A stretch of DNA of 64,000 nucleotides from Candidatus Doudnabacteria bacterium (GTDB lineage Bacteria > Patescibacteriota > Doudnabacteria > UBA920). This document shows positions 1 to 64,000 of this stretch, in pieces (positions within the stretch are counted from its first letter, which is position 1; each line of letters begins with the position of its first letter). The notes beneath the pieces were generated by a model, which did no database searches, was not told where the DNA came from, and was given only the letters and a program-made list of their open reading frames with translations. Location of the stretch: NCBI GenBank assembly GCA_003151625.1, contig PLYC01000007.1, positions 81,181 through 145,180 of the forward strand, read 5' to 3'. Position numbers and translations under genes: made by a program.

Positions 1-43
1 GACTAATGAACACGAATGAGAGACAAATAAACACGAATTAAAA

Positions 44-1891
44 ATGTCAATTTTCAGTAAAATCACCCCGGAAGAACTGGAACAAAAGAAGCAGAATCTT
101 AAACAGGCTGAAACCGAACGCGGTTTGAGCTCCAGTTTAGGCGACTTGGAAAAAACTTATCGCGAAGGTTTAACCACGCTAAAAGATTTAATCGCGCCGG
201 CCGCGCTTAAGTTTGACAGCTCATATTTTGAGCTTAACGGCAAATTCGGCAGGAGCTTTTTTGTCCTGGCTTACCCGAGGTTTTTATCCAGCAATTGGCT
301 GTCTTTTATTATCCAGGCCGAGGGCGCGCTGGATTTGTCCATGTTTATTTATCCAATAGATTCGGCGGAGATTTTAAAAAAACTCAAAAGTAAAGTCGGC
401 GAACTTGGCTCGCAAATGGCCATTAACACGGAAAAGGGCATGGTGCGCGATCCAATGCTGGAAACTGCTTACAAGGACGTGGAAGGTCTGCGGGACAGTT
501 TAATGCAGGGTACGGAAAAATATTTCCGGTTTGCTTTGTATTTTACAATTTACGCCACGGACTTAAAAGAGCTGGATAAATTTTCCAGCACCCTGGAAAG
601 CTCCCTGGGTTCCAAGTTAATTGTAACCAAGCGCGCGCTAATGCAAACCCAGAATGGGCTGAATTCCACTTTGCCTTTGGGTATGGACGAGCTGGATGTG
701 GCCAATAATATGAATACCAGCCCGCTGTCCTCCTGTTTCCCGTTTGTATCTTCGGACTTAACCAGCAACGACGGAATTTTGTACGGCATTAACCGCCACA
801 ACAACAGCCTTATTTTGTTTGACCGTTTTGCCATGGAAAACGCCAATTCCGTGGTTTTTGCCAAATCCGGCGCCGGGAAATCGTATGCCGTAAAATTGGA
901 AGTTTTGCGCAGTTTAATGGTAGGCACGGACGTCATAATTGTGGATCCGGAAAATGAATACCAGCATTTGGCCTCGGCCGTGGGCGGTACCTATTTGAGC
1001 GTGTCCTTAAATTCAGCCTCGCGCATTAACCCGTTCGATTTGCCCGTGGCCATAGAGGGAGAAAGCAATGCCGATGTTTTACGCACCGCCGTTATTAACT
1101 TGCTAGGTCTGTTTAGTCTTATGATAGGCAAGTTAAATCCCACGGAAGAAGCCTTAATGGATAAGGCTCTTTGGCAGACTTTTGCCAAAAAAGACATCAC
1201 TCCCGATTTGGCGGATTTTCGCGGAATGGAATATCCGACTATGAACGACTTGGTAGAAATTTTGAACAACATGGTCGGGGCGGAAAATTTGGGACAGCGC
1301 CTGACCAAATATACCGAAGGCACTTTTGGCGGCCTGCTTAACCAGCAGACCAATGTGGTGTTAAATAATCAGTTGGTGGTGTTTTCCATCCGCGATTTGG
1401 AAGAGGAACTCCGGCCAATAGCTATGTATATTATTTTAAATTATATTTGGAATATTGTGCGCAGTGAACTCAAAAAACGCATTTTGGCGGTTGACGAAGC
1501 CTGGATTTTAATGCAGCACGAAGATTCGGCAAGGTTTTTGTTCGGCATTGCCAAACGCGCGCGCAAATATTATTTGGGTCTGACTACTATTACCCAGGAC
1601 GTGGCCGATTTTTTGGCCAGCCCTTACGGCAAACCCATTGTTACCAACTCCTCCATTCAAATGCTGCTTAAACAGAGCCCTGCGGCTATTAATGTTATTG
1701 CCGAAACTTTCTTTTTAACCGAAGGTGAAAAGTATTTGCTGCTTGAAAGCGAAGTCGGCGAAGGGATATTTTTCGCGGGTCTGAAGCATGCGGCCATTAA
1801 AATTTACGCCTCTTACGTGGAAGACCAAATTATTACCACCGACCCCAAACAGCTTTTACAAATTCAGGACAGCCAGGATAAGCTAAATTAA
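44..1891 (+). CDS. VirB4/TrbE-family type IV secretion / conjugative-transfer ATPase (short form)
   Basis: 615 aa. Walker A motif AKSGAGKS, a later DEAW-type Walker B motif, and the overall VirB4 (DUF87/AAA-10) layout. Immediately followed by a large membrane protein. Confidence 0.7.
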   Translation: MSIFSKITPEELEQKKQNLKQAETERGLSSSLGDLEKTYREGLTTLKDLIAPAALKFDSSYFELNGKFGRSFFVLAYPRFLSSNWLSFIIQAEGALDLSMFIYPIDSAEILKKLKSKVGELGSQMAINTEKGMVRDPMLETAYKDVEGLRDSLMQGTEKYFRFALYFTIYATDLKELDKFSSTLESSLGSKLIVTKRALMQTQNGLNSTLPLGMDELDVANNMNTSPLSSCFPFVSSDLTSNDGILYGINRHNNSLILFDRFAMENANSVVFAKSGAGKSYAVKLEVLRSLMVGTDVIIVDPENEYQHLASAVGGTYLSVSLNSASRINPFDLPVAIEGESNADVLRTAVINLLGLFSLMIGKLNPTEEALMDKALWQTFAKKDITPDLADFRGMEYPTMNDLVEILNNMVGAENLGQRLTKYTEGTFGGLLNQQTNVVLNNQLVVFSIRDLEEELRPIAMYIILNYIWNIVRSELKKRILAVDEAWILMQHEDSARFLFGIAKRARKYYLGLTTITQDVADFLASPYGKPIVTNSSIQMLLKQSPAAINVIAETFFLTEGEKYLLLESEVGEGIFFAGLKHAAIKIYASYVEDQIITTDPKQLLQIQDSQDKLN

Positions 1892-1982
1892 TTTTCAATT
1901 AACAATTTTCAATTTTCAATCAAACCGCGAAATATCGCGGAGCAATTGAAAATTGCTAAATGAAAATTGAAAATTTTTTATT
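1892..1982. terminator. Long imperfect inverted repeat / hairpin between the VirB4-like gene and the giant protein gene
   Basis: caattttcaattttcaat ... ccgcgaaatatcgcgg (perfect palindrome) ... attgaaaattg...gaaaattgaaaat followed by a T-run. Confidence 0.4.
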
Positions 1983-4900
1983 ATGGCAACCCTTACTCCA
2001 ACTCAAAATTCTGCCGATGTTGAAAACCAAAAAGCCGGCGGGCGGGCCGGCGGACAAAATAGCGGCGGCAAGCAGTCTGGAACCTGGTCTATTCCCGGTT
2101 ATTTTTTTCTGGGTAGTAGGAGAATTGCAATAACCGAAATCAGGGTTAATAATGTTTCTATTCATCCTAATAATACTGGAGGGATCCGTCTTAAACACAA
2201 CGATAGAGTAACGTTTATAGGCTCCGGTTTGGAAATTTATAATGAGGCTGGGTTTTTAGGGGAAGGTTCAGGCGCAAGCTTAAAAAATATTTTAATCGCC
2301 CCGGAATCCGGTGGTTCAAAGCTTAGTTTTACGGTCCCGGATTTTGACAATAGCATAAAGGACGGCGGATATTTTTGGTTAAAATTATTTAGTAAAGTCT
2401 CCCGGGCGCAAAAGGTAATTGCGCCTTATTTGGTTTATGGGGTCGAGGAGACAGAAGAACAGAAGAAGCAGAAAAAGATATCAGAAGAAGAGGATAAAAT
2501 TAAAGGCCTAAAAACTGTCTTAACGCCCGGCCCAACGTCTCTGGTAATGGGTGCGATGGGTGGAGTTATCGGAGTGATAGCCAAGGCTACAGCCGGGATT
2601 GGCGGCAAGTCCGAAGCGGACAAAACAACTCCGGGCGGGAGGACAACGGTTCCCGGTGGAAAAGAAGTTGGATTAGGCGGAAAGTCTGGACAATCGGATG
2701 GTAAATCTGCGGGTGGGGCTGGAGCGGTGCCATCACCGGTTTTGGCTGGTCAGGCAGATGACGATTCCGACATGGACGAAGGTGATTTTGAACCTGCCGG
2801 GGAACTGGAAAAACCGGTAGAGACGTTTACGGAAACTTCTCAGCAAAGCGGGGAAACGGTGGCTGATTTTTTGCGCGAAAATTCGCAAATTACAGTGGGC
2901 CCCAAAGTGTTAGCGGCTCTGCAAAGCGGCAAACTGGAAAATTTAACGGAAAGTGAAAAAGTCAGCTTGGAGTCCGTAATTAAATCTGTTGCCTCGGGTC
3001 AGGGCGGCACTCCTTTGGAAGTTATGGCCGCGGCACAACGGGTTATTGAGTCGGTTGCCAGTCAGACAGTTACCAGTCAGGCAGAAAATCAGCCGGAAGT
3101 TAAAGCTGTTGATCAAGCACTTGGTGAAGCAGTAAAACAACCTTTAGTTCAAAGCGAAGTCAAAACATCCGCGGATTCCGGTCAAACCGCGAGCCAAAGC
3201 GCCAAGATTGTAGCAAAATTTTTACGGGAAAATCCCCAAATTAAAGTTGATGCTAAAGTTCTAGCGGCATTGCAAAGTGGCGATTTAAGCAAGTTAACAG
3301 CCCAGGAAGTATCAAGTCTAAAAAGTATAATGAGCGTAATGGCTCAAGGCCAAGGCGAAGCGACAGCTGAAGTAATGGCCGCGGTGCAAATGGTTGCGCG
3401 GGTTGTTACAGGCACAATTTCGGCTACAGTTACCGGAATGGGAGCAGTAAGCGGCACTGTCAGCTCAAAGGCCGTTAGTACGTCGGAAGTTAGCGCTGAT
3501 ATTTCTTCACAAACTTCCGGTGCTGTAAGCGGTACGGCTAAAGTTAGAGGTGGCGCGACATCGCAAATTTCCGGCACAGTAGAAAAAACTGTATCCTCTG
3601 AAGCAGGAGTTAAAACTGGAGGTTCGGTTAAGGTTGAAGGTGGGGCTAAAATTTCCGGACAACAGCAAGCCTCGGCAGGCGGCCGAGTGTCATCTGAGGC
3701 TGAAATAAACGCTAAATCGGAAACAGAAGTTGCCGCTCAAGGTTCGGCTAAGGCTGAAGCCACATCGGAATCCTCGGTTTCTTCCAAGTCCGAAGAGAGT
3801 TCAAAAGTTGGGGCTACAACCAATGCTGAGAAAAAAGTTTCGGGAAGCGAAGGAGGTGAAGTAGGAAAAATTGCCGTTTCCGGAGAATTGGGAACCGAAC
3901 CTAACCAAGTTAGTCCGCAAGGACTCACAGCAGATGGTAAATTGACTGCAGACATCGACACGAATTTAAAATCCACTCTAAAACCGGAAACCGGCGAGGG
4001 TTCAGAGAATTTGGAGGAACCACAGCCGTCTTTGGGAAAAGGCGCGGTTGATGGCATAAGTGTTGAAAAGGAGACTGCAGGCCAGCCTGAGGAAGAAGCC
4101 GCGTCAGAAATAAAAACAACAGCAGTTTCAAAACAAACTCCGGCCGCGACTAAGCCACGGGCTAAATCGGAAGCTGAAATAAAACAGCCGCAGACCGGCG
4201 GGGGAGCTTCGGACATTGCGAAGCGTCTAAAGGAAAGAGGCTTGGAATTAGAATTGACTTTGCGCGGAAAACTTGCCGGGCCGTCTTTAAATGTTTCTGA
4301 TCAAAAGCAAAAACCTGCCGCAGGACAGAAAGGGGAAGGCGCCCCAAGTCAGCAACAGCCGATTCTTTCGAAAACCGGGACATCAAAGGAACGCGGAATG
4401 TCCGCACCATTGGGTGATTTGCCAGGGTCAAATAGGCAAGATGGCCAAGAATCAGCAGGCCGCGCAATTGATTCCGCAAATCGGCCGAAGGAACCGTCGG
4501 CGGGTGATGGGAAAAAATCTCAGGCCGAGGCACAAGATCAGGCGCCTGATGCATCATCGAGCAATGGTGGCGGTGGTTTACCGGGGTCGCCACCCGAAAA
4601 GGGAGAGACGCGAGACTTAGAACCATCAAGCGGATCGGCTTTGCCACCTTCGGAGAGCAATCGCGATCAGGGTAATGTTTTTAAAGATCCAAGAGGTGCC
4701 GGTGATATGTTTGGTGAAGCTTTGAAAGGTGACGTTAGTCCAAACCCCGCTGCTTACCCTACCGCAAGAAGACAGATAGATTTGGCAGGCAAAGGCATTG
4801 GCAAGGCTTCCAGCAAAATTTGGTATTACGGTTTTGGTTCGGCTACGGCAACTTTTTTTACAGGCGCGGATTTTATGCTCGGCGCCGTGGTTATGGATGC

Positions 4901-5198
4901 TTATTGGCTGTTTGGACACAAAAAAAATCCCGAACTGTTTCCCTTAAAAGGATGGCAGAAGGCTGTTACCGTTGCCGCCAATGTTATTCCGCCAATCTTG
5001 ATTATGCTGATTTTTGCTTTAATAATGGCCGTGGGGTGCAACTATCCTTTACCGATTAAAACATCAGCCGGTAATAGTTACCGCCTTACAGTTATTGGAG
5101 CGTTTATTGGCGATGACTGTAAATATTTTGATGTTTCAAATATAACAGCATCAAACACCACTCCCGCCTCAACCCAATCAGGCTCACAAAAACCCTAG
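1983..5198 (+). CDS. Giant repetitive surface/membrane protein (A/S/T/E/G-rich) with C-terminal transmembrane segments; possible T4SS/pilus-associated partner of the VirB4-like ATPase
   Basis: 1071 aa with a low-complexity core. It contains a ~70-aa internal tandem duplication (ADFLRENSQITVGPKVLAALQSGKLENLTESEKVSLESV... then AKFLRENPQIKVDAKVLAALQSGDLSKLTAQEVSSLKSIM...). Two or three hydrophobic helices lie in the last ~130 aa. Confidence 0.6.
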   Translation: MATLTPTQNSADVENQKAGGRAGGQNSGGKQSGTWSIPGYFFLGSRRIAITEIRVNNVSIHPNNTGGIRLKHNDRVTFIGSGLEIYNEAGFLGEGSGASLKNILIAPESGGSKLSFTVPDFDNSIKDGGYFWLKLFSKVSRAQKVIAPYLVYGVEETEEQKKQKKISEEEDKIKGLKTVLTPGPTSLVMGAMGGVIGVIAKATAGIGGKSEADKTTPGGRTTVPGGKEVGLGGKSGQSDGKSAGGAGAVPSPVLAGQADDDSDMDEGDFEPAGELEKPVETFTETSQQSGETVADFLRENSQITVGPKVLAALQSGKLENLTESEKVSLESVIKSVASGQGGTPLEVMAAAQRVIESVASQTVTSQAENQPEVKAVDQALGEAVKQPLVQSEVKTSADSGQTASQSAKIVAKFLRENPQIKVDAKVLAALQSGDLSKLTAQEVSSLKSIMSVMAQGQGEATAEVMAAVQMVARVVTGTISATVTGMGAVSGTVSSKAVSTSEVSADISSQTSGAVSGTAKVRGGATSQISGTVEKTVSSEAGVKTGGSVKVEGGAKISGQQQASAGGRVSSEAEINAKSETEVAAQGSAKAEATSESSVSSKSEESSKVGATTNAEKKVSGSEGGEVGKIAVSGELGTEPNQVSPQGLTADGKLTADIDTNLKSTLKPETGEGSENLEEPQPSLGKGAVDGISVEKETAGQPEEEAASEIKTTAVSKQTPAATKPRAKSEAEIKQPQTGGGASDIAKRLKERGLELELTLRGKLAGPSLNVSDQKQKPAAGQKGEGAPSQQQPILSKTGTSKERGMSAPLGDLPGSNRQDGQESAGRAIDSANRPKEPSAGDGKKSQAEAQDQAPDASSSNGGGGLPGSPPEKGETRDLEPSSGSALPPSESNRDQGNVFKDPRGAGDMFGEALKGDVSPNPAAYPTARRQIDLAGKGIGKASSKIWYYGFGSATATFFTGADFMLGAVVMDAYWLFGHKKNPELFPLKGWQKAVTVAANVIPPILIMLIFALIMAVGCNYPLPIKTSAGNSYRLTVIGAFIGDDCKYFDVSNITASNTTPASTQSGSQKP

Positions 5199-5294
5199 CG
5201 TTCTTATTACAAGCCTAGAGCCATAATATTGCAGGATATCAGCGTATTTTGCTTTAACCGACAAACTGCCGGCTGGCACAAGTTGCTCCCAGCC

Positions 5295-5323
5295 TTGACA
5301 GGTTTTTTAAAATTTTATAAACT
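5295..5323 (+). promoter_or_regulatory. sigma70-like promoter for the AbrB/RelE toxin-antitoxin operon
   Basis: TTGACA, then a 17-nt spacer, then TAAACT. Confidence 0.5.
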
Positions 5324-5326
5324 ATA

Positions 5327-5349
5327 GTTGAACTGTTCAATCGTTCAAC
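5327..5349. promoter_or_regulatory. Palindromic candidate operator (ttgaac-t-gttcaa plus a gttcaac half-site repeat) in front of the antitoxin gene
   Basis: 13-bp perfect palindrome ttgaactgttcaa followed by tcgttcaac. This is the typical position for toxin-antitoxin autoregulation. Confidence 0.45.
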
Positions 5350-5377
5350 TTATCAATTAATCAAAAAGTTTAAATTT

Positions 5378-5665
5378 ATGGTTATTGTTACCGTAAAAAA
5401 TAAATATCAGGTTGTTATTCCACAGAGTTTGCGCAGGCAGGTCGGGGTTAACGTTGGCGATTTAATGGATGCCCAGGTGAAGAAAGGTAAAATAATTTTT
5501 GCCCCAAAAACATTACTGGACCGAGATTTGCTAGATAGTGTGGCCGAAAGTATGGCTGAGTATAAAGCGGGTAAGTTTTATGGTCCATTTGATAACCATA
5601 AAGATTTTATCGCGTCCCTTCATAGGGAAGCAAAAAAACTAAAAAAAGCTCGCAAACAAAAATAG
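5378..5665 (+). CDS. AbrB/MazE/SpoVT-family antitoxin
   Basis: 95 aa. N-terminal swapped-hairpin motif VVIPQSLRRQVGVNVGD. Lies 2 nt upstream of a RelE-like gene. Confidence 0.7.
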   Translation: MVIVTVKNKYQVVIPQSLRRQVGVNVGDLMDAQVKKGKIIFAPKTLLDRDLLDSVAESMAEYKAGKFYGPFDNHKDFIASLHREAKKLKKARKQK

Positions 5666-5667
5666 CC

Positions 5668-5913
5668 ATGAGGCTGGTTTTTACCCCAAAATTTATTAAA
5701 AAGTATGTACAAGCGCCTTCGGAAATTCAACGGGCTTTTGATAAACAAAGCAAATTTTTATTATTCAATATTCGCTACCCTTCTCTTTACGCCAAGAAAT
5801 ATGATGAGAGCGGGGACTTATGGCAGGCGCGGGTTAATCTTGATTGGCGGTTTTATTTTACTATTGAGGGCGATGAGTATCGTCTGCATGATATAAAGGT
5901 TCATTCCAAATGA
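5668..5913 (+). CDS. RelE/ParE-superfamily toxin (type II TA system)
   Basis: 81 aa, with a ...WQARVNLDWRFYFTIEGDEYRLHDIKVH C-terminus typical of RelE/ParE. Tightly coupled to the upstream antitoxin gene. Confidence 0.65.
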   Translation: MRLVFTPKFIKKYVQAPSEIQRAFDKQSKFLLFNIRYPSLYAKKYDESGDLWQARVNLDWRFYFTIEGDEYRLHDIKVHSK

Positions 5914-6086
5914 TTATATTAGAGCGTAGCACGCCAATTTATCGGTTGGGTTATATAAAAAACAGCCCATAAATGGGCACGCTACATTTAGAATGTTATT
6001 AAGTTCCACCTGCCAATTTTGCGGATTGACAAAAATATGCTACAATAATATCAAATTTAGACAATTATTTTCGTAACAAAAATAAA

Positions 6087-7253
6087 ATGAACAAAAAAGC
6101 TATTGCCATTTTGGGGGCCATTTTCCTGTTGATTGTGGGAACTTTGGGATTTTTAATATATTCCAAGTATTCGGGCAGTAAAACTCCAGCCCCGGCTCCA
6201 GCCGCTGTAAATAACAACGCAACATCCACCGATACCAGCCAGCCAACACCAACAAACACAGCTTCCAGCACGCCACAAACCCAAAACAATTCGTCGAATA
6301 TTGTACAACTCACTTCGGATCAAGTTGTCTCGCCGGCATTATTTTTTAACGGCACGGGCATAAGTTATTTCGACCACCAGGGGAATTTGTACCAGGCTAC
6401 TTTACAAAATAATAACGGCCAGTTGCAGTTAACATCAAAAAAACAGCTTGATATACCTTTGAAGCCGGGTATGACTAAAATTTTATGGCCGTCCAAAGGT
6501 AACGACTTTATTGCTCAGTTTACGGATGCCAGCGGCAAAAATACCTGGAGCTACTTTAACAGCAATTCCGGCAGTTATACCAATTTGCCCAGCCAGGTGG
6601 AATCTGTTGACTGGATGCCCACAGGGGACAAAGTTATGTATGTATGGTTGGATAACAACAAGGCCGCTTTAAGCCTGGGAAATCCCGACACCAGTAAACA
6701 TCAAACCCTTGGCGCGATGTGGGAAATCGACGACCAGATACATGTGTCGCCAAACGGTTCGCAAGTGTTATATTTTGAAACCCAAAACACCTCGGCCAAC
6801 AATTTTATTAATTCCGTAAGTTCGGACGGCAAAACGTGGAAAGGGCTGGTAAAAAACGGCCAGAATTTTGGCAGTTTGTGGAGTCCGGACGGGCAAAAGT
6901 TTTTGTTTGGTAAAAAGGATCCCAGCACGCAGAATTATCAGCTTTGGGTCTATAACCTAAATTCCGGGGAAATTAAAAATTTGGGGTTGTTTACAACCGT
7001 GGATAAGGCGGTCTGGGATAAAGACAGTAATGTGATTTATGCCGCGGTGCCGACTTCCGGAATTATTGGTGACAACAGTCTGACTGTTGACAGTTTTTAC
7101 AAAATGGACACTTCCACTTTGGACAAAAAACAATATACTTCCTCGGGCGCTTCCATAGACGGCAGGGATTTATTCTTAAACTCCACGTCGGATAAATTAT
7201 TTTTCAGGAACGCACAGGACGGGGGATTATATTATTTAGACCTCACACAATAG
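6087..7253 (+). CDS. Secreted/membrane-anchored beta-propeller protein (TolB/PD40-like repeats) with a T/S/P/Q-rich linker
   Basis: N-terminal TM helix, a low-complexity linker, and repeated motifs SPNGSQVLYF and WSPDGQKFLF typical of PD40/TolB-like blades. Confidence 0.5.
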   Translation: MNKKAIAILGAIFLLIVGTLGFLIYSKYSGSKTPAPAPAAVNNNATSTDTSQPTPTNTASSTPQTQNNSSNIVQLTSDQVVSPALFFNGTGISYFDHQGNLYQATLQNNNGQLQLTSKKQLDIPLKPGMTKILWPSKGNDFIAQFTDASGKNTWSYFNSNSGSYTNLPSQVESVDWMPTGDKVMYVWLDNNKAALSLGNPDTSKHQTLGAMWEIDDQIHVSPNGSQVLYFETQNTSANNFINSVSSDGKTWKGLVKNGQNFGSLWSPDGQKFLFGKKDPSTQNYQLWVYNLNSGEIKNLGLFTTVDKAVWDKDSNVIYAAVPTSGIIGDNSLTVDSFYKMDTSTLDKKQYTSSGASIDGRDLFLNSTSDKLFFRNAQDGGLYYLDLTQ

Positions 7254-7435
7254 AACCAGTTTGTTTAAATTATAGTTTAGTTTTTTGAATAAGTCTGTAA
7301 ATTTCTAATTATTTTAATTTCTAATTGACCTAAACAAACCCCAATAACTAATGCAATTAGAAATTGGGTATTGGGATTTGTTTAGAAATTAGGTAAATTA
7401 GAATAATTAGAAATTTTTGTTATAGTATAAAATTT
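7254..7435. repeat. AT-rich iteron-like array (aatttctaatt / aattagaaatt x5) around a central hairpin, upstream of radA
   Basis: Two direct and three inverted copies of an 11-mer are arranged symmetrically around ctaaacaaaccccaata...tattgggatttgtttag. Confidence 0.5.
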
Positions 7436-8758
7436 ATGCCCAAGACTCTAACAATTTTCGTTTGTTCTAATTGCCAATACAAAACTCCGCGCTGGCAGGG
7501 GAAGTGTCAGAATTGCGGGCAGTGGAATACTTTGGAAGAACAGAGGCAAATTTCCAATACCAAATTTCAAATGTCAAATGCGATGGCGCCGGTTGATTTA
7601 GCGTCGCTTGATGTGGATCAGAAGCCCCGGATAAAAACGGGTATTGGGGAATTTGACCAAGTGACCGGCGGCGGTATTGTTCCGGGAAGCCTGATTTTGC
7701 TCGGTGGTGATCCGGGCATTGGCAAATCCACTCTGGCCCTCCAGCTGGCAATGAAAATTGATGCGGAAGTTTTATATGTTTCAGGGGAAGAGTCGGTAAA
7801 CCAAATTAAACTCAGGGCACACCGTATAAATAAAGACCATCGGCTCAACGTTCTTGCCGAGATTTCGCTGGAAACAGTTTTGGCCAGCATCGCCGATCAG
7901 CATCCGGAACTGGTTATTGTCGACTCCATTCAGACAATGTACAGCGAGGAGGTCTCCGGCGTGGCCGGCGGAGTCTCCCAGGTTACCAATGCCGTTCAAC
8001 AAATAATGCGCCTGGCCAAGCAAAACCATATTTCTTTTATTGTTATTGGCCATGTTACCAAAGAAGGCTACTTGGCGGGTCCAAAAACCCTGGAGCATAT
8101 GGTGGATACGGTTTTATATTTGGAAGGGGAGAGGTTTGCCGCTTTTAGGATACTGCGTTGCGTAAAAAATCGTTTTGGCACGACTAATGAAGTCGGCGTG
8201 TTTGAAATGGCCGGAGTTGGGCTGGTGGAAGTTAAAAACCCGTCACAGTTATTTTTGGGCGAAGACAGCATAAAAGCCTCCGGAAACATAATTACTTCCA
8301 TTGTGGAGGGCAATCGCGCGTTGCTTTTGGAAATTCAGGCGCTGACATCGGTCACCAATTTTGGCTACCCAAAGCGCACTACGGCCGGGTTTGATTCCAA
8401 CCGCCTCCAATTGCTCACTGCCATATTAGGCAAGCGCGCGGGGCTGAATTTGAGCAATCAGGACATTTATATCAACGTAGTCGGCGGCCTAAAAATAGAC
8501 GAACCCGCGGCCGACTTAGCCGTAGCCTTAGCCATAGTTTCCAGTTTAAAAGATGTGATAATTCAGGACACCGTCGCGGTAGGCGAGCTCGGCCTCTCCG
8601 GCGAACTCCGTTTTGTGCCGAATTTGGAAAAACGGATTATTGAGGCGGAAAAATTAGGATTCAAAAAAATAATTTGTCCAAAAACAAAAATAACAGGAAA
8701 AAATAAAATTGAGGTCATTCAGGTTAAGACTTTGACGGAAGCTATAAGTAAACTGTAG
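7436..8758 (+). CDS. radA: DNA repair protein RadA/Sms
   Basis: N-terminal C4 zinc finger (CSNCQYKTPRWQGKCQNCGQW), RecA-like Walker A GDPGIGKST, KNRFG motif, and a Lon-like C-terminal domain. Confidence 0.95.
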   Translation: MPKTLTIFVCSNCQYKTPRWQGKCQNCGQWNTLEEQRQISNTKFQMSNAMAPVDLASLDVDQKPRIKTGIGEFDQVTGGGIVPGSLILLGGDPGIGKSTLALQLAMKIDAEVLYVSGEESVNQIKLRAHRINKDHRLNVLAEISLETVLASIADQHPELVIVDSIQTMYSEEVSGVAGGVSQVTNAVQQIMRLAKQNHISFIVIGHVTKEGYLAGPKTLEHMVDTVLYLEGERFAAFRILRCVKNRFGTTNEVGVFEMAGVGLVEVKNPSQLFLGEDSIKASGNIITSIVEGNRALLLEIQALTSVTNFGYPKRTTAGFDSNRLQLLTAILGKRAGLNLSNQDIYINVVGGLKIDEPAADLAVALAIVSSLKDVIIQDTVAVGELGLSGELRFVPNLEKRIIEAEKLGFKKIICPKTKITGKNKIEVIQVKTLTEAISKL

Positions 8759-8826
8759 TTGACCCATTTATGGGCTGTCCGATATATTTATTAGATTTTC
8801 CAGGAGATTGTTTCGGGATGTCCTTG

Positions 8827-8867
8827 CAGTTTCCCCTCCCTTTACGGGAGGGGCTAGGGGAGGGTGA
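8827..8867. repeat. REP-like palindromic element, family 1 (cagtttCCCCTCCCtt-N-acGGGAGGGGctaGGGGAGGGtga)
   Basis: Near-identical copies at 56811-56851 and 57465-57505. Variant copies lie in frame inside the PPDK_N gene. Confidence 0.8.
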
Positions 8868-9060
8868 TGAGTTTGCGATACCATATATAAATACAAGGAC
8901 CGAACGCAGCTCCACCACGTTCGGCCCTGTCAGGTTTCGGGAGCCCCTCGGTTCCCAAAACAAGCCTTTAAAAGCAAATTAGTTCACCCTGGAGCTATCT
9001 GTTAGCCGCACGGAGCTGGCGGCTATGGATGCACTAATTGGCTTTATGGGCTGTTGTGGT

Positions 9061-9603
9061 TTACTTACCCAGAAGTATCCAGCTGAACACAGATGGAGCC
9101 GATGGCATACCGCTCCGCACATTTGCCATTACATCTGGTTGATTCCGTAATACAGTTCGCCTTCTTCGTGGCGTTCTTTTGATTCCGAGGCCGTTTTCAA
9201 ACACTTTGGAGGTAGCAGCCGGAACATCTTCCGTTGGCGGTTCCGGTTCTACCCCTGATGCTTCGGCGGCTTTTACAATGTTGTCGCATCTTATACAATA
9301 CTGTGCCCAAGGTGCGGCATCCAGCCGTTTGAGTTGCAGGTCTTCCTTGCAGTGTGAGCATATGCCGTAGCTACCGTCGGCAATACGAGCCAACGCAGCT
9401 TTGACTTCCTGAAGAAGGACGCTGTCTCGTTTGAGGTTGAGGATGGCGAGTTCGCGTTCGCCAGCCAGTTGGACTTCATCGAGGGCATCGGGAACGCTTT
9501 GAATTGCGATCCCTGCCCTATTCCGGGGAGCCAACGAAAAGGATAACACTATCGCTTTGGCTTCCAGCATTGATTTGTATTTGTTGACTTCGGTTTGCGT
9601 CAT
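9061..9603 (-). CDS. DksA/TraR-family C4 zinc-finger protein (with C-terminal extension)
   Basis: CSHC...(17)...CIRC zinc-finger spacing and a preceding coiled-coil region typical of DksA/TraR. Local GC is higher than the surroundings. Confidence 0.55.
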   Translation of the reverse strand: MTQTEVNKYKSMLEAKAIVLSFSLAPRNRAGIAIQSVPDALDEVQLAGERELAILNLKRDSVLLQEVKAALARIADGSYGICSHCKEDLQLKRLDAAPWAQYCIRCDNIVKAAEASGVEPEPPTEDVPAATSKVFENGLGIKRTPRRRRTVLRNQPDVMANVRSGMPSAPSVFSWILLGK

Positions 9604-9716
9604 TTTTTTTCCGATCGGATTTCAACGAAGAGACGCCTGGTTCTAAACCACGCATCCTCCGTCAATTTAGAAAATTATGACATTTTTTATAATATGGTTT
9701 TTGGAATATCCAAAGT

Positions 9717-11954
9717 TTATTCGAAATGTACAACTTTACGTTTAATTTTCTCACTCAACAAAGGATATTTTTTCAAATTTTCATCGTCTTTAAGTAGGTT
9801 AATAGCCTCCTGCCTAGCAGGTTCAATTAGCGACGTATAAGATGGGTCAAAGTATTTAAAATTCCAGCCGGACTGGGTTTGGCCGTAAATTTCGCCAAAG
9901 CCCCGCTGTTTTAGGTCCAGTTCGGCCAGCTCAAAGCCGTCTTGGGTTTTGGTAAAAGCATTAAGGCGGGTGATAGTTTCGTTATTGGCATTATCTTTCA
10001 CCACCTCCCCCCGCTTCGCGGGGTACTCCTCCTTAGAAAAGGAGGAGAGGCTCCGCCTTTGTCCAGATGACGCGGATAACCGCGGAGCTTCCCCTCCTTC
10101 TTTAAGGAGGGGTGGACGCGAAGCGGACGGGGTGGTGTACCCTGAACCGGAATTTAATGATTGGTTCAGGGCTTTAGTCATAAACAAAAAGCAATAGCTT
10201 TGGTGCTCGGCGCGGCCAACCCGGCCGCGGAACTGGTGGAGTTGGGAAAGGCCAAAACGCTCCGCGCCTTCAATTAACATTACCGATGTATTGGGCACGT
10301 CCACGCCAACTTCCACTACAGATGTTGAAACTAAAATTTGGATTTTATTATCCAAAAAATCTTTCATCACACTTTCTTTTTCCGCACCTTTTAGTCTGCC
10401 GTGCATAAGACCAATGTTAAAATTGGGAAAGATTTTTTTTAAAAGGTCGACTTCGGCTTTTGCCGATTTAACGCCCAGTTTGTCCGACTCCTCAATTAAG
10501 GGAGTGATTACAAAGACCTGTCGGCCGGCGGTTATCTGCTTAGCTATAAACTCATAGGCTTTGGCGCGGTTCTCATTTGTTACCAATTTAGTAACTATTT
10601 GTTTGCGACCTAGAGGCTTGGTTTTAATTTGCGAAATATCCAGCTCGCCGTAAACAGCCAATTGCAGAGTGCGCGGAATTGGCGTGGCGGAAAGCGAAAG
10701 CAAATGAGGGACTTTTTTCGTATTTTCAAATAAAGCCGCCCGTTGGTCTACGCCAAAGCGGTGCTGTTCGTCTATAATTACCAAAGCGAGCTTTTTAAAT
10801 TTTATGTTTTTTTGCAACAATGCGTGTGTGCCAATATACAGTGCGGGCATGCCTTCGGCGAGAAGCTTGGTTAATTTGTCTTTTTTTTCCGGTTTGTTGT
10901 TGAGCAGGCAAAAATTTGCCGTAAGCAGAGCACACCTGGTATTAAAATTGGCTGGATTTTCACAAAACATTTTATGGGCGGTTTGGTAGTGCTGTTTAGC
11001 CAAAATTTCCGTGGGCGCCAAAAGTGCCACTTGAAAGCCTTCCGATACCGCCTGCAGGGCGGCTATTAGGGCGACCACGGTTTTGCCGCTTCCAACATCA
11101 CCTTCCAATAGCCGGTTCATAGGCATGGGTTTTTCTAAGTCCTGTAAAATATCCCAGGCGGCCTTTTTTTGTTCGACGGTCAGTTTAAAAGGCAGGCTAT
11201 CTACAAATTGTTTTATAAGTGACTGATTAAATTTAATCGGATAGCTTTGTTTTTTTGCCAACTCCAGTTTATGTTTTTGCGCTAACAGCTGGTTATAAAA
11301 TATTTCCTCAAACGCCAGGCGTTTTTTTGCCTCTGTGACATTCTGCTCGGTTTCCGGGAAATGAGACTGCTTAATAGTTTGCCTAATATCCATCAGCTTT
11401 TGATTTTTGATAATTTCCGCGGGTAACGATTCCGGCACTTCATCGGCAAGTCCAATAACAGAAGCGACCAAGTTGCGGAAAGTTTTTGGGTAAAGGCTTT
11501 GTTTAAGATGATAGAGCGGTACTAATCTGGACGTGTGGATAGGGAAGTCCGATGCCTTTTCGTAAATTGGGTTTGTCATTTGTAAACCAAAGTTGTAATA
11601 GTCCGCCTGTCCGGCTAAAAATATTTCCTCCCCGGCAATTAGATTTTTTGCCAAATACGGCTGATTAAACCAGACAACTTTAATAGAGCCGGTGTCGTCA
11701 CTGACAACGGCCTCGGCCAACATCAAATGGCTTTTAAAAGAAAACCGGCTGCTGATTTGTTTGATTTTTACTTTTAAACTGACGTTTTCGCCGGGCTTTA
11801 AATCGGCAATAACGCGGGTTTGTGAAAAATCCAGGTACCGGTATGGAAAATATAAAAGTAAGTTTTGGACGGAATCAAGTCCAAGTTTTTTTAAAGCCGC
11901 TAATTGCGGCTTTTGAAGTTTGGGAAGATTTTCGATGGGGGAATTGAGCTGCAT
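9717..11954 (-). CDS. recG: ATP-dependent DNA helicase RecG
   Basis: Wedge domain, Walker A GDVGSGKT, and DEQHRFG helicase motifs. It carries a ~50-aa low-complexity in-frame insertion encoded by a palindromic element. Confidence 0.9.
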   Translation of the reverse strand: MQLNSPIENLPKLQKPQLAALKKLGLDSVQNLLLYFPYRYLDFSQTRVIADLKPGENVSLKVKIKQISSRFSFKSHLMLAEAVVSDDTGSIKVVWFNQPYLAKNLIAGEEIFLAGQADYYNFGLQMTNPIYEKASDFPIHTSRLVPLYHLKQSLYPKTFRNLVASVIGLADEVPESLPAEIIKNQKLMDIRQTIKQSHFPETEQNVTEAKKRLAFEEIFYNQLLAQKHKLELAKKQSYPIKFNQSLIKQFVDSLPFKLTVEQKKAAWDILQDLEKPMPMNRLLEGDVGSGKTVVALIAALQAVSEGFQVALLAPTEILAKQHYQTAHKMFCENPANFNTRCALLTANFCLLNNKPEKKDKLTKLLAEGMPALYIGTHALLQKNIKFKKLALVIIDEQHRFGVDQRAALFENTKKVPHLLSLSATPIPRTLQLAVYGELDISQIKTKPLGRKQIVTKLVTNENRAKAYEFIAKQITAGRQVFVITPLIEESDKLGVKSAKAEVDLLKKIFPNFNIGLMHGRLKGAEKESVMKDFLDNKIQILVSTSVVEVGVDVPNTSVMLIEGAERFGLSQLHQFRGRVGRAEHQSYCFLFMTKALNQSLNSGSGYTTPSASRPPLLKEGGEAPRLSASSGQRRSLSSFSKEEYPAKRGEVVKDNANNETITRLNAFTKTQDGFELAELDLKQRGFGEIYGQTQSGWNFKYFDPSYTSLIEPARQEAINLLKDDENLKKYPLLSEKIKRKVVHFE
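9999..10137. repeat. Complex ~139-bp GC-rich palindromic element inserted in frame within recG
   Basis: Outer stem caccacctccccccgcttcgcg / cgcgaagcggacggggtggtg, with internal hairpins (ctcctcctt-agaaa-aggaggag; cccctcctt-cttt-aaggagggg; ccgcgg x2). Confidence 0.75.
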
Positions 11955-12014
11955 ATGCTCATAATTTTTTCTTAATAATGTATGACACTCGCCGGAATTT
12001 CACCCCGCCACCTT

Positions 12015-12091
12015 TGGTGTTCTCAGCGGGAGTCGGACCCACAACCTCAGCCTTCGGAGGGCTGCGCTCTATCCAGTTGAGCTATGAGAAC
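12015..12091 (-). tRNA. tRNA-Arg (anticodon CCG)
   Basis: Folds manually into a cloverleaf: acceptor GTTCTCA/TGAGAAC, D-arm GCTC-AACTGGATA-GAGC, anticodon stem CAGCC/GGCTG with loop CTCCGAA, T-arm GTGGG-TCCGACT-CCCGC, and an encoded CCA. Confidence 0.8.
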
Positions 12092-12162
12092 CGGCAAAGG
12101 TGGCGGGGCGAACCAGCGGCCTTTCCCTGATAATGGGGGGGACGCTCTAATCCACTGAGCTA

Positions 12163-12636
12163 TTAAAACTTCAAATGATGCATAACCTGTTGCACGGCTG
12201 TTGCTTCGGATTCGCTGTGCTCGGGCAAGTATTGTAATAAAAACTCCCTGGCTTCTTCGGGATCCTGATTTTCCAGTTCTAAAATTAAAACGCTGTTAAG
12301 CAGTGCCGAGGTGTGAAAATTAATTGTTTGGTGTCGTTCGTTATGTACAACCCAAAAATATTTGAGTTGTTTGTAAGGATAGGTAATATTGCCAAACCTG
12401 ACTCCCTTGCTGTTTAAATCTATTTCCACTCGTTCCGGCTTTTGGCGGGAGAAAAAAATTATCAACAGTGCCAAAATTCCCAAAGATACGGCGGCAAAAA
12501 TGTCGCTTTGAATAATAATAAAGAAAGCCATTACCATTATTGTTACGGCAATTAGTACTACGTACCAGCCCAAGTTTTTGGGATAATGCTTGAATTCCCA
12601 GGCTTCCCAGGAAAGATTTTGGTTTTCGTTAGACAT
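12163..12636 (-). CDS. Membrane protein with bacterial PH-like (YdbS/YdbT-type) domain; hypothetical
   Basis: 157 aa with two N-terminal TM helices followed by a soluble domain. Confidence 0.4.
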   Translation of the reverse strand: MSNENQNLSWEAWEFKHYPKNLGWYVVLIAVTIMVMAFFIIIQSDIFAAVSLGILALLIIFFSRQKPERVEIDLNSKGVRFGNITYPYKQLKYFWVVHNERHQTINFHTSALLNSVLILELENQDPEEAREFLLQYLPEHSESEATAVQQVMHHLKF

Positions 12637-12733
12637 ATTGTGTTTTTTTGATTAAAATATAAGGAAAGGGTTCCAAAAATCAGGAGCGTAGCGCTGTCTA
12701 ATATCTTACAACTAAAATCTAACATCTATTTTT

Positions 12734-12822
<89 letters not shown>

Positions 12823-12870
12823 GTAAGATTTTATGATGATATTATACCATTATTCCTTTAAAAAAACAAA

Positions 12871-12903
12871 AACAGCCCATTCTCTAGAAAAGGGCTGTTT
12901 TTA
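12871..12903. terminator. Bidirectional intrinsic terminator
   Basis: aaaaaacagccc-attctctagaaaa-gggctgttttt. Confidence 0.7.
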
Positions 12904-13024
12904 ATACACCCATAAATAGCCGATTTGGCTAACAGGGTTTGTTTGTTTTAAAGCTTCCAAAACTGTCGTCCTGAATTTGGGGAAGGAAAATATTCCTTCC
13001 GCCTATTCAGAAAAACAATAGAGC

Positions 13025-14278
13025 CTACTTTACAAATTGTGGACTCGGGGGTTCAATTATAAACGAGCCGGTTACAGTGCTTGTGTCGTTAGCCGCTGTC
13101 GCGTCCGAATTGTTGTGGTAATATTGGGTGCTGCTAGAATTTTGTGAAGAAGGTTTTTTTAAATTTGCACCCGCTAGAGTGGAAGTCGCGGTTGTTGAGG
13201 TTGAACTGCTGGGCGTTTGGGTTGAGACGGCTTTAACCTCTGGCTGGTCGGTGGTGGTCGCTGTTTCAGATTGGTCACTAGAGGTAGCGGTTACAAAAAT
13301 TTGTTGGGCAATAAGTGTATCGTTGCTTTTTTCTCCAACCACGCTAACCTTGTCTCCACCCTGCAAATCGGATGGTAAAAGATTACCGCCGGAGTTATCT
13401 TGAATTGTGGTTTGTGATGTTATGTTAAAAGTAATTTGTTCCACTGTAACGCTACTGCTCGTGGCCTCGCTAATTAAACCAAAAGCCGCCACGGAATTGG
13501 GATCGGAACTTAATTTGGCCAGAGCTTCCTGGTCGTTACTGGCAACGGCTATGGTTTGCTTAATTGCCGAAAGTTTGGCTGTGTCGTTGCCTAAGGCTAA
13601 AAGGGCGCTGTTGGCTGCAGTTTTAATTTGGCTGTCCGGTTTTATCGCGCTTAAAAGGTTTTTTTGCCCCTGAGTGATGCTATCCAAAGAATTTAACAAC
13701 GGATGGCTGTCAGCCGATTTGGGATTTGCCGCCGCTACGGTATTAACTTCCGCCACGGCACTGGTGGTTTGGGCGGAAAGTTCGTTTAAGGCGGCAGTTT
13801 TTTGTTCCGTATTACTGGTAGGGTCGTTAAAAATTTGTTGCGCCGCGCTTAAGCGGTTTTGCGCGATTTGAATTTGCAAGCTGGCTTTTTGGTTTTGGTT
13901 GGAGGCCAAAATTAGTTGGAGATTTTCTTCCTGTTTTTTTAAGGGAAACAAAATTTTGCCGGGAAGACTGTTGGAAGCTTGATACGCGGTAACCGAGAAG
14001 GCGCTTATGAGCAGCATTACCGCCACGCTGACACTTGCAAATTTAGACATATGCAGCCAAGCCAGCCACAACCTTTTAGAAGGTGCCACGGCATATTTAC
14101 GGCGCATTAGCGGCGTAGGAACAATATTTTTTGGCATGGACAGAAGCTTAGAGCTAATATCCAAAAGGGGAGCGAGCTCATTTCTGTATTGGGCAAATTT
14201 AACCAGGACTTCCTCTTTGGGGGAGCCTTTTTTTATCATTTCCAGTGCCTGGTTGTAAATTTCGTCAATGTTAGTCAT
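13025..14278 (-). CDS. Putative anti-sigma factor (single-pass membrane protein, extracytoplasmic S/T/Q-rich domain)
   Basis: Overlaps the upstream ECF sigma gene by 8 bp. It has a short cytoplasmic N-terminus, one TM helix (FASVSVAVMLLISAFSVTAY) and a long extracytoplasmic region. Confidence 0.5.
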   Translation of the reverse strand: MTNIDEIYNQALEMIKKGSPKEEVLVKFAQYRNELAPLLDISSKLLSMPKNIVPTPLMRRKYAVAPSKRLWLAWLHMSKFASVSVAVMLLISAFSVTAYQASNSLPGKILFPLKKQEENLQLILASNQNQKASLQIQIAQNRLSAAQQIFNDPTSNTEQKTAALNELSAQTTSAVAEVNTVAAANPKSADSHPLLNSLDSITQGQKNLLSAIKPDSQIKTAANSALLALGNDTAKLSAIKQTIAVASNDQEALAKLSSDPNSVAAFGLISEATSSSVTVEQITFNITSQTTIQDNSGGNLLPSDLQGGDKVSVVGEKSNDTLIAQQIFVTATSSDQSETATTTDQPEVKAVSTQTPSSSTSTTATSTLAGANLKKPSSQNSSSTQYYHNNSDATAANDTSTVTGSFIIEPPSPQFVK

Positions 14279-14864
14279 TATTCTCGCTATTTTTTTTAAT
14301 AAGCTCCTGAAGTTTAATTATCGCACGATGTTGGATAACTCTTATCGCGCCCTCGTTTTTATGCAAAAGTTCGGCAATTTCATTGTTTTCCAGATCCTCC
14401 AAAAATTTTAATTTTATAACAACCTGTTGTTCCGCGCCAAGTTCTTTAAGTAATTTTAAAAAGACTTTTTGCTGATCCTGTAAATTTACAATGTCAATAA
14501 CATTGGTTTCGTATTCCAGGGTATTTTCGATTTCTTCCAGCGCGACTATGGATTTTTTTTGCCTGTAGTAATCTATAACCAAATTTCGCGCTATTTGGTA
14601 AAGCCATCCTTCAAAGGCACCACTTTCGTTAATTGAGGCAATTTTAGAAAAAGCTTTTAAAAATACATCTTCTGCCAAGTCTTCGGCAACTTCTTTGTGG
14701 CCGACACGGAAGAAAATAAAGCGGTATATCTTTTTAAAAAAAAGATTGTAAATTTCGCCAAATGCCGCTTCCTCGCCCTTTTTTGCCCTTGCAAAAAGCA
14801 GCGCAGTACTATCGGAATGGCTGAAATCTTGGGAGGTAATACTAAAGACGGAATTGATGTTCAT
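14271..14864 (-). CDS. ECF-type RNA polymerase sigma-70 family sigma factor
   Basis: Region 2 (YRFIFFRVGHKEVAEDLAEDVFLKAF) and region 4 HTH (NEIAELLHKNEGAIRVIQHRAIIKL). Confidence 0.8.
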   Translation of the reverse strand: MNINSVFSITSQDFSHSDSTALLFARAKKGEEAAFGEIYNLFFKKIYRFIFFRVGHKEVAEDLAEDVFLKAFSKIASINESGAFEGWLYQIARNLVIDYYRQKKSIVALEEIENTLEYETNVIDIVNLQDQQKVFLKLLKELGAEQQVVIKLKFLEDLENNEIAELLHKNEGAIRVIQHRAIIKLQELIKKNSENND

Positions 14865-15037
14865 TTGTTACAGGTGCTGAATATTAGGCAATAAATAGGG
14901 GATTCTGGCAATAAAGCTTAAATTTTATACCCCTTTGTCCTATTTTACCATATATTACGGTTTTTTGGCTCCTTTAGGCGCAAACGTTGAAAACAATGGG
15001 CACCATCGTGCAGCACAATGTTGCCCATTGTTTAGCG

Positions 15038-16102
15038 CTAAAGCATCGTAATCGGTCTGGACTGGGTAATATAGAATTTCCCGTTTTCAAAAGCCCACTC
15101 AATGTCCTGCGGTTTGCCGTAATGTGTTTCTATATTTTTGCAAATTTTGGCAATTTCCACTATTTGCTTGCCGGTAAGTTTTTGTTTGCCTCCGGTTGCC
15201 TTGTCTAATTTCTTATTTCTATTTCCTGTTTTCTCTCTTACTATGGCAAAAGTTTGCTCGGAAACATTTATGTCCAAAATGGAAAAATTGTTTTTGTGAA
15301 CAATATAAGTGTCCGGAGTAATCATGCCGCCGACAATAGCTTCTCCCAAACCAAAACCGGCTTCCACCACCATTTGGTTCTTGTCTTTGGTTACCGGGTG
15401 CACGGTAAAACTAATTCCGGAAACCTCGCTTTGCACCATCTTTTGCACCACAACCGCCACGGAAATCCTTGTGTTTATTCCCCTCCCTTGCTTGTCCGCC
15501 GTAGCTTTAGCGAAGGAGGGACGGGAGGGGTGGGGGGAGGGTGATTTTTTTGTTTTGTAAAACCCTTTCTCAAAAGCATAAAAAATTGCCCTGGGCGTAA
15601 ATAGCGAAGACCAGCATTTTTTTACACTGGCAATAACATTTTTTTCCGTTACATTCAAATAAGTTTCCAGCTCCCCGGCCCAGGAAGCAACCGATGAGTC
15701 CTCGGCCGTGGCGCTAGATCTAACGGCTACAAACTGGTTTATTCCCCTCCTGCCCGAGGAGGGGTTAGGGGAGGTGGGAGATTTTTTAAACAGCTGATGA
15801 TACGCCTCCATAATCTCTTTCTGCAAATCCTCCGGAATAACCTCATCCAAAATCATCCTGCGGATTTCCGCCGAAGCCTTGTCCACAGAATTAACATCCT
15901 TATGGTTGACTTTTTTCAGCAACGCCTCTATATCCGCCTCAATCTCCGTCTCCTCCAAAAATCTGTCAAAAGCACCCGCAACCACTACAAACCCTTGCGG
16001 CACCGGCAATCCCGCCTTAGTCATTTCCCCGAGCGAGGCTCCCTTGCCCCCAGCAATGTCGACATCTTTTTTTGAAATTTGCCCAAAAGTTTTTATGTGC
16101 AT
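15038..16102 (-). CDS. Stand-alone PPDK_N / PEP-synthase-type ATP-grasp (nucleotide-binding) domain protein, with two in-frame REP insertions
   Basis: GGKGASLGEM motif, VAVRSSATAED, VAVVVQKMV and DIEWAFENGKFYITQSRPIT, which are hallmarks of the PEP synthase / PPDK / rifampin-phosphotransferase ATP-binding domain. Extra segments SPTSPNPSSGRRGIN and KKSPSPHPSRPSFAKATADKQGRGINTR coincide with REP DNA. Confidence 0.8.
   Translation of the reverse strand: MHIKTFGQISKKDVDIAGGKGASLGEMTKAGLPVPQGFVVVAGAFDRFLEETEIEADIEALLKKVNHKDVNSVDKASAEIRRMILDEVIPEDLQKEIMEAYHQLFKKSPTSPNPSSGRRGINQFVAVRSSATAEDSSVASWAGELETYLNVTEKNVIASVKKCWSSLFTPRAIFYAFEKGFYKTKKSPSPHPSRPSFAKATADKQGRGINTRISVAVVVQKMVQSEVSGISFTVHPVTKDKNQMVVEAGFGLGEAIVGGMITPDTYIVHKNNFSILDINVSEQTFAIVREKTGNRNKKLDKATGGKQKLTGKQIVEIAKICKNIETHYGKPQDIEWAFENGKFYITQSRPITML
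15476..15544. repeat. REP family 1 variant (composite with the cgctaaagctacgg hairpin) inserted in frame in the PPDK_N gene
   Basis: ttattcccctcccttg...ccgccgtagctttagcgaaggaggg...acgggaggggtggggggagggtga. Confidence 0.75.
15738..15779. repeat. REP family 1 variant inserted in frame in the PPDK_N gene
   Basis: tttattcccctcc-tgcccga-ggaggggttaggggaggtggga. Confidence 0.7.
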
Positions 16103-16125
16103 AAAATTTTACTAAGCCGCCAAAT

Positions 16126-16548
16126 TCAGTTTTTCGTTAACGTGTAGGACAGGGTTATTGGGTGAATAATGGCGATATTGCGGAAATATTTAAGCTTTAG
16201 AAGATCTTTGTCCATGGTTACAATTAAATCCGCCCCTGAGGCCACGGCACATTCCAGAATTTTGTTGTCTTTGGAATTATTCTTTAAAAAAGTAATTTTT
16301 TCCTCGGGAAACATTAAATTAGGAACTTTTTTTACGAATTCCATAATTTGATTTTTTGTCAGTATGTTGACGATTTTTTCTTCCACAAGCCGTTTTGCGT
16401 TTTTTTCAACTTCTTCTATTATAGCTTCCGAAATAAACAGCGGGTACTCAAATGGCCTGCCCGATATTTTTAAAACCAAATCATAGCAAAAACTCCGCAT
16501 GCCTATGGCCGCAAGGTAGATGTTCGCGTCAAAAACTATCTTAAGCAT
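16126..16548 (-). CDS. PIN-domain toxin (VapC-like)
   Basis: 140 aa. N-terminal MLKIVFDANIY... with conserved acidic residues. Immediately downstream of a small RHH gene. Confidence 0.65.
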   Translation of the reverse strand: MLKIVFDANIYLAAIGMRSFCYDLVLKISGRPFEYPLFISEAIIEEVEKNAKRLVEEKIVNILTKNQIMEFVKKVPNLMFPEEKITFLKNNSKDNKILECAVASGADLIVTMDKDLLKLKYFRNIAIIHPITLSYTLTKN

Positions 16549-16554
16549 ATTGTT

Positions 16555-16794
16555 TTAGCCGAAGAATTTTTGGATATCTTCGTCGGTCTTTATCCCCAGC
16601 TTTTGGAATGCCGGACGCAGTACTGTCTGGATTTCATCAAGCTTTTGCTCAATAAGGTAGCTCCTTAAAGCCTGCTTAACAAGCTGGCTAAAGGTTGTGT
16701 CCTGTTTTATCGCCAATTTTTCAACATCGCTTTTCATATCATTGGGCAGGGAAATGCTGACATTGCTTGTTTGTTTTCTGTTGATAGCCTTCAT
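16555..16794 (-). CDS. Ribbon-helix-helix (CopG/VapB-like) antitoxin
   Basis: 79 aa. The beta-strand SISLPNDM followed by two helices fits an RHH fold. Lies 6 nt upstream of the PIN gene. Confidence 0.55.
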   Translation of the reverse strand: MKAINRKQTSNVSISLPNDMKSDVEKLAIKQDTTFSQLVKQALRSYLIEQKLDEIQTVLRPAFQKLGIKTDEDIQKFFG

Positions 16795-16858
16795 AAAAAT
16801 ATTTTAATAATTATTACACTGTAATAATATCAATATTAGAAATTGTTGTCAACCTACT

Positions 16859-16914
16859 GGTTAACAACTTTAGTATGCCTGAAAGATAGAAAGTTGTTAA
16901 CTAAGTTGTTAACT
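16859..16914. promoter_or_regulatory. Inverted/direct repeats gttaacaacttt / aaagttgttaac / aagttgttaac upstream of the RHH antitoxin gene (candidate operator)
   Basis: Perfect 12-bp inverted repeats plus a third direct half-site. Sits at the standard position for TA autoregulation. Confidence 0.45.
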
Positions 16915-18390
16915 TATTATTTTCCTAACAATTCCTTTATTTGCATCCACTTCCACCAATTCGCCGTCTTTAAAATTTTTCATAGCGTTGTTTAAGGCGA
17001 CAATGCAGGGAATGCCAAATTCTCGGGAAACAACTGCCGCGTGGCATGTTAGGCCGCCGACTTCGGTAATTATGGCCGCCGCGCGTTTCATTGCCGGAAG
17101 ATAATCGGTCGTCGTTGCGTAAGTAACTAATATATCGCCCTGTTTAACTTTGCCGTTGTCTTTGGGGTAGGGGACAATACGGATTTTTCCCGTGGCTTTT
17201 CCGGGACTGGCGCAAACCCCTTTATTTTCATCCCCACCCTGAACTGGCTTTACATAACTTTCTATGTACTTAAAAAGTTTTTCGGTTTCTTTGGCTGTAA
17301 ATTCAATCCGTTTTTGGATTTTTCTGTCAAAGCCCCAACCCGCGTATTTGCCCTTTTCTTGAAGCAGTTTAACGGTATCTATTTTTCCCAGTAAGGCTTC
17401 AATTAGTTCCTGTTCAGTTAAAGTCCGTAATTGATTAACAGACAAAAAAAGCCTTTTTGCTATTTCATCGTATAAAGGCAGTAAATAAAAACTCCCAAAG
17501 CTGACAAAATATTCCGCTTCGTTCCTGGTGTCAATGGCTAACCCAAAATCTGTAAATATTTGCAAGTCTTTGGGTTTAAATTTGTACTTATTAATTAAAT
17601 GTTTGATTTCTCGAGCCCTTATTTTAGTATAGTTTTTTATCTGCCCGTATTCTTTATTCAATAGATTCAAGGGCTTACTTAAGTTTACTTTTAGTTCTTG
17701 CTGGTAGTGTTTGGCTTGCCAAGGTTCGCCAAAAGTGAATACCGGTAACCAGCCAAATTTTTTAGCCAATTTTTTTGAAGCTTTATCTAAAGTTGTTGCA
17801 CCATTTTTTATACATAGTATTTCTTCGGTAACCGCCATTTTTTCTTTTAAGGTGGTTGACACTTCTTGTGGTTTGGTAAGTTTAAACAAAACTTGGTTAT
17901 AATCTTCGGAGCCTCTCCGTAGCCCGTATTTATTAACTAAAACTTTTTCCATTAAAGGTGGCCAGTATTCATCCCCAAGCCACGCGAACTGGTCATAAAC
18001 AGCCAGATGTTGAATACGATCGCGAATAAGGCGGAAGTGTTTAATTAGTTGCCAGTTAGTTAGTTTAGAAAAATCAATTTTTTTTGAAACATCTTTTTTT
18101 GATTTGGGAACCAAATTGTAGAAAGTTTTAAGCTTCTTTTCCATGCCTTTAAAATTTTTTGAAGATATCTTTCCAATCCGATTATGCAAGATCTCCAAAT
18201 AGCTTTTGGGCGTGTACATATGCTGGTAACCGTCAGCCAAAGTATGTATGGCTAAGTTGCCTTTGGGAATGCCAAAAAGCTTTTTAAAGTAATGATTCGT
18301 GTTCTCCCCGTGCCACGTTTCACTGTCCAGAGGCAACAAAGCCCATTGGCCCATTTTTACGACCTTGGTTTTAAAGTAGTGGTGTTTCAT
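16909..18390 (-). CDS. RPH/PEP-synthase-family protein: unknown ~390-aa N-terminal domain fused to a C-terminal PEP-utilizing-enzyme mobile (phosphohistidine swivel) domain
   Basis: C-terminus [26 protein letters not shown]...[10 protein letters not shown] is the PEP-utilizers His domain. No ATP-grasp or TIM-barrel domain is present. Paralogous to the adjacent gene. Confidence 0.7.
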
Positions 18391-19892
18391 AGTTTTTTTA
18401 CTATCCCTTTATTCGCGTCCACTTCCACCAAGTCGCCATCTTTTAAAATTTTAGTGGCGATTTTGGTGCCAATTACGCAGGGGATGCCGAGTTCACGGGA
18501 GACTATGGCGGCGTGGGAGGTTATGCCGCCTTGTTCTGTTACTATTGCTCCTGCCAGCTTCATCGCCGGTACTATATCGGGATCTGTTGCGATTGAAACT
18601 AAAATGTCTCCCTTGTTCATTTTGTGGATGTCCTTGGCGCGCAATATAAGTTTAACAACGCCTTTGGCATATCCCGGCTGGGCGGTTTGGCCTATCAGCT
18701 CTTTTTGGTTTTTATCAAAAATACGGCCTAAATTTTTGGTAAGTTTTTTTAAAGTTGAACCGGTATAAATGGCCTCAAAATCTTTTTCTGTGTAAAGAAC
18801 GCATTCTTTAAACCTATTTTGCAAGTCTTTTTTGCTTAAAATTTTACCTCTCAGCAACGCTTCCTTAACCTCGCCGTAAAGCATAAACTGGACTTGGTAG
18901 CGCGTGCGGTTAAGCCTTTTGGCTATTTCCGGCAATAGGGAAGTGTGCATTGAGTAAAGGCAAAACAGCTGGGCATGGCGGCGCACCAGTTTGGTTAAGG
19001 CAAAACCCTGGGCTGTGGTAAAAAGATTCCGGTATTGTTTGGAAATATTGTATTTTTTGTATATGGCCGCTTGTTTGTTTTTTGCTGATTTTAGTTGAGC
19101 CCTCTCTTTTTTTAATATTCCATTGGCGCTAATGCCGCTTGATGCCAAATCTTGCAGTTCTTTTAGGTAGTGCTCCGGACCAAATGGTTTTACATTCCCC
19201 GCGTAAATATAGCCTAAGTGCCCCCATTTGGCGCTGTGTATTTTTAAAGCCGTCTTAAATTCCTCGTCGGGTTTTTTGAGCGATTTTTTGTATTTATTAT
19301 AGATATTCAAAAAATCCTCCCTCTCCTGGGCGACTATGGTTTTTTGGGAGGGGGTGGTTAAAACAATAAAAGCATTTTCCGCGTCCTGTTTGCTGTCGCA
19401 AACCGAATACAGGTAGCTTTTTAGGTTTTTGGTAAAGTTATTATGGAACATATCTACAGCCACAGGCAGCCAGCCGTAGGTGTAGAGTTTGGTGTGAATT
19501 TTGTCCTGCTCCGCGTAAAGTTCCCAAAGATGCTTATTGGAGTATTTTTGCAATGGCAGTTTGGAAGTTTTTTTAGAAAAATTAATTAGGACGTAAGACC
19601 ATTTTAAAATATTTTCATTTAAATTTTTTCCAAAATTTGGCCTTGTGAGTAAAGCTTTTAGTACGCTCTCGCCGACCAAAAAAGAATCCTTTTCTCCCAA
19701 ATAAAAATCCATATGGAATTTTTTGTAATGGGTGAGGACTTTGCTGTAATTTTTTAGGAATGGGTAGCTGGTGTCGCTGCAAAAAGCCGACATTGGAATT
19801 TGGAAAAAGAACACATCGCTGTCCGGAATTTCCTCGGCCAACAGCCATGGGTCTTTGTCTTGTAAAAATTTTGGGGTGGGAGATTTGGGCAT
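18387..19892 (-). CDS. Paralogous RPH/PEP-synthase-family protein (unknown N-terminal domain plus PEP-utilizer His domain)
   Basis: C-terminus [26 protein letters not shown]...[13 protein letters not shown]. It overlaps the downstream paralog by 4 bp. Confidence 0.7.
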
Positions 19893-19909
19893 AATTGCAA
19901 CTCCATTCC

Positions 19910-20003
19910 GGCGTCATTCTGAGCGAGTGCATCCGAGCGAAGAATCTCTAACAAGAATGAGATCCTTCACCTTTCGGCTGCACTCAAGGTTCAGGATGAC
20001 GCC
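19910..20003. mobile_element. MITE-like nested palindromic element, family 2 (termini ggcgtcaTtctga ... tcaggatgacgcc)
   Basis: ~94 bp. A second copy lies at 60719-60809, with shared termini and inner gaagaatctcta...atgagatccttc...cggctgcactc blocks. No ORF is present. Confidence 0.65.
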
Positions 20004-20055
20004 GAAGTGAGAATAATACGCTATAAATATAGCAATATTAATGATTTTTCGCATA

Positions 20056-20085
20056 TTGACAGGAGAGGCTAAAATATGATATAAT
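20056..20085 (+). promoter_or_regulatory. Consensus sigma70-type promoter (TTGACA-18-TATAAT) reading into the GC-rich island
   Basis: ttgacaggagaggctaaaatatgatataat. Confidence 0.55.
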
Positions 20086-20315
20086 ATTAGGTTATAGCTT
20101 ATGCTATAAATTGCCCATTTTACAGGTTCAGGGCGATTTTTGGCTAACTATAATTCCCTCCTTCGCTAAAGCTACGGAGGGCAAGTGGGTTTTGAGGCTC
20201 TTTAACAATTTGAGGAAAACTTTATTCTCCTTTTGGGGGTACCGACGGCGATTGATTGCTTATGTAATCTGTTGCCATTGGTACCCCGAATTCTGAATTT
20301 CAATAGGAGAAGTTT

Positions 20316-21002
20316 ATGCGGTCCCCCGAAACGGCAGTTGAGATGCAAGAAAAGAAGTTTGAAATTCCGAGCGGCGTCGAGCGCGCCGTTCTAATGATTC
20401 GCCACTCGGTTGCGCCGAAAACGGGCACCGATGGCAACAAGACGCTGACGCTCGACGGCATGTATTTGTGTGAGGCTGTGCGGGAGTTCTACCAGAGTTT
20501 GGTATGTGATATCAGCGTCAGCCTCAACGTGCCCACGGCCTCGTATCACTGCTCTACGTTCCCCAGGTCCATGATGACGGCGTGGGAAATCTTCCGCGTC
20601 CCGAACATCCAGGCCGAAGAGTCGCTCAAGGTCTGGGTCTCGTTGATGTCTATCGACGGAGGCGCGTGGGCCAAGGCGCAGATGGCTGCGGGCAAGAACG
20701 AGCCGACGATGATCCGAGAGTTCCTCGGTGACCAGGGCGTGAGTTTGTGGACTGCCGACTTCGACGACTACCAACGCAACTACACCGAGTTCATTCTCGG
20801 CAACGTCGGTAGCGAAGAAGCTCGCAGAGCCAAGTTCGTGGTTGCGACGTGCCACGAGGCAGGCATTTCGCTGGCGGCCGCTGGTTGTCTGCTTGAGAAT
20901 GAGCTCGGCCTTAATAATTGCGAGGCGGTCCTCTTTTACGTCAGCGGCGGTTACGTCGTCGGTGCCGAGAAGATCGTGCCGGGAAAGGCCTCGGCTCGGT
21001 AA
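20316..21002 (+). CDS. Hypothetical protein in GC-rich island; possible histidine-phosphatase-superfamily member (RHS motif)
   Basis: Local GC ~57% against a ~43% background. AGGAGA ribosome-binding site. N-terminal ...VLMIRHSVAP... loosely resembles the RHG catalytic motif of the PGAM-like fold. The antisense 209-aa ORF is R-rich and is probably a shadow of this gene. Confidence 0.45.
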   Translation: MRSPETAVEMQEKKFEIPSGVERAVLMIRHSVAPKTGTDGNKTLTLDGMYLCEAVREFYQSLVCDISVSLNVPTASYHCSTFPRSMMTAWEIFRVPNIQAEESLKVWVSLMSIDGGAWAKAQMAAGKNEPTMIREFLGDQGVSLWTADFDDYQRNYTEFILGNVGSEEARRAKFVVATCHEAGISLAAAGCLLENELGLNNCEAVLFYVSGGYVVGAEKIVPGKASAR

Positions 21003-21210
21003 CACTACCAAGCGGCACAAGCCGTGTAGTACCCCCTCAGTTTTTCCTCAGCAAAAATCTTCAGATCCATCCCACAGGCGGGCGGCGGAGGTTTCAAGGT
21101 ACACAAAAACCCTTGAACCCTTCCCGCCCGCTTTTTTCATGGACTTTAATTAAAAGATAATATTTTTTTGCCTCTCGGCTACAGCCCGCTACGCGAGCTT
21201 CGCTCGGGAC

Positions 21211-21241
21211 AAAAAAATCTGAACAAATGTTCAGATTTTTT
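21211..21241. terminator. Bidirectional intrinsic terminator beside the tRNA-Ser 3' end
   Basis: aaaaaaatctgaac-aaat-gttcagattttttt. Confidence 0.7.
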
Positions 21242-21333
21242 TGGCGGAGAGGGGGGGATTCGAACCCCCGAAAGGATTTGACTCCTTTACCGGTTTAGCA
21301 AACCAGCGCACTAGGCCTCTATGCGACCTCTCC
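21242..21333 (-). tRNA. tRNA-Ser (anticodon GCT)
   Basis: Acceptor GGAGAGG/CCTCTCC, anticodon stem-loop CTGGT-TTGCTAA-ACCGG, a long variable arm, T-loop GGGTTCGAATCCC, and an encoded CCA. Confidence 0.85.
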
Positions 21334-21459
21334 AGAAATATATTTAAGTTGTGAGATTTAAGATTTGTAATCCACAAATCCATAATATTTTATCAGAATT
21401 ATAAGTTTCTGACAACAGGGCGGATTTGCCAATTAATTAAGCTTTGCTAAACTTTAGGT

Positions 21460-22233
21460 ATGTGGAATGAACACAATTACAATCTAGAAGAAATAAAAGT
21501 TGTGCGGGAGTTTGAATATTTGTATTTTATGTACAATCCCGGCTTTCGGGCTATGTGGCACAATAATTTTGAAGAGTATTTTAAAGGTACACAGGACGAA
21601 AAGTATTGGGAAAAGCGGGAAGAGGAGAGGGAAAAGGAAATTAGGGCGGATGTTGAATATAATATGAGAACCGATCCCGAGTATGCCAGTTGGCGGGCGG
21701 AGTTGGCGATTATTGAGGAAACGTTGTTAGGCGATCCAAATGAGTCCTATATTGCGCAGTCGCGTTGGTTTGAGCGCGAACAGATGATGAAAGAAGCGGA
21801 AAAGGCAGATTGGGAGTATCGTAGTAAACTGGAAAATGATCGTCTTTATAAAATGGCCAAAGATTGGAGTATGTCTTTGCTTAAGGTCGCCGGACCCGCT
21901 TATGAAAAAAATAAGGATATTAACTGGTTTAGGGTTTTAACTAATTGTTTATCGGTTTCCGGAAAAATTGTTTTTGCATCCCGCGAGTTTGGCGATGACG
22001 AGGAAGACGAACTTTACAGTACGCCGGATGATTTTTTGTGGCGGACAGACAGGATTGGTTACATTTTGTCGCTTGCTTCCTTGCAGCGATGTTTGGAATC
22101 GTTCCGAACACTTAAGGAAAAGGATCCAGGCTTGAAGGTTGATAAGTTTATTACCGACAGTTTAACAATGCAAGCCGAATTAATAGACCGTTTAGAAGAA
22201 ATCCAACAAAAATTTTTAAAAAAATATAATTAA
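21460..22233 (+). CDS. Hypothetical cytosolic protein (W/E/R-rich)
   Basis: 257-aa ORF with no recognisable motif. Confidence 0.4.
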   Translation: MWNEHNYNLEEIKVVREFEYLYFMYNPGFRAMWHNNFEEYFKGTQDEKYWEKREEEREKEIRADVEYNMRTDPEYASWRAELAIIEETLLGDPNESYIAQSRWFEREQMMKEAEKADWEYRSKLENDRLYKMAKDWSMSLLKVAGPAYEKNKDINWFRVLTNCLSVSGKIVFASREFGDDEEDELYSTPDDFLWRTDRIGYILSLASLQRCLESFRTLKEKDPGLKVDKFITDSLTMQAELIDRLEEIQQKFLKKYN

Positions 22234-22240
22234 TATATCT

Positions 22241-22266
22241 GTGTCCAATTCTATAGAATTGGACAC
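22241..22266. promoter_or_regulatory. 26-bp perfect palindrome gtgtccaattctatagaattggacac (candidate ArsR-family operator) overlapping the annotated GTG start
   Basis: A perfect dyad immediately upstream of the likely ATG (22277) of the ArsR-family gene. A near-identical dyad lies at 22573-22594. Confidence 0.6.
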
Positions 22267-22276
22267 AAAAAACAAA

Positions 22277-22555
22277 ATGAATAATAAAAATATCCACAAA
22301 TGGTCAAGGATTTTTAGAGGACTGGCTAACCCTCACCGTTTGGAAATGATAAAGCTTTTAAAGAAGAATGGTAAAACCGCGGTTTCGGTTTTGGCCAAAG
22401 AAGTGGGAATTTCCGTAAAAAACACCCCCCGGAATTTAAGAATATTACACGACTTGGAAATATTGGAGTCTTTGGGAAAATCGGACCATATTTTTTATAG
22501 TATTTATACCGGCCTGGATAAAGAAGTGAATTTGATTATAAAAATGTTTGCTTGA
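22277..22555 (+). CDS. ArsR/SmtB-family winged-helix transcriptional regulator
   Basis: LANPHRLEMIKLL matches the ArsR hallmark (LADPTRLxIL) followed by an HTH. The start is more likely ATG 22277 than the GTG at 22241 inside the operator. Confidence 0.7.
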   Translation: MNNKNIHKWSRIFRGLANPHRLEMIKLLKKNGKTAVSVLAKEVGISVKNTPRNLRILHDLEILESLGKSDHIFYSIYTGLDKEVNLIIKMFA

Positions 22556-22572
22556 ATGCTTTAGGCTTTGGT

Positions 22573-22594
22573 ATCCAATTCTATAGAATTGGAT
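22573..22594. promoter_or_regulatory. Second copy of the tccaattctatagaattgga dyad (22-bp perfect palindrome) between convergent arsR-like and comF genes
   Basis: atccaattctatagaattggat. Confidence 0.55.
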
Positions 22595-22605
22595 GCAAGA
22601 GAGTC

Positions 22606-23343
22606 CTAGTCTCTGGCAACGGTAAGGCAGATGACTTTTGCCGCGCCGTTTCTTTTTAATACTTTGGCTGCTTCGGCCAGGGTGGCGCCGGTGGTGGTGA
22701 CGTCATCGACCAGAATGAAGGGGTGATTTAAGACTTCAGATTTATGATTTAAGGCCCAGGGGGACAGCGCGAAGGCTCCGTCTACGTTTTTGAGACGGGC
22801 GTCTTTTTTTAGGTCTTTTTGGGTTTTGGTTATTTTTTTTCTTTGTAAAACATCGGCAACAGGTAAATTTAGCTGTTCCGACAATGAACGACATAAAACC
22901 TCGGCTTGGTTAAAGCCGCGCCAGCGTTTACGGGTACTGTGCAAAGGGACAGGGATCAACGAGATATTGGATATTAGGATATTAGGATATTGGGTTTTGA
23001 GTTGCCCGGCTAAAAGTTTTCCGAGTTCCTCATAAATCCCGGGGAGGAAATTATATTTGCCTTTTATTAATATGTCCGCGACTTTTTGGTCGTGGTAGTT
23101 TAAAAACGATATTAAACCGTCCGCGCCGTGCGGAGTTTGGCAGTGGGGATGGGTAAGGCCAAACGGGGTATTTTTTTGGCAGACAATACAGCGCTGGTGT
23201 TCAAGCTTCCCTATTGTAGACTTACAATCCGCACAAATCCACGTTCCTTCCTCTCCGCAGGCCAGGCAGGAAATAGGGAAGAGGGTGTCAAGGACGAAAG
23301 TTTTAACATCAAGGTATAAAGGTTTTATAAAAGTTTGGTACAT
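22606..23343 (-). CDS. comFC: ComF-family protein (phosphoribosyltransferase-like competence protein ComFC) with N-terminal zinc finger
   Basis: CLACGEEGTWICADC...C-x2-C zinc finger. C-terminal PRTase motif ILVDDVTTTGATL. It contains an in-frame aatatcctaatatc tandem at 22961-22992. Confidence 0.75.
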   Translation of the reverse strand: MYQTFIKPLYLDVKTFVLDTLFPISCLACGEEGTWICADCKSTIGKLEHQRCIVCQKNTPFGLTHPHCQTPHGADGLISFLNYHDQKVADILIKGKYNFLPGIYEELGKLLAGQLKTQYPNILISNISLIPVPLHSTRKRWRGFNQAEVLCRSLSEQLNLPVADVLQRKKITKTQKDLKKDARLKNVDGAFALSPWALNHKSEVLNHPFILVDDVTTTGATLAEAAKVLKRNGAAKVICLTVARD

Positions 23344-23411
23344 TAAAATGAATTATGAAGTAGGAATTATGAATTATGATAAGTAGTTTAATTCTAGCAA
23401 ATTTTTTGAGC

Positions 23412-23452
23412 AAAAGAAAAACCCGCTCCCACCTTAAGGTGGGAGCGGGCTT
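23412..23452 (-). terminator. Intrinsic terminator downstream of the Clp ATPase gene
   Basis: cccgctcccacc-ttaa-ggtgggagcggg followed by a T-run on the minus strand. Confidence 0.75.
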
Positions 23453-23466
23453 GAAAGTTCTGGTGA

Positions 23467-26058
23467 TTACGCGACCGGTACTGCGACTTTTTCCAGCCTT
23501 TGCAGACTAAATACAATCTTATCACCCTTAACATCAGCGCTAATTTTGGATCCGTCCGGGGAGCGGCCGGAGATAATTTTTTCGGCCAGCGGGTCTTCTA
23601 TATAGGTTTGAATGTTTTTGCGAATGAAGCGCGCGCCTTGCGCCGGGTCAAAGCTCTTGTCGGTTATAAATTTAATGACTGCCGGGGAAATTTTCATCTG
23701 CACGTTCTGTTCCAGCAGGCGAGCCTGAAGTTGGGCAATTTGCAGTTGGGTAATTTTTTTAAGCTCTTCAAAGCCCAAGGGACGAAAAATAATAATTTTG
23801 TCTATGCGATTTAGAAATTCCGGTCGGAATTCCTTTTTTAACTCTTCATTAATACTTTCTTTAATATTTTCGTATTCTTTTTCCAGTTTGGCCTTTTGGT
23901 CCGCCACGGCTCGACTGTCGTGTCGAGACGGGTCAATTTTTTCGCTCTTGTCGGCAAATCCAATCTTCGCGGCCTGGTTGGTAAGTTCCTTCATACCAAG
24001 GTTGGAGGTCATAATTATTACCGTGTTGCGGAAAGACACTTTTTTTCCTTCGGCATCGGTTAACTGCCCGTCTTCCAAAATTTGCAGGAAAATGTTAAAT
24101 ACGTCGGGATTGGCTTTTTCTATTTCGTCGAACAAGACTACAGAATAAGGTTTTCTGCGCACGGCCTCGGTCAGCCTGCCGCCTTCGCCGTAGCCAACGT
24201 ATCCGGCCGGAGCGCCAATAAGCCGCGAAACATTGTGTCGTTCCATAAACTCGCTCATATCTACCCGGATAAGCGCGTCCTCGTCTTCAAAAATTTCTGA
24301 CGCCAAAACTTTGGCGGTTTCAGTTTTGCCCACGCCGGTGGGTCCTAAAAATATAAAAGAGCCAAGCGGCCGTTTGGGGTCGGTAATTCCGGCTCTGGAA
24401 CGGCGTACGGCTTTGGATATTTCCTCAACGGCCTCGTTCTGCCCAATAACTTTGGCCTTTAGGATTTTTTCCAAATTAGCCAGTTTGCCAATTTCCGTTT
24501 TGGCCAGGCGGGCCAGGGGGATTTTGGTCATCATGGAAACCGTATGGGCAATGTCCTCCGAAACAATTACGTGTGTCGGGGTTTTTTCTTCCGCGGCCAA
24601 ACCTTTGGCCAGCTGTTCTTTTTGCTTAAGCAGTTTTTCTTCCAGGGTTCTTAAATGCAGGGCGGTGGTAAAATCCTGTCCTAAAACCGCTTTGGTTTTT
24701 TCTTCTTCAAGCGCTGCTAAATCGGCCTCTATTTTTTTTGCAGCTCTAAGCAATTTGCTGTTGGAATTTATGGAGCGCAAAAAGGCCGCGGTTTCATCAA
24801 TCAAGTCCACTGCTTTGTCGGGCAAATAACGGTCTTGGATATAGCGCGATGAAAGTTCTACCGCCGACTTAATGGCTTCATCGGTAATGGTTACGTTATG
24901 ATGCTTTTCGTAATTTTGCCTTAGCCCCTGTAAAATGGCCACGGTTTCTTCTTTGCTGGGCTCGTCCACTATTATGGGCTGGAATCTTCTTTCCAGTGCC
25001 GCGTCTTTCTCTATGTGTTCTTTATATTCCTTTAAAGTGGTGGCGCCAATAGCTTTTAGTTCGCCTCGAGCCAGTGCGGGCTTTAAAATGTTGGCCGCGT
25101 CCAAACTGCCCGTGGTGGCGCCGGCTCCCACCATAGTGTGTAGCTCATCTATAAATAAAATGACGTTTTTGTCGTTTTTAACTTCTTCTATAATTTGTTT
25201 TAGGCGGTTTTCAAATTCTCCGCGGAACATACTTCCGGCAACAATTAAAGCCAAATCCAGCGCCAGGATTTTTTTGTCGAGTAGGGAGTCGGGGACTTCG
25301 CGTTTGGTAATGGCCAAAGCCAAGCCTTCCACAATGGCGGTTTTTCCCACGCCGGCTTCGCCAATTAAGATGGGATTATTTTTGGTTCGGCGATTCAAAA
25401 TGGAAACCAGGCGTTCGATTTCACTTTTTCTGCCAATGACCGGGTCAACCAAACCGCTCAAAGCTTTTTTGGTTAAGTCCGTGGTAAAAAATTCCAAGAG
25501 GCCGCCTTTTTTGGCTTCCGCCATTTTAGGAGGCATCATTGGCCCCGGACCTTCGAAAGGAGCGCTGGGATGACCTTCGTTGCCAACGGGCATTTCCGGA
25601 AACTTGGAAATGTTATCAAAAACATTTGTTAGGTTTTGTTCCAGTTCTAAGATATCTATTCCTAATTTGGACAAAATAACTTTGGCTTTGTTTTGCGGTA
25701 CGGTCAGCAAACCAAATAAAAAATGTTCGGTGCCAATAAATTGGTAGCCGTATTGGCTGGCCACAATGGCCGATTTTTCTATAACTGATTTTAGATTTTC
25801 CGAAAGTACGGGCTTCCAGGAGCTTACAATGTTGTTACTGTTCACAAAGATTAATTCCTGTTTTACTATTTCCGGCGTAAGCTTGGTCTTGGTTAAAATT
25901 TCCGCGGCAAAAGAGCTCTTTTCGGAAATTACGCCGTATAAAAGGTGCTCGGTGCCAATGTGGTCGTGCTTTAGTTCTTCGCTGGCCAATTGCGCCATAA
26001 TAAGGGCGTTTTTCGCCCTTGAAGATAGTCGTTCAAGTATGTAGGTAAAATTTGTCAT
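23467..26058 (-). CDS. ClpB/ClpC-family AAA+ chaperone (two Clp_N repeats, two AAA+ modules)
   Basis: 863 aa. Walker A GEAGVGKT (NBD1) and GPTGVGKT (NBD2), with a middle coiled-coil domain. Confidence 0.9.
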   Translation of the reverse strand: MTNFTYILERLSSRAKNALIMAQLASEELKHDHIGTEHLLYGVISEKSSFAAEILTKTKLTPEIVKQELIFVNSNNIVSSWKPVLSENLKSVIEKSAIVASQYGYQFIGTEHFLFGLLTVPQNKAKVILSKLGIDILELEQNLTNVFDNISKFPEMPVGNEGHPSAPFEGPGPMMPPKMAEAKKGGLLEFFTTDLTKKALSGLVDPVIGRKSEIERLVSILNRRTKNNPILIGEAGVGKTAIVEGLALAITKREVPDSLLDKKILALDLALIVAGSMFRGEFENRLKQIIEEVKNDKNVILFIDELHTMVGAGATTGSLDAANILKPALARGELKAIGATTLKEYKEHIEKDAALERRFQPIIVDEPSKEETVAILQGLRQNYEKHHNVTITDEAIKSAVELSSRYIQDRYLPDKAVDLIDETAAFLRSINSNSKLLRAAKKIEADLAALEEEKTKAVLGQDFTTALHLRTLEEKLLKQKEQLAKGLAAEEKTPTHVIVSEDIAHTVSMMTKIPLARLAKTEIGKLANLEKILKAKVIGQNEAVEEISKAVRRSRAGITDPKRPLGSFIFLGPTGVGKTETAKVLASEIFEDEDALIRVDMSEFMERHNVSRLIGAPAGYVGYGEGGRLTEAVRRKPYSVVLFDEIEKANPDVFNIFLQILEDGQLTDAEGKKVSFRNTVIIMTSNLGMKELTNQAAKIGFADKSEKIDPSRHDSRAVADQKAKLEKEYENIKESINEELKKEFRPEFLNRIDKIIIFRPLGFEELKKITQLQIAQLQARLLEQNVQMKISPAVIKFITDKSFDPAQGARFIRKNIQTYIEDPLAEKIISGRSPDGSKISADVKGDKIVFSLQRLEKVAVPVA

Positions 26059-26145
26059 AGATAGTTGTAAGTTGTATGTTTAAAGTTGTAAGTAAAGCCT
26101 ATCTGCTATACTTAAATTATGTCATACATTAAGATTATAGCAAAA

Positions 26146-26172
26146 TTATCACTCATGTCAATAGAGTGATAA
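26146..26172. promoter_or_regulatory. CIRCE-like inverted repeat TTATCACTC-N9-GAGTGATAA (candidate HrcA operator) upstream of the Clp ATPase gene
   Basis: Same 9-9-9 architecture as CIRCE (TTAGCACTC-N9-GAGTGCTAA), with two symmetric substitutions per arm. Confidence 0.55.
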
Positions 26173-26223
26173 GACGCGGAATTAACGCTGAACTACTGCA
26201 GTTGCTGAAAGGGACGCTGAAAC

Positions 26224-26261
26224 ACAAACTCAGCGACCTAATCAGTGTACATATCAGCGAC
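26224..26261. repeat. Family 3 repeat (inverted orientation): cagcgacctaatcagtgtacatatcagcga
   Basis: Reverse complement of the 26807-26847 copy. Together they bracket recX. Confidence 0.65.
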
Positions 26262-26802
26262 CTATCGGCGGAATATGTATAAACAAAGAAGCAAAACTAA
26301 AGAGCCACAAAACGAACTAAAAGCATACGAGTATGCCGTGTTTTTGCTTTCACTGCAGTTGCGTACGGTCGGCGAAGTAAAAGAGAAAATGGAAAAGCGC
26401 GGGTATGCTTCGAATATTATCGCGCATACGATAACCCAACTGACTGACCAGAAATATTTGAACGACGAACGGTACGCCGAAGTTTATTTGAACAATTTAA
26501 AACAATACAAGCATTTGGGCTACTATGGCATAAAAAGAAAGTTTATGGCCAAGAAATTACCGTCGGAAATAATCGAAAAGGTTTTAAGCGAAGGATTGCC
26601 GCTCGAAGACGAACTAAAAATTGCCAAGAGGCTTTTAAAAAAAGAAGGCGTTGTGGCAAAGGAGTCAGACGATGATTCCGTGGTATCGGATAATTCTTAC
26701 AGAACTTATAACAGCGAACAATCCAAAGACAAACAAAAACTCTCCGCCAAACTAAAAAGCCGCGGTTTCCGCGGCGAGATCATTGCACAGTTATTACGCT
26801 GA
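26245..26802 (+). CDS. recX: RecX-family regulatory protein
   Basis: Three-helix repeat pattern ...AYEYAVFLLSLQLRTVGEVKEKMEKRGY...IIAHTITQLTDQKYLNDERYAEVYLNN... Confidence 0.7.
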   Translation: MYISATYRRNMYKQRSKTKEPQNELKAYEYAVFLLSLQLRTVGEVKEKMEKRGYASNIIAHTITQLTDQKYLNDERYAEVYLNNLKQYKHLGYYGIKRKFMAKKLPSEIIEKVLSEGLPLEDELKIAKRLLKKEGVVAKESDDDSVVSDNSYRTYNSEQSKDKQKLSAKLKSRGFRGEIIAQLLR

Positions 26803-26806
26803 ATAA

Positions 26807-26847
26807 TCGCTGATATGTACGCCGATTAGGTCGCTGAATCTTCAGTT
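26807..26847. repeat. Family 3 repeat: tcgctgatatgtacgccgattaggtcgctgaatcttcagtt
   Basis: A near-identical copy lies at 52996-53036. Inverted copies lie at 26224-26261 and ~27262-27296. Confidence 0.7.
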
Positions 26848-27239
26848 CGCGCTTTGTCGTAGATTACGCGTTTGATTTCAAGTCGCTTGGGTGAAAAATT
26901 TATTAGAAAACCGAGTTTATACTCGGAACCCTTCAAATAATTCCAAAAAGTGGCCTCGTCTTGTTTGTTGACAAAAGGCTTCGATTTTAGTTCCAAGACA
27001 ATTTCATTGTTAACAACTTTGTCTGGAACATAAGTACCAACCTTTTTCCCTTCATAATATATGTTTATTCGTTTCTGGCATTCAACCGTTAATCCTCGTT
27101 TTTCAAGAGCAATAGTAAGGGCGTTGTCCACTATTGATTCTTTAAACATTCCTCGAAATTGCTTCCAGACATCAAAACAGGCTCCTCTAATCTCGTAAGA
27201 CTCCTTTTCATATAAAAAATCTTTAACTAACTTTGACAT
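26826..27239 (-). CDS. GxxExxY-family protein (PD-(D/E)xK-like fold)
   Basis: YEIRGACFDVWKQFRGMFKESIVDNALTIALEKRGL...EIVLELKSK...KLGFLINF matches the GxxExxY family pattern. Bracketed by family 3 repeats. Confidence 0.65.
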   Translation of the reverse strand: MSKLVKDFLYEKESYEIRGACFDVWKQFRGMFKESIVDNALTIALEKRGLTVECQKRINIYYEGKKVGTYVPDKVVNNEIVLELKSKPFVNKQDEATFWNYLKGSEYKLGFLINFSPKRLEIKRVIYDKARTEDSAT

Positions 27240-27306
27240 TCCGCTAGAATTTAACTCTTAGCTTCAGCGACAATATCAGCGTACCTATCAGCGACTGTTC
27301 AGCGGC

Positions 27307-28248
27307 TTATAAATTCATCTCCCTTAATCTTTTAACCCTGTCCGCAATTGGCGGGTGGGTGTTAAATAATCCGGCCAGCCAGCTGCGGGCGCCGTGGGGA
27401 TTTTCCGGGTGGTCGGAGGTGGATTCTTCGCGGTCTTCATGGAAGGGGTTAACTATGTATAAATGCGCGGTGGCGTTGTTGGCTTCCACCAGGGGAGTTT
27501 GGTCGTCGGAAATTTTTTCCAAGGCCAAGGCCAAACCCTCTGGGTAGCGCGTTAAAAGCGCTCCCGAGGCATCGGCTAAATATTCGCGCTGGCGGGAAAC
27601 GGCCAGTTTAATTATTGTGGCTATAAGCGGCGAAAGAATTGCCAAAAGTATGCCGACGGCAAAAAGTATCATCCCAAGGTTGCCGTTGTCTTTGCTATTG
27701 CTTCGGCGTCCGCCAAAAAAAGAAAAACGCAAAAACCAATTGGACATAAGGGCAATCATTCCCACTAATACAACGACCAGCGTCATTAGTCTAATATCAT
27801 AATTTCCAATGTGTGAAAGTTCGTGCGCGGTCACGCCTTCGAGTTCGGTTTTGTCCAGTTTTTGCAAAATACCGGTGGTAAAACAAATCACCGCATGCTT
27901 GGGGTCGCGACCGGTGGCAAAGGCGTTGGGCGCGGGGTCGTTAATAATATAAATTTTCGGCGTGGGGATGCCGGCGGCAATGCAAAGATTTTCTACTATA
28001 TTGTAGAGCTGCTGGTTTGTCGCTCGGTCAACCAACTGTGCCTTGGAAACTGCCAAAGTTATGGAATCGGCAAAGTAATAGGAAAACAGCGCCGAACCAA
28101 CGCTAAAAATAACGGCCAAATATAGAATCGCGTCATTCTGGTAAACCTGCGCAAATACCCAGCCGAGCGCCGAAATCACTATCAAGAAGCTGAATATTAA
28201 AATCCAGCTCTCGCGCTTATTTTTGTTAATGAGATCGTATGTGAGCAT
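27307..28248 (-). CDS. htpX: Zn-dependent protease HtpX (M48 family)
   Basis: HELSHIGNYD (HExxH) and four TM helices. Adjacent to lemA. Confidence 0.85.
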   Translation of the reverse strand: MLTYDLINKNKRESWILIFSFLIVISALGWVFAQVYQNDAILYLAVIFSVGSALFSYYFADSITLAVSKAQLVDRATNQQLYNIVENLCIAAGIPTPKIYIINDPAPNAFATGRDPKHAVICFTTGILQKLDKTELEGVTAHELSHIGNYDIRLMTLVVVLVGMIALMSNWFLRFSFFGGRRSNSKDNGNLGMILFAVGILLAILSPLIATIIKLAVSRQREYLADASGALLTRYPEGLALALEKISDDQTPLVEANNATAHLYIVNPFHEDREESTSDHPENPHGARSWLAGLFNTHPPIADRVKRLREMNL

Positions 28249-28257
28249 TAAGATTAT

Positions 28258-28362
28258 TCAGAAGATTTTTGAAGCTTGATAAAAAAACCATGAGAGCACG
28301 CCAATGATTGCGGCTATAATTATAAGCAACATCCACCAACTTAATTTTGGATTGAGGTTCAT
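28258..28362 (-). CDS. Possible 34-aa single-TM micropeptide between lemA and htpX
   Basis: MNLNPKLSWWMLLIIIAAIIGVLSWFFYQASKIF. Lies 9 nt from the htpX start. The ribosome-binding site is weak. Confidence 0.25.
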   Translation of the reverse strand: MNLNPKLSWWMLLIIIAAIIGVLSWFFYQASKIF

Positions 28363-28425
28363 ATTTTTTATTTACCCTTCGACTCCGCCGCCCTTCTGGC
28401 GGCTTCGCTCAGGGTCAAAGTCCAA

Positions 28426-28971
28426 TTAGAATTGGACTTTGACCGGCTGGGCTTCCGGGCCGCTTTCGTCTATGCCAAAAAAATCTTTTTTGGTAAAGCC
28501 GAACATAGAGGCAAAGAGGTTGGTGGGGAAGACCTGGAGTTTGGTGTTGTAGTCGCGGACATTGCCGTTGTAGAAGCGCCGGGCAGCCTGGATTTTATCT
28601 TCGGTGTCTGTAAGGTCGCTTTGCAATTGCATAAAATTGGCATTGGCTTTTAAGTCCGGGTAAGCCTCGGCCACGGCAAACAAACTTTTTAATGTGCCGG
28701 AAAGCGCGTTTTCCTGTTTGAGTTTATCGTCCATACTGCCTGCGTTCATAGCGGCGCTACGGGCGGCGGTAACCTGCTCAAACACGCCGGCTTCGTGGGT
28801 GGCATAACCTTTTACGGTTGAAACCAAGTTAGGGATTAAATCGTACCTTCTTTTTAATTGCACTTCAATATCGCTCCAGGCTTCTTCTACGCGGTTTTTT
28901 GAGCGCACCAAACCGTTGAACATAAGCACTAAAATAACCAAAATCGCTAAGATTATCCAAACTGCTATCAT
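28426..28971 (-). CDS. lemA: LemA-family membrane protein
   Basis: N-terminal TM helix and a conserved LemA core (...RRYDLIPNLV...), in the conserved LemA-HtpX arrangement. Confidence 0.8.
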   Translation of the reverse strand: MIAVWIILAILVILVLMFNGLVRSKNRVEEAWSDIEVQLKRRYDLIPNLVSTVKGYATHEAGVFEQVTAARSAAMNAGSMDDKLKQENALSGTLKSLFAVAEAYPDLKANANFMQLQSDLTDTEDKIQAARRFYNGNVRDYNTKLQVFPTNLFASMFGFTKKDFFGIDESGPEAQPVKVQF

Positions 28972-29049
28972 ATATTTTATTCGTTTAATGATTAAGTTTT
29001 CCCGCTAAGCGGGATCCGCCTTTGGCGGAAATTATTTACCCGGATTAAT

Positions 29050-29080
29050 TATAGCACAAATCAAATTTTTATGGTATAAT
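29050..29080 (+). promoter_or_regulatory. Extended -10 promoter (TGGTATAAT) for secA
   Basis: tttttatggtataat. The same tttatggtataat box recurs at 49111-49123 and 62975-62985. Confidence 0.5.
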
Positions 29081-29160
29081 TTGGCTACAGAAAAAATACA
29101 AATGTTGCGGAACACTGAAAAAAGTAGTTCTGTAATATTTACATTGTAGTTGAAACAAAA

Positions 29161-31578
29161 ATGGACATACTGGAAAATTTAAAAGAAGGCGCGGATAGGT
29201 ATATAGACGCTTGGGCTTTGGAAGATTTGGAAGACCGGGTAAAGCTAGTGTTAAAAGAGCGCGAGGAGCTAAAAGGCTGGACCGACAAAGAACTCAAGCT
29301 CGCGGCTTTGGCGTTTAAAGAAGATTTGGCAAAAGGCAAGAGCTTGGACAGTTTAGTGGTCGAGGCTTTTGCCGTGGTTAACGAAGCGGCGCGCCGCGCG
29401 TTAAAACAGTTGCCGTTTCCGGTACAAATTTTAGCCGGGTTGGTTATTCACAGCGGCCGGGTGGCCGAAATGAAGGCCGGCGAAGGAAAAACTTTAACCG
29501 AAACCATGCCGGTTTACGCCAACGCGCTTATGGGTTTTGGTGTACATTTAATAACCACGAACGATTACCTTGCCGAACGCGACGCCAAATGGATGGGCAA
29601 GCTCTATAATTTTTTAGGACTTAGTGTGGGTTTTATAACCTCCACAATGAAAAATGACGAGCGCCGTAAAGCTTACGCCTGCGACATAACCTACGTAACC
29701 AACCAGGAGGTTGGTTTTGATTATTTACGCGACAATCTGGTTTTTTCCAGAGCCGAACGAGTTTTGCGCGGCACCCGCCCGCTTTATTTTGGCATAGTGG
29801 ATGAGATAGACAGCATTTTAATAGACGAATCCCGCACCCCTTTGATTATTGCCGAAGCCATAAAAGAAGAAAGAAATTTTTACGACCTGTTTACAAAAAT
29901 CGTGGAAAAATTAACCGAGGACGAAGACTATGTCGTGGATTATCAGGCTAAGCTGGTTAGTATGACTGACGCGGGGTTAAATAAAGTGGAAAAGCTTTTG
30001 GGCGGACCGGTGTTTTCCAAAGACAATCCGATGTATGTATTTTATTTGGATGTTTGCTTAAAAGCCAAAGTGGTTTTTGAAAAAGACCGCGACTATATAA
30101 TAACCGACGGCGAAGTGGATATAGTAGATGAATTTACGGGGCGGGTAATGCCGGGACGCCGCTTTACCGACGGCGTGCATCAGGCCATAGAAGCCAAAGA
30201 ACACGTTAAGGTTAAGGAGGCCGACAAAACGCAAGCCAGTATAACGTTCCAGAACTTTTTTCCAATGTACGAAAAACTTTCCGGCATGAGCGGTACGGTT
30301 ATGCGCGCGCGCGATGAATTTAATAAAGTTTACAAATTGGATGTAATCCAAATTCCAACCAACCGCCCAATTGCCCGCGTAGACCACAACGACTTATTTT
30401 TTAAAACTCAAAAAGGTAAGTTTTTGGGCTTGATCAAAAAAATTAAACAGATTAAACACAAAAATCAGCCGCTTTTGATTGGCGCGCGAAACGTAGAGAC
30501 CGCGCATATGGTGGCGGATCTATTGGAAACCGTCGGGTTTCCTTACCAGCTGCTTACGGCGCAGGATCACCGCAGCGAGGCGGAAAAAATAGCCAAGGCC
30601 GGACAGGAGGGGATGATAACCGTGGCCACCAATATGGCCGGCCGCGGTACGGATATTCTGCTTGGGAGTGGCGTGGAAACTTTGGGCGGGCTGTATGTTT
30701 TGGGAACGGAACGACACGAATCAAGGCGCATAGACGACCAGCTGGTCGGCCGGAGCGGGCGACAGGGGGAGCCGGGTGAAACGCAGTTTTTGATTTCCAT
30801 GGAAGACGAAATAATGCAGTTGTTCGGCAGTGAAAAAATTATCAATACCATGGAGGCTTACGACATTCCGGAAGACGAGTATATTTCCGGAAAAAGCTTA
30901 AACTACGCTTTTAAAAAAGCCCAGGATTTTGTGGAGAGCAAGAATTTAGACAGCCGGCTGTATTTGTACAAATACGACAGCGTGACCAAATTCCAAAGAA
31001 AATACATTTACGCGCTTCGGGATTCATTGCTGGAAAATGAAGCTAATTTTTTGGATTATTTAAAAAAATCCATACGTGAGATTTTAATTGAAATATTACA
31101 AATAGGCGATGCTCAATTAATTTCCGTGGAAATGCTAAAGGTTTTTCACGTGGACGCCAAACCGGAAGAAATTCAGCAGTCGTTAGGGTTAAAAACTGAA
31201 GGTGGTATTGAGGCTATATTAAATGAATGGCTAAACCCTTTTTACAAGGAGCCAGTCGCAATGTCTTTGAATGATGCCGCGCAAAAGCTCGCGGATATTT
31301 TGGAATCGCTAGCTTTAAAAATCCAAAAAGAACCGGAAGTCTATAAAGCCGGGCAGAATTTAATTTTAGAAATTATAGATAACAACTGGAGCGGCCAGCA
31401 GGATTTAATGGACGTGCTTAAACAGGAGGCCGGATTGTTTTCTTACGCTTCGGAAGACCCGCTAATTGAATATATTTTGGAAGGTCGTAAATTGTTTGAA
31501 AGTCTAAAGTCGGACATAAAAAGACAGTTTTTATCCTCCATTTTTTTGCATTTGGAACAAAAGGGTCTCCTGGAGTAG
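29161..31578 (+). CDS. secA: Preprotein translocase ATPase SecA (compact form without C-terminal Zn tail)
   Basis: DEAD motor Walker A MKAGEGKTLT, preprotein cross-linking domain, helical scaffold domain. 805 aa. Confidence 0.9.
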   Translation: MDILENLKEGADRYIDAWALEDLEDRVKLVLKEREELKGWTDKELKLAALAFKEDLAKGKSLDSLVVEAFAVVNEAARRALKQLPFPVQILAGLVIHSGRVAEMKAGEGKTLTETMPVYANALMGFGVHLITTNDYLAERDAKWMGKLYNFLGLSVGFITSTMKNDERRKAYACDITYVTNQEVGFDYLRDNLVFSRAERVLRGTRPLYFGIVDEIDSILIDESRTPLIIAEAIKEERNFYDLFTKIVEKLTEDEDYVVDYQAKLVSMTDAGLNKVEKLLGGPVFSKDNPMYVFYLDVCLKAKVVFEKDRDYIITDGEVDIVDEFTGRVMPGRRFTDGVHQAIEAKEHVKVKEADKTQASITFQNFFPMYEKLSGMSGTVMRARDEFNKVYKLDVIQIPTNRPIARVDHNDLFFKTQKGKFLGLIKKIKQIKHKNQPLLIGARNVETAHMVADLLETVGFPYQLLTAQDHRSEAEKIAKAGQEGMITVATNMAGRGTDILLGSGVETLGGLYVLGTERHESRRIDDQLVGRSGRQGEPGETQFLISMEDEIMQLFGSEKIINTMEAYDIPEDEYISGKSLNYAFKKAQDFVESKNLDSRLYLYKYDSVTKFQRKYIYALRDSLLENEANFLDYLKKSIREILIEILQIGDAQLISVEMLKVFHVDAKPEEIQQSLGLKTEGGIEAILNEWLNPFYKEPVAMSLNDAAQKLADILESLALKIQKEPEVYKAGQNLILEIIDNNWSGQQDLMDVLKQEAGLFSYASEDPLIEYILEGRKLFESLKSDIKRQFLSSIFLHLEQKGLLE

Positions 31579-31585
31579 CAAACAA

Positions 31586-31672
31586 ATTAACACGAATTGA
31601 TTACTAATAAACACGAATGAGCATATCGCATATTCGTGTTAATTAGTTTGCAGTATTCGTGTTAATTAGTTA
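31586..31672. promoter_or_regulatory. Four-site TTAACACGAAT operator-like array (two direct and two inverted copies around gcatatcgcatat) upstream of gatC
   Basis: ttaacacgaat(31589)...taaacacgaat(31610)...attcgtgttaa(31635)...attcgtgttaa(31660). The same 12-mer aacacgaatgag occurs at 9-20 upstream of the VirB4-like gene. Confidence 0.55.
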
Positions 31673-31964
31673 TTATATGAATATGCTAAGTAAAGAAGAG
31701 GTCATAAAAATTGCTAAATTGGCTCGTATTGCGCTAACCGACGAAGAGGTGGAAAAATTTCGGACACAACTTTCCACGGTTTTAGACTATGTGGAAGAGT
31801 TAAAAACTGTAAATGTAGAGGGTTTGGAAGAAGTTTCCCAGGTAACCGGTTTGGTTAACGTCCAGCGCGAGGACAAAGTTGTACAGGCGGAAAATCATGA
31901 AGCGATTTTTTCCCAGGCACCGGAGACGAAAGACGGGTATTACAAAGTAAAAGCAATATTATAA
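31659..31964 (+). CDS. gatC: Asp/Glu-tRNA amidotransferase subunit C
   Basis: LSKEEVIKIAKLARIALTDEEVEKF...DYVEEL. The true start is probably an internal Met (~31683). Confidence 0.85.
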   Translation: MLISYYMNMLSKEEVIKIAKLARIALTDEEVEKFRTQLSTVLDYVEELKTVNVEGLEEVSQVTGLVNVQREDKVVQAENHEAIFSQAPETKDGYYKVKAIL

Positions 31965-32071
31965 TTAAGATCCAAGAAGCAAAGAATCAAGAACCAAACA
32001 CTGCAACTGCAGTTTTGGATCTTGATATCTTGAATCTTGGTTCTTCGTAAGCTCAATTCAAGATTTAAGAT

Positions 32072-33553
32072 ATGGACTTCGCCTATTTATCACTGACAGA
32101 GTTAAGAAAAAAACTTGACCACAAGGAGATTTCTTCGCTTGAGCTTACGCGATACTTTTTGGCGCGCATAAAAAAAAGCGACCTTAACGCTTTTGTTACG
32201 GTAACGGAAGAAGAAGCTTTGGCGGCCGCGAAAGACGCGGACGATTTTATATCCAGTCCCGGTGAGAATCCGTTTTTGTGCGGCATCCCTTACGCTTCCA
32301 AAGACTTATTCTGTACCAAGGGTATTCGCACTACCGCATCCTCTAAAATTTTAGACAACTACTTTCCGCCATACGACGCGACGGTTACAAAAAAACTAAA
32401 TGAACAAAAATCCGTGCTTTTAGGTAAGACTAATTTGGATGAATTTGCGCACGGATCTTCTACCGAAACTTCGGCTTACGGACCTTCCAAAAATCCCTGG
32501 GACAGCACGCGTATTCCTGGCGGTTCTTCCGGCGGTTCTACAGCGGCAGTGGGCGCCGGGCTCTCGCCTTGGGCAACGGCCACGGAAACCGGCGGGAGCA
32601 TTCGCCAGCCGGCTTCTTTGTGCGGTCTTAGCGGATGGAAGCCAACCTATGGACGCGTTTCCCGTTACGGTGTTATTGCCATGGCATCATCGTTAGACAG
32701 CCCGGGAGCGGTTGCTTACAGTGTGGAAGATTTGGCGCGCTTGGCAGAAGTTTTGGCCGGACAGGACGAAAAAGATTCCACTACTAGCCCGGTGGAAGTG
32801 CCGGCATACAGTAAAAAATTATCCGCCGACGTTAAAGGCCTAAAAATTGGCGTACCAAAAGAATACTTTGTGGACGGAATGGAAGACGGGGTAAAGCAAA
32901 GGGTAATGGAAGCCATAAAAGAATACGAAAAAATGGGCGCCAAAATAGAAGAGGTGAGTTTGCCTTACACTAAGTTTGGCTCTTTGGTTTACGCGATTGT
33001 CTGTCCAAGCGAGGTGTCTTCCAATTTAGCCCGCTTTGACGGAATTCGTTATGGCCACTCGACCCGCGAAGCCAAAAATCTTTTGGAAGTTTACGAAAAA
33101 TCCCGCGCTGAGGGTTTTGGCAATGAGGCCAAACGCCGCATTTTAACCGGCACTTATGTTTTGTCTGCCGGATATTACGACGCCTACTATAAGAAAGCGC
33201 AAAAAGTTAGGAGCTTGATTATAAAAGAATTCGCCGAAGTTTTTAAAAAGGTGGATATTCTGGCGTGCCCTTCTTCACCGAACGTAGCCATTAAACTCGG
33301 CCATGCCAAAGATAATCCGTTATTTGGATACATCGCCGACCAGCTAAACATCCCAGGTTCATTGGCAGGTTTGCCGGCTTTATCTATTCCCTGTGGTTTC
33401 GCCCTTCCTGCCGACGGACAGGCAAATTCTTTGGACGGTTTGCCCGTAGGACTTCAGATTATCGGCCCGCAATGGGGCGAACAAAAAACTTTTAACGCGG
33501 GATATGCGTATCAGCAGGTTACGGACTGGCATAAGAAGCATCCGGGGGAATAG
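32072..33553 (+). CDS. gatA: Glu-tRNA(Gln)/Asp-tRNA(Asn) amidotransferase subunit A
   Basis: Amidase signature GGSSGGS and a Ser-cisSer-Lys triad context. Confidence 0.95.
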   Translation: MDFAYLSLTELRKKLDHKEISSLELTRYFLARIKKSDLNAFVTVTEEEALAAAKDADDFISSPGENPFLCGIPYASKDLFCTKGIRTTASSKILDNYFPPYDATVTKKLNEQKSVLLGKTNLDEFAHGSSTETSAYGPSKNPWDSTRIPGGSSGGSTAAVGAGLSPWATATETGGSIRQPASLCGLSGWKPTYGRVSRYGVIAMASSLDSPGAVAYSVEDLARLAEVLAGQDEKDSTTSPVEVPAYSKKLSADVKGLKIGVPKEYFVDGMEDGVKQRVMEAIKEYEKMGAKIEEVSLPYTKFGSLVYAIVCPSEVSSNLARFDGIRYGHSTREAKNLLEVYEKSRAEGFGNEAKRRILTGTYVLSAGYYDAYYKKAQKVRSLIIKEFAEVFKKVDILACPSSPNVAIKLGHAKDNPLFGYIADQLNIPGSLAGLPALSIPCGFALPADGQANSLDGLPVGLQIIGPQWGEQKTFNAGYAYQQVTDWHKKHPGE

Positions 33554-33634
33554 AATTAGGAAGTATGTCCCGCGGAGCGGGATCCGCCTCCGGCGGAAAT
33601 TAGGAATTAAGAAGTATGTCATCCCGGAATTTTT

Positions 33635-34015
33635 TTGTTGAAGTACATAATCAGCCAAAAAATATCCCTGCCTGTGGCAGGCAGGCGAAATCCAGAATAT
33701 ATGAAAGAATTTTTTAGACCAAATTTGTTTAAAATAATTTTTACGCTTATTGGAGTTTTATTGCCGTGGTTATTTGGCCCCTTAAAAGCTGCCTTTCCTA
33801 CATTGCAACCGGTTTTTGATAACTTATTTTGGCTTTACTCAATCCCTTTTTTACCTATAAGTCTAACAATTATTTTTCTTGGATTCAGCAGAGTAGTATG
33901 GGATTTTAGCGCGACAGTTATTTTGTTTGTCGTATCTGTTTTATATTCATATTTGTTAGGTTGTACGGTATATTATTTTAAAAAAAAATATAACCTTTAT
34001 CATGAAAGAATTTAA
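33635..34015 (+). CDS. Small hypothetical membrane protein between gatA and gatB
   Basis: 126 aa with 3 predicted TM helices. Overlaps the gatB start by 14 nt. REP hairpins lie upstream. Confidence 0.3.
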   Translation: MLKYIISQKISLPVAGRRNPEYMKEFFRPNLFKIIFTLIGVLLPWLFGPLKAAFPTLQPVFDNLFWLYSIPFLPISLTIIFLGFSRVVWDFSATVILFVVSVLYSYLLGCTVYYFKKKYNLYHERI

Positions 34016-35564
34016 ATCTTCAAAAGAATACCAGCCCGTCATTGGGTTTGAAATACACGTAGAGCTTGCGACAAAGAGCAAGATGTTTTCTCCGGCCGCG
34101 AATAATCCGGACGAGAAGACGCCGAATGTAAATATTGACGAGATAGTTACGGCCCAGCCCGGGACTTTGCCTGTGGCTAACAAAGAAGCTATTAGGTTGG
34201 CGGCTTTAGTGGGGCTGGCTTTGAATTGTACGATTGATGAATGGAGCAAATTTGACCGCAAACATTATTTTTACCCGGATTTGCCAAAGGGCTATCAAAT
34301 ATCACAGTACGACCAGCCGATATCCAGAGCAGGATATTTGGATATTGAGATATTGGATATTAAGGGGCAGAAAAAAACCAAAAGAATTGGAATCACGCGG
34401 GCTCACTTAGAAGAAGATGCCGGAAAAAATATCCATCCGGAAGGTTTGCCTTATTCGTTGGTGGATTATAACCGTGCCGGTTGCGCTCTGCTGGAAATTG
34501 TTACGGAGCCGGATATAGAAAGTGGGGAAGAGGCTAAGGCCTTTTTAACCGAATTGAGAAATATTATCCGCTATCTCGGTGCTTCTGACTGTGATATGGA
34601 AAAGGGGACTATGCGCTGTGAGCCAAATATCAGCGTTCGAAAACCGGGCGAAACAACTTTGCCAAAGTATAAGTGCGAAGTAAAGAACATCAACTCTTTT
34701 AAATTTGCCGAGGCGGCCATAAATTACGAAATTGCCAGGCATACGGAAATGTTAAAAGAAGGCAAAATGCCGAAACAGGTAACCATGGGCTGGAACGAAA
34801 AAGAAGGTGTAACAGTGGAGCAAAGGGTGAAAGAAGATGCCAACGATTACCGTTATTTTCCGGAGCCGGATTTGCCGGTACTGCAATTTACCAAAGAATA
34901 CTTGGATAAGTTACGAAGCCAAATTCCCGAACTGCCGGCGCAAAAGCGCAAACGCTTTTTGGAAGAATTTGCTTTGCCAGAGGCGGATGTGGAAAATATT
35001 ATAAACTGGAAAGAATTGGCTAGTTATTTTGAGGAAGTTGTCAGCGAAATACAAGAATGGAAATTGGTAGATATTGACCCGTCTCGACTTGGCGGCGCTG
35101 ATAAGCGAGCCGAGGTGGATGGAAATTGGGAAATTAATGGCGCGATAAAACAGGCGGTAAACTGGCTGCTTGGAGATTTTAGCGCGTTGTTAAATGCAAA
35201 GCTTATAAATCCGTCCGACTCCCGTGTTAACCCGGAAAATTTCGCGGAATTAATGAAGTTGATTCTTCAGGGAAAAATTTCCGGCAGCGCGGCTAAAACC
35301 GTGTTTAAAGTAATGTTTGAAAAAGGCGGCGAACCATTATCCATCGTAAACGATTTAGGCCTTCATCAGGTTAGTGACATTGGTGCTATTGAAACCGCTA
35401 TCGATAAAATAATTACGGCCAATGTTAAAGCCGTAACCGACTACAAAACCGGCAACGAAAAATCTTTTGGCTTTTTAGTCGGCCAAACAATGAAAGAGTT
35501 AAAAGGCAAAGGCAACCCGCAGGTAATAAATGAGTTGCTAAAGAAAAAATTAATTACACCATAA
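34002..35564 (+). CDS. gatB: Asp/Glu-tRNA amidotransferase subunit B
   Basis: N-terminal PVIGFEIHVEL and a GatB/YqeY C-terminal domain. Confidence 0.95.
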   Translation: MKEFKSSKEYQPVIGFEIHVELATKSKMFSPAANNPDEKTPNVNIDEIVTAQPGTLPVANKEAIRLAALVGLALNCTIDEWSKFDRKHYFYPDLPKGYQISQYDQPISRAGYLDIEILDIKGQKKTKRIGITRAHLEEDAGKNIHPEGLPYSLVDYNRAGCALLEIVTEPDIESGEEAKAFLTELRNIIRYLGASDCDMEKGTMRCEPNISVRKPGETTLPKYKCEVKNINSFKFAEAAINYEIARHTEMLKEGKMPKQVTMGWNEKEGVTVEQRVKEDANDYRYFPEPDLPVLQFTKEYLDKLRSQIPELPAQKRKRFLEEFALPEADVENIINWKELASYFEEVVSEIQEWKLVDIDPSRLGGADKRAEVDGNWEINGAIKQAVNWLLGDFSALLNAKLINPSDSRVNPENFAELMKLILQGKISGSAAKTVFKVMFEKGGEPLSIVNDLGLHQVSDIGAIETAIDKIITANVKAVTDYKTGNEKSFGFLVGQTMKELKGKGNPQVINELLKKKLITP

Positions 35565-35610
35565 AATCAATTTGGAAGAGGGGACACCTCTTCCATATGT
35601 GAAATGATCA

Positions 35611-35654
35611 ACGCCGCGAGGTGTTCTGCAGAAAGCTTCTGCAGACCTCGCGGC
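35611..35654. other. 44-bp nested perfect palindrome (cgccgcgagg-tgtt-ctgcagaa-agc-ttctgcag-ac-cctcgcggcg)
   Basis: 10-bp outer stem with an 8-bp inner stem. Sits at the 3' end of the minus-strand island gene. Confidence 0.6.
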
Positions 35655-35660
35655 GTTATG

Positions 35661-35993
35661 CTATCGGCGGGTATATTCGATGACATTTGCCACGATGATG
35701 GAACCGCGCCATGTGTGTGTGCTTGGGGCCGGAGTAGCCGGAACTTCCGGTCCAATCTGGCCGGTACATTGCGAGCAGCGGCCGTCGAGAAGCTTTTCCC
35801 GACCCCCACAATTCTCGCAGGGCTCGGGTTGAGTGGCGGCTTCAGAACCGATTCCGCAGGAAAGTTCAAATGCTTCGTCTGTACTCATTTCCGGCGATAT
35901 CGGCACTTCGTTGCCGTCCTTGGATATGTGAAGCTTTCCGTCCGGAGCCAATGTGGCAGTGCCGATTTCCTGGCCACGATATGTAGCTATCAT
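35661..35993 (-). CDS. Hypothetical small protein with Cys-rich motif (CENCGG...CSQC), in a GC-rich insert
   Basis: Strong ribosome-binding site (AAGGAGG 6 nt upstream). Local GC ~58%. Flanked by palindromes and a bidirectional terminator. Confidence 0.5.
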   Translation of the reverse strand: MIATYRGQEIGTATLAPDGKLHISKDGNEVPISPEMSTDEAFELSCGIGSEAATQPEPCENCGGREKLLDGRCSQCTGQIGPEVPATPAPSTHTWRGSIIVANVIEYTRR

Positions 35994-36045
35994 TCGGCCT
36001 CCTTATGGGAGGAAGTATATATAGATGAGTTAAAAGTTGCAAATA

Positions 36046-36082
36046 GAAAAAAGTCCAATAGTCGCGACTATTGGACTTTTTG
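36046..36082. terminator. Bidirectional intrinsic terminator (miaA / island)
   Basis: aaaaaagtccaatagtcgcgactattggactttttg. Confidence 0.75.
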
Positions 36083-36083
36083 A

Positions 36084-37115
36084 TTAAATAAAATTTTTGA
36101 CTAACTTTTGTCCATCAGCTGGTTTTATAATCCATTTAATATTTTTATTTCCTTTCCACCAGGTCATTTGGCGTTTGCTGTAATGTTGGATGGCCAAGAG
36201 TAGCTGCTCAAACATTTCATCGTAGGTTATCTTTTTTTGTAGATAAAGGGCGATGAATTTATACTCCAAGCCAAAGGATTCCAATTTTTTCCAGGACAGA
36301 CCTTGCCTGTGTAATTTTAAAACTTCTTTTACCACTCCTAAACTAAGGCGCTGTTTAAGGCGTTTTTTTATTTTGGCGAACAGTTCTTTTTGCGGGGGAT
36401 TGATGCCAAGCCAAAGTGCATTGTAAGTGGGTAGTGAATAGTGGTCAGTGGATAGTGTCGGTACCGGCTTACCCGTGGTGATCACAATTTCGAGTGCGCG
36501 GATGAGTCGGCGCTTGTTGGATTTGTCTATATTTTTTGCGCGGACAGGGTCGAGCTTTTTGAGCCTCCGATAAAGGTTATCGGCAGATTTTTTTTCGAGC
36601 TTCATCCGCAACTTCAAATTGGGTTTAACGTCGGGAATCATCTGATTATAAACCACGGCGTCTATCCAGTGCGCGGTTCCTCCGCAAAGAATCGGCAGTT
36701 TGCCGCGGGCAAATATATCTTTGATTGCTTTTTTCGCATCACGCTGGAAAAGTGCGGCTGAGTACCGGCGTTTGGGATTTATAACATCTATAAGGTGGTG
36801 GGGAATATTCTTATAAATAAAATACTTGTTAAAATCAGAGCCGTGATTTAAGCTAGTATATACTTTTGATAACTTAATAAATTCATCGCCCGGCGCTGTT
36901 GGCTCGGGATGACGAACGATTGGAAAAGGCTGCCAATTGCCCATCACCTTGCCGGTTCCCAAGTCCATGCCTTTGTATATCTGCCGGCTGTCGCAGGAAA
37001 TTATTTCGCCGTTAAAACGTTTGGCGAACTTGACGGCAAGTTCTGATTTACCCGATGATGTTGGGCCGACGATGACGAAAATTTTGTTCATAGTAAAATA
37101 GGACTTACAGGACAA
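36084..37115 (-). CDS. miaA: tRNA dimethylallyltransferase MiaA
   Basis: P-loop GPTSSGKS and CDSRQIY(K)GMDIGT motifs. It contains a short in-frame simple-repeat insertion (agtggNtag x3, 36426-36457). Confidence 0.9.
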   Translation of the reverse strand: MSCKSYFTMNKIFVIVGPTSSGKSELAVKFAKRFNGEIISCDSRQIYKGMDLGTGKVMGNWQPFPIVRHPEPTAPGDEFIKLSKVYTSLNHGSDFNKYFIYKNIPHHLIDVINPKRRYSAALFQRDAKKAIKDIFARGKLPILCGGTAHWIDAVVYNQMIPDVKPNLKLRMKLEKKSADNLYRRLKKLDPVRAKNIDKSNKRRLIRALEIVITTGKPVPTLSTDHYSLPTYNALWLGINPPQKELFAKIKKRLKQRLSLGVVKEVLKLHRQGLSWKKLESFGLEYKFIALYLQKKITYDEMFEQLLLAIQHYSKRQMTWWKGNKNIKWIIKPADGQKLVKNFI

Positions 37116-37149
37116 ATAAGACTAATATGACAAATAGGTCATCGCTCGG

Positions 37150-37235
37150 TTATTTTTTTTCCGCCGTGTGCCGGCGGTTTTTTTAAGCTTGCGCCGTGAA
37201 GGCGCATTCGCGGGCGTTTTTTTATTTCCCGTTTT
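37150..37235 (+). promoter_or_regulatory. Three consecutive GC-hairpin + U-run elements (attenuator/leader-like) upstream of the 37323 gene
   Basis: ccgccg-tgtg-ccggcgg-ttttttt; gcgcc-gtgaa-ggcgc; gcgggcg-ttttttt. No upstream plus-strand gene exists that they could terminate. Confidence 0.35.
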
Positions 37236-37322
37236 TTGGCTTTTGTGGCAAATTCGTCGCTAATTTTTTTTCTCATATTGTATGATATAATTAATAATAT
37301 TATAACATTAACTAAAAAATAT

Positions 37323-37853
37323 ATGAAAAAAGTAATCATTATCTTAATTGGTTTAATATTAGTAGTCGGAGTTTTTTATGTCTTTAGTAAAAAAGAAGCT
37401 AAGGTTCCGGTAGTGGAAAATTCAACAAATAGTACGACTCCAAATTCTGCTCCAAGTGAGCCTGCCGTACAGCCGCAGGCACAGCCGCAAACTCAAACCA
37501 ATGTCAAAAATACTCCGGGTGCGGATTATACGCCGCCCCAGGCAACCGGAGGCGGGGAGAACGCCGGCTCCAATATTCAGGTTTACGAGGTGGACTTCGA
37601 CGGCACCGCCTATTCGCCAAGCGTCAGCAGTCTTAGGGTTGGGGACTATATTTTTTTTAAAAATAAAAGTTCCGGGAATTTTTGGCCGGTAGCGGGTTCC
37701 GCGAATACCATAGCCGCTTACCCGCAGTTTAACCCAAAAAGCCCCATTGCCGCGGGCGGAGAATATAAGTTTCAGTTTTCCAAAGCCGGCAATTGGAGCT
37801 TTGGCGATAATCTAAAAGCTAACTCGGTTTTTACCGTAAACGTCAGCCAATAA
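37323..37853 (+). CDS. Membrane-anchored secreted protein with a cupredoxin-like C-terminal domain; hypothetical
   Basis: N-terminal TM helix MKKVIIILIGLILVVGVFYVF, a P/Q-rich linker, then a beta-sandwich-like segment (EVDFDGTAYSP...GDYIFFKNKSS...). Confidence 0.4.
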   Translation: MKKVIIILIGLILVVGVFYVFSKKEAKVPVVENSTNSTTPNSAPSEPAVQPQAQPQTQTNVKNTPGADYTPPQATGGGENAGSNIQVYEVDFDGTAYSPSVSSLRVGDYIFFKNKSSGNFWPVAGSANTIAAYPQFNPKSPIAAGGEYKFQFSKAGNWSFGDNLKANSVFTVNVSQ

Positions 37854-37868
37854 ATAAGGCAGCCTTCC

Positions 37869-37911
37869 TTGATGGGCACCATTTGGGGTGGCCCCAGATG
37901 GTGCCCATCAA
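37869..37911. other. 43-bp perfect palindrome (14-bp stem) downstream of the 37323 gene
   Basis: ttgatgggcaccat-ttggggtggccccag-atggtgcccatcaa. Confidence 0.6.
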
Positions 37912-37956
37912 CCATTTCATCCCTTAATTTACCAACCCCAATTGCCGAGGCTGGTT

Positions 37957-37985
37957 TTGCTTAAATGACGATTTTAAGTTATAAT
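37957..37985 (+). promoter_or_regulatory. sigma70-like promoter for holB (TTGCTT-17-TATAAT)
   Basis: ttgcttaaatgacgattttaagttataat. Confidence 0.5.
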
Positions 37986-38020
37986 TTAAGCGTTGAAATC
38001 GGAAAATTTACAATATAGTC

Positions 38021-38872
38021 ATGGAAACTCTAGCGACGGAAATTTGGCAAACTTTTGGACATGGAAATGTAAAATCTATTTTAAATAAGCAACTTGAGGC
38101 AAATAGATTTCCCCACGCTTATTTGTTTGCCGGACCCGGCGGAATTGGCAAAAAAACTTTAGCTTTGGAGTTCGCGCAAAAAGTTTTAGCGACCCGCGTC
38201 TTAACCACGCATCCCGATTTTGCTATTTTGGACGAGCCGGGCGAAATTATTATGGAGACGATTTTGGATTTTATTTCCCGTCTTTCATTTAAGCCGTTTT
38301 TGGCCAAATATAAAATCGCCATAATTAACAACGCCCAAAATTTGAATGTAAAGAGTTCAAACGCGCTCCTTAAAACTTTGGAAGAAGCTTCGCCCAGCAG
38401 TATTATAATTTTATTGGCCGACACTTCCCGTCTTTTGCCAACCATAGTGTCCCGCTGTCAGGTTTTAAATTTTAGCCCGTTCAGTAAAAATCAACTGGAT
38501 GAATTTGCCAAAAGCGCCAGCTTAAAGGTAAGCGAGTCTGTCCAAGATTTGAGTTTTGGCAGTCCGGCCCGTTTGAAGCGGCTGTCGCAAGATAAGGATT
38601 TTTTTATCAGCGAGGAAAAAATTGTTGAAAATTATAAAAATTTTTTAAAAATGCGTTTGGGAGAAAAGCTTATGTCTATAAGAGATTTGGCGGAAATGGA
38701 AACGGAAGATTTGGCGGCAAGCATAACAACCTGGTTGTGCTGGCAAATTTTTCACTTAAACGAAAATCCACAGGCTTTTACCAAAGTTCGGGCGCTAAGC
38801 GATTCGTTGGAAAGTTTGCATCAAAATCAAAATAAAAAATTGGTATTGCAGGGTTTGTTATTAAAAATTTGA
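38021..38872 (+). CDS. holB: DNA polymerase III delta' subunit
   Basis: AYLFAGPGGIGKKTLA Walker A, and a clamp-loader AAA+ fold. Confidence 0.85.
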   Translation: METLATEIWQTFGHGNVKSILNKQLEANRFPHAYLFAGPGGIGKKTLALEFAQKVLATRVLTTHPDFAILDEPGEIIMETILDFISRLSFKPFLAKYKIAIINNAQNLNVKSSNALLKTLEEASPSSIIILLADTSRLLPTIVSRCQVLNFSPFSKNQLDEFAKSASLKVSESVQDLSFGSPARLKRLSQDKDFFISEEKIVENYKNFLKMRLGEKLMSIRDLAEMETEDLAASITTWLCWQIFHLNENPQAFTKVRALSDSLESLHQNQNKKLVLQGLLLKI

Positions 38873-38950
38873 TGCCGCGGTGCATAATGAACCCATCAGA
38901 TTTTGTAATATTTAAATCGCCTAAAATATTATCGTGCCAAAATTAAATAT

Positions 38951-40054
38951 ATGGGAGAAGTAAAAATAAAATTTAGTTGGACTGGCAAAAAATTTATTTT
39001 TATTATTGGGCTGTTGTTATTGTCCGCTTCGTGCAATGTTTTTAGCACACCACCCCAGGCTGGCGTCTATAAAACGTTAAACGGCGGCGTGGACTGGAAA
39101 ACGGCCGATGTTTTAAAAACAGGAACCGGAAGCATATCGACAACTTATATTTCCAAGCTCGGCTTTGATCCATCTAACAGCCAAACGGTCTACGCCGGAA
39201 GTTACAGCAGCGGGTTGTATAAATCGGACGATTCGGCCGCGACCTGGACCAACATTTTGTCTAACATTGAAGTTTACGATTTTGCGGTTGATCCTCAAAA
39301 TACCAAAATAATTTACGTGGCCGGTTTTTACGGCACTGCAGGCCGGGTGGTAAAAACCACGGACGGCGGAGCGAGTTGGAATGAAATTTACCATGAAGGC
39401 AGCAGCTTGAATCCCGTCCGAACAGTCGCACTAAATCCGCAAAATCCTAATCAAGTAGTAATAGGCACAACATCGGGAAGTTTTATTAAAAGTTCAGACG
39501 GAGGCATATCCTGGCAGCTGGTGAATAATTTTAACGACCAAATCAACCAAGTTTTGTGGCAAAGCAACGTGTATGTTTTATTAAAAGATAACGGCCTGTT
39601 TGAATACCCCGACATAAGCGCGACTTCCACCGAGCTGACCAAAAGTTTAAGAAATTCTTTTAATTCGGGCGCAATAGATTATATAGATTATGCCGGAAGC
39701 AGTTCTTCCCTTGGAACTTACCATCAGGTTTATGCGGATCCTTTTACCTCAAGTTTGATTTATTTAACAACCGATAAAGGATTATACAAAAGCCTGGACA
39801 CCGGGCAAACCTGGGTACTGCAGAGCCTGCCTGTCCAGCCGGGGAAAGATCCCGTCCGCGCCATTGCCGTGGCCAGAAATAACAGTAATATAGTTTATAC
39901 GAGCGCAGCGGGCACGGTTTATAAATCTTTGGATGGCGGTCAGACCTGGCAGACCCAAGGGTTAGTCGCCACCGGGTTTGTAAATTTTCTTATAGTAGAT
40001 CCCCAGTTGCCCCAAATAGCTTATTCAGGAATTTATATTGACACTAGTAATTAA
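38951..40054 (+). CDS. Secreted BNR/Asp-box repeat beta-propeller protein (Ycf48/sialidase-like)
   Basis: Six or more S-x-D-x-G-x-T-W repeats (TTDGGASWNEI, SSDGGISWQLV, SLDTGQTWVL, SLDGGQTWQT...). N-terminal signal anchor. Confidence 0.7.
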   Translation: MGEVKIKFSWTGKKFIFIIGLLLLSASCNVFSTPPQAGVYKTLNGGVDWKTADVLKTGTGSISTTYISKLGFDPSNSQTVYAGSYSSGLYKSDDSAATWTNILSNIEVYDFAVDPQNTKIIYVAGFYGTAGRVVKTTDGGASWNEIYHEGSSLNPVRTVALNPQNPNQVVIGTTSGSFIKSSDGGISWQLVNNFNDQINQVLWQSNVYVLLKDNGLFEYPDISATSTELTKSLRNSFNSGAIDYIDYAGSSSSLGTYHQVYADPFTSSLIYLTTDKGLYKSLDTGQTWVLQSLPVQPGKDPVRAIAVARNNSNIVYTSAAGTVYKSLDGGQTWQTQGLVATGFVNFLIVDPQLPQIAYSGIYIDTSN

Positions 40055-40151
40055 TTAATACCGCGGATCCAAACGCGGATGACGACGCAGATCTGACGCG
40101 GAAGATCAGTATCTGCGTTTAATCCGCGCAGCTATCTGCGTTAAATCAGCG

Positions 40152-40715
40152 GTGTATATGATTGATCAAATACTAAACAGCAACAAAGAACATTTTGAAA
40201 AAGCTATGGAGCATTTTTTGCACGAGCTTTCCGGAGTAAGAACTGGGCGCGCGAATCCCGCGCTGCTTAATAGCGTGACTGTTGAATCTTACGGTTCAAA
40301 GTCACCGCTGGAACATGTGGCTTCGGTTTCGGTAAGTGATGCCCGGACTTTGGTTATTAGCCCGTGGGACAAAGGTCAGATTTCTGCTATTGAAAAGGGG
40401 ATTCAACTTGCTAATTTAGGTTTTAATCCCAGCAACGATGGCGTAGTTATTCGCATTAACCTTCCGGCCTTAAACGAAGAACGAAGGAAAGAAATGGTAA
40501 AACTGGTTGGCCAGCTGGCGGAAAAGGGAAAAATCGGCATTCGCAACGCACGCGAAACCACGCACAAAGAAATGAAGAAAGCCGAGGCCGACAAACAAAT
40601 TAGTAAAGACCAGCTTGAAGCCGGTCAAAAAAAGTTACAGGAAGTAGTGGATAAATATAACGAAGAGATAAAGAAGCACGCGGAAGCGAAGGAAAAGGAA
40701 GTAATGACGGTTTGA
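40152..40715 (+). CDS. frr: Ribosome recycling factor
   Basis: Full-length RRF pattern (...LSGVRTGRANPALLNSV...RNARE...). Confidence 0.9.
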   Translation: MYMIDQILNSNKEHFEKAMEHFLHELSGVRTGRANPALLNSVTVESYGSKSPLEHVASVSVSDARTLVISPWDKGQISAIEKGIQLANLGFNPSNDGVVIRINLPALNEERRKEMVKLVGQLAEKGKIGIRNARETTHKEMKKAEADKQISKDQLEAGQKKLQEVVDKYNEEIKKHAEAKEKEVMTV

Positions 40716-40760
40716 TTTTACGGTCTAATTTTAAAAACTTAAAATTAAATTGAAAATAAT

Positions 40761-41381
40761 ATGCCAGAAATTGACAAAGGGGTCATTCCCACAGAATACG
40801 ATTTGAAAAAGGTAACGCCTGAGGAAGAGATTGGCGGTCGTCATCTTGAACAAATACTATTAGAGTGCGGCTCTGATGCCGAAACAGTCGAAAAGATTTT
40901 AAAAGCGATGTCCCAGAAGTTAAAAGATAGAAGATCGCCGATGGTTAATCGTGATGAGGCTAGTCCGCCATTGCCCGAAGTAAAGAGGAAAGATTTGGCA
41001 AGGTTTGAGCAACTGGTCTTGGAAAATATAGATCAGGTTGATTACGATCTTATTATGAAAAAACATAGAAGGTTTAACCCCGATGATACGAAACGAGCTT
41101 TTCAGGAATTGCTTGACAGTAAAAATATACCTATAAAAATAAAAGAAGTTATAATTCCCGAAGATCGAGGAATCATTGAATTCACTTTAGAGGGAGTTGA
41201 CCGGAGTTTTGCTGCGGCGACGCCGAATTCGCCTATTGGGCATGGCCGGGGGCAAGTTTTATTTGAAAGTTCTAGTTATAATAAGGTGATTATAAAAACG
41301 ACAAGATTGGCGCAATTCCGTCCGGAAATTCCCGGCCGCGATTTAGAAGTGGTTGTAAAAGGAAGCGTTGTTAACAGATAA
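40761..41381 (+). CDS. Hypothetical protein
   Basis: 206-aa ORF with no recognisable motif. Confidence 0.4.
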   Translation: MPEIDKGVIPTEYDLKKVTPEEEIGGRHLEQILLECGSDAETVEKILKAMSQKLKDRRSPMVNRDEASPPLPEVKRKDLARFEQLVLENIDQVDYDLIMKKHRRFNPDDTKRAFQELLDSKNIPIKIKEVIIPEDRGIIEFTLEGVDRSFAAATPNSPIGHGRGQVLFESSSYNKVIIKTTRLAQFRPEIPGRDLEVVVKGSVVNR

Positions 41382-41402
41382 TTTTTAAAAATTTTATTCA
41401 GA

Positions 41403-42521
41403 ATGTTTATAACTATTTTAATTTTCATCATAATTCTAGGAATTCTCGTCTTTGTCCACGAATTCGGGCATTTCGTTGTGGCTAAAAAATCGGGGATGCA
41501 GGTGGAGGAGTTTGGATTTGGTTTTCCGCCGAGGATATTTGGCTTCCAGAGAATCGAAGGCAAATGGAAAATTGTTGGGTTAAGAAATAAACAAATTGAC
41601 CCAAGCAAAACGGTTTACTCTATAAATTATATTCCCCTTGGCGGGTTTGTCAGGATTTTGGGCGAGAATAACGACAACGAGAACCACCCGGGAAGTTTTA
41701 TTAACAAAGGTTTTTGGCCGAGGTTTTTTACGCTGGTTGCCGGAGTGGTTATGAACGTAATTTTAGCCTGGGTAATATTTTCGGCCGGCTACACAATCGG
41801 CCTGCCTGTGGCAATAGACAGTTTGGCAGATGTCCCGGCTCACGCCACTCTCACACACCCCCAAACGGCGATTTTGGATGTTACAAAAAATCTTCCTGCC
41901 GACAAAGCCGGAATAAAACCAAACGACATAATTCTTTCATTAGACGGCAAGAGTTTTAATTCCGTTGACGATTTTCAAAAATATATTCAAACGCACGAAG
42001 GATTAAATATAACTTTTGAAGTGCAAAGAGGCGCGGAGCATTTAAGTATTCCGGTTACCCCAAATGTAAACCCTCCCGCAGGGCAGGGCGCTACTGGCAT
42101 AAGTATTTCTTTGCTTGGCCGGCTTAAGTACCCGTGGTATTTGGCCATTTGGCAGGGCGCCGCGGCAACACTCTCCGGCATAGCCTCTATAGTTTATGGC
42201 CTCTATAGTTTATTTTCCCAGCACATGGGTTTTTCTTCCCTGGGCGGACCGGTGCAGATTGCCAAACTTACGGGTCAAGTGGCCGGTTTGGGGTTTGTTT
42301 TCCTAATGCAATTTACGGCGTTTTTGTCGCTAAATTTAGCGGTGCTGAATATTTTACCATTCCCGGCTTTGGACGGCGGCAGGGTAATATTTTTGTTGAT
42401 AGAAACCGTGCGCCGCAAGCGCAACAACCAAAAAGTGGAGCAAATAGTCAACACCGCCGGTTTTGTGTTTTTAATTTTGTTGATGATAGCGGTAACAGTA
42501 CATGATATTATTAGAAAATAG
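41403..42521 (+). CDS. rseP: RIP metalloprotease RseP (site-2 protease, M50) with PDZ domain
   Basis: HEFGHFVVAK (HExxH), a PDZ domain, and a C-terminal LDGG motif. Confidence 0.9.
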   Translation: MFITILIFIIILGILVFVHEFGHFVVAKKSGMQVEEFGFGFPPRIFGFQRIEGKWKIVGLRNKQIDPSKTVYSINYIPLGGFVRILGENNDNENHPGSFINKGFWPRFFTLVAGVVMNVILAWVIFSAGYTIGLPVAIDSLADVPAHATLTHPQTAILDVTKNLPADKAGIKPNDIILSLDGKSFNSVDDFQKYIQTHEGLNITFEVQRGAEHLSIPVTPNVNPPAGQGATGISISLLGRLKYPWYLAIWQGAAATLSGIASIVYGLYSLFSQHMGFSSLGGPVQIAKLTGQVAGLGFVFLMQFTAFLSLNLAVLNILPFPALDGGRVIFLLIETVRRKRNNQKVEQIVNTAGFVFLILLMIAVTVHDIIRK

Positions 42522-42547
42522 AATTTAATTGGGAATGTAAATATTTT

Positions 42548-43177
42548 ATGGATCGCGAAAGAATAGATTTGGAACAGGCACGTAAACAGCAATTTGAGCA
42601 GCTTCGCAATAATCCAAAATTGTTGGCGGCCTTGTTAGAGGAAGTTGGTAGTGAGCAAGAAGTAAAGGTGCATTTGTCCGATGTTGGCGCTCTTAATGGT
42701 ATATCCGGAGTTGAAGCACTAACTTTTAGTAATTCTCGTACAAATTCCAACATTGCCAATTTGATGGAGTATCTTAACGGTCCAATAATTAGTGATAATT
42801 TTAAACAACAATCTGACAGGAGAAAATGGAGAGGGTCTTTGCAGTTCGGTGGGTCATTTTCAAACAGCTCGGTAAACCATCCCGAATTAAATCTTTTAAG
42901 CCCGCAAACTGTGGGAGCGCTGACTCACGAATTTCTTGAAAATAACAAACTTAGAAGAGGCAGAATAGCCTTAACACTTACGTGCCTAAAGGAGGTTATT
43001 GCTATTTTAAAAAATCCTCAAATTTCTGGAAATATAAATCAGATTATTGAAGCTTATAGGAATTATGACAAAATGGATTCTGTGGATAAAATAAAATTAG
43101 TTGAAGGTTTGACCAATTTGATTATTGAAGTATTAAGAATGATAAAAAGTAATTTTAGCCAACATGAAGCAATCTAG
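42548..43177 (+). CDS. Hypothetical protein
   Basis: 209 aa. Overlaps the proS start by 14 nt. Confidence 0.4.
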   Translation: MDRERIDLEQARKQQFEQLRNNPKLLAALLEEVGSEQEVKVHLSDVGALNGISGVEALTFSNSRTNSNIANLMEYLNGPIISDNFKQQSDRRKWRGSLQFGGSFSNSSVNHPELNLLSPQTVGALTHEFLENNKLRRGRIALTLTCLKEVIAILKNPQISGNINQIIEAYRNYDKMDSVDKIKLVEGLTNLIIEVLRMIKSNFSQHEAI

Positions 43178-44405
43178 GTATTTTTTAAAAACCAGCAAAA
43201 CCACTCCAGCTGATGATTTATCCATAAACGCCAAACTTTTAGAACAAGGAGGGTTTGTGCAAAAGGTGCTGGCGGGAGTTTATGATTTTTTGCCTTTGGG
43301 TTTGAGGGTTTTGCAAAAAATTGAAAACATTGTGCGCGGGGAAATGGACAAAATCGGCAATGAAATGTTTATGCCGGTGCTGCATCCCAAAGAAAATTGG
43401 GAAAAGACAGGGCGGTGGAGCGGGCTGGATGTGCTATTTAAAATTAAATCCCAGCATGGCAACGAATATGCCTTGGGACCGACGCACGAAGAAATTGTTA
43501 CGCCCGCAGCCCAAGCCATTATTAATAGCTATAAAGATTTGCCATTGGCCGTGTATCAGATCCAGACCAAGTTCCGCGACGAACCGCGTGCAAAAAGCGG
43601 GCTTCTGCGCGGTCGTGAATTTCGGATGAAAGATCTTTATAGCTTTCACGCGACGGCAGAAGATCTGGACGAGTACTATAACAAAACAGCCATGCCGGCT
43701 TACGAAGCGGTTTATAAACGGCTCGGCCTTGACGCGCTTTTGACGGAAGCCAGCGGCGGAACATTTTCCAAGTACTCACACGAGTACCAGGTGGAGACCG
43801 AAAACGGCGAGGACACAATTTATGTTTGTGAAAAATGCGGCCTTGCTAAAAATAAGGAAATTTTTGAAGAAGGGGCAAAGTGCACAAACTGCGGCAAAAC
43901 CTCCTGGCGAGAGACAAAAGGGTGTGAAGTCGGCAATATTTTTAAGCTGCAGGACAAATATTCCAAAGCTTTTAATTTGCAGTACACGGCGCAGGACGGC
44001 AGCAAAAATATTGTACTTATGGGCTGTTATGGCTTGGGAACTTCCCGTGTAATGGGGGTAATTGTGGAAAAATTCCACGACAGCAAGGGCATAATTTGGC
44101 CCGAGGCCGTGGCGCCGTTTAAAGTGCATCTTTTGGCGCTAAACGGCGCGGAAAAAGAGTCGGGCAAAATTTACGAGTCTTTATTAAATAGCGGCATTGA
44201 GGTATTATATGATGATAGGGAAGTAAGCGCCGGCGCAAAGTTTGCGGACTCGGATTTAATTGGAATCCCTTATCGGGTATTGGTTTCGGCAAAGACTTTG
44301 GATAAACAATCGGTGGAATTTAAAAAAAGGAACGAAACCGAAGCAAAATTAGTTAATATTTCTGACTTGGCCAGCTATATCGGCGCCCAAAACCAAAAGC
44401 AGTAA
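43164..44405 (+). CDS. proS: Prolyl-tRNA synthetase, minimal form lacking the INS editing domain (replaced by a C4 Zn ribbon)
   Basis: Class II motifs (RDEPRAKSGLLRGREFRMKDLYSFH; GCYGLGTSRVMG), a C-terminal anticodon-binding domain, and an inserted CEKCG...CTNCG ribbon. Confidence 0.85.
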   Translation: MKQSRYFLKTSKTTPADDLSINAKLLEQGGFVQKVLAGVYDFLPLGLRVLQKIENIVRGEMDKIGNEMFMPVLHPKENWEKTGRWSGLDVLFKIKSQHGNEYALGPTHEEIVTPAAQAIINSYKDLPLAVYQIQTKFRDEPRAKSGLLRGREFRMKDLYSFHATAEDLDEYYNKTAMPAYEAVYKRLGLDALLTEASGGTFSKYSHEYQVETENGEDTIYVCEKCGLAKNKEIFEEGAKCTNCGKTSWRETKGCEVGNIFKLQDKYSKAFNLQYTAQDGSKNIVLMGCYGLGTSRVMGVIVEKFHDSKGIIWPEAVAPFKVHLLALNGAEKESGKIYESLLNSGIEVLYDDREVSAGAKFADSDLIGIPYRVLVSAKTLDKQSVEFKKRNETEAKLVNISDLASYIGAQNQKQ

Positions 44406-44417
44406 AACAAACAATAT

Positions 44418-44493
44418 CCTAATATCAAAAATATCCTAATATCTTTGAAAGATATTAATAGATATTTAGATATTAGGATATTTAAAAAAACTT
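44418..44493. promoter_or_regulatory. Array of four AATATCCTAATATC sites (two direct, two inverted) between proS and mreB
   Basis: aatatcctaatatc-aaa-aatatcctaatatc...gatattaatagatattta-gatattaggatattt. Related GATATT-rich arrays lie at 59538-59633. Confidence 0.55.
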
Positions 44494-44515
44494 ATCGTGA
44501 CTTAAAAATAGAATT

Positions 44516-45568
44516 ATGTTTGACAATTTTTATAAAAAATTCAGTAAAGATATTGGAATAGATCTCGGCACCGCCAACACGCTCGTTTATGTTAAGGGTA
44601 AGGGGATTGTGATTAATGAACCCAGCGTGGTGGCGGTAAACCAGCGCACCAAGCAAATCCTCGCCATTGGCAACGAAGCCAGGCTTATGGTCGGCCGCAC
44701 GCCCCCGCACATTGTGGCAACCCGGCCGCTTGTGGACGGGGTGATTTCCGATTTTGAAGTTACCGAAGCTATGCTCCGGTATTTTATAGACAAAGTTCAC
44801 GCGCAAACTTACAGTTTTTTGCGCCGCCCCCGCGTGGTTATTGGCATTCCTTCCGGCGTGACCGAAGTGGAAAGAAGAGCCGTGCAGGACGCTGCAATAA
44901 ATGCCGGAGCCGCCCGGGCTTATTTAATAGAAGAGCCTATGGCCGCGGCTATTGGAGCCAGGCTTAATGTTCAGGACGCGTCCGGAAGCATGATAGTGGA
45001 TATTGGGGGCGGCACCACGGAAATTGCCGTTATCTCGCTTGGGGGCATTGTTATCTCCAAAAGCATTCGCATTGCCGGCGACGAAATGAATGAAAATATT
45101 ATCCAGTATGCCCGGGACAATTTTAATTTATTAATTGGTGAGCGCAGCGCCGAGGACGTTAAAATTAAAATCGGCAGCGCCTATCCGCTTGGCCAGCCGA
45201 TTTACGCGCAAATGCGCGGACGGGATTTGGTTTCCGGCCTGCCCAAGGAAGTGACTATTTCCGACACGCAGGTTCGGGAGGCCTTAATGCACAGCCTAAG
45301 AACTATAGTCAATAGCATTAAGGCTGTTATTGAGGAAATTCCGCCGGAATTGATTTCCGACATTTTAGACAAAGGCATTGTGATGGCCGGCGGCGGGTCC
45401 CTGCTACGGGGTCTGGACAAATTGGTCCGCGAAGTTACTTGCATGCCCGTAAACATTGCCGAAGATCCGCTAACCTGCGTGGTGCGCGGGGCCGGAGTCG
45501 TGGTAGAAGATTTGGAAGTATTAAAAGATGTCTTGGTACCCACAGAGTTCGCGAAGATACCAAGATAG
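44516..45568 (+). CDS. mreB: Rod shape-determining protein MreB
   Basis: Actin-fold motif IGIDLGTANTLVYV. Confidence 0.95.
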   Translation: MFDNFYKKFSKDIGIDLGTANTLVYVKGKGIVINEPSVVAVNQRTKQILAIGNEARLMVGRTPPHIVATRPLVDGVISDFEVTEAMLRYFIDKVHAQTYSFLRRPRVVIGIPSGVTEVERRAVQDAAINAGAARAYLIEEPMAAAIGARLNVQDASGSMIVDIGGGTTEIAVISLGGIVISKSIRIAGDEMNENIIQYARDNFNLLIGERSAEDVKIKIGSAYPLGQPIYAQMRGRDLVSGLPKEVTISDTQVREALMHSLRTIVNSIKAVIEEIPPELISDILDKGIVMAGGGSLLRGLDKLVREVTCMPVNIAEDPLTCVVRGAGVVVEDLEVLKDVLVPTEFAKIPR

Positions 45569-45662
45569 AAGCTGTGCCAGACGCAGTACGCAAACGCGGG
45601 GACAAAAACGCCGCGGCGTCTAACACGGCGTTTGCTTACAGCGTTTAATTCAGCTTCTATAT

Positions 45663-46463
45663 ATGAGGTTTATTTACACCAAAGCCTTTGCTATATTTGC
45701 GGCTTGTATTTTAGGGCTCGCGTTTTTGGTATTCCTCCAAATTCGCGGCTGGCTGGATCCGATCCGCATAGCTTTTTTGGAAGCTCCCAGGCCGGTTGTG
45801 GTGCTTGCCAACGATATAGCGCTTCCGGTAAAAACATTTTTTTCCACTATTTACCAGTTAAATAATATCAGCCGGGAAAACAGCCAGTTGAGAGCCCAGG
45901 TAGAGCAGTTGGAAAAAGAATTGGTGGACAGAAACCAGCAAAGTTTGGAGAATGAAGCGTTTCGGGCTGAACTGGGTTTTGTAAAAAATACCACCCAACC
46001 TCTGGTTGCCTGCACAGTGCTTTCGGAAAATTCGTTCGGCCAAACTAATGCTCTGGTTTTAAACTGCGGAACTCATGATGGCGTGGACAACGGCCAGGCG
46101 GTGGTCTCCCAGGGATATTTGGTGGGAAAAATTATTTACGCGGGACCGGACTCCAGTACCGCGCTTTTAATTACAGATTCCAATTTTTCTACCGATGCGC
46201 GCATAAGCCAAACCAACGCCACCGCGTTAGTTAAGGGGTCATTTAATTCCGGATTAATTTTAGACCAAGTTCCTCAAACCTCCGATTTGCAAAAAGGCTG
46301 GCTGGTGGTTACCGCCGGCATTAACGCCAAAATTCCAAAAAATATTTTAATCGGCCAGGTCAGTGATATTTTGTCTTCGGGCAACGACTTATTCAAACGG
46401 GCGGCCGTGCTAAGCCCCATAGATTTTGATAATCTGCAGTTTGTGTTCGTGGTTAAACAATAG
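45663..46463 (+). CDS. mreC: Rod shape-determining protein MreC
   Basis: N-terminal TM helix, a coiled coil, then a beta domain. Position after mreB. Confidence 0.8.
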   Translation: MRFIYTKAFAIFAACILGLAFLVFLQIRGWLDPIRIAFLEAPRPVVVLANDIALPVKTFFSTIYQLNNISRENSQLRAQVEQLEKELVDRNQQSLENEAFRAELGFVKNTTQPLVACTVLSENSFGQTNALVLNCGTHDGVDNGQAVVSQGYLVGKIIYAGPDSSTALLITDSNFSTDARISQTNATALVKGSFNSGLILDQVPQTSDLQKGWLVVTAGINAKIPKNILIGQVSDILSSGNDLFKRAAVLSPIDFDNLQFVFVVKQ

Positions 46464-46466
46464 CAA

Positions 46467-46514
46467 GCATTTAGCGGTTAGCAAAGCAATTTTGCTTGGC
46501 TAACCGCTAAATGC
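46467..46514. other. 48-bp hairpin with a 16-bp perfect stem between mreC and mreD
   Basis: gcatttagcggttagc-aaagcaattttgctt-gctaaccgctaaatgc. Confidence 0.6.
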
Positions 46515-46533
46515 TAAATGCTAAAAGCTTCTA

Positions 46534-47070
46534 ATGAAATATCTCATTTATCTTATAGCTATTATTATTTTATTGGGACTGAATCTTGGTTTGTTTGGAA
46601 GTTTGCAGATTCAAAGCCAAATTCCCAATTTGCTTTTTTTATTAACCTTGTTTTTTTCGCTGGAAAAAAAGGATTACGACTTCTTTTTTGTCGCATTAGT
46701 ATCGGGGCTGTTTTTGGATTTTTATTCTGCCTGCTTTTTTGGGGGGTTCACCGTGTCTTTGCTTGTGGTCTCCCTGTTGGCCCATTTATTTGTCACTGAA
46801 ATTTTGGTAGTGGATATTAATTGGAAAACTTTAAGTTTGGCTTTGCTGACTGCCCTCGTTATTTTTAATTTAATTCTTTGGTTTTATGGATTGGTAATTT
46901 TTAAACTGGGCTTGAACTCCCAGTATTCCGGGATTAAAATTTTTATTTCTCAATTTCCAATAAATTTTTTATACAACTGGGTTATGCTTTACCCTTTGTA
47001 TTTATTTTTTACTTTTTTGCGAAATTTTCTGGACAGAATGAGCGTTCGCCACAGAGGAGTAATAAGATGA
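46534..47070 (+). CDS. mreD: Rod shape-determining protein MreD (polytopic membrane)
   Basis: Five hydrophobic helices, located between mreC and mrdA. Confidence 0.65.
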   Translation: MKYLIYLIAIIILLGLNLGLFGSLQIQSQIPNLLFLLTLFFSLEKKDYDFFFVALVSGLFLDFYSACFFGGFTVSLLVVSLLAHLFVTEILVVDINWKTLSLALLTALVIFNLILWFYGLVIFKLGLNSQYSGIKIFISQFPINFLYNWVMLYPLYLFFTFLRNFLDRMSVRHRGVIR

Positions 47071-47106
47071 TGAGCGGAAATGAAGTCCTAATGAGTATTA
47101 CATTCC

Positions 47107-49062
47107 ATGCAAAATCCTTTTGAAATTTATACTAGCCTAAACGCCGATAACAAAAAAAAGCCTCTGGATTGGGAGGAGTCGGCTGTGGACGCCCAAAGTC
47201 CCGTAGACGATATCCATGACGCCGAACGCAGTGCCCCAAATCCCAGATGGCTGAAGCTTCTTTTGTTTGCCGCGTTGCTATTGCTCGGCGGCAGAATATT
47301 TTTTTTGCAAATAATTCAAGGGGCTAGTTTTCGGCAATTGGCCGATAACAACCAAATTCGCAGCCAGGTGGTTTTGGCGCCGCGCGGTTTAATAACAGAT
47401 TCCGGCGGCCAGGTTTTGGTTCAAAACGCGGCCAGCTTTAATTTAGTGGCTATCCCTTTTGATTTGCCCAAAAATAAGGACGGCCTGCAGCAGGAAGTAC
47501 AAAACTTAGCAAATAATTTTTTGTTAGACCAAAAGGATATAGATAAAAAATTGCAGAGTATAGACAAAAACTCAGTTGATCCGGTTGAAATCGAACAGGG
47601 GCTGACCAATGAACAGAGTATCTTATTTCAAACCATTGCCGGCCAGTTTCCCGGTTTTAAAGCTCAACAAATTCCAATTAGACAGTATCTTGACCCAAAT
47701 GCTTTTGCCGGCGTTTTGGGTTTTACCGGGTTAGTGTCCCCAGGGGATTTAACCGATCAAAATAAAGGTTTGTATGCCACAGTTGATTTTATCGGCAAAT
47801 CCGGCATAGAATCTTCATATGAAAAATATTTACACGGTACAAACGGAGCGGATATTATAGAAGTTGATGCGACCGGAAAATTTTTAAACGATTTGGGCGA
47901 AAACAGTCCCGCCCCCGGCAATAAATTGGTTTTAAACTTGGATAAAGGTCTGCAGGATCGTTTATACCAGGATTTGTCTACCATTAAATCACCCAAAGCG
48001 GCGGCGGTAGCCTTGGATCCACGCACCGGCGCGGTTTTGGCTTTGGTCAGTTTGCCGGGTTTTGACAACAATCTTTTTGCCGGAGGGATTAGCCAGCAGG
48101 ATTATCAAAAACTCATTAGCGATCCAAATTTGCCAATGTTCAATCGCGCGGTGGCCGGCCAATATCCGCCGGGTTCAACTTCCAAACTTATGTCAGCAAC
48201 AGCAGGGCTTTCGGAGGGGGTTATAAATCAAAATACAATTATAGTCGATAACGGCGATTTAGTTGTGCCCAACCAGTATGATTCTACCCAAAAGTATGAC
48301 TTCCGCGGCTGGAAACCCGGGGGGCTTGGTTCTATGAATGTCCGTAGCGCCATTGCCATGAGTTCCGATATATTTTTTTATGAAGTTGCCGGCGGTTCGC
48401 CCAACGGCTCTTTTTCCGGGCTTGGAGCCAATAAGCTGGCGGAATATTTTAGAAAGTTTGGTTTGGGAAAAGTTTTAGGAATAGATATTCCCGGGGAAGC
48501 AACCGGCCTGGTTCCAGACCCTAACTGGAAAATGTCTTATTATAAAAATGACCCTCTTTTAGGCAAATGGTATTTGGGTGATACTTATCATATGGGTATT
48601 GGTCAGGGTTTTGTCTTGGTTACGCCTTTGCAGGTGGCTGAATGGACAGCTATTGTCGCCAACGGCGGCGTGGGCTATGTTCCCCAAATTGCGCAAAAGT
48701 CCGTGGATCAAAATGGCCAGGTGGTCTGGCAAAATCAGCCAAAGGTTTTGGTCTCTAATATCGCTTCGCCTGATGTTTTTAAAATCGTTCAGGAAGGCAT
48801 GCGGCAGACGGTTACGGCCGGAACCGCCAAGCCGTTAAACAGTTTGCCCATTACCTCGGCCGGCAAAACCGGCACATCGCAGTTTGACGGCTCAAACCCC
48901 AGCCTCACTCACGCCTGGTTTACCGCTTACGCGCCCTATGAAAATCCTCAAATAGTGATTACCGTCCTGGTCGAAGCCGGCGGCGAAGGCAACGCCGTAG
49001 CCGAACCGGTAGTCAAAGACGCGCTACAGTGGTGGGCGGAGAATAGGTATAAAAAGAATTAA
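47107..49062 (+). CDS. mrdA: Penicillin-binding protein 2 (elongasome transpeptidase)
   Basis: STSK, SxD/N and KTGT motifs. N-terminal TM helix plus a dimerisation domain. Confidence 0.9.
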   Translation: MQNPFEIYTSLNADNKKKPLDWEESAVDAQSPVDDIHDAERSAPNPRWLKLLLFAALLLLGGRIFFLQIIQGASFRQLADNNQIRSQVVLAPRGLITDSGGQVLVQNAASFNLVAIPFDLPKNKDGLQQEVQNLANNFLLDQKDIDKKLQSIDKNSVDPVEIEQGLTNEQSILFQTIAGQFPGFKAQQIPIRQYLDPNAFAGVLGFTGLVSPGDLTDQNKGLYATVDFIGKSGIESSYEKYLHGTNGADIIEVDATGKFLNDLGENSPAPGNKLVLNLDKGLQDRLYQDLSTIKSPKAAAVALDPRTGAVLALVSLPGFDNNLFAGGISQQDYQKLISDPNLPMFNRAVAGQYPPGSTSKLMSATAGLSEGVINQNTIIVDNGDLVVPNQYDSTQKYDFRGWKPGGLGSMNVRSAIAMSSDIFFYEVAGGSPNGSFSGLGANKLAEYFRKFGLGKVLGIDIPGEATGLVPDPNWKMSYYKNDPLLGKWYLGDTYHMGIGQGFVLVTPLQVAEWTAIVANGGVGYVPQIAQKSVDQNGQVVWQNQPKVLVSNIASPDVFKIVQEGMRQTVTAGTAKPLNSLPITSAGKTGTSQFDGSNPSLTHAWFTAYAPYENPQIVITVLVEAGGEGNAVAEPVVKDALQWWAENRYKKN

Positions 49063-49128
49063 GCAAATTGGTATTTTTTGAAAATGGCTTAATTTTAAGT
49101 ATTTTCAAAATTTATGGTATAATAAATT

Positions 49129-49962
49129 ATGTTAATTGACGGTAAAAAGGTAGCGGCTGAAATTCTGGATCAAGTTAAGAAAGAGGTTGGCGGTCTTCAT
49201 TTTCAACCAGTGTTTTGCGATATTTTAGTAGGGGACGATCCCGCGTCAAAACAGTATGTTGGGATGAAGGCAAAGGCTGCGGAAAAACTTGGGTTTAGGT
49301 TTCGGCCGGCCAATTATCCGTCTGACGTTTCAACAAATTACCTTATTGACGAAATCAAAAAAATTAGCCAGGAACCCAATATGTGCGGTTTAATTGTCCA
49401 GTTGCCATTGCCGTCAAGCATAGACAAACAGGCCGTGTTAGACGCTATTGATCCAAAAATTGACGTGGACTGCACCGGAAAAATTAATACCGATTTGTTT
49501 TATTCCGGAAAGGCGTACGTGGAATTCCCAACTGCCGCCGCTGTGATGGAGTTGCTCGACGACACTAAAATTAATCTTACAAATAAAAAATGTCTGGTCG
49601 TAGGATTTGGCCAGCTCGTGGGCAGGCCGGTGAGTTTTTTATTACAGCAAAGAGGTTTGCATGTGGATGTTGCGCGAAGTAAAACGGAAAATATTTTAGA
49701 GTTAATTAAAAATGCCGATGTCATAGTTTCGGCCGTAGGCAAATCTAAATTAATTACCGGCGAAAAAATCAAGCCCGGGTCAATAATAATCGATGCCGGA
49801 ACTTCGGAGAGCGATGGAGGCATAGTCGGCGATGTGGATTTAGGTTCAGTAAAGGATGTAGCCGGTTTTATTTCCCCGGTGCCTGGTGGGGTTGGGCCAG
49901 TAACGGTGGCGAAGCTGTTGGCCAATGTGCTAAAGGTCGCAAAAAAGATAGTTCAAATTTAA
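49129..49962 (+). CDS. folD: Bifunctional methylene-THF dehydrogenase/cyclohydrolase FolD
   Basis: MLIDGKKVAAEI... a Rossmann-fold GxGxxVG motif, and C-terminal PGGVGPVT. Confidence 0.9.
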   Translation: MLIDGKKVAAEILDQVKKEVGGLHFQPVFCDILVGDDPASKQYVGMKAKAAEKLGFRFRPANYPSDVSTNYLIDEIKKISQEPNMCGLIVQLPLPSSIDKQAVLDAIDPKIDVDCTGKINTDLFYSGKAYVEFPTAAAVMELLDDTKINLTNKKCLVVGFGQLVGRPVSFLLQQRGLHVDVARSKTENILELIKNADVIVSAVGKSKLITGEKIKPGSIIIDAGTSESDGGIVGDVDLGSVKDVAGFISPVPGGVGPVTVAKLLANVLKVAKKIVQI

Positions 49963-50038
49963 CTAATAATAAAATCAGATAGCCGGATTAATCGGAAATT
50001 CCGATTTTCCGACCTCCGATTCATCCGACACTCCGGCA

Positions 50039-50980
50039 ATGTCCGAAACAAACACACAAAATCCAAATATCGGATCGGAAAAACAATACCGCGTGTACCG
50101 GGGTTTTTCCATAGTATGGCTAAAAACCCTGCGGCTTATGAATTTGGTTTTAAATTTTTTTAGCCTAAAACAGCCCACACAATTTTGGGGAATTGTATAT
50201 GACAGCGTCAGCAAACAGCCGCTAGATCCGGTTATAGTTAAATTAATGTATGTGGATGGTCGTGAAGTGGAAACCTGTGTTACCGATATGGCGGGACGCT
50301 ACGGTTTTTTGGCGCGTCCAGGGAAATTTAAAATTTATGTCCGCAAAACCAATTATTTATTTCCGTCCAGGCTGGTCGCGGGCGATTCGGACGGAATTTA
50401 TGTAAATCTCTATCACGGAGAATTTTTTACCTGTTATCAGGACTACGAGGTTGTTGCGCCAAATATTCCCATGGATCCGGCAGCAACCGACTGGAATCAA
50501 ACGGCCAAGCTGGCGGTTATAAATAATTCCCCCTATTTAAAATATCTTTTAAAAATATTAGTGGCCATAATTTTTTGGTTCGGCTTTATTTTGGAAGCTA
50601 TCTTTATTTTTAAAACCTTTCCTCATATCCCAATAATTTTTTACATTATTGCCGGCGTGTATTTATTATTGCTGGGGTTTTCTACAGTTATGCCGGACGC
50701 CAGGCTATGGGGTAAAGTAAAAACCAATATTGTTTTGGCTCAGGGGGAAAGTTTATATTTAGAGTTACGGGATCGCAATTTGTCCGGGATTTGTTTTGGC
50801 AAAGCCAAAGTAAAAGATGATGGAAAGTTCCTTTTAAGATCCAACAAAGGGGATTATAGTCTTTTTGTCAGCAAAATCATTAAAGGAGGGACCGCACAGT
50901 TTTTGGGAAGTACGAAGGTTCGAATTGGGGGGGAAGGGGTGTTTAACGGAACGATATTGGTTAGTTTCCTAAAACCTTGA
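50039..50980 (+). CDS. Hypothetical membrane protein with carboxypeptidase-regulatory-like N-terminal domain
   Basis: GIVYDSVSKQPLDPVIVKLMYVDGREVETCVTDMAGRYGF, followed by two or three TM helices. Confidence 0.4.
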   Translation: MSETNTQNPNIGSEKQYRVYRGFSIVWLKTLRLMNLVLNFFSLKQPTQFWGIVYDSVSKQPLDPVIVKLMYVDGREVETCVTDMAGRYGFLARPGKFKIYVRKTNYLFPSRLVAGDSDGIYVNLYHGEFFTCYQDYEVVAPNIPMDPAATDWNQTAKLAVINNSPYLKYLLKILVAIIFWFGFILEAIFIFKTFPHIPIIFYIIAGVYLLLLGFSTVMPDARLWGKVKTNIVLAQGESLYLELRDRNLSGICFGKAKVKDDGKFLLRSNKGDYSLFVSKIIKGGTAQFLGSTKVRIGGEGVFNGTILVSFLKP

Positions 50981-50999
50981 AATATGTTATAATATCTGT

Positions 51000-51401
51000 A
51001 TGGAAAATTCTGAGAAAAAAGTTTTAGTCGTGGAAGACGACGTTGACTTACGCAATATATTGGTTGACGGTTTAAGCCTTTCTAACTATAAAATTATGCA
51101 GGCAGGCGACGGAGAACAGGCTGTAGAGCTTATTGTAGATTCCCTGCCGGACTTAATTTTGTTGGATTTACTTTTGCCCAAACTTGATGGTTTTAAAGTA
51201 TTGGAAAGGCTTAGGCAGTATCCGGACAAAAATGTCGCTCAAATTAAAGTTGTGGTTTTAAGCAATCTTTGGAGCGACAAAGATATTTTGCGCGCGCAAG
51301 CCTTAAAAGTGGACGAATACTTTGTAAAGGCAAACACTAACTTAGAGGACGTATTTAACAAAGTAAAAATTATTTTAAGTAATACGCGGAATGCCCAGTA
51401 A
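51000..51401 (+). CDS. Stand-alone response-regulator receiver (CheY-like) protein
   Basis: KKVLVVEDD...DLILLDLLLPKLDG...K. Paralogous to the 56317-56754 gene. Confidence 0.8.
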   Translation: MENSEKKVLVVEDDVDLRNILVDGLSLSNYKIMQAGDGEQAVELIVDSLPDLILLDLLLPKLDGFKVLERLRQYPDKNVAQIKVVVLSNLWSDKDILRAQALKVDEYFVKANTNLEDVFNKVKIILSNTRNAQ

Positions 51402-51466
51402 ATTTTTTGGGGTTCGGATGCTGCCAAATGGTCTTTTTGGCTGACATATGGCCGCCTTTTGTCAGC

Positions 51467-51495
51467 TTGACAAAATTAAGCCAGTTTAGTATTAT
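51467..51495 (+). promoter_or_regulatory. Consensus sigma70 promoter TTGACA-17-TATTAT upstream of secE
   Basis: ttgacaaaattaagccagtttagtattat. It is followed by a ggcc-gcaa-gggcc hairpin plus a U-run (51504-51529) that may be a leader or terminator element. Confidence 0.55.
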
Positions 51496-51634
51496 ATTTC
51501 TATAAAGGCCGCAAGGGCCTTTTAAAAAAGACTACAAAAACTGCAGAAGTTAAACACTACAAATGCCTGCAGAAGAAGGCATTGGGCGGTTTCTGTAGTT
51601 ATCTGTAGATTTGTATTAATATTTTTGTAGATAT

Positions 51635-51811
51635 ATGTTTCAATTTTTTGTAGAAGTTAAAAATGAACTGGCCAAGGTAGTCTGGCCAACCCGCAACGAC
51701 ACTTTTAAGTATACGCTCACTGTTATTATTTTCAGTATAGTCATAGCCGCCCTTTTAGGAGCTTTTGACTATCTTTTGTTTATAATTTTCCAGGCAATAA
51801 TAAATAGATAA
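51635..51811 (+). CDS. secE: Preprotein translocase subunit SecE (58 aa; absent from the supplied ORF track)
   Basis: MFQFFVEVKNELAKVVWPTRNDTFKYTLTVIIFSIVIAALLGAFDYLLFIIFQAIINR. This is the canonical SecE pattern, at the canonical position ahead of nusG. Confidence 0.85.
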   Translation: MFQFFVEVKNELAKVVWPTRNDTFKYTLTVIIFSIVIAALLGAFDYLLFIIFQAIINR

Positions 51812-51872
51812 ACACGGATTTTGGTATTGGTGTTAATTGGTTAACTATTCGTGAATATCAGTTTGGTTTTAT

Positions 51873-52418
51873 ATGCTTCCACCTGGACACATTGCCGCCG
51901 GATTTTTAACAGCCGAAGCTCTTTTACACTTTACCCATCCCAGCTTAATCGCGTCCCAGCAAACCCATTTGCTTTGGTGGGGAATGTTCTTTAGTTTTGC
52001 GCCGGACTTGGATATGTTTTACAGCTTCGCCAGGGAAAAGGCCTTTGAGGTGAGAGATTTTAAAAAGAATAACCACCGGAAGTTTATCAGCCATGCGCCC
52101 TTGCTCTGGATGCTGGGCGGACTCGCAATTTATTTTATTAGCGGTTCCGAATATTTTAAAATTCTTGGTTTGCTGTTATGGCTGTGCAGCTGGAGTCATT
52201 TTATTTTAGACTCTATCGAATACGGGATTATGTGGCTGTGGCCGTTTAGCAAAAGAAGTTGGGCGCTAAAAGATCCCGCGGTAGACAAGGAAAACAATGG
52301 TGAAAACTTTTTTAAGTATTGGTTGAATTTTCTTAAGTCTTACAGTAAAACCTGGACATTTTACGCAGAAATAATTATTTTAATATCATCCTTATTTTTT
52401 CTAATTACTATTCACTAA
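51873..52418 (+). CDS. Inner-membrane metal-dependent hydrolase (YdjM/DUF457-like), inserted between secE and nusG
   Basis: MLPPGHIAAGFL... with His-rich TM helices. Confidence 0.55.
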   Translation: MLPPGHIAAGFLTAEALLHFTHPSLIASQQTHLLWWGMFFSFAPDLDMFYSFAREKAFEVRDFKKNNHRKFISHAPLLWMLGGLAIYFISGSEYFKILGLLLWLCSWSHFILDSIEYGIMWLWPFSKRSWALKDPAVDKENNGENFFKYWLNFLKSYSKTWTFYAEIIILISSLFFLITIH

Positions 52419-52437
52419 GCACTAACCACTAACTTTT

Positions 52438-52983
52438 ATGGCCAGACAGCAAGTTACCGGCGAAAGACATTGGTATGTATTGCATACTTACAGCGGATAC
52501 GAAGATAGCGTTGCTTTTAACCTCAAGCAGCGTATTGAAAGCATGGGTATGCAGGACAAAATTTTTGAAGCTATGGTACCCAAGGAAAAAAAGATTAAGA
52601 TTAAAGACGGCAAACGCACCACTTTTGAGGAAAAGATTTTCCCCGGATATGTTTTAATAGATATGATAGTTACCGATGATTCCTGGTATGTTGTGCGCAA
52701 TACCCCTAACGTTACCGGATTTGTGGGCAGCGGTACCATCCCTTCGCCAATAGACGATGAAGAGCTGGCTTATTTGAAAAAGCGCATGGGCGCGGACGAA
52801 CCAAAGTATAAAGTGGAATTCCAGGCAGGGGATTTGGTTAAAATCCAGGACGGTCCTTTTAAGGAATACGAAGGCAAAGTCGGCAGCTTGGATGAACAGC
52901 ACGGCAAAGTAAAAGTAATGGTCACCATCTTCGGTCGCGAAACCCCGGTTGAATTGGATTTTTTGCAGGTTAAAAAAATGTAG
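52438..52983 (+). CDS. nusG: Transcription termination/antitermination factor NusG
   Basis: NGN domain (WYVLHTYSGYE) plus a KOW domain (GDLVKIQDGPFKEYEGKV). Confidence 0.95.
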   Translation: MARQQVTGERHWYVLHTYSGYEDSVAFNLKQRIESMGMQDKIFEAMVPKEKKIKIKDGKRTTFEEKIFPGYVLIDMIVTDDSWYVVRNTPNVTGFVGSGTIPSPIDDEELAYLKKRMGADEPKYKVEFQAGDLVKIQDGPFKEYEGKVGSLDEQHGKVKVMVTIFGRETPVELDFLQVKKM

Positions 52984-52995
52984 ACCGCTGAATAG

Positions 52996-53036
52996 TCTCT
53001 GATATGTACGCTGATTATGTCGCTGAATCTTCAGTT
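52996..53036. repeat. Family 3 repeat solo copy (ctctgatatgtacgctgattatgtcgctgaatcttcagtt)
   Basis: ~90% identical to 26807-26847. Confidence 0.7.
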
Positions 53037-53110
53037 GTCATCCCGGAATTTTTTGCGCTGATGGATATCACAAGCCGCAAAAATATCCGGGAGCTAGAAA
53101 TAAGTAACTT

Positions 53111-53371
53111 ATGAATAAAACATTTTCCAACATCGCGTATATTTGCGGCTTAATTATAGGCTTGGTACTTGTTTACAATAGCGCACTTGCCCAGCCGAAT
53201 ATTGGTAATGGTATTGGAGAGGTGTTTCAGTCACAATTTGACAGAATTTTTGGGTTTGTCATTGGTGGAATAATGATTTTTGCTTTTTCAATATTTTTGG
53301 TCGGTAGAATTTTGGAATCTTATTATAAGAATAAGAAATCAACCGACCAAGAGCAAAAGGTTGCTAAATAA
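53111..53371 (+). CDS. Small hypothetical membrane protein inserted between nusG and rplK
   Basis: 86 aa with two TM helices. Confidence 0.35.
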   Translation: MNKTFSNIAYICGLIIGLVLVYNSALAQPNIGNGIGEVFQSQFDRIFGFVIGGIMIFAFSIFLVGRILESYYKNKKSTDQEQKVAK

Positions 53372-53492
53372 TTTTATTCCTGCTTCATAACTCGCGCTTC
53401 TCGAATTATGAAATTTGAATAAAATATTAATTTAGAGCCAGTTCATGTCCGGTTTGGATCTTGAATCTTGGTTCTTGGATCTTATTACATTT

Positions 53493-53915
53493 ATGGCTAA
53501 GAAAGTAAAAATAGTATTAAAACTCCAGCTTCCTGCAGGCAAGGCTACCCCGGCACCGCCGGTAGGTACGGCTCTTGGGCCTCACGGCGTGAACATTGCC
53601 GCGTTCGTCAAGGAATTTAACGACAAAACCCAAGGCGGGGATATGCTTATCCCGGTCCTTATGACCATTTTTGAGGACAGGTCTTTTAGTTTTATTCTCA
53701 AAACCCCTCCGGCTTCCAACTTAATTATGAAGGCTATTGGTTTGGCAAAAGGTTCCGCGAATCCTTTAACCACAAAGGTCGGGAAAATAACCGCCAAACA
53801 AATTAAGGAAATCGCGGAAAAGAAAATGCAGGACTTAAACGCCAACGACCTCGCCGCGGCCGAAAACATTATCCGCGGGACATGCAGGAGTATGGGTGTA
53901 GAGGTCATAGATTAA
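53493..53915 (+). CDS. rplK: 50S ribosomal protein L11
   Basis: [35 protein letters not shown]... The annotated ORF start at 53445 is too far upstream. Confidence 0.95.
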
Positions 53916-54022
53916 GTAAAATTAATTAAAAATAAATAAAATTAAGTAAAATTAAGTAAAATTTACTGCGGATAATTTTGGTCAATTTTACTTAATCATG
54001 GTCAATTTTATTTAATAAATTT

Positions 54023-54781
54023 ATGGACATCATCTCGTTACTTGTTATTATTTTTGTCTTCATCGTCCTTCCCGGTTTCCGCGTAATTCAGCAGTACCAA
54101 AAAGGCGCGGTGTTTCGTTTCGGCAAAATCACAGGCATTAAAGAGCCGGGGTTGACCTGGATAATTCCTTATATTGAATGGGTAAGAAAAGTGGACTTAC
54201 GAACCATAACCCTGCCTATTCCGCCCCAGAAAATTATTACTAAAGACAACGTTTCCGTGGATATATCGGCTGTGGCTTATTACCAGATTGTCGATGTTGT
54301 TAAAAGCATTGTCGCCATAGAAAACGTAATGTCGGCAATTAACCAAATTTCGCAAACTACCATCCGCAATATTGTCGGCAAGTTCCAGCTGGATGAAATT
54401 CTTTCCGAGAGAGTCACTATAAACCAGGAAATCCGCGATGTACTTGATACTCACACGGAGCCCTGGGGCGTAATTGTTTCGCTGGTGGAAATCAAAGATA
54501 TTGAACTGCCGGAAAATATGCAACGGGCCATGGCCAAGCAGGCTGAAGCCGAACGCGAAAAGCGCGCGAAAATTATTGCCGCCGAAGGTGAATTTTTATC
54601 GGCTCAAAAATTGGCCGATGCCGCGGACGTAATAGCCATGCACCCGATAGCTTTACAGTTGCGCAACCTCCAGACAATGGCCGAGATTTCCGTGGAAAAG
54701 AATTCCACAATTATCTTCCCGGCGCAGTTTATGAGCACTATTGATGATATTAAGAAGTTTTTGGATAAAGAAAAAATATAA
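54023..54781 (+). CDS. SPFH/band-7 (stomatin/QmcA-like) membrane protein inserted between rplK and rplA
   Basis: N-terminal TM helix, the SPFH core (...GAVFRFGK...) and a C-terminal coiled coil. Confidence 0.75.
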   Translation: MDIISLLVIIFVFIVLPGFRVIQQYQKGAVFRFGKITGIKEPGLTWIIPYIEWVRKVDLRTITLPIPPQKIITKDNVSVDISAVAYYQIVDVVKSIVAIENVMSAINQISQTTIRNIVGKFQLDEILSERVTINQEIRDVLDTHTEPWGVIVSLVEIKDIELPENMQRAMAKQAEAEREKRAKIIAAEGEFLSAQKLADAADVIAMHPIALQLRNLQTMAEISVEKNSTIIFPAQFMSTIDDIKKFLDKEKI

Positions 54782-54859
54782 TTAACGATCACAGATCTGG
54801 CACAGATGTCGCTGATTACCGCGATTAGCGCCATCAGCGAAATCTGCGATTAATATTAT

Positions 54860-55195
54860 ATGAGCCTAAAAAAAGCTTATCTCTACCTGGTTTCCACTAT
54901 TGCTTTAGTCATCACGGTCATTGGCGCGATTATGATAATAAATTTGGGGCTTAAAGCCTGGGTCTTTACCAAGGCAGACCAGAATTATTACCCCTACCCT
55001 TGTACCCAGCCTGTAGCTGACGTGAGCGGCAAATCCGTTCCTTGCGATCAGGCAACTATTGACGCACAAAAGAAACAGGCCCAAGACAATCAAGCCTCCC
55101 AAAGGCAAAACACCGCTGCCCAAGCCCTGGCTATGATAATAGTAGCCACGCCGGTTTGGTGGTTCCACTGGAGACTGGCGAAAAGAGAACAGTAA
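54860..55195 (+). CDS. Small hypothetical membrane protein
   Basis: 111 aa with two TM helices. Confidence 0.35.
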   Translation: MSLKKAYLYLVSTIALVITVIGAIMIINLGLKAWVFTKADQNYYPYPCTQPVADVSGKSVPCDQATIDAQKKQAQDNQASQRQNTAAQALAMIIVATPVWWFHWRLAKREQ

Positions 55196-55208
55196 TTTTG
55201 TATAAAGT

Positions 55209-55418
55209 ATGACTTTAGGAAGAGAAACTTTAAACGGAAGTTTGTTTGAGGAATATAAAACTCGGATAGACGCCGCCCAAACCACAGAGGATTTGGCTGA
55301 TATTATTGCCGGAGTTGAAAATCCTGCCGATCGCGAAAAAGTTATGTACGCGGCGGCGAGGAGGCATAATTTAATGTTGACCAGAAAAGTTGAGGGGATT
55401 TTAAAAAATAATAAATAA
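55209..55418 (+). CDS. Small hypothetical protein
   Basis: 69-aa ORF, in the same orientation and tightly spaced with its neighbours. Confidence 0.3.
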   Translation: MTLGRETLNGSLFEEYKTRIDAAQTTEDLADIIAGVENPADREKVMYAAARRHNLMLTRKVEGILKNNK

Positions 55419-55495
55419 TTTGTGGGAGAACCATCACTGGATTACTTTTTTGTAATACAGTAAGATTCATTCGTACCACGAAAGGAAATCATCAT

Positions 55496-56179
55496 ATGAC
55501 AAAAATTGCCAAGAGAGTTAAAGCCAATAACGAGTTGGTTGATGTAAATAAAGTTTACACACCGGAGGAAGCCATTGAACTCGCCAAAAAGACCGCTAAT
55601 ACCAAATTTGTCGGCTCTTTAGAGGTTCATATTCATACGCTAATAGACGCCAAAAAGACTGACCAGTCTGTTCGCGGCACGGTTAGCCTGCCTCATGGTT
55701 CGGGCAAAACCAAAAAGGTCGCGGCCTTTGTTACCGAATCCAAGGAAAAGGAAGCCAAAGACGCAGGGGCGTTTGTAGTTGGCGGCGAAGAACTTATTAA
55801 AAAGATTAAAGAGACTGAAAAAACCGACTTCGACGTTGCCGTGGCGGAACCTGCCTTAATGCCAAAATTAGCCCAAATAGCCAAGATTTTAGGTACCCGC
55901 GGCCTTATGCCCAACCCCAAAACCGGCACGGTAGGAGCCAACGTAGGAGCTTTAATTAAAGAAATTGCCGGCGGCAAGGTCAACTTTAAAAATGACGACA
56001 GCGGTAATATCCATCAAATAATCGGCAAAAGCAACTTTGACAGTAAAGCGCTTTTGGAAAATTTAAAAGTTCTAAATCAAGCCGTACTGCAAAGCAAGCC
56101 AACTACAGTAAAGGGACAGTTTATTGCATCGATTTCAATAAATTCCACAATGGGTCCGGGAATTAAGGTCAAGTTATAA
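55496..56179 (+). CDS. rplA: 50S ribosomal protein L1
   Basis: Canonical L1 N-terminus MTKIAKRVKANNELVDVNKVYTPEEAIELAK. Confidence 0.95.
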   Translation: MTKIAKRVKANNELVDVNKVYTPEEAIELAKKTANTKFVGSLEVHIHTLIDAKKTDQSVRGTVSLPHGSGKTKKVAAFVTESKEKEAKDAGAFVVGGEELIKKIKETEKTDFDVAVAEPALMPKLAQIAKILGTRGLMPNPKTGTVGANVGALIKEIAGGKVNFKNDDSGNIHQIIGKSNFDSKALLENLKVLNQAVLQSKPTTVKGQFIASISINSTMGPGIKVKL

Positions 56180-56208
56180 AGTTTTTAATGTTTTTAAAGT
56201 TATAAAGT

Positions 56209-56249
56209 AAAAAACACTTCCGATGTGTGTGCAATGGAAGTGTTTTTTT
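56209..56249. terminator. Bidirectional intrinsic terminator after rplA
   Basis: aaaaaacacttcc-gatgtgtgtgcaat-ggaagtgttttttt. Confidence 0.8.
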
Positions 56250-56316
56250 GGTATACTATAAAAGGAATAAATGGGTGTTTGAAACTTTATAACTTTACAA
56301 ACTTTATAATTCCCTT

Positions 56317-56754
56317 ATGTTTGATGAAATGTTTAAAAAAGTTTTAATTATAGAGGATGATTTGGATTTTCGCGATTCCCTGCGAGACAGCTTGTCGGCG
56401 CAAAATTTTGCGGTCAGTACGGCTGATGACGGCGAGCAGGCAATGGAGAGGCTGTTGGCGCATAGGCCCGATGTGGTTATTTTAGATTTGCTGTTGCCCA
56501 AAGTCCACGGGTTTGAAGTATTAAAAAGAATTCGCGCCTATCCGGAAGAAATTTTGGCAAAAACGCCGGTGGTAATTTTGAGCAATCTTTCCAGCCAGAC
56601 CGATGTTGAAAAGGGTCAGGAGCTGGGGGCCAATGCCTATTTTGTTAAAAGCCGGACTAAAAATCAGGAGGTGGTAAATAAGGTTAAAGAAATCCTGTTT
56701 GGCAGTGCGAACGTTAAGACCGAAGAAGTTTGGGATTTTACCAAGGACGCTTAA
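56317..56754 (+). CDS. Stand-alone response-regulator receiver (CheY-like) protein, paralog
   Basis: KKVLIIEDDLDFRDSL...DVVILDLLLPKVHGFEVLKRIR... Confidence 0.8.
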   Translation: MFDEMFKKVLIIEDDLDFRDSLRDSLSAQNFAVSTADDGEQAMERLLAHRPDVVILDLLLPKVHGFEVLKRIRAYPEEILAKTPVVILSNLSSQTDVEKGQELGANAYFVKSRTKNQEVVNKVKEILFGSANVKTEEVWDFTKDA

Positions 56755-56810
56755 AAAAGTTTTTATATAAAAATTGATTCCGTTTAGTTTTTTGCCATCA
56801 TGAACCCCTG

Positions 56811-56851
56811 TAGTTTCCCCTCCCTTAACGGGAGGGGCTAGGGGGAGGGTG
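56811..56851. repeat. REP family 1 copy
   Basis: tagtttcccctcccttaacgggaggggctagggggagggtg. Confidence 0.8.
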
Positions 56852-56960
56852 TAATACGATTTGAATAAAGAAAGGTGATGGGGTTTAGCGCAGTCTAAAC
56901 CCCTTGAGCGTGTAACTAACGGCAGAAAAGCTCTGCGGCCATTGGTTACGAAGAGCGAAA

Positions 56961-57179
56961 TCAGCACCAGACGCGTTGCGGTTTGCGGGTCAGTTCTGGC
57001 GGGGGAGTCGGCAGTGGGAGCCTTTTCCGCAGCCGTGTAAGGCGGGCTGTCAGTACGTTGATTTCCACCTGGAGACCTGGGATTTTTTTCGCGTCCCCTC
57101 CCAGACTTTGCGCCTTGAGACGCTCCTTGTGTAGGTCATCAAGGTTTTGTTGAAGAATCTCTACAACTCTTTTTGTCAT
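56961..57179 (-). CDS. Small hypothetical coiled-coil protein in a REP-flanked GC-rich insert
   Basis: 72 aa, with a strong ribosome-binding site (TAGGAGGGGC 5 nt upstream). Local GC ~55%. Confidence 0.4.
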   Translation of the reverse strand: MTKRVVEILQQNLDDLHKERLKAQSLGGDAKKIPGLQVEINVLTARLTRLRKRLPLPTPPPELTRKPQRVWC

Positions 57180-57233
57180 TGCCCCTCCTATGGGTTATTT
57201 TTGCCGGTGACGCCGGGCAATTATGGTTTATGG

Positions 57234-57419
57234 TTAAACTCCGAAAAAGTTCAGTCCGCCTGAGAAGGCGAAAGAATATTCCGCGAAGTTGTTGGCCGCT
57301 TTTTGGGCGGCGGAAACGTTGACGGACGGCTCAACAGCCGTCACTTGGTCGGAACCCGCAACGGAGTTCTTTTCAAGATTTTGGTCTTGGGCCATAATTG
57401 AATCCTGCCTTGTGGGCAA
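57234..57419 (-). CDS. Small hypothetical protein in a REP-flanked GC-rich insert
   Basis: 61-aa ORF with a weak ribosome-binding site. Confidence 0.25.
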   Translation of the reverse strand: MPTRQDSIMAQDQNLEKNSVAGSDQVTAVEPSVNVSAAQKAANNFAEYSFAFSGGLNFFGV

Positions 57420-57464
57420 GAGACTGGTTTTACCAATCTTTTGCCAGCAAAGCGGTTTGTCCTG

Positions 57465-57505
57465 CAGTTTCCCCTCCCTTGACGGGAGGGGCTAGGGGAG
57501 GGTGA
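57465..57505. repeat. REP family 1 copy (followed by a ccgcc-ttcgctaaagctac-ggcgg hairpin at 57533-57560)
   Basis: cagtttcccctcccttgacgggaggggctaggggagggtga. Confidence 0.8.
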
Positions 57506-57593
57506 TTAAATTTAATTAAGCCTTATTCGTTATCCGCCTTCGCTAAAGCTACGGCGGATTGTTGCACTATTATTTTTTAATTAATGTGCAACA

Positions 57594-57624
57594 AAAAACC
57601 CCGAGCCGCTAGGCTCGGGGTTTA
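57594..57624 (+). terminator. Intrinsic terminator
   Basis: aaaaaacc-ccgagccgctaggctcgg-ggttt. Confidence 0.6.
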
Positions 57625-57929
57625 AAAGTTTTAGATTAAACCAAAACTCTTCCCTTGCCTAGTGGCGACGGAATAATAATGCTAATAATTATGCTGGAAG
57701 AGTAGATTTTTTGCATTTGAGGTATTATAGCAAAGCAAAATTTTTTGTCAAATTTTGTTAAATTAAAAAGAAGCAGCCCACTTGCTTCTATTTTTCACCG
57801 TAGAGGCAAACTTTGTGGGCTGCTGGCGTTTCAAAGGCACCACCTCCTTAATGATGGTTTGGCCGCAAGCTGTTAAGCTATGGCTGTTAAGTTTGCGCGT
57901 TAAGGATCATCTTCTGTTAATTGTGATCC

Positions 57930-58154
57930 TTAGGCATTTATACCGAATTTTGTTGGTTCGGTGTGGTTGCCCGGTAAACACAGGGCAATCCTTCCCCATT
58001 TCCTTGTTAGGCAGATTGTATGTCTGCCGTAAGGTTGGTGTGCAAAGTCGCACCGGATGAGCTCGGTTAGTTCATCCGAGCAGATTACTAACACCACAAC
58101 ACCTTGGGCTTGCAATGCGACAAGAAGTTCATCGCACTCCTTGCTTTGGTTCAT
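57930..58154 (-). pseudogene. Possible remnant of an ABC-transporter ATPase C-terminus (truncated fragment with an intact RBS)
   Basis: GGAGGTGG ribosome-binding site 8 nt upstream. ...ELLVALQAQGVVVLVICSDELTELIRCDF... resembles the conserved C-terminal region of ABC ATPases. No Walker motifs or upstream portion are present. Confidence 0.3.
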
Positions 58155-58445
58155 TATCTGCCACCTCCAAGTAATTTAGAATTCATTCCAAACTACTTGC
58201 AAATAACAAACAAAAAACCTCCCCGGTCGGGAGGCAAGTAAGATTATTTTTGTAAACTTCTATAATCTTATTCTCCTAACCGAAAAGACGGACATCTTAG
58301 TAGTCTTAATCATGCTTGTCTTTACGGTTTTGGAGGAAGAATTGGAATTCATTACAGGAATAGTATACGCTGGCCGGCTTTTTGTCAATCAATAAAAATT
58401 GGTGTAGAATAACTTTACACAATTAAGGTATAGTATACATTATTT

Positions 58446-58982
58446 ATGGCAGAAGAACGCAAGCATTTTAGGCCTTCCTGGGATGATTATTTTATGGCTA
58501 TGGTTAAAATAGTGGCCTCTCGGGGCACTTGCGCCCGCCTTTATGCCGGGTCGGTTTTGGTAAAGGATAACCGAATTATTGCAACGGGTTACAACGGGTC
58601 ACCCCCGGGTTTGCCACATTGTGATGACGTAGGGCATCTGTTAGAAGAAGGTCATTGTGTGCGCACCATTCACGGCGAACATAATTCTCTCCTGCAGGCC
58701 GCCAAGCAGGGAGGTGCCAGTACCGACGGTTCAACCATGTATACAAAATACAGCCCTTGCATTCACTGCGCGAAATATGTTATTGCCGCCGGGGTCAAAA
58801 GGGTTGTGTTGGGAAAAGTTTACCGTAATCCGCAGGCTGTGGATATGCTAAAAGAAGCCGGGGTAAACGTTGAGGTTTATGTGGAGAACTCCAAATGGCA
58901 AAAAGAACTTATGCAAATATTTGCAGAGGAAATTCCGGTTAGGGAAAATGAAGGAGAAGTAAAAATTAAGACAGAAAAATAA
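58446..58982 (+). CDS. dCMP deaminase (ComEB/cytidine-deaminase zinc family)
   Basis: HAEHNSLLQAAKQG (H-A-E) and PCIHCAKYV (PCxxC) zinc ligands. Confidence 0.85.
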   Translation: MAEERKHFRPSWDDYFMAMVKIVASRGTCARLYAGSVLVKDNRIIATGYNGSPPGLPHCDDVGHLLEEGHCVRTIHGEHNSLLQAAKQGGASTDGSTMYTKYSPCIHCAKYVIAAGVKRVVLGKVYRNPQAVDMLKEAGVNVEVYVENSKWQKELMQIFAEEIPVRENEGEVKIKTEK

Positions 58983-58985
58983 AGA

Positions 58986-59537
58986 ATGAATAAATTTGTT
59001 ATTGCGATTGTCGGTCTGGCCGGTGCCGGAAAAACCGAAGCTACTGAGTATATTAAAAAAAAGACATCTCTGCCAAAAATATATTTTGGCCAAGCAATAA
59101 TTGATGAAGTCAAAAGGCGGGGAAAGCCGCTCGGCGAAGCCAACGAAAGAATTGTGCGGGAAGAGTTTAGGGATCGTGATAGTTTGGCCGCAATGGCCAT
59201 TGCCAATTTGCCGGCCATAAAAAAAGCTTTTGAAACTTCATCAGTTATTATAGAAAGCTTGTACAGCTGGGAAGAGTTTTTAAAGGTAAGGGAAGAATTT
59301 GGGGAAAGTTTTAAAGTTTTGGCAGTTTTTAGTTCTTACGAAACCCGGGTAAAGAGAATGGCAAATCGGCCGGTTCGGCCTTTGACCGCCGCGGATTTGG
59401 AATCACGCGACAAATCGCAAATAGAAAACTTGCACCAGGCGGGGCCAATTGCTCGCGCTGATTGGACAATTGTAAATGAGGGGAGCAAGGAAGAGTTATA
59501 TGCGGCTATTGATGTAATTTTGAGCAAGTTGCTTTAA
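58986..59537 (+). CDS. P-loop kinase resembling phage-T4 gp1-type dNMP kinase (paralog 1)
   Basis: Walker A GLAGAGKTEA. The C-terminus (...WTIVNEGSKEELYAAIDVILSKLL) resembles the T4 gp1 C-terminus (...NDGSLEELFSKIKNTLKVL). Embedded in the dNTP cluster. Confidence 0.5.
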   Translation: MNKFVIAIVGLAGAGKTEATEYIKKKTSLPKIYFGQAIIDEVKRRGKPLGEANERIVREEFRDRDSLAAMAIANLPAIKKAFETSSVIIESLYSWEEFLKVREEFGESFKVLAVFSSYETRVKRMANRPVRPLTAADLESRDKSQIENLHQAGPIARADWTIVNEGSKEELYAAIDVILSKLL

Positions 59538-59633
59538 AAGATATTGATAGATATTATTGAAATTAGGATATTATCTGAAATTTCATTAATATCTACCAAT
59601 ATCAATAATATCTATAAATATCCATTTGATTAC

Positions 59634-60092
59634 ATGAAAGCCAGGATTAAAAGATTAACCAAAGACATTGAATTACCCAAATACCATACTTCCGAATCCG
59701 CTGGGTTTGATATTGCCTCATCTGTCGATATTACGGTGGCTCCGGGCGCGGTGGTTAAAATACCCACTGGCCTCGTTATAGCGTCTCCAAAGGGGCATTT
59801 TTTGCTTATAGCCGCCCGTAGCAGCCTGTCTTTTAAAAAGGGTTTGGCAATGGCTAACGGTATTGGTATTGTAGACCCGGACTATGCCGGCCCGAACGAC
59901 GAAATCCATATTATTGTCCACAATTTTACAGACCAGCCGGTAGAAGTTAAAAAAGGCGAACGTCTGGCGCAGGGGCTATTTTTAAAAACTGAACAGGCGC
60001 AGTGGGAAGAGGTTGACCAGCTACACAATGTCGACCGCGGGGGGATAGGGAGCACAGGTGGGTATGCGGTAACTGATAACAATAATAATTAA
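59634..60092 (+). CDS. dut: dUTP pyrophosphatase
   Basis: MKARIKRL...SAGFDI...GIVDPDYAG...RGGFGSTG-like motifs. The start was taken at ATG 59634, not the track's 59544. Confidence 0.9.
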   Translation: MKARIKRLTKDIELPKYHTSESAGFDIASSVDITVAPGAVVKIPTGLVIASPKGHFLLIAARSSLSFKKGLAMANGIGIVDPDYAGPNDEIHIIVHNFTDQPVEVKKGERLAQGLFLKTEQAQWEEVDQLHNVDRGGIGSTGGYAVTDNNNN

Positions 60093-60141
60093 CAACATCA
60101 TCGTATTAAATAAATAATGTGTGGTATAGGAGAACCATTTT

Positions 60142-60681
60142 ATGATTATAGGGCTTGTCGGAGAAAAACTTGCGGGCAAAGATACGGTGGCCAATTATTT
60201 GGTTGACAAACATAATGCCTCGCATTTCAGGTTTGCTCATATTCTGGATGCAATTTTAGAAGAGCTAAATTTGGAAATTTCCAGAAAAAATGAGATAGAT
60301 TTAGGCCTTGGCCTGCGAAAAATTTTTGGCGAACACGTTTTGGTAAACGCGCTGGAGCAAAGAGTTAGGCGGTCTCTGTCCAGTTACCGCGTGGTCAACG
60401 GCATTCGTATGGACGAACTTGATGAAGTAAAATCCTGGGGGGCAAAAATTATTTATATTACGGCTCCATTGGAAATAAGGTTTCCCAGATACCAGCAGCG
60501 GCACGAAAAAATCGATGATGGGGAAATGGATTTGGAACATTTTAAACTCCAGGAGCAGGAAGGTCCGACAGAAATGAAAATTCCGGAATTGGGTCAAACC
60601 GCGGATTTCCGGATAGACAACATTGGAACTATAGAGGAGTTGTATGGGAAAGTGGATGGCATTCTAAAAAAATTAAAATAA
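60142..60681 (+). CDS. P-loop kinase resembling phage-T4 gp1-type dNMP kinase (paralog 2)
   Basis: MIIGLVGEKLAGKDTVANYL (GKDT as in T4 gp1 SGKDT). C-terminus IDNIGTIEELYGKVDGILKKLK. Confidence 0.55.
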   Translation: MIIGLVGEKLAGKDTVANYLVDKHNASHFRFAHILDAILEELNLEISRKNEIDLGLGLRKIFGEHVLVNALEQRVRRSLSSYRVVNGIRMDELDEVKSWGAKIIYITAPLEIRFPRYQQRHEKIDDGEMDLEHFKLQEQEGPTEMKIPELGQTADFRIDNIGTIEELYGKVDGILKKLK

Positions 60682-60718
60682 TTTTGGTATTCTAAAGTGT
60701 GTCCGTCCTCGTGACTTC

Positions 60719-60809
60719 GGCGTCTTTCTGAACCCGAATGCATCTGAGGGTGAAGAATCTCTAAATTTTAATGAGATCCTTCGTCGGCTGCACTCCTCAG
60801 GATGACGCC
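60719..60809. mobile_element. MITE-like element, family 2, second copy, immediately upstream of tmk
   Basis: ggcgtctttctga...gaagaatctctaaattttaatgagatccttc...cggctgcactc...tcaggatgacgcc. Confidence 0.65.
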
Positions 60810-60823
60810 GTAAGTGATTTCTT

Positions 60824-61558
60824 ATGCCATTACTTAAATTCGGAAAATCTAAAAAAAAGGAAAACAAGCGTGGGCGGTTTATTGTTATTGACGGCACCGA
60901 TGGCACCGGCAAGGCAACCCAGACTAATCTTTTAGTAGAAGAATTAAAATTGGGCGGTTACGACGTGGAGATGACAGATTTTCCCCAATATGGGACTAAA
61001 TCTGCTGGCTTGATAGAGGAGTATTTAAACGGCAAGTATGGCCAGGTGGGGCCGGAGGCGGCATCTATTTTTTACGCTATAGACAGGTTTGATGCCAGTT
61101 TTATAATTAAAGGATGGCTGGACGCCGGCAAAATTGTAATTTCAAACCGATACGTTACAGCAAATGCCGGGCATCAGGGCGGGAAAATCGCCGATGATAT
61201 AGACCGATTGAAGTTTTTTAAATGGCTGAATAATCTTGAATACAATATTTTTAACATTCCCAAACCAGACCTAAATATTATTTTACACATTCCCGCGGAA
61301 TTAGCCCAACAGTTGGTGGATAAAAAATCCGCGGCCGAAAGGAAGTACGCCAACGGTAAAAAACGCGATTTGCATGAGGCTGACCTTAAACATTTGCAAG
61401 ACGCGGAAAAGGTATATAAAGAAATTGCCAGGCTTTTCCCCAATACCAAACTGGTGGAGTGCGTTACTGAAAATAAACTCCTGACGCCGCAGGAAGTCCA
61501 TAATAAAGTTTGGGACTTGGTGAGAAGAATTGCTCTTAAAGATATTAAACCGCAATAA
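60824..61558 (+). CDS. tmk: Thymidylate kinase
   Basis: FIVIDGTDGTGKATQ P-loop, DRY-like motif, and LID region. Confidence 0.9.
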   Translation: MPLLKFGKSKKKENKRGRFIVIDGTDGTGKATQTNLLVEELKLGGYDVEMTDFPQYGTKSAGLIEEYLNGKYGQVGPEAASIFYAIDRFDASFIIKGWLDAGKIVISNRYVTANAGHQGGKIADDIDRLKFFKWLNNLEYNIFNIPKPDLNIILHIPAELAQQLVDKKSAAERKYANGKKRDLHEADLKHLQDAEKVYKEIARLFPNTKLVECVTENKLLTPQEVHNKVWDLVRRIALKDIKPQ

Positions 61559-61561
61559 TTT

Positions 61562-62374
61562 ATGAAAGTATACTTGGATCTTTTAGAAAAAATTATGAAA
61601 GACGGTGCGCAGAAGCACGACCGGACGGGGACGGGGACGAAATCGATATTTGGGTATCAGATGCGTTTTAACCTTGTCGAAGGCTTTCCGCTGACGACAA
61701 CCAAGAAGATTCATTTAAAATCAATTATTTACGAATTGCTTTGGTTTTTAAAAGGCGACATCAATGTTAAATGGCTAAACGAGCATGGGGTGACCATTTG
61801 GGACGAATGGGCGGACGCTAATGGGGATTTGGGGCCGGTTTACGGAAAGCAGTGGCGGGCATGGAAAGGATATAATGGCGAAACTTATGACCAAATTTCT
61901 TATGTCGTTGACCAGATAAAAAATAATCCCGATAACCGCAGGATGATAGTTAGCGGCTGGAACGTCGCGGATTTACAATCGCTAATTGCCGGTAAAAAAA
62001 CCGCGCCGCCTCCGTGCCACACAATGTTCCAGTTTTATGTGGCCAACAATAAATTATCATGCCAGCTTTATCAGAGATCGGCCGACACTTTTTTGGGTGT
62101 GCCCTTTAATATTGCCTCTTACGCTTTGCTGACAATGATGATGGCGCAGGTTACCGGCAGGGAACTAGGGGATTTTGTGCACACTTTTGGCGACGTGCAT
62201 ATTTATAACAACCATTTTGATCAGGTTAAACTTCAATTATCGCGAACTCCCAAACCGCTGTCCAAAATGAAAATTAATCCGGAAGTAAAAAATATTTTTG
62301 ATTTTAAATACGAAGATTTTACTTTGGAAGGCTATAATCCGGATCCGGGGATTAAAGCCCCGATAGCAGTGTGA
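61562..62374 (+). CDS. thyA: Thymidylate synthase (ThyA, folate-dependent)
   Basis: [17 protein letters not shown] (catalytic Cys), [20 protein letters not shown] (Asn, giving dUMP specificity), ends IKAPIAV. Confidence 0.95.
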
Positions 62375-62466
62375 TACAAATATACTGATGCATGCGGATA
62401 CCTCTGCCCCAATCTGTATTATCAGTATCATCCGTATTTTAATTCGTATATCAGTATCTTATAACC

Positions 62467-62937
62467 ATGATTGCACTTATTGCCGCGGTGGCCAAAAATA
62501 ATGTAATTGGGAGCAAGAACGATTTGCCCTGGTATTTGCCCGAGGACTTAAAACGTTTTAAACAGCTGACTTTGGGTAAAGTGGTGGTTATGGGCAGAAA
62601 AACTTACGACTCGATCATCAGTCGTTTAAAAAAGCCTTTGCGTGGCCGCACTAACATTGTCATCAGCACCCAAAATTTACAATTGCCGGAAGGAGTGGAA
62701 CTTTATCATAGCGTGGATGACGCACTTGCCGCTCATCAGAACCAGGAAATTTACATAATCGGCGGCGAACAAATTTTTAAGCAAAGCCTGAATGTGGCCG
62801 ACACGTTATATATTACCCACTTAAATAAAGACTATGAAGGCGACGCTTTTTTTCCGAAGATAGATGAAAGTTATTGGCAAATGACAGAAGACGAAAAACA
62901 CGAGGGTTATAGCTTTTTAATTTATAAGAAAAAATAG
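62467..62937 (+). CDS. folA: Dihydrofolate reductase
   Basis: MIALIAAVAKNNVIG...LPW...DLKRFKQLT...VVMGRKTYDSI. Confidence 0.9.
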   Translation: MIALIAAVAKNNVIGSKNDLPWYLPEDLKRFKQLTLGKVVVMGRKTYDSIISRLKKPLRGRTNIVISTQNLQLPEGVELYHSVDDALAAHQNQEIYIIGGEQIFKQSLNVADTLYITHLNKDYEGDAFFPKIDESYWQMTEDEKHEGYSFLIYKKK

Positions 62938-63014
62938 TTTTTTGAGTTATTTAAGCTCCTGGATTTCCGGGGGCTTTTTTGGTATAATTTTTAAGCTCTG
63001 GCTCTTCGCGTGTT

Positions 63015-63419
63015 ATGGCTAAAAGCGCGAAGAAGCTTATTTTGTTTGAAGTCAGCCACAGTATTGACGAATCTCTTAAGAGTATTGCAATTATTCAGGG
63101 GCGGTCTGTCTCGGTAGTTATTGCGATCTTGGCAGAGTACGTACTTGATGCTGTGGCAAAAGAGCCGCGCGTGCTAATTCGCTTCCGGGAGTATCGAGGC
63201 GAAAAACCGACATGCTTTGAGGACGTCGGGCTCACAGGAAAGCATTTTAGGCTTTCCATGCAATTAGCTAGCGCCTGCGGATTAACCGTTTCAGAGTTTT
63301 TTTGCCGCCTGTTGGCGGTTGGGATAGAGTTTTGTCCCAAGAGTGGGTCGTGGAATAAGGAGGAAATAATCAGCGCCATTCGCGCTGATTGTGTAATTCG
63401 CTTTTCGCGTCTTGCTTAA
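63015..63419 (+). CDS. Hypothetical protein flanked by short direct repeats (ggggctttttt; gtgttatgg)
   Basis: 134-aa ORF. A TGGTATAAT box lies at 62976-62984. Confidence 0.35.
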   Translation: MAKSAKKLILFEVSHSIDESLKSIAIIQGRSVSVVIAILAEYVLDAVAKEPRVLIRFREYRGEKPTCFEDVGLTGKHFRLSMQLASACGLTVSEFFCRLLAVGIEFCPKSGSWNKEEIISAIRADCVIRFSRLA

Positions 63420-63489
63420 GCCTTCTCTTGTGTTATGGAGGGGCTTTTTTTTGTTGGACGAGTAAGCAAATTTTTGGCATAATGAAGAC

Positions 63490-64000
63490 ATGAATGATCT
63501 TATTAAGCGTCTCGAAAATCTTAAATCCGAAATCTTAAATCTTAAATCTCATTTAAATCTGCCGCAGAAGGAGCAGAAGATTTTGGAATTGGAGGAGCAG
63601 ATGCAGGGGAAGGATTTTTGGGCGGATAATGAGAATGCGCAAAGGGTTAGCCGGGATTATAATCAGCTTAAGAAGTTTTACGATTTTTGGTTGAAACTAG
63701 AAGTGAATATAAGCGAAACTTTGGATTTGGCGAAGGAGAGTGACGCGAAAAAAAACGCTGACGTAGATTATCTTAAGGTTCAAATTGAAAGCTTGGAATT
63801 AGAATATAAGAAAAACCGTTTTGTGGCCTTACTCTCCAAAAAGTACGATGACCATAGTGCGATCTTTTCCATTCACAGCGGTGCCGGGGGAGTGGACGCG
63901 CAGGATTGGGCAAGTATGATATTAAGAATGATATTAAGATATTGTGATATTAAAGGATTTGTTACGGAAGTTTTAGAAATGTCTAAAGGCGAACAGGGCG
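63490..64000 (+). CDS. prfB: Peptide chain release factor 2 (3' end outside the window), no programmed frameshift
   Basis: ...DFWADNENAQRV...HSGAGGVDAQDWASMILRM... matches RF2 (PDFWND...AGSGGTEAQDWASMLLRMY). The frame is continuous from the ATG. Confidence 0.8.
   Translation, partial: MNDLIKRLENLKSEILNLKSHLNLPQKEQKILELEEQMQGKDFWADNENAQRVSRDYNQLKKFYDFWLKLEVNISETLDLAKESDAKKNADVDYLKVQIESLELEYKKNRFVALLSKKYDDHSAIFSIHSGAGGVDAQDWASMILRMILRYCDIKGFVTEVLEMSKGEQG

Follow-up and report, generated by a model that had tools for sequence, protein, structure and literature searches.

We found that positions 44 to 5198 of the window, the 64,000-nucleotide stretch of Candidatus Doudnabacteria DNA analysed here as a whole, are the 3′ end of a chromosomal, Patescibacteria-type type IV secretion system (T4SS) gene cluster. 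This T4SS type has already been described (2023–2025) and is related to monoderm conjugation systems of the MPF-FATA class; the two genes below are the tail of a known cluster.

44..1891 (+), VirB4-type T4SS ATPase, 615 aa, linker and ATPase part only
1983..5198 (+), putative T4SS-associated membrane protein, 1071 aa, here called BIG as a working name, a hydrolase-less member of a Doudnabacteria-restricted family

Both ORFs had been called with the same limits in an earlier note made from the sequence alone. On balance, BIG is probably the counterpart, in this lineage, of monoderm "cell-wall" subunits of the VirB1 type, with the lytic module deleted in this genome.

The upstream part of the cluster was examined on L001, a longer contig covering the window plus upstream sequence. 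Within 8.3 kb upstream of the window it encodes TrsD-like, PrgI/VirB3-like and VirB6-like proteins and two unknown ones, giving the order VirB6-like, 514-aa unknown, 389-aa unknown, PrgI/VirB3-like, TrsD-like, VirB4, BIG, propeller protein, RadA and RecG; relatives L002 and L003 have the same upstream gene order. The PrgI-like gene matched its Pfam profile above cutoff (E 9.8e-8), and the VirB6-like gene matched TrbL in Pfam (E 4.2e-4) and had a precomputed TrbL_3 match, so that VirB3-like and VirB6-like translocon genes are co-encoded with VirB4. No VirB6, VirB8, VirB9, VirB10 or VirD4 match was obtained inside the 64-kb window, as the earlier note had stated. The statement is literally right, but it reflects the window edge, which cuts the cluster directly downstream of the VirB6-like, PrgI/VirB3-like and TrsD-like genes, and the "minimal" two-gene apparatus suggested there does not stand. 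Its suggestion that the locus may be a T4SS of episymbiotic CPR bacteria (Patescibacteria) is supported by the upstream genes and the published gene set.

The cluster resembles the described systems (Wang et al., 2023, PMC10633639; Quinonero-Coronel et al., 2025, PMC12102498) in its monoderm-type VirB4 with an adjacent, separate TrsD-like N-domain gene, its PrgI/VirB3-like and VirB6-like genes, the absence of a relaxase and a coupling protein nearby, its chromosomal place beside radA and recG, and a cell-wall hydrolase function encoded right after virB4. A matching gene set, including TrsD beside VirB4 and no relaxase, has been reported, as have radA/recG neighbours for class ABY1 (PMC12102498), and the homologous cluster of Saccharibacteria was found essential by Tn-seq (PMC10633639). 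Doudnabacteria are not named in either study. Unlike the described systems, this cluster showed no VirB2-like pilin genes in the window or the 8 kb upstream, and its "hydrolase" position holds a giant head-stalk-anchor protein, the hydrolase being lost in this genome. Between BIG and radA one further gene is always syntenic:

6087..7253 (+), 388-aa TolB-like beta-propeller protein whose N-terminus has a TM helix

The 615-aa ORF is a VirB4 ATPase and an ordinary member of the described system. It matched NCBIfam NF045971 (VirB4-like, conju_CD1110 family) with 353.8 bits against a cutoff of 325, and the TraC, VirB4_CagE and TrbE models as well as Pfam P-loop_TraG (E 2.3e-27) and AAA_10 (E 2.6e-10) also matched. 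A HerA/FtsK identity was rejected, the HerA model reaching 14.5 bits, in line with the earlier call. The Walker motifs are invariant in the VirB4 alignment:

860..883, Walker A, AKSGAGKS (aa 273–280 of the 615-aa VirB4)
1481..1504, Walker B, ILAVDEAW (aa 480–487 of the 615-aa VirB4)

The protein is 72–96% identical across about 35 Doudnabacteria genomes, with a dN/dS of 0.02. The NF045971 match spans profile positions 176–728 of 752, and the N-terminal, membrane- or VirB3-interacting domain is thus absent from the polypeptide. VirB4 appears compact because this domain is encoded by a separate TrsD-like gene:

1..6 (+), last codon and stop of the TrsD-like gene (227 aa; L001 9280–9963), cut by the window edge

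In NCBIfam, the 227-aa protein matched TrsD (E 7.7e-5), positions 10–120 of VirB4 CD1110 (E 5e-4) and positions 95–233 of VirB4_plasma (E 8e-9). A VirB4 split from its N-domain gene is the norm in Patescibacteria (PMC12102498).

BIG had been described as an A/S/T/E/G-rich protein with an internal tandem duplication and C-terminal hydrophobic helices. Its composition agrees with this (G 12.4, S 11.1, A 10.8, K 7.7, E 7.6, V 7.2 and T 6.8%), and the window copy gave no Pfam, NCBIfam or PHROGs match. We could delimit the following parts:

2094..2447 (+), IPT/TIG-like beta-sandwich N-terminal domain (aa ~38–155)
2535..2609 (+), Gly/Ala/Met-rich motif after the N-domain (aa 185–209), weakly hydrophobic (Kyte-Doolittle value, KD, 1.6)
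2832..3074 (+), helical repeat unit 1 (aa 284–364), a unit also found in P0002
3183..3434 (+), helical repeat unit 2 (aa 401–484)
4818..4916 (+), hydrophobic helix TM-a (aa 946–978), the weaker helix, with invariant Gly, Asp and Trp
4962..5039 (+), strong TM helix TM-b (aa 994–1019, KD 2.7), preceded by a K/R-rich loop
5037..5132 (+), conserved Cys loop, C1019...C1046 (GCNYP...VIGAFIGDDCKYFD), just after which orthologue hydrolase modules attach

Relative to the closest relative, the entire N-domain cassette has been exchanged. The position of the Gly/Ala/Met motif (AF2 pLDDT ~40) is conserved, but in most orthologues the motif contains D or E and has a KD below 1.1, which rules out a conserved TM helix. 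The two repeat units are 53.6% identical over 84 columns (58% at the DNA level), with an alignment score of 185 against 41.5 ± 7.1 for shuffles (maximum 75). The duplication is thus real, yet diverged and not head-to-tail, and Tandem Repeats Finder did not detect it. A collapsed-repeat assembly artefact, which the earlier note had considered, is refuted by the presence of the same protein on several contigs and by a 71%-identical orthologue from an independent JGI assembly, in which both units are kept. Of the two hydrophobic helices, TM-a has a KD of ~1.3 in the window copy vs. ~1.8–2.3 in most orthologues. The AF2 model of the membrane/Cys region was unusable (pLDDT 44.6).

Three other identities were considered for BIG. 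The suggested VirB6/TrbL-like nature of its C-terminus was rejected, as there are two helices and no Pfam match even at E ≤ 5; VirB6 proteins are polytopic with five or more TM helices, and the likeness consists of hydrophobic helices only. The VirB6-like protein encoded upstream is unrelated to BIG and coincidentally also 1071 aa long. A VirB2/TrbC-type pilin was likewise dismissed for the C-terminal hairpin, which gave no TrbC or T4SS_pilin match at E ≤ 5 and ends a 1071-aa protein without a leader, whereas T4SS pilins are small and have a leader peptide; only the helix, basic loop, helix layout of a membrane-embedded hairpin is shared. Finally, a Gram-positive LPXTG adhesin (PrgB-like) does not fit, since no orthologue has a hydrophobic N-terminus or a C-terminal LPXTG.

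About 33 Doudnabacteria loci have a BIG-type large ORF, always directly downstream of virB4, on the same strand and after a short spacer. BIG belongs to an undescribed, unannotated and lineage-restricted accessory family, for which 1.84 billion protein clusters contain only 50 representatives. Its members have in common an IPT/TIG-like N-domain (29 of 33 orthologues), a hypervariable, low-complexity stalk of 500–800 aa, two hydrophobic helices and the Cys loop, the membrane region and the loop being widely shared. About half of the orthologues additionally carry swappable peptidoglycan-hydrolase modules of the SLT, SLT_3, glucosaminidase or VanY-like kind. Pfam SLT_3 was found above cutoff in L014, L016 and L041, and SLT at or near cutoff in L008 and L009, while VanY-like tails occur in P0002 (Pfam VanY E 0.006, below cutoff), L013, P0008 and P0026; among 51 family members, SLT_3 was present in 10 and Glucosaminidase and SLT in one each. 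Modules have been swapped within the family. The two main tail types covary perfectly with two types of a downstream bitopic gene of ~150–190 aa, of which type 1, linked to SLT, weakly resembles TcpC/VirB8 (TcpC E 9.5e-5, below cutoff). The lytic modules together with the type-specific bitopic genes therefore suggest a VirB1-like cell-wall subunit whose N-terminal arm is giant. In 14 of the 33 orthologues, from several subclades, the lytic module is absent and head, stalk and anchor are kept, so wall cutting may not be what the family has conserved as its core function.

In the window copy, the VanY-like module has been deleted. Neither this event nor the link of the family to hydrolase modules had been part of the earlier note. 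A trace of the module lies past the BIG stop codon:

5245..5298 (+), out-of-frame remnant FALTDKLPAGTSCSQP plus stop, the 3′ end of the deleted VanY-like peptidoglycan-peptidase module

In tblastn, its 17 codons were 94% identical over 17 aa to the tail of P0002, and blastn showed that positions 13363–14036 of L003 are missing from the window, with flanks matching at 97%. The small bitopic partner gene is likewise absent from the window lineage, and no SLT-like ORF was found in the 64-kb window or the 10 kb upstream. Such losses could mean that the BIG ORF has become functionless and is turning into a pseudogene. The out-of-frame remnant, the missing partner gene (VirB8/TcpC-like in the SLT-linked type) and a relaxed dN/dS (0.25–0.33 against the 71%-identical orthologue, vs. 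0.02 for VirB4) point in this direction. Yet no interruption of the frame occurs over 3.2 kb, dN/dS stays well under 1, the module-less orthologues of several subclades retain the remaining architecture, and both the start codon and the layout of the hairpin before it are conserved. The remaining ORF is under purifying selection, and we regard its decay as improbable.

Comparison with monoderm systems supports a VirB1-type reading of the family. In monoderm bacteria, VirB1 homologues (PrgK and TraG, for example) have extracellular hydrolase domains joined through a membrane anchor to an intracellular part (PMC12857230). Like PrgK (pCF10), TraG (pIP501), CwlT and TcpG, BIG is predicted to be membrane-anchored and is encoded within the T4SS cluster, and its family would share with these hydrolases the succession of a non-enzymatic N-terminal part, an anchor and extracellular lytic domains, as well as a VirB8/TcpC-like partner. 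TraG and CwlT combine a glycosidase with a peptidase, and so does orthologue L013 (SLT plus VanY-like). There are also differences: the N-terminal part reaches 700–950 aa where the monoderm hydrolases have a short intracellular segment, two hydrophobic helices replace the single one, and even close relatives have swapped or lost modules. The hydrolase domain itself is present in orthologues but not in the window copy, which therefore lacks the defining VirB1 activity, so that the role of this copy is one we infer. Head, stalk and anchor matched no known T4SS component, either in sequence or in fold.

As a VirB1-type subunit, BIG would be a membrane-anchored protein seated at the translocon, whose extracellular C-terminus would carry interchangeable peptidoglycan-lytic modules in the orthologues. 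Ahead of the anchor, the family would have acquired an IPT/TIG-like head on a low-complexity stalk, and this arm evolves far faster than the rest of the cluster. The window copy still has head, stalk, membrane anchor and Cys loop; lacking a hydrolase of its own, it would serve as a scaffold or tether, and wall cutting, if needed, would come from another locus.

It is conceivable that BIG is instead a cell-envelope protein that lies between virB4 and radA by chance and plays no part in the T4SS. Taken by itself, synteny says little about such a part, because radA and recG, as well as the propeller gene, are equally syntenic, and the window copy is without homology to known T4SS components. However, BIG always comes right after virB4 in the arrangement described above, and the lytic modules of its orthologues are followed by a TcpC/VirB8-like gene, these being the two "cell-wall complex" parts of monoderm T4SSs. 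Hydrolase genes at this position downstream of virB4 are, moreover, reported to be essential in Saccharibacteria (PMC12102498). A chance neighbour thus seems very improbable.

To infer the topology of BIG, we counted charged residues in 32 orthologues. The inter-helix loop contained 205 K/R vs. 81 D/E, the flank before TM-a 42 vs. 57 and the flank after TM-b 49 vs. 17. Together with the Cys-rich lytic tails of orthologues, which are necessarily outside, and the Cys pair after TM-b, this charge bias would give an N-out, C-out orientation. Such a topology is inconsistent with a simple anchor, as the arm of 700–950 aa is predicted outside, yet no export signal was seen: the 33 orthologues contained no signal peptide, N-terminal TM helix, LPXTG or prepilin motif, and their N-termini are acidic and polar.

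With such an orientation BIG could be a surface fibre or adhesin, the second option of the earlier note, in which the IPT/TIG head and stalk would be outside, the C-terminal helical hairpin would serve as anchor, and the protein would bind the host of the epibiont after Sec-independent export, possibly via the VirB4 machine. Besides the charge pattern, this is consistent with a TM-a of KD ~2 with aromatic residues at both ends in most orthologues, with an Ig-like fold of a kind common in surface proteins and with repeat copy numbers that vary between relatives. BIG also diverges more than any other gene of the locus (14% identity vs. 96% for VirB4), its N-domain cassette is exchanged between genomes with 99% identical VirB4, and the arm has 4 Cys in 22,095 residues vs. 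0.44% Cys in the other window proteins. On the other hand, disordered regions evolve fast in any compartment, and the signal-less 514-aa neighbour is about equally divergent. The Gly/Ala/Met motif after the head offers no conserved TM helix either, and export signals are absent throughout. To our knowledge, signal-less translocation of an N-terminal tail of 700–950 aa is unprecedented. We therefore consider a surface fibre possible but unlikely.

More doubtful still is a reading by analogy, in which BIG would be cargo of the VirB4 machine and not a static subunit, comparable to a phage tape-measure/ejection protein or a polymorphic effector, and the T4SS would either present it at the surface of the epibiont or place it in the host bacterium's envelope. 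Polymorphic toxins and phage tape-measure or ejection proteins resemble BIG, as analogues only, in a long signal-less N-terminal region with hydrophobic segments near the C-terminus, and its family in interchangeable C-terminal muralytic modules with a module-specific small downstream gene. A displaced-module remnant past the stop codon recalls polymorphic toxins, as does the covariation of module and downstream gene types, both of which are lacking in the window. Yet the PHROGs search gave no sequence similarity to phage proteins, the stalk is low-complexity and not coiled-coil, the type-1 downstream gene is TcpC/VirB8-like and not immunity-like, and there is no known pre-toxin motif. If true, the cargo reading would resolve the paradox of an arm outside without an export signal and account for the hypervariability, the exchange of head cassettes, the almost complete exclusion of Cys from the arm and the module-specific partner genes. 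BIG would then be the first candidate substrate for the coupling-protein-less Patescibacteria T4SS.

In the one tractable species, epibiotic growth depends on the Patescibacteria T4SS, whose cargo and whose passage across the two cell walls are standing questions. Doudnabacteria put at the "VirB1 position" an unannotated head-stalk-anchor protein, the fastest-evolving gene of the cluster, which exchanges its head domain and lytic end-modules between close relatives and can lose the lytic module altogether along with the small partner gene. Module-bearing and module-less clusters thus form a natural series for asking which "cell-wall complex" parts are dispensable and whether the variable arm is a host-recognition or a substrate element.

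Two spacers flank virB4 in the window:

1..43 (+), TrsD–VirB4 spacer, with a solo copy of a ~38-nt repeat, GACTAATGAACACGAATGAGAGACAAATAAACACGAAT
1890..1975 (+), AT-rich imperfect hairpin with 7-nt tandem motifs around a GC core, CCGCGAaataTCGCGG

The virB4–BIG spacer comprises 91 nt (1892–1982), and the inverted repeat noticed earlier is indeed there, albeit imperfect, with 41-nt arms that are 78% complementary. The predicted RNA hairpin has −29.5 kcal/mol and z = −7.15, none of 200 shuffles folding equally well, and a T-run 3′ of it abuts the BIG ATG at 1983. Homology to L003 ends at ~1920, within the hairpin, and nearly all related loci have a hairpin of like architecture but other sequence in this spacer. 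Hairpin and T-run may act as a terminator, attenuator or processing site, which would uncouple BIG expression from virB4. Elsewhere in the cluster, the ~38-nt repeat of the first spacer makes up the 5′ arm and the beginning of PDDEXK_3 genes, and relative L003 carries a full PDDEXK_3 gene at the TrsD–VirB4 spacer position.

The two ORFs that open the window were recovered as the earlier note had placed them:

44..1891 (+), VirB4-type ATPase, 615 aa
1983..5198 (+), large protein, 1071 aa

The assignment of the first to the VirB4-type ATPases held, as the 615-aa protein scores 353.8 bits against a cutoff of 325 for the NCBI curated VirB4-like CD1110 family. It is also matched by the TraC, VirB4_CagE and TrbE models and by Pfam P-loop_TraG and AAA_10, and carries Walker A (AKSGAGKS) and Walker B (ILAVDEAW) motifs. 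An FtsK/HerA identity was ruled out, with HerA giving 14.5 bits only. The CD1110-family match starts at profile position 176 of 752, indicating that the N-terminal domain is absent from this polypeptide. A scan of species-representative genomes revealed VirB4 relatives at 72-96% identity in about 35 MAGs, for which the informative titles are Candidatus Doudnabacteria and many are the generic 'uncultured Candidatus Saccharibacteria'; remoter copies were found in Gracilibacteria, Berkelbacteria and Nanosyncoccus.

By exact-sequence look-up, the gene sits on a 78.9-kb metagenome scaffold extending past window position 1. The genes 5′ of that position are ordered as follows, starting with the farthest upstream (coordinates are those of the longer contig L001):

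VirB6-like polytopic protein, 1071 aa, L001 1705-4920, TrbL_3 and TrbL matches
514-aa protein without assignment, L001 4942-6486
23S_rRNA_IVP gene
389-aa protein without assignment
PrgI/VirB3-like gene, Pfam E 9.8e-8
PDDEXK_3 fragment
TrsD-like protein, 227 aa, stop at window position 6, NCBIfam TrsD match

The 227-aa protein also matches two VirB4 models in their N-terminal portions (positions 10-120 and 95-233) and, taken with its TrsD match, thus supplies the domain missing from the 615-aa protein. The VirB6-like and large proteins are unrelated, and their shared length of 1071 aa is a coincidence. The published set typical of Patescibacteria has TrsD beside VirB4, PrgI and VirB6, is chromosomal and has no relaxase or coupling protein nearby; in class ABY1 the T4SS cluster was reported to adjoin recG and radA (PMC12102498). 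Southlakia epibionticum cannot grow epibiotically without the homologous cluster (PMC10633639; PMC12857230). The ATPase and its cluster are biology already known. The remaining window genes are housekeeping ones (RadA, RecG, ClpB, SecA, GatA/B, PBP2, RseP, NusG, L11, L1, ThyA, DHFR).

The large protein is rich in G, S, A, K, E, V and T, and its two Cys are both C-terminal. Neither Pfam nor NCBIfam nor PHROGs gives a match, and homology to phage tape-measure proteins was rejected on the PHROGs search. The internal duplication claimed earlier is real (aa 284-364 vs. aa 401-484, 53.6% identical, alignment score 185 vs. 41.5 ± 7.1 for shuffles), but a 36-aa gap separates the units, so that they are not directly in tandem. 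The DNA of the units is 58% identical and Tandem Repeats Finder detects none, so that the duplication is old and not a collapsed repeat; the units recur in an independent assembly, and the suspected assembly artefact can be dismissed. What had been described as a two- or three-helix anchor comprises, by hydrophobicity, two helices, a strong one at aa ~994-1019 and a weaker one at aa ~946-978. A VirB6/TrbL or pilin identity of these helices was ruled out, as was an FHA-like cytoplasmic domain for the N-terminal head, whose fold is IPT/TIG-like.

The large protein belongs to a small, undescribed family. Four relatives came from a word-indexed search of 5.8 billion proteins, while exhaustive phmmer against 1.84 billion cluster representatives yielded no more than 50 matches, mostly of 800-1370 aa, 19 of them at E <= 1e-30. 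A 29-sequence N-domain alignment, used as a profile against the 5.8-billion-protein set, gave no match and was uninformative. Local HMMs and alignments defined four parts of the family:

Part 1, N-terminal domain (head) of ~105 aa, in 29/33 orthologues
Part 2, short Gly/Ala/Met-rich motif
Part 3, low-complexity middle (stalk), not conserved
Part 4, C-terminal unit: hydrophobic helix TM-a, K/R-rich loop, helix TM-b, Cys...Cys loop

In the Doudnabacteria loci one large ORF of 541-1371 aa always follows VirB4 across a short spacer; then come, in many cases, an ORF of 150-190 aa, a ~385-aa propeller protein and RadA. The window's propeller protein (6087-7253, 388 aa) has a TM helix at its N-terminus, a linker rich in Ser/Thr/Pro and a TolB-like beta-propeller; every Doudnabacteria locus has its gene, at 45-86% identity, between the large ORF and radA, and it could encode a further T4SS envelope part or be unrelated.

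Past the Cys loop, about 19 of the 33 orthologues continue into a Cys-rich tail of 150-440 aa. Pfam SLT_3 matches above cutoff in three related loci (L014, L016, L041) and just below it in L031, and SLT at or near cutoff in three more (L008, L009, L013); among 51 family members of an independent set, SLT_3 was found in 10, Glucosaminidase in 1 and SLT in 1. The closest relative, P0002 (VirB4 99% identical), has another tail type with an SxHxxGxAxD-like motif and a weak VanY match (E 0.006, below cutoff). In L013 this VanY-like tail comes after the SLT module, and it is also present in two other relatives, P0008 and P0026. Neither tail (SLT-like or VanY-like) and neither type of small downstream gene had a significant match in PDB sequence searches.

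There is perfect covariation between the SLT and SLT_3 tails and the small bitopic protein (150-190 aa) encoded immediately downstream, which is of two unrelated types, as determined from L006-L009, L012-L014, L016, L018, L022-L024, L031, L036, L038, L040, L041 and L043.

Tails of the large protein and downstream partner genes
SLT tail, type 1 gene: 10 loci
SLT_3 tail, type 2 gene: 8 loci
Tail not matching the SLT_3 model, type 2 gene: a ninth locus, L028
Neither SLT/SLT_3 tail nor partner: 15 loci with a complete large ORF, including the window; L003 among them has a VanY-like tail

Type 1 has a sub-threshold match to TcpC (VirB8-like; E 9.5e-5), and type 2, with two conserved Cys, has no match. 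The role of the small protein could be that of a structural partner or that of an inhibitor akin to an immunity protein. In monoderm T4SS, the 'cell-wall complex' has two parts, VirB1-like hydrolases and VirB8-like proteins. [quoted passage not shown] The lytic tails, the weakly VirB8-like partner and this layout together make the family a probable VirB1-type subunit, with an exceptional N-terminal arm (head and stalk). We thus take the large protein to be a hitherto undescribed VirB1-type T4SS subunit, a variant restricted to this lineage and present in the window genome as a module-less derivative.

Comparison with the related locus L003 by blastn shows how the window copy lost its module. 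Homology extends up to window 5143, followed by 76 unmatched bases and then by 97% identity from 5220, and L003 13363-14036, encoding the VanY-like module, is missing. The last 17 codons and stop of the module (FALTDKLPAGTSCSQP*) remain out of frame at 5245-5298, and the present stop (5196-5198) lies ahead of this remnant; a comparable 25-codon remnant is kept in L042. A search of the window and the 10 kb upstream for a lytic gene that could stand in found none, nor any SLT-like ORF. Judged by substitutions relative to L003, the remaining ORF is still constrained (dN/dS 0.25-0.33 over codons 171-1055; VirB4 0.02). Module-less orthologues of several subclades (L002, L004, L005, L015, L017, L020, L025, L029, L042) share a short C-terminal motif, [VIL][TNA][PA][RK] (e.g. 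PVTPRSP, GVNAR, GVNPR), while the window protein ends in ...SGSQKP without it. A MazE/AbrB-type antitoxin gene (5378-5665, Pfam E 2.3e-8) is followed 2 nt on by an 81-aa ORF (5668-5913) without family match, likely its toxin. The pair is confined to the window and L003 lineage and fills the slot of the small bitopic gene elsewhere.

On which side of the membrane the arm lies is paradoxical. A cytoplasmic arm is supported by the lack of a signal peptide or N-terminal TM helix in any orthologue, and PrgK is a precedent for an intracellular N-terminal part, which is sizeable in PrgK and much shorter in TraG (PMC12857230 section 10). The topology would be explained if the Gly/Ala/Met motif at aa 185-209 were a signal anchor, but this was rejected family-wide, most orthologues having charged residues there. 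An external arm, on the other hand, is favored by TM-a, which in the majority of orthologues makes a good TM helix (KD ~2, Trp at each end), and by the strongly positive TM-a/TM-b loop (205 K/R vs. 81 D/E), the outer flanks not being so. The Cys-rich lytic tails, moreover, must be outside, and with two helices and the C-terminus outside, the N-terminus would be outside as well. Cys make up 205/5,587 tail and 4/22,095 arm residues; other window proteins average 0.44%. We know of no route for export of a 700-950-aa N-terminal tail without a signal. An AF2 model of the C-terminal 167 aa was too poor to use (pLDDT 44.6). The main rival reading, a surface fibre as the earlier note had suggested, we regard as possible but rather unlikely, and the large protein is probably a conventional membrane-anchored T4SS subunit, the reading kept as best. 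That it is itself cargo delivered by the T4SS, the most novel of the readings, seems improbable to us. Its moderate interest rests on the hypervariable arm of head and stalk, on the way modules of the cell-wall complex are gained and lost, and on the paradox of its topology.

Divergence within the cluster is very uneven.

Full-length identity of the cluster's proteins to those of the related locus L002
VirB4: 96%
TrsD: 89%
RadA: 87%
Propeller protein: 78%
PrgI: 77%
389-aa protein: 38%
VirB6-like protein: 34%
514-aa protein: 23%
Large protein: 14%

Between the window and L003, DNA homology is absent over the head (1920-2453), with synonymous sites saturated, and the flanks are 86-99% identical. 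The window's head is closer to the one in L002, the more distant relative, which indicates exchange of head cassettes; one breakpoint falls inside the spacer hairpin. In the stalk, P0002 has an additional copy of a 40-aa unit. The VirB6-like and 514-aa proteins are hypervariable too, with ~60% identity to L003 over alignable stretches (VirB4 there 99%) and, in most other relatives, 20-35% and 7-23%, respectively, over full length. Beside the conserved VirB4, this makes the cluster a mosaic of highly conserved and very fast-evolving genes.

The 91-nt spacer between virB4 and the large ORF, earlier read as a long inverted repeat, indeed holds an imperfect one with 41-nt arms, 78% complementary, the second longest of only 13 inverted repeats of at least 20 nt in the window. 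The predicted hairpin (-29.5 kcal/mol, z = -7.15) was equalled by 0/200 shuffles. Its arms are runs of 7-nt motifs around a core, CCGCGA-aata-TCGCGG, and a T-run follows, abutting the ATG. Nearly every related locus has such a spacer, a long AT-rich hairpin of short tandem motifs that differs in sequence by locus and in many is followed by a T-run reaching the start codon. A promoter scan of the spacer gave a single weak match (9/12), inside the hairpin. The hairpin may be a terminator, an attenuator or a processing site and would then separate virB4 expression from that of the downstream gene.

Further long intergenic hairpins occur in the window at 53921-54016, 46466-46515, 59540-59603, 14991-15033 and 37869-37911; the first, with 43-nt AT-rich arms of tandem motifs, is in the style of the virB4 spacer hairpin. 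Within the T4SS cluster, intergenic hairpins enclose small PDDEXK_3 and 23S_rRNA_IVP genes (L001 1243-1708 and 8800-9255; L003 7545-8045). Their arms are short repeats, CACGAAT-type in L001 and CACGGAT-type in L003, and supply the codons for the first and last residues of the enclosed ORFs. The enclosed genes are present or absent among genomes with 96-99% identical VirB4, and a solo 5′ arm alone occupies window 1-43, the TrsD-like/virB4 gap, which in L003 is filled by a complete gene. The enclosed genes have the look of mobile elements akin to 23S rRNA intervening sequences. Elsewhere in the window, pyruvate phosphate dikinase-like functions appear split over three ORFs (15038-16102, 16909-18390 and 18387-19892, all on the - strand), of which one is a PPDK_N domain only and two adjacent ~500-aa paralogues each end in a PEP-utilizers mobile domain.

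Follow-up and report, generated by a model that had tools for sequence, protein, structure and literature searches.

Insertion in the recG Gene

The recG gene of a Candidatus Doudnabacteria bacterium contains a segment of palindromic DNA that lies in frame with the helicase. The question raised by this locus is what kind of element the segment represents and how it could have spread into a repair gene. It was addressed within the 64-kb window (the whole stretch of 64,000 nucleotides analysed here) and in related genomes. The open reading frame matched the Pfam domains PF17191 (RecG_wedge), PF00270 (DEAD), PF00271 (Helicase_C), and PF19833 (RecG_dom3_C), and it has the wedge domain, SF2 helicase motifs I-VI, and the C-terminal TRG/domain-3 region of RecG. 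The RecG of T. maritima (PDB 1GM5) was aligned on both flanks of the insert with E = 8e-142. Query residues 19-592 correspond to chain residues 129-694 and query residues 655-716 to chain residues 696-759, with the break at the insertion between chain residues 694 and 696. The host gene and the insertion are located as follows.

9717..11954, minus strand: recG, 745 aa, identified by Pfam and PDB 1GM5 matches
9993..10178, minus strand: whole in-frame insertion, 62 aa / 186 nt, residues 593-654, delimited against T. maritima RecG and empty alleles

An in-frame insert of about 50 aa had been proposed in the preliminary description; the frame is as described, and the size has to be corrected to 62 aa (186 nt, 9993-10178). 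The insert peptide is present in the RecG reading frame between GRVGRAEHQSYCFLF and DGFELAELDL, and its predicted sequence includes SSFSKEEYPAKRGEVV. An alignment of 120 RecG homologs showed a baseline motif-to-motif spacing of 42 aa, compared with 103 aa in the RecG of the window, and placed the extra segment in the loop directly after motif VI and the strand that follows it. This alignment and that with 1GM5 agree with the earlier assignment of the insertion point to a linker behind motif VI. In the AlphaFold model, residues 596-655 have a pLDDT of ~24-31 and lack secondary structure, and the loop is flanked by a confidently modelled strand (587-591) and helix (653-669). The insertion is thus predicted to form a disordered surface loop.

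Anatomy and Folding of the Element

The core of the insertion is a palindromic element of 137 bp, which lies in forward orientation on the recG coding strand. With the covariance model R1, its minus strand scored 98.9 bits and its plus strand 62.4 bits. Its parts, given as coding-strand sequences, are listed below.

10000..10136, minus strand: core element, 137 bp, with the order ACCACCCC, hairpin A, hairpin B, hairpin C, hairpin D, GTAC, hairpin E, GGGGAGGTGGT, from the covariance model and folds
10129..10136, minus strand: 5' arm of the outer stem, ACCACCCC, columns invariant in alignment A2
10000..10010, minus strand: 3' arm of the outer stem, GGGGAGGTGGT
10114..10128, minus strand: hairpin A region, GTCCGCTTCGCGTCC, preceded by CCGTC; weak in the window copy, variable and covarying in the family
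10091..10112, minus strand: hairpin B, CCCCTCCTT-AAAG-AAGGAGGGG, conserved module, perfect 9-bp stem
10049..10089, minus strand: central hairpin C, from GCTCCGCGG to CGGAGC, imperfect; variable or absent in the family
10026..10047, minus strand: hairpin D, CTCCTCCTT-TTCT-AAGGAGGAG, conserved module, perfect 9-bp stem
10009..10023, minus strand: hairpin E, CCCCGCGAAGCGGGG, with a variable, covarying sequence in the family; included in a 35-mer that recurs at 10 or more further loci
10140..10171, minus strand: extra hairpin with a 9-bp stem formed by CCCTGAACC and GGTTCAGGG, encoding ALNQSLNSGSG; within the insertion, seen in the window allele only

Folding analysis upheld the nested palindrome that had been noticed at 9999-10137. 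As DNA, this segment folds with -49.7 kcal/mol (z = -7.4), and as coding-strand RNA with -95.2 kcal/mol (z = -8.4); none of 200 shuffled sequences was as stable in either case. Positions 10000-10136 form the strongest folding outlier in the whole window (z = -10.3). The continuous 21-bp outer stem described before was not found. The arms ACCACCCC and GGGGAGGTGGT form instead a stem of 7-8 bp with a bulge, accompanied by a 10-bp pairing between CCGCTTCGCG and CGCGAAGCGG. In the window copy, the hairpin A region pairs perfectly over 10 bp with the hairpin E region. The outer stem of the family has the form ACCACC.../...GGTGGT; in the Doudnabacteria subfamily it is longer and reads CTCCAACCACC/GGTGGTTGGAG. 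The three or more inner hairpins of the preliminary description resolve into two perfect 9-bp stems (10026-10047 and 10091-10112) and an imperfect central one, while a further hairpin (10140-10171) lies outside the interval then given. The GC content, said to be far above the gene average, is raised (0.63 vs 0.44 for the gene), but values of ~0.55 also occur in conserved stretches of recG nearby.

The Same RecG Site in Relatives

At least six related Doudnabacteria (loci L001, L002, L003, L005, L006, and L007) carry the five-module palindrome at this position of RecG, and in L006 it has the inverted orientation. The same architecture at the same site in at least seven independent assemblies indicates that the window insert is not an assembly chimera. 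The site is empty in L008 and in many other relatives, some of them equally close. The RecG of L008 (P0012), which is 78% identical, has neither the insert nor the palindrome, and the inserted segment is therefore not a conserved RecG region of close relatives. Over a block of 57 nt, the element shows 98% identity with L001 (same strand) and with L006 (opposite strand). In comparison, the recG core shows 69-75% nucleotide identity with these loci, and no 57-nt window of the core is above ~91%. In other relatives, this RecG loop holds unrelated palindromic repeats of at least four families. A GTAG-type REP, which belongs to a different family, was seen at this site in P0008 (L142). No direct repeat that could be recognised as a target-site duplication was found at the RecG junctions. 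An IS1595 element beside recG in L001 was considered as a mobiliser and rejected, as its terminal repeats are unrelated to the element.

Dispersal of the Repeat Family

As anticipated, related genomes carry the outer-stem and hairpin modules at other places, both between genes and inside unrelated genes, in several frames and in either orientation. In the 64-kb window itself, no second full copy of the element was revealed by pattern, BLAST, nhmmer, and covariance-model searches; weak relatives resembling hairpin B were the only matches. An exact 35-mer of the element was found on 11 metagenome contigs (10 besides that of the window). It lies in frame in the genes for MnmA, a RimK-like protein, a pseudouridine synthase, GrpE, a Pyr_redox_2 (TrxB-like) protein, and DUF6580, and it is also present in intergenic half-elements. 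A genome scan detected more than 120 loci, with several copies per genome, in Bacteroidota and at least six lineages of Patescibacteria, and added GT2, KsgA, AlaRS, PIF1, and an Eco57I-type methylase to the in-frame hosts. The covariance model gave 227 matches in 100 loci, and 28 distinct full elements of 98-219 nt were recovered. A single match to a viral contig, in a high-GC context, was uninformative with regard to a viral vector.

In Bacteroidota, the copies are multiple and intergenic; they lie just 3' of genes and are co-oriented with them in the two cases inspected. In Patescibacteria, they are mostly in frame. Unrelated host genes read the element in at least three forward and two reverse reading frames. 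The six genic cores are all open, and each has a length of 2 mod 3; intergenic cores have lengths in all three residues mod 3 and contain stop codons. This reading-frame constraint argues for translation of the insert, as opposed to an intein, an intron, or a ribozyme, for which the searches gave neither a domain nor an RNA family. The family is common to Patescibacteria and Bacteroidota almost module for module, although for the right half the search pattern accounts for part of the conservation between phyla. Such sharing implies horizontal spread or, alternatively, great age of an element under structural constraint. The dispersal, the empty sites, the inversion, and the near-identity in diverged hosts support the earlier idea of a selfish element tolerated in frame, here one from a family in recent spread.

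Conservation of Structure

The combination of MAFFT and RNAalifold missed the variable hairpins because they are out of register, and it was replaced by anchored folding, a chimera test, and covariance-model alignment. Among the 28 elements, hairpin A occurs as 24 distinct sequences and hairpin E as 23, and nearly all of them fold. True hairpin arms pair better than chimeras (p ~1e-6). We counted 417 compensatory cells, compared with 116 ± 15 in shuffles (none of 500 reached 417) and at most 113 in slid controls. On the forward strand, 126 G.U pairs were observed versus 16 A.C pairs. It is thus the hairpins, and not their sequences, that are conserved, which suggests that a folded single strand (ssDNA or RNA) is recognised during spread. 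At the gathering threshold, Rfam matched only tRNAs in the window and 19 loci. With a permissive E-value, the element region gave only miRNA-like hairpin noise below threshold. No tRNA or tmRNA overlaps the element.

A DUF559 Nuclease Gene between the Arms

Reading frames of the DUF559 family are located 4-100 nt from the element arms in about 15 loci, which belong to both phyla; two of the contigs carry the exact 35-mer subfamily of the window. DUF559 is the only family that recurs beside the arms (11 loci vs three or fewer for any other). No transposase recurs beside the elements, and the flanked gene is not a Y1 (HUH) RAYT. The flanked reading frames match Pfam PF04480 (DUF559) with E = 5e-34 to 7e-19 and PDB 3HRL with E = 1.7e-19. 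They contain the core D...E.D/ELDG...H, and the alignment revealed KFRRQHS...DFYC...IELDG..H as conserved across both phyla. Whichever way the gene points, it is always placed precisely between an arm of the form ...GGTGGT and one of the form ACCACC..., and its orientation relative to the forward strand of the element differs between Bacteroidota and Patescibacteria. In L106, DUF559 is in frame within a methylase gene, between parts of an element. In L129 and L138, DUF559 has a plausible ribosome-binding site that comes from the outer arm and lies 10 nt before its ATG, which suggests co-adaptation of gene and element. The window itself contains no DUF559 gene. Nucleases of the PDDEXK_3/GxxExxY, PDDEXK_5, and GIY-YIG types were rejected as partners, since they lie thousands of nucleotides from elements and show no association with them.

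Comparison with Known Systems

The closest known counterparts are the RPE of Rickettsia described by Ogata et al. in 2000 and 2002 (via PMC10969869 and PMC3733652). RPE are likewise dispersed, multi-copy palindromic repeats of ~100-150 bp; they belong to a genome that is small and compact, lie in frame within numerous unrelated housekeeping genes, occupy surface loops compatible with the protein fold, and lack a transposase of their own. The window family has the same dispersed palindrome of ~100-150 bp in frame in unrelated genes. It differs in its hosts, which are Patescibacteria and Bacteroidota, in its five-module architecture with covarying hairpins, and in repeatedly bracketing a DUF559 gene.

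The REP/REPIN-RAYT systems, or REPtrons, are also similar. According to PMC3116915 and PMC3733652, they are multi-copy, non-autonomous hairpin repeats, often inverted doublets that form one larger hairpin, with an enzyme gene flanked by repeats and structure conserved over sequence; REPs too occur inside replication and repair genes. In contrast, the elements studied here flank a PD-(D/E)XK (DUF559/Vsr-like) endonuclease and not an HUH Y1 transposase, are longer and composite, and lack a GTAG tag, with CCGTC (hairpin A) and GTAC (hairpin E) as feet.

CGTC-tagged REPs (Di Nocera et al. 2013, PMC3733652) resemble the family in their tag. Here, 24 elements have ACCACCCCGTC in invariant or almost invariant form ahead of hairpin A, so that CCGTC precedes this hairpin, and the opposite arm reads ACCACCTCCCC, with CCTC, a variant given in that paper. 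The paper also describes dimers with a structured spacer, an organisation that the family shares, and intragenic copies in DNA repair genes, assigns RPE-4 and RPE-6 to the class, and gives the unit as 20-40 bp with an 8-9-bp stem starting with AT, a 4-5-nt loop, and a CCA tail. The family agrees with this unit in part only: some Bacteroidales copies read CGTC-ATGACC...GGTCAT-GAC, and the window copy and most CPR copies do not. The class is reported to be without a dedicated enzyme, and the supplement of the paper contains no RecG, DUF559, or Bacteroidales/CPR cases. Bacterial MITEs (Correia/NEMIS, ERIC, and BOX; PMC10969869) and E. coli BoxC (PMC2267715) are small, non-coding, and bounded by terminal inverted repeats, as the window element is by its outer stem; MITEs are dispersed and now and then give in-frame fusions (PMC10969869). 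For the family, no target-site duplication could be recognised at the RecG junctions, and no parent IS was found in IS1595 of L001 or among the genes beside the elements.

Origin of the Insert and Alternative Explanations

The insert is probably a non-autonomous, REPIN/MITE/RPE-like mobile palindromic repeat in a tolerant loop of RecG, with DUF559 as its most likely partner. The repeat unit would comprise ~100-140 bp, with an outer stem, variable A, conserved B, a variable centre, conserved D, GTAC, and variable E. It may have landed, or survived only, in the permissive surface loop just past motif VI, where it would be kept open and in frame and translated as a disordered loop of ~60 aa, leaving the helicase fold undisturbed and RecG presumably unaffected. 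The family would multiply within genomes. Copies could build up between genes in the large genomes of Bacteroidota, and in compact CPR genomes the survivors would largely be those that preserve the reading frame in tolerant loops. A single-stranded folded form (ssDNA or RNA) would be recognised during spread. The small DUF559 endonuclease (Vsr-like PD-(D/E)XK), bracketed by the arms as RAYT is by REPINs, is the most likely partner and might act in trans on orphan copies such as that in the window recG. Against this reading count the missing second full copy and DUF559 gene in the 64-kb window, the failure to recognise a target-site duplication, and the orientation of DUF559 that differs between the two phyla. 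Against mobilisation by DUF559 it counts that PD-(D/E)XK nucleases are not classical transposases. The enzyme may move the elements or merely home into or beside them; adjacency alone fits both.

Homing proper would make DUF559 a selfish endonuclease landing in repeats that spread otherwise, by a transposase, template switching, or recombination. We regard this as unlikely, even though the DUF559/Vsr clade includes a known group I intron homing endonuclease (PMC3424549), site-specific insertion would produce the constant position between the two arms, and the in-frame gene of L106 fits it as well. Tandem elements without the gene (L026) are separated by an unrelated 37-nt spacer, so that no obvious empty homing site was seen; the ribosome-binding site supplied by the arm suggests co-adaptation, and no alternative transposase recurs beside the elements. 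It is still much less probable that the element is primarily a host-beneficial structured RNA or DNA signal, such as an mRNA stabiliser, a terminator, a translational pause, or a regulatory hairpin in recG. The strong covariation, the excess of G.U over A.C, the co-oriented Bacteroidota copies 3' of genes, and the report of REPs as RNA elements (PMC3733652) would suit such a signal. It accords poorly with the absence of an Rfam family match, both orientations in RecG, the variety of frames in unrelated genes, the variable presence among close RecG orthologs, and near-identical copies at many unrelated loci.

A vertically inherited RecG loop with a protein function and incidental palindromy, or an assembly artefact, is hardly credible and is already contradicted by the observations. 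That several related RecGs carry the insert at one fixed site, and each time in frame, would be expected of an inherited loop, but the same DNA occurs in unrelated genes, in intergenic regions, and across phyla, is inverted in L006, and is far better conserved than the host gene. Unrelated palindromic families fill this loop in other relatives, and the loop is predicted to be disordered. An artefact is at odds with the number of independent assemblies that carry the insert.

For the preferred reading, that of a mobile repeat with a DUF559 partner, a wider form can be proposed tentatively. A broad class of palindromic repeats, GC-rich and composite, may have its dedicated partners in DUF559 nucleases. 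The class would take in the family of Patescibacteria and Bacteroidota and, possibly, repeats of the CGTC-REP/RPE-like and BoxC-like types 'lacking transposase'; we consider this generalisation possible but somewhat doubtful. Elements of this kind are already known (RPE and REP), while the family, its range of phyla, and the nuclease link appear to be undescribed so far. A literature search of incomplete coverage found no published report of a link between DUF559 and palindromic repeats or of in-frame palindromes in CPR.

To our knowledge, in-frame palindromic repeats have been considered a near-unique oddity of Rickettsia. The same phenomenon is present at large scale in CPR/Patescibacteria, in RecG, MnmA, AlaRS, KsgA, GrpE, PIF1, and other proteins. 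Such inserts inflate and diversify 'conserved' CPR proteins, which bears on annotation, phylogenetics, and structure prediction. As far as we know, the mobilisation of CGTC-REP, RPE, and BoxC-like repeats has been an open question for more than 20 years, and the tight adjacency of DUF559, which spans phyla, provides a concrete candidate enzyme for them. DUF559 is a very common 'domain of unknown function' and gains in this way a testable function. If the partnership is true, the pairing would amount to a REPtron-like system whose nuclease has a fold other than that of RAYT, and it would explain how repeats colonised protein-coding genes in reduced genomes. It would also be directly testable in E. 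coli, where the sole DUF559 gene, ycjD, adjoins a BoxC-type repeat. RefSeq annotates no repeats around ycjD, and the sequence was therefore read directly. A BoxC-like repeat also resembles other inserts at the RecG site.

The RecG insert and its palindrome

The recG ORF (9717..11954, minus strand) codes for a RecG of 745 aa, in which RecG_wedge, DEAD, Helicase_C and RecG_dom3_C domains are all present. The peptide quoted in the preliminary description is present in this ORF, between GRVGRAEHQSYCFLF and DGFELAELDL. These two motifs are separated by 103 aa in the window and by 42 aa in the majority of 120 RecG homologs, mostly from Candidatus Doudnabacteria and other Patescibacteria. In the alignment with T. 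maritima RecG (PDB 1GM5), query residues 19-592 correspond to chain residues 129-694, and residues 655-716 to 696-759. Since the alignment breaks there, residues 593-654 (window 9993-10178) are an insertion between adjacent reference residues. The insert is in frame, as had been proposed, and measures 62 aa rather than the proposed ~50 aa. In an AlphaFold model (56 homologs as input, mean pLDDT of 75.8), residues 596-655 have a pLDDT of ~24-31 and lack secondary structure, and the flanks are a confident strand (587-591) and a helix (653-669). The insert is therefore predicted to be a disordered surface loop.

Both the stems and the folding relative to shuffles confirmed a nested palindrome at 9999-10137. 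The 21-bp outer stem claimed for it was found instead as a 7-8-bp outermost stem and a 10-bp pairing.

Elements of the palindrome in the window
10026-10047: perfect 9-bp hairpin
10091-10112: perfect 9-bp hairpin
Within 9999-10137: central hairpin, imperfect
CCGCTTCGCG/CGCGAAGCGG: 10-bp pairing
Outermost stem: 7-8 bp
10140-10171: extra hairpin, part of the insertion, beyond the palindrome as first delimited

The segment 9999-10137 folds with -49.7 kcal/mol as DNA (z = -7.4 vs. shuffles) and with -95.2 kcal/mol as coding-strand RNA (z = -8.4). It is the strongest folding outlier of the 64 kb and the sole GC-rich in-ORF segment of the window with z near -10. Its GC content exceeds the gene average, as described earlier (0.63 vs. 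0.44 for recG). No second copy of the element sequence was found within the 64-kb window, and no Rfam family or tRNA was found to account for the palindrome. We conclude with high confidence that it is a mobile palindromic repeat whose translation product forms a disordered loop of RecG; the original reading, a selfish palindromic element tolerated in frame, holds.

The same RecG site in relatives

The DNA of six insert-bearing recG orthologs was compared, and a single modular architecture emerged.

Modules of the element at the RecG site
Outer stem: (CTCCA)ACCACCCC...GGGGAGGTGGT(TGGAG)
Hairpin A: variable; the loop is often TTCG
Hairpin B: CCCCTCCTT-loop-AAGGAGGGGAA
Central hairpin: variable or absent
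Hairpin D: CTCTCCTCCTT-loop-AAGGAGGAG
GTAC: between hairpins D and E
Hairpin E: variable, often GCGAAGC

At one of the loci, L006, the element has the inverted orientation with respect to recG. Over a 57-nt block, the window copy shares 98% identity with locus L001 (same strand) and with L006 (opposite strand). The recG cores share 69-75% nucleotide identity (45-53% at third positions), and none of the 57-nt recG core windows exceeds 0.90-0.91 identity to L001 or L006. The element is far more conserved than the gene around it. Close relatives did not align to the insert without a palindrome; instead, the site is empty in many of them, among these the L008 ortholog, which shares 78% of its amino acids with the window RecG. 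Since L008 is empty and certain insert-bearing orthologs are more distant (68-76% identity), the presence of the insert does not follow phylogeny.

At least three unrelated palindromic families occupy exactly the same position in other RecG homologs. The insert of P0008 (L142) is a perfect 13-bp GTAG-tagged REP-type hairpin (z = -5.9), that of P0091 (L143) is a 126-nt complex palindrome (z = -8.3), and that of P0004 (L141) is a hairpin, CTCCCTCTCCC/GGGAGAGGG...AGGGTGAGGG. The loop is either a recurrent landing site (a target preference or hot spot) or a permissive site where survivorship retains the insertions.

A second, different kind of selfish-looking insertion was seen in the recG gene. 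Two Doudnabacteria RecGs, P0070 (853 aa) and P0071 (835 aa), carry a complete in-frame PDDEXK_3 ('GxxExxY') nuclease domain between DEAD and Helicase_C. A free-standing PDDEXK_3 ORF of this type lies in the window at 26829-27257 (minus strand), not near any element, and is homologous to the domain inside P0070 (phmmer E = 6e-34). Synteny around recG (window 44-9603) is kept in L001, L002, L003, L005 and L008. By Pfam match, the neighbours include TraG-type P-loop (DUF87), TraC-like and PrgI genes, which points to a conjugation or type IV secretion-like system; RadA, a DksA/TraR zinc-finger protein, tRNA-Arg and a large ORF without annotation are also among them. Mobile genes intrude near recG in some relatives (IS1595 in L001, Transposase_mut in L143).

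Dispersal of the family

A search for other copies, proposed in the preliminary description, located the modules elsewhere, including the MAG of L001, unrelated genes and intergenic DNA. Scanning one genome per species with the pattern AAGGAGGAGTAC-N10-20-GGGAGGTGGT gave at least 120 loci, and at least 28 distinct full five-module elements were recovered. Among the matches listed, Bacteroidota are represented by Saccharicrinis, Rikenellaceae, Prolixibacteraceae, Parabacteroides, Tannerellaceae, Carboxylicivirga and Flavipsychrobacter, with several copies per genome, and Patescibacteria by Doudna-, Woese-, Roizman-, Magasanik- and Taylorbacteria, Paceibacterota and Saccharibacteria. Most of the Bacteroidota copies are intergenic; at both loci inspected, the copy directly follows the 3' end of a gene in the same orientation. 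Carboxylicivirga has a non-coding repeat unit of 120-250 nt at which contigs break; one in-frame case was found in Bacteroidota, in a Saccharicrinis epimerase. In Patescibacteria, many copies are in frame within long ORFs (GT2 glycosyltransferase, KsgA, AlaRS, PIF1 helicase, Eco57I-type methylase). The MAG of L001 holds at least two further partial copies, one 3' of atpC (L018) and one in frame on the opposite strand of a ComF-like gene.

An exact 35-mer common to the window, L001 and L006 was present in 11 metagenome contigs, 10 of them new and nearly all from one sample. It is in frame in genes for MnmA, a RimK-like protein, a pseudouridine synthase, GrpE and a Pyr_redox_2 (TrxB-like) protein, is read in a different frame in DUF6580, and also occurs in intergenic half-elements. 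Near-identical copies at so many unrelated sites, frames and orientations indicate recent proliferation of the family. The arm pattern had a single viral-contig match (L140:454-487, IMG/VR IMGVR_UViG_3300027495_000019, in a high-GC context), which is not enough to propose a phage vector.

In the window, a PPDK_N-domain gene (15038-16102, minus strand) contains two small in-frame GC-rich palindromic segments, which appear to be short or degraded relatives of such elements.

Palindromic segments of the PPDK_N gene
15744-15764: hairpin-B-type module CCCCTCCTCGGGCAGGAGGGG, peptide ...SPTSPNPSSGRRG...
15467-15541: encodes ...SPSPHPSRPSFAKATADKQGRG..., fold z = -3.0

A covariance-model match that includes the hairpin-B-type module spans 15666-15778 (E = 0.017).

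Reading frame and conserved structure

The six genic full cores (137, 134, 110, 131, 116 and 98 nt) are all 2 mod 3 in length and open in the frame used. Among the 22 intergenic cores, lengths of 0, 1 and 2 mod 3 all occur, and stops interrupt all or nearly all frames in most of them. The constraint on genic copies speaks for translation of the insert and against its removal; it also indicates that the copies surviving in genes are solely those that preserve the frame.

In hairpins A and E, structure and not sequence is conserved. Hairpin A occurs in 24 and hairpin E in 23 distinct sequences among the 28 elements, and nearly all of these outfold shuffles. The real hairpins are far stabler than chimeras, in which the 5' arm of one element was joined to the 3' arm of another (p = 4e-7 and 8e-6), and the gap persists once conserved stem bases are trimmed. 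In a covariance-model alignment of 150 hits, which is fitted to the model and so leans toward the structure, 93.4% of cells are paired, 22 of the 33 pairs have changed on both sides, and covariation occurs in every pair of hairpins A and E. Compensatory cells number 417, vs. 116 +/- 15 in shuffles (0 of 500 reach 417) and at most 113 in slid controls. G.U outnumbers A.C on the forward strand by 126 to 16 (39 to 11 in the four hairpins), the strand being picked by model score, a choice dominated by sequence asymmetry (99 vs. 62 bits). This excess suggests that selection acts on one folded single strand, RNA or ssDNA.

DUF559 nuclease genes beside the element arms

A phmmer search over all ORFs of the collected loci gave 18 DUF559 ORFs, about 14 of which are 4-100 nt from arms.

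DUF559 ORFs near arms
Bacteroidota: L009, L054, L060, L067, L070, L097, L101, L111
Patescibacteria: L106, L113
Doudnabacteria-like contigs with the exact 35-mer subfamily of the window: L129, L138

The layout is constant: an arm, the ORF with its stop codon, and an arm. The first arm ends in ...GGGGTGGT or GGAGGTGGT, followed by 6-80 nt to the ORF; the second starts with ACCACC(TC)CCC, 2-7 nt past the stop codon. In L067, full elements lie on both flanks. In an unbiased clustering of the 206 ORFs within 120 nt of arms, only DUF559 recurred broadly (11 loci); every other family, RecG included, is limited to three loci or fewer. The arm-flanked proteins match PF04480 (E down to 5e-34) and PDB 3HRL, and a KFRRQHS...DFYC...IELDG..H core is conserved in both phyla. 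A homing endonuclease belongs to the Vsr/DUF559 clade (PMC3424549). From the adjacency to the arms, we propose with moderate confidence that DUF559 is the partner enzyme of the elements, which it would mobilise. PDDEXK_3, PDDEXK_5 and GIY-YIG nucleases, frequent in the loci, were rejected as partners, as they lie thousands of nt from the elements.

No DUF559 gene was detected by phmmer among the ORFs of the 64-kb window. The recG copy would thus be an orphan, mobilised by a DUF559 enzyme encoded elsewhere.

In L106 (Bacterium BMS3Abin15), the DUF559 domain (aa 496-601) is in frame within an Eco57I-type restriction-modification methylase ORF (382-4299), with a right half-element on one side and left half-elements on the other. 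If this ORF is real, the nuclease gene and repeat arms are being translated within a host protein. In L129 (4908-4942) and L138 (1541-1575), the right outer arm GGAGGTGGTTGGAGT is directly followed by the DUF559 ATG. Its GGAGG could thus serve as a ribosome-binding site, and the palindrome could gate DUF559 translation.

Relation to known repeats

A selfish in-frame palindrome is a known kind of element. Rickettsia RPEs are characterised above all by palindromic repeats that lie in frame (PMC10969869). Di Nocera et al. (PMC3733652) distinguish GTAG- and CGTC-tagged REP super-families, assign RPE-4 and RPE-6 to the latter, and report that REPs often form dimers with structured spacers and that genes of replication and repair frequently contain intragenic REPs. 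The present family behaves like these repeats. It shares the CCGTC tag before hairpin A with CGTC REPs and has the same dimer-with-structured-spacer layout; however, it fits the CGTC unit definition only partially and lacks the defining features of GTAG/RAYT REPs. A REPtron is a RAYT gene flanked by REP/REPINs (PMC3733652, PMC3116915). The arrangement here parallels it, with a different nuclease fold (DUF559 vs. RAYT). A literature search of incomplete coverage found nothing linking DUF559 to palindromic repeats and nothing on such in-frame elements in CPR bacteria. The family, its distribution over Patescibacteria and Bacteroidota, the scale of its presence in CPR housekeeping genes and the DUF559 association appear to be new.

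The only DUF559 gene of E. coli K-12 is ycjD (L144, NC_000913.3 1351030-1351830). A partial GC-rich palindrome spans its stop codon, a perfect 17-bp hairpin lies directly upstream, and CCCCTCGCCCCTCTGGGGAGAGGGTTAGGGTGAGGGGA lies ~170 nt downstream. Across 5,426 E. coli genomes, the median copy number of the CCCCTCGCCCCTCTGGGGAGAGGGTTAGGGTGAGGGGA repeat is 16 per genome, and we estimate the probability of its chance adjacency to one gene at ~0.003. We take this repeat to be BoxC. BoxC is a known E. coli family of ~56 nt with 22-32 copies (PMC2267715). A single locus proves nothing about the nuclease hypothesis; ycjD and the BoxC-type repeat make it testable in a model organism. The ycjD-side repeat resembles the P0004-type RecG insert and a second window repeat, CCTGCAGTTTCCCCTCCCTTNACGGGAGGGGCTAGGGGAGGGTGAT, a perfect 8-bp hairpin with a GGGGAGGGTGA tail.

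Intergenic copies of CCTGCAGTTTCCCCTCCCTTNACGGGAGGGGCTAGGGGAGGGTGAT in the window
About 8822-8868
About 56806-56854
About 57460-57506

Perfect GC-rich hairpins (stem of at least 8 bp) number 15 in the window, vs. 2.3 +/- 1.7 in composition-matched shuffles (e.g., 23422-23449, 57596-57623, 12871-12899 and 45606-45633); some of them are probably terminators.

Follow-up and report, generated by a model that had tools for sequence, protein, structure and literature searches.

Probable in-frame copies of a BoxC/PIT/TMECO-like intrastrand triplex motif at two loops of a PPDK_N gene in a CPR bacterium

Two loops of a PPDK_N gene in a CPR bacterium hold inserts that are, judging by their sequence, very probably copies of a repeat that is small, dispersed and non-coding, a triplex motif of the BoxC/PIT/TMECO kind, copied into a working gene. 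Relatives carry different repeats at the same two loops, and thus the motifs act like mobile DNA that can become part of proteins. An earlier note on the window (the whole 64-kb stretch of DNA analysed here) had reported two GC-rich segments within this coding sequence; both are present where it placed them (Table 1), and the insert peptides it quoted recur exactly in the translation of the ORF. It had described the segments as REP-type palindromes, a description we abandon because the element has a third, mirror-repeat arm, which makes it an intrastrand triplex motif.

The CPR affiliation of the bacterium is taken from the names that homologues bear and from a motif subfamily it has in common with Ca. 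Andersenbacteria; its contig stems from a groundwater-type metagenome. The host gene codes for an ATP-grasp protein with a PEP-synthase/rifampin-phosphotransferase-like N-domain, which matches Pfam family PF01326 near full length (E=1.8e-97, residues 15–353) and the PEP synthases and RPH in the PDB with E-values down to 8e-66. Its frame is intact and, as the earlier note had stated, its catalytic motifs are preserved, with all family-invariant residues kept. Amino-acid identity is 91% and synonymous change is plentiful; this mainly synonymous divergence points to purifying selection on the host gene. An AlphaFold2 model of the protein (pLDDT 79.3, 29-sequence alignment) has three stretches with pLDDT <50: residues 109–121, which are site 1, between helix 91–104 and strand 125–131; residues 185–211, which are site 2, between helix 170–178 and strand 215–221; and residues 133–143, the usual flexible nucleotide-binding loop. 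In the model both inserts occupy helix-to-strand loops that are predicted to be disordered, in agreement with the proposal that they map to loops, and the solved PEP synthases and rifampin phosphotransferases align with the protein in two stretches, skipping the site 2 segment.

Table 1. Positions in the window of the PPDK_N gene, the triplex motifs and their parts, and the copies of element B
Feature	Position	Strand	Description
PPDK_N host gene	15038-16102	minus	ORF intact, 354 aa, stand-alone
Site-1 triplex motif unit	15738-15787	plus, antisense to the PPDK_N gene	50 nt; found by repeat search and motif finder
Site-1 Y arm	15744-15751		CCCCTCCT
Site-1 loop	15752-15756		
Site-1 R arm	15757-15764		AGGAGGGG
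Site-1 linker	15765-15767		TTA
Site-1 mirror arm	15768-15775		GGGGAGGT
Site-2 composite	15474-15552	plus	triplex motif with loop 1 interrupted by element B
Site-2 Y arm	15480-15487		CCCCTCCC
Site-2 R arm	15523-15530		GGGAGGGG
Site-2 mirror arm	15533-15541		GGGGGAGGG
Element B in site 2	15491-15520	minus	30-nt hairpin repeat in loop 1 of the site-2 motif
Spacer triplex motif	8830-8868	plus	between convergent radA-like (7436-8758, plus) and dksA-like (9061-9603, minus) genes
Spacer triplex motif	56814-56852	plus	downstream of a response-regulator gene (56317-56754)
Spacer triplex motif	57468-57506	plus	ORF-poor stretch; 26 nt upstream of an element B copy
Element B, spacer copy	20155-20185	plus	between divergent genes
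Element B, spacer copy	57532-57559	plus	stem ATCCGCC/GGCGGAT

A repeat search of the window joins both genic segments with three spacer elements in one family, bearing out the kinship that the earlier note had seen with elements at 8827, 56811 and 57465. The pattern CCCCTCC-N7-GGAGGGG occurs four times in the window where 0.07 matches are expected, and a triplex-motif finder written for the purpose (7-nt arms, at most one mismatch) found four copies of it intact in the window, as opposed to zero in 20 shuffled versions. The parts follow one another as pyrimidine arm, loop, purine arm, YTA and mirror purine arm, and the spacer copies share the consensus TTTCCCCTCCC-TTnAC-GGGAGGGG-CTA-GGGGAGGG-TGAT. 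Units measure 38–50 nt, or 79 nt where element B is nested within. In the site-2 copy the linker is degenerate. The predicted translations are KKSPTSPNPSSGRRGIN for the site-1 unit and KKSPSPHPSRPSFAKATADKQGRGIN for the site-2 composite.

The segment 3' of the hairpin is the purine arm read backwards, i.e. a mirror repeat, and when it is folded back antiparallel along that arm, every triad is G*G.C or A*A.T; under the purine-motif rules (G*G.C, A*A.T, T*A.T) the triads of all intact window copies are allowed. By its sequence, the layout matches the design of a purine-motif intrastrand triplex. The ITxF class II definition of such a block comprises a Y arm, a loop of 1–6 nt, a complementary R arm, a second loop of 1–6 nt and a mirror arm, with stems of 6–15 nt and at most one mismatch; the copies at 8833, 15744 and 57471 have 8-nt arms, a first loop of 5 nt and a second of 3 nt, and in the copy at 56817 the linker is 4 nt. 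The same sequence is also a four-run G-quadruplex motif. The RNA folding proposed in the earlier note yields only an 8-bp hairpin, of -8.9 to -9.4 kcal/mol (ViennaRNA). An Rfam scan of the window at gathering thresholds returned three tRNAs only, with the repeats matching no described RNA family. The spacer copies are without a T-run, and the tail GGAGGGTGAT looks like a strong Shine-Dalgarno sequence, with no ORF start after it.

Motifs of this build have been named BoxC, and Hoyne & Maher, in 2000 and 2002, reportedly dealt with BoxC/PIT/TMECO as intrastrand triplex motifs. To our knowledge, no function or mode of spread has been assigned to them since the 1990s. BoxC, later called PIT elements and later TMECO, is an intrastrand triplex motif (Holder et al., 2015, PMC4666352) with the pattern CCCTCNCCC N3-6 GGGNGAGGG N3 GGGNGAGGG, present in 3610 copies in 262 proteobacterial genomes and always intergenic in E. 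coli K-12 (PMC4666352). As single-stranded DNA it forms a triplex in vitro, backed by CD and NMR data, but none was seen in vivo, and RNA does not adopt triplexes of the purine-motif type (PMC4666352). TMECO has neither promoter nor terminator activity and no transposon link, and is associated with local sequence instability (PMC4666352). The window motif shares with this group the succession of Y arm, loop, R arm, 3-nt linker (TTA/CTA/TCG) and mirror R arm, as well as conserved G/C-rich arms of 7–9 nt, variable loops, and dispersed copies without a known transposon link. However, its arms read CCCCTCC(C/T) rather than CCCTCNCCC; they thus deviate from the exact TMECO pattern, which makes the window element a sister variant and not a TMECO in the strict sense. 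It also differs in that two of the five window copies lie inside the PPDK_N ORF and are predicted to be translated, in that its host is a CPR bacterium, and in that one copy is itself the target of a second repeat.

This second repeat, element B, evidently landed in the loop of the site-2 copy, to go by the alignment, in which it forms a clean 30-nt block that separates the TTG of loop 1 from its AC; taking it out restores the loop TTGAC of the copy at 57468. The site-2 copy had been regarded as a single repeat, which holds as far as its family membership is concerned, but it is a composite with element B nested in the loop. Element B has a conserved 15-nt loop, TTCGCTAAAGCTACG, and covarying stems (CCTCC/GGAGG versus CCGCC/GGCGG), and within the PPDK_N gene it encodes PSFAKATADK. 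The nested copy is an inverted match to its two counterparts in spacers (31 nt, 94%, at 20155-20185; 25 nt, 96%, at 57534-57558). Homologue P0002 has the same nesting at site 2, and the peptide of P0025 suggests an independent nesting at another position.

The best 120 homologues, all stand-alone PPDK_N proteins, show how the two sites vary; since the set holds intact predicted proteins only, disrupted alleles would go unseen in it. Site 1 has a short baseline of 3 aa in 77 of the 120 and an insert of 12–42 aa in 42, while site 2 has a baseline of 7 aa in 105 and an insert in 15, in line with the claim that the inserts sit where relatives have short loops. Neither site holds an insert in 74 homologues, at least one is filled in 46, and both are filled in 11. 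The homologue inserts are of many unrelated repeat types and in both orientations, with peptides (SPxPS..GRG, PPFVKGG, SPPLRGRGKGRG, AKADKSARYNRL and LRQAQGE among the types) and lengths that vary widely. On a neighbour-joining tree built from 272 columns outside the two sites, filled alleles are scattered, each beside an empty sister; away from the sites, such filled/empty pairs of proteins are 96% (P0004/P0014), 93% (P0029/P0074) and 90% (P0009/P0023) identical. At the DNA level every in-gene homologue insert that was retrieved is a triplex motif: that of P0005, for example, belongs to the CCCTCTCCC type, as does a spacer copy located 1 kb downstream in its own genome. The 50-nt unit AAAAAATCTCCCACCTCCCCTAACCCCTCCTCGGGCAGGAGGGGAATAAA fills site 1 in the window gene, P0002 and P0004, and in P0003, 49 of 50 nt identical, it fills site 2, site 1 there holding a different element. 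The earlier note had held that the same extra segments in homologues from unrelated lineages would speak against insertion. The same two sites are indeed filled in homologues, but with different repeats, present or absent between sisters that are 93–96% identical, which means recurrent insertions or swaps rather than ancestral loops.

The motif is not confined to this gene family. A scan of one genome per species with CCCCTCC-N7-GGAGGGG-N-TAGGGGAGG found at least 120 stretches from genomes of many phyla; hosts among the matches listed include Omnitrophota, Planctomycetota, Nitrospirota, Thermodesulfobacteriota, Patescibacteria, Poribacteria, Chlamydiae, Methylococcaceae, Chloroflexota and others, and the flanks of the matches listed are often identical to the window consensus. 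The eighth triad was compared in 121 distinct copies drawn from many phyla: 72 have C.G*G, 44 have T.A*T and five have something else, a three-way covariation that follows triplex rules, although the copies amount essentially to two subfamilies and it could come from shared descent. The site-1 subfamily occurs at 23 metagenome sites with unrelated flanks, mostly in spacers, though some copies lie inside other genes, one of them in Ca. Andersenbacteria. Of the cross-phylum matches listed, 27 have open frames of at least 60 codons on both sides, and Pfam-confirmed genes with an in-frame motif are those for MgsA/RarA, Lgt, a class-V aminotransferase, MnmA and SecA; in MgsA/RarA it sits at the same inter-domain linker in Patescibacteria and Planctomycetota genomes. 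All four stop-free readings of the motif were observed (SPNPS.., PPLTPP.., PLLxKEGLGEV and SPPxxGGxRGG), and intact genes should not contain the two that run through TAG/TAA. In 4908 of 5426 E. coli genomes, unannotated spacers match, at 81–85% identity, a copy that lies in a spacer of a CPR relative (L002). The in-gene site-1 insert of P0005 and the spacer copy of its genome fit the exact TMECO pattern, and the insert has CCCTCTCCCTT in common with the alx-sstT spacer of E. coli, as well as the complete GGGAGAGGGTCGGGGTGAGGGT, whose 22/22 identical nt make up the purine arm, linker and mirror arm. With the motif in many phyla including E. coli, the CPR setting that the earlier note had stressed is not special.

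Very small dispersed repeats of cyanobacteria reportedly insert into genes and into each other (Elhai et al., 2008); their likeness to the window motif is a lead only. Two further systems resemble the inserts. Rickettsia palindromic elements (RPEs), of about 105–146 bp (Ogata et al., 2000, as tabulated in PMC3184786), likewise place selfish repeat DNA in frame in conserved genes, at sites that protein function tolerates. This much of the parallel drawn in the earlier note stands, that is, in-frame insertion at fold-compatible sites, whereas membership among the RPEs does not: these are 105–146 bp long, consist of a long palindrome and occur in Rickettsia only, while the window units are 38–50 nt, have the triplex design and occur across phyla, and no sequence relationship was seen between the two. 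GTAG/CGTC REPs, hairpins of 20–40 bp, lie inside genes of several species, often those for DNA replication and repair, where they encode 20–30 aa, and in two species of Xanthomonas, recB carries different REPs at about the same position; RAYT transposases are associated with the GTAG type (Di Nocera et al., 2013, PMC3733652). Unlike these plain tagged hairpins, the window motif has no terminal GTAG or CGTC and has a third arm.

How would such copies come to lie in a working gene? We suggest that insertions happen widely and would survive only in permissive surface loops, and there only in the four of six frame and orientation combinations without a stop codon, the survivors probably being translated as Pro/Ser/Gly/Arg-rich loops. 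Their arms would then be maintained either by a DNA-level constraint (triple complementarity for a purine-motif triplex on single-stranded DNA) or by repeated conversion, and filled and empty alleles would be shuffled between lineages by homologous recombination of short patches. Three points of this outline have support in the evidence: copying takes place, the arms are preserved, and proteins act as a filter on the places where copies last. For the copying step we favour, with low confidence, a structure-directed process on single-strand DNA without target duplication. Pfam scans of 56 ORFs of the 64-kb window gave no transposase or RAYT. Across 124 copies, the longest match between left and right flanks averaged 4.28 nt, compared with 4.14 nt in shuffled pairings, which gives no sign of a target-site duplication, and we saw no terminal inverted repeats beyond the internal hairpin; lacking both, the element is not a MITE. 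Nor is membership among the RAYT-mobilised REP hairpins supported, as the motif ends lack the terminal GTAG/CGTC. By eye only, CAG..TTT and AAACAAAAA seem to be repeated around the two genic copies. Conserved boundary positions are T at -2 and Y at -1 ahead of the Y arm, together with roughly three bases (K-D-K) that follow the mirror arm. The GC skew of the window is positive throughout and all five motifs lie on the plus strand; a replication-strand bias was rejected on 98 loci of other genomes, where the G-rich strand coincided with the locally G-rich strand in 48 and with the other strand in 50. A phage vector was rejected as well, only nine stretches being present in 2.9 million viral contigs.

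The flanks of the two sites carry a record of their own. Among the best 120 homologues, the flank of site 2 changes from FYRFEKKxH to FY[A/G]FEKxxY in filled alleles: R to A/G in 14 of 15 filled and none of 105 empty alleles, H to Y in 14 of 15 and one of 105. At site 1, F to Y is found in 33 of 42 filled and 12 of 78 empty alleles. A frameshift origin of the R-to-A change was rejected after inspection by eye. Genes that are otherwise near-identical diverge in patches around the sites. P0004 and P0014 have stretches of about 270 nt without a difference, yet 21 of 45 nt differ immediately upstream of site 1; between P0029 and P0074 the identity is 91.5%, but 10–13 of 45 nt differ around site 2, including a Ser codon that is AGT in one and TCA in the other. 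P0029 and the distant window clade have 20 identical flank nucleotides, TTTGAGAAAGGGTTTTACAA, where their sisters differ. Such patch-like divergence takes more than point-mutational compensation. On the sequences at hand, the simplest reading would be that filled and empty patches have been exchanged by homologous recombination, atop several independent insertions and swaps; recombination of short patches would make flank residues co-vary with the insert, and convergent selection on the flanks may add to the pattern.

The same observations, together with the use of the same two sites in 46 of the 120 homologues across the tree and the K-x-[FV]-x-VAV strand that follows both, could also be expected of a site-directed, homing-like insertion, in which the two positions would be actively targeted and the filled allele would spread with co-conversion of its flanks, instead of selection acting on random insertions. 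We consider this rather unlikely: the inserted sequences are of many unrelated repeat types in both orientations, the motif sits in unrelated genes and spacers whose flanks have nothing in common but T at -2 and Y at -1, it has no associated endonuclease or other enzyme, and selection for permissive loops accounts for the MgsA linker in two phyla as well. Even so, a selection filter does not by itself account for why inserts concentrate at two sites.

It is as DNA that the insert is conserved. The PPDK_N genes of the window and P0002 have 85% nucleotide identity and use the same codon at 67.6% of conserved residues, whereas their site-1 inserts agree in 57 of 57 nt and 19 of 19 codons, for which the chance is about 6e-4. 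Against P0004 and P0003, the core changes in loop 1 only, with the 24 arm positions unchanged. Thus the insert is conserved at synonymous sites and in its DNA arms, not as a peptide, and three identical arms in a host gene that diverges imply a DNA-level constraint or repeated conversion from other copies. This bears on the idea that the Pro/Ser/Gly/Arg-rich loops were exapted, i.e. kept for a benefit to the protein such as docking the several neighbour-encoded PEP-utilizers-domain partners. Such a role would suit the persistence of inserts with intact frame in diverged lineages, the aromatic and small-residue flank changes that recur with the insert, and the position of site 1 next to the VAVRSSATAED nucleotide-binding strand and loop. 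Conservation of the DNA rather than the peptide tells against it, as do the variation in peptide sequence, length and orientation, the absence of inserts from most homologues and the predicted disorder of the loops, and we regard it as improbable.

That the inserts are variable loops of ancestral origin with a mere likeness to the spacer repeats, or else artefacts of assembly, is hardly credible: other PEP synthases do have a loop of variable length at site 1, but most homologues keep the short baselines, the inserts are near-identical in DNA to dispersed copies in the same and other genomes, the occurrence of one 50-nt unit at two different sites of PPDK_N genes is, on sequence, decisive against ancestral loops, and the gene is identical in independent NCBI, ENA and JGI assemblies.

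A broader view, which we offer tentatively, is that triplex motifs form one ancient pan-bacterial family of mobile elements of about 38 nt, recognised via their three-arm structure by a conserved host or other enzyme; the motifs would settle in frame in essential genes at recurrent hot spots, replace one another and pass from allele to allele together with co-converted flanks. If true, triplex motifs would be a structure-defined, homing-like class of mobile DNA without a gene of its own, shared near base for base between E. coli and CPR bacteria.

In-frame insertions of REPs and RPEs, and triplex motifs, were already known separately (PMC3184786, PMC3733652, PMC4666352), and our literature search on CPR-specific or triplex-motif in-frame insertions gave nothing beyond the work cited here. 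What is new is that the inserted element is a triplex motif, that it recurs at two hot spots in a single CPR gene family, where copies are swapped and nested, that it is linked to recombinant flanks, and that housekeeping genes in several phyla show the same behaviour. The comparison of filled with empty sites in a single gene provides the first clear comparative evidence for movement of a motif of the BoxC/PIT/TMECO class, through one unit at two sites, a nested second repeat and swaps between motif variants, and it indicates that essential proteins in different phyla can take the motif up. Low-complexity segments such as "SPxPS...GRG", "PLLxKEGLGEV" and "FAKATADK" in MAG proteins should be read as repeat-derived inserts and not as lineage-specific domains. 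The PPDK_N family offers a natural system for the study of how the motif is copied, whether the triplex is relevant, and how proteins tolerate inserts, including the repeatable substitutions at their flanks.

The stand-alone PPDK_N gene, which encodes an ATP-grasp protein, is always adjoined by two to five paralogous proteins of ~480–500 aa, in the window as well as at the related loci L001 and L002. The family match of these paralogues is confined to their C-terminal ~70 aa, a PEP-utilizers swivel domain. Close to PPDK_N there are also a sigma factor of the ECF type and a DUF5667/DUF5666 protein, joined in some loci by a HAD hydrolase. The arrangement looks like a PEP-synthase/rifampin-phosphotransferase-type enzyme that has been split up: the ATP-grasp part forms one subunit, and the phospho-carrier/substrate part comes as several alternative subunits. 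The window's operon also holds an RHH antitoxin and PIN toxin pair that is missing from the syntenic L001 and L002, and is therefore a recent insertion; a similar pair occurs at another place in locus L004.

Coordinates of the features discussed, in the window or in loci (L numbers) from other genomes and metagenomes
Feature	Position	Strand or setting
RHH antitoxin and PIN toxin pair	window 16126-16794	(-); between PPDK_N and first PEP-utilizers gene
PEP-utilizers-type neighbour genes of PPDK_N	window 16909-19892	(-)
PPDK_N neighbourhood in relatives	L001 833-6715; L002 1-6090 and 8665-9996	
Paired triplex motifs	L157 12522-12655; L162 4381-4532; L083 817-924; L021 2168-2371	
46-51-nt repeat family (TCAGCGAC..ATATCAGCGAC..)	window 26230-26276, 26792-26847, 27260-27310, 52985-53036	direct and inverted copies
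AT-rich motif GATATT(A/T)GGATATT	window 22965-22999, 34328-34354, 44456-44482, 59540-59622	spacers
ORF-poor stretch, 1.7 kb	window 56755-58445	after nusG-L11-L1 and response regulator

Some single proteins (at L056, Nitrospinae; L023, Andersenbacteria; L062; L103) carry multiple repeat-derived inserts together. A helicase-nuclease-like ORF has at least five, including SPSPNPSHQGRG, PLPLRERVRVRG and SPPCEGG.., while Lgt has two, and an aminotransferase combines a C6-type insert (TPPPYEGGGRGA) with one derived from the CCCCTCC-type triplex motif.

The triplex motifs, small GC-rich repeats, are often paired, with ~70–170 nt between members in inverted or direct orientation, a resemblance to E. 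coli TMECO, for which inverted pairs have been described. A further hairpin repeat, also GC-rich (CCCCTCGACTaCGCTCGGGG..AATATACTC), frequently lies 5' of the site-1 subfamily, the dispersed copies of the triplex unit inserted at site 1 of PPDK_N (left flanks of L135, L137, L139 and L140), which suggests that different small repeats gather in mosaic clusters, as in BIMEs. Two triplex motifs also occur, with one copy of the 30-nt hairpin repeat B and a terminator-like hairpin (~57598-57625), in the ORF-poor stretch, the expected place of L10 and L7/L12, where Rfam gave no match.

A repeat search of the window also gave the 46–51-nt family, which is unrelated to the triplex motifs. Its copies stand on both sides of a recX-like gene and of the PDDEXK_3 nuclease gene at 26826-27239, with one further copy after nusG, and may represent the termini of a small mobile cassette. 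The AT-rich motif is found repeatedly in the window's spacers, in one case forming an inverted repeat of 32 nt; a role in regulation, or an association with promoters, is possible.

Over the whole PPDK_N gene, the alleles of L005 (protein P0014) and L008 (P0004), from closely related CPR populations of one study, diverge in a strongly mosaic fashion, blocks of ~270 nt with no differences being interspersed with blocks of 8–21 differences per 45 nt. This pattern points to homologous recombination as a frequent event between these populations.
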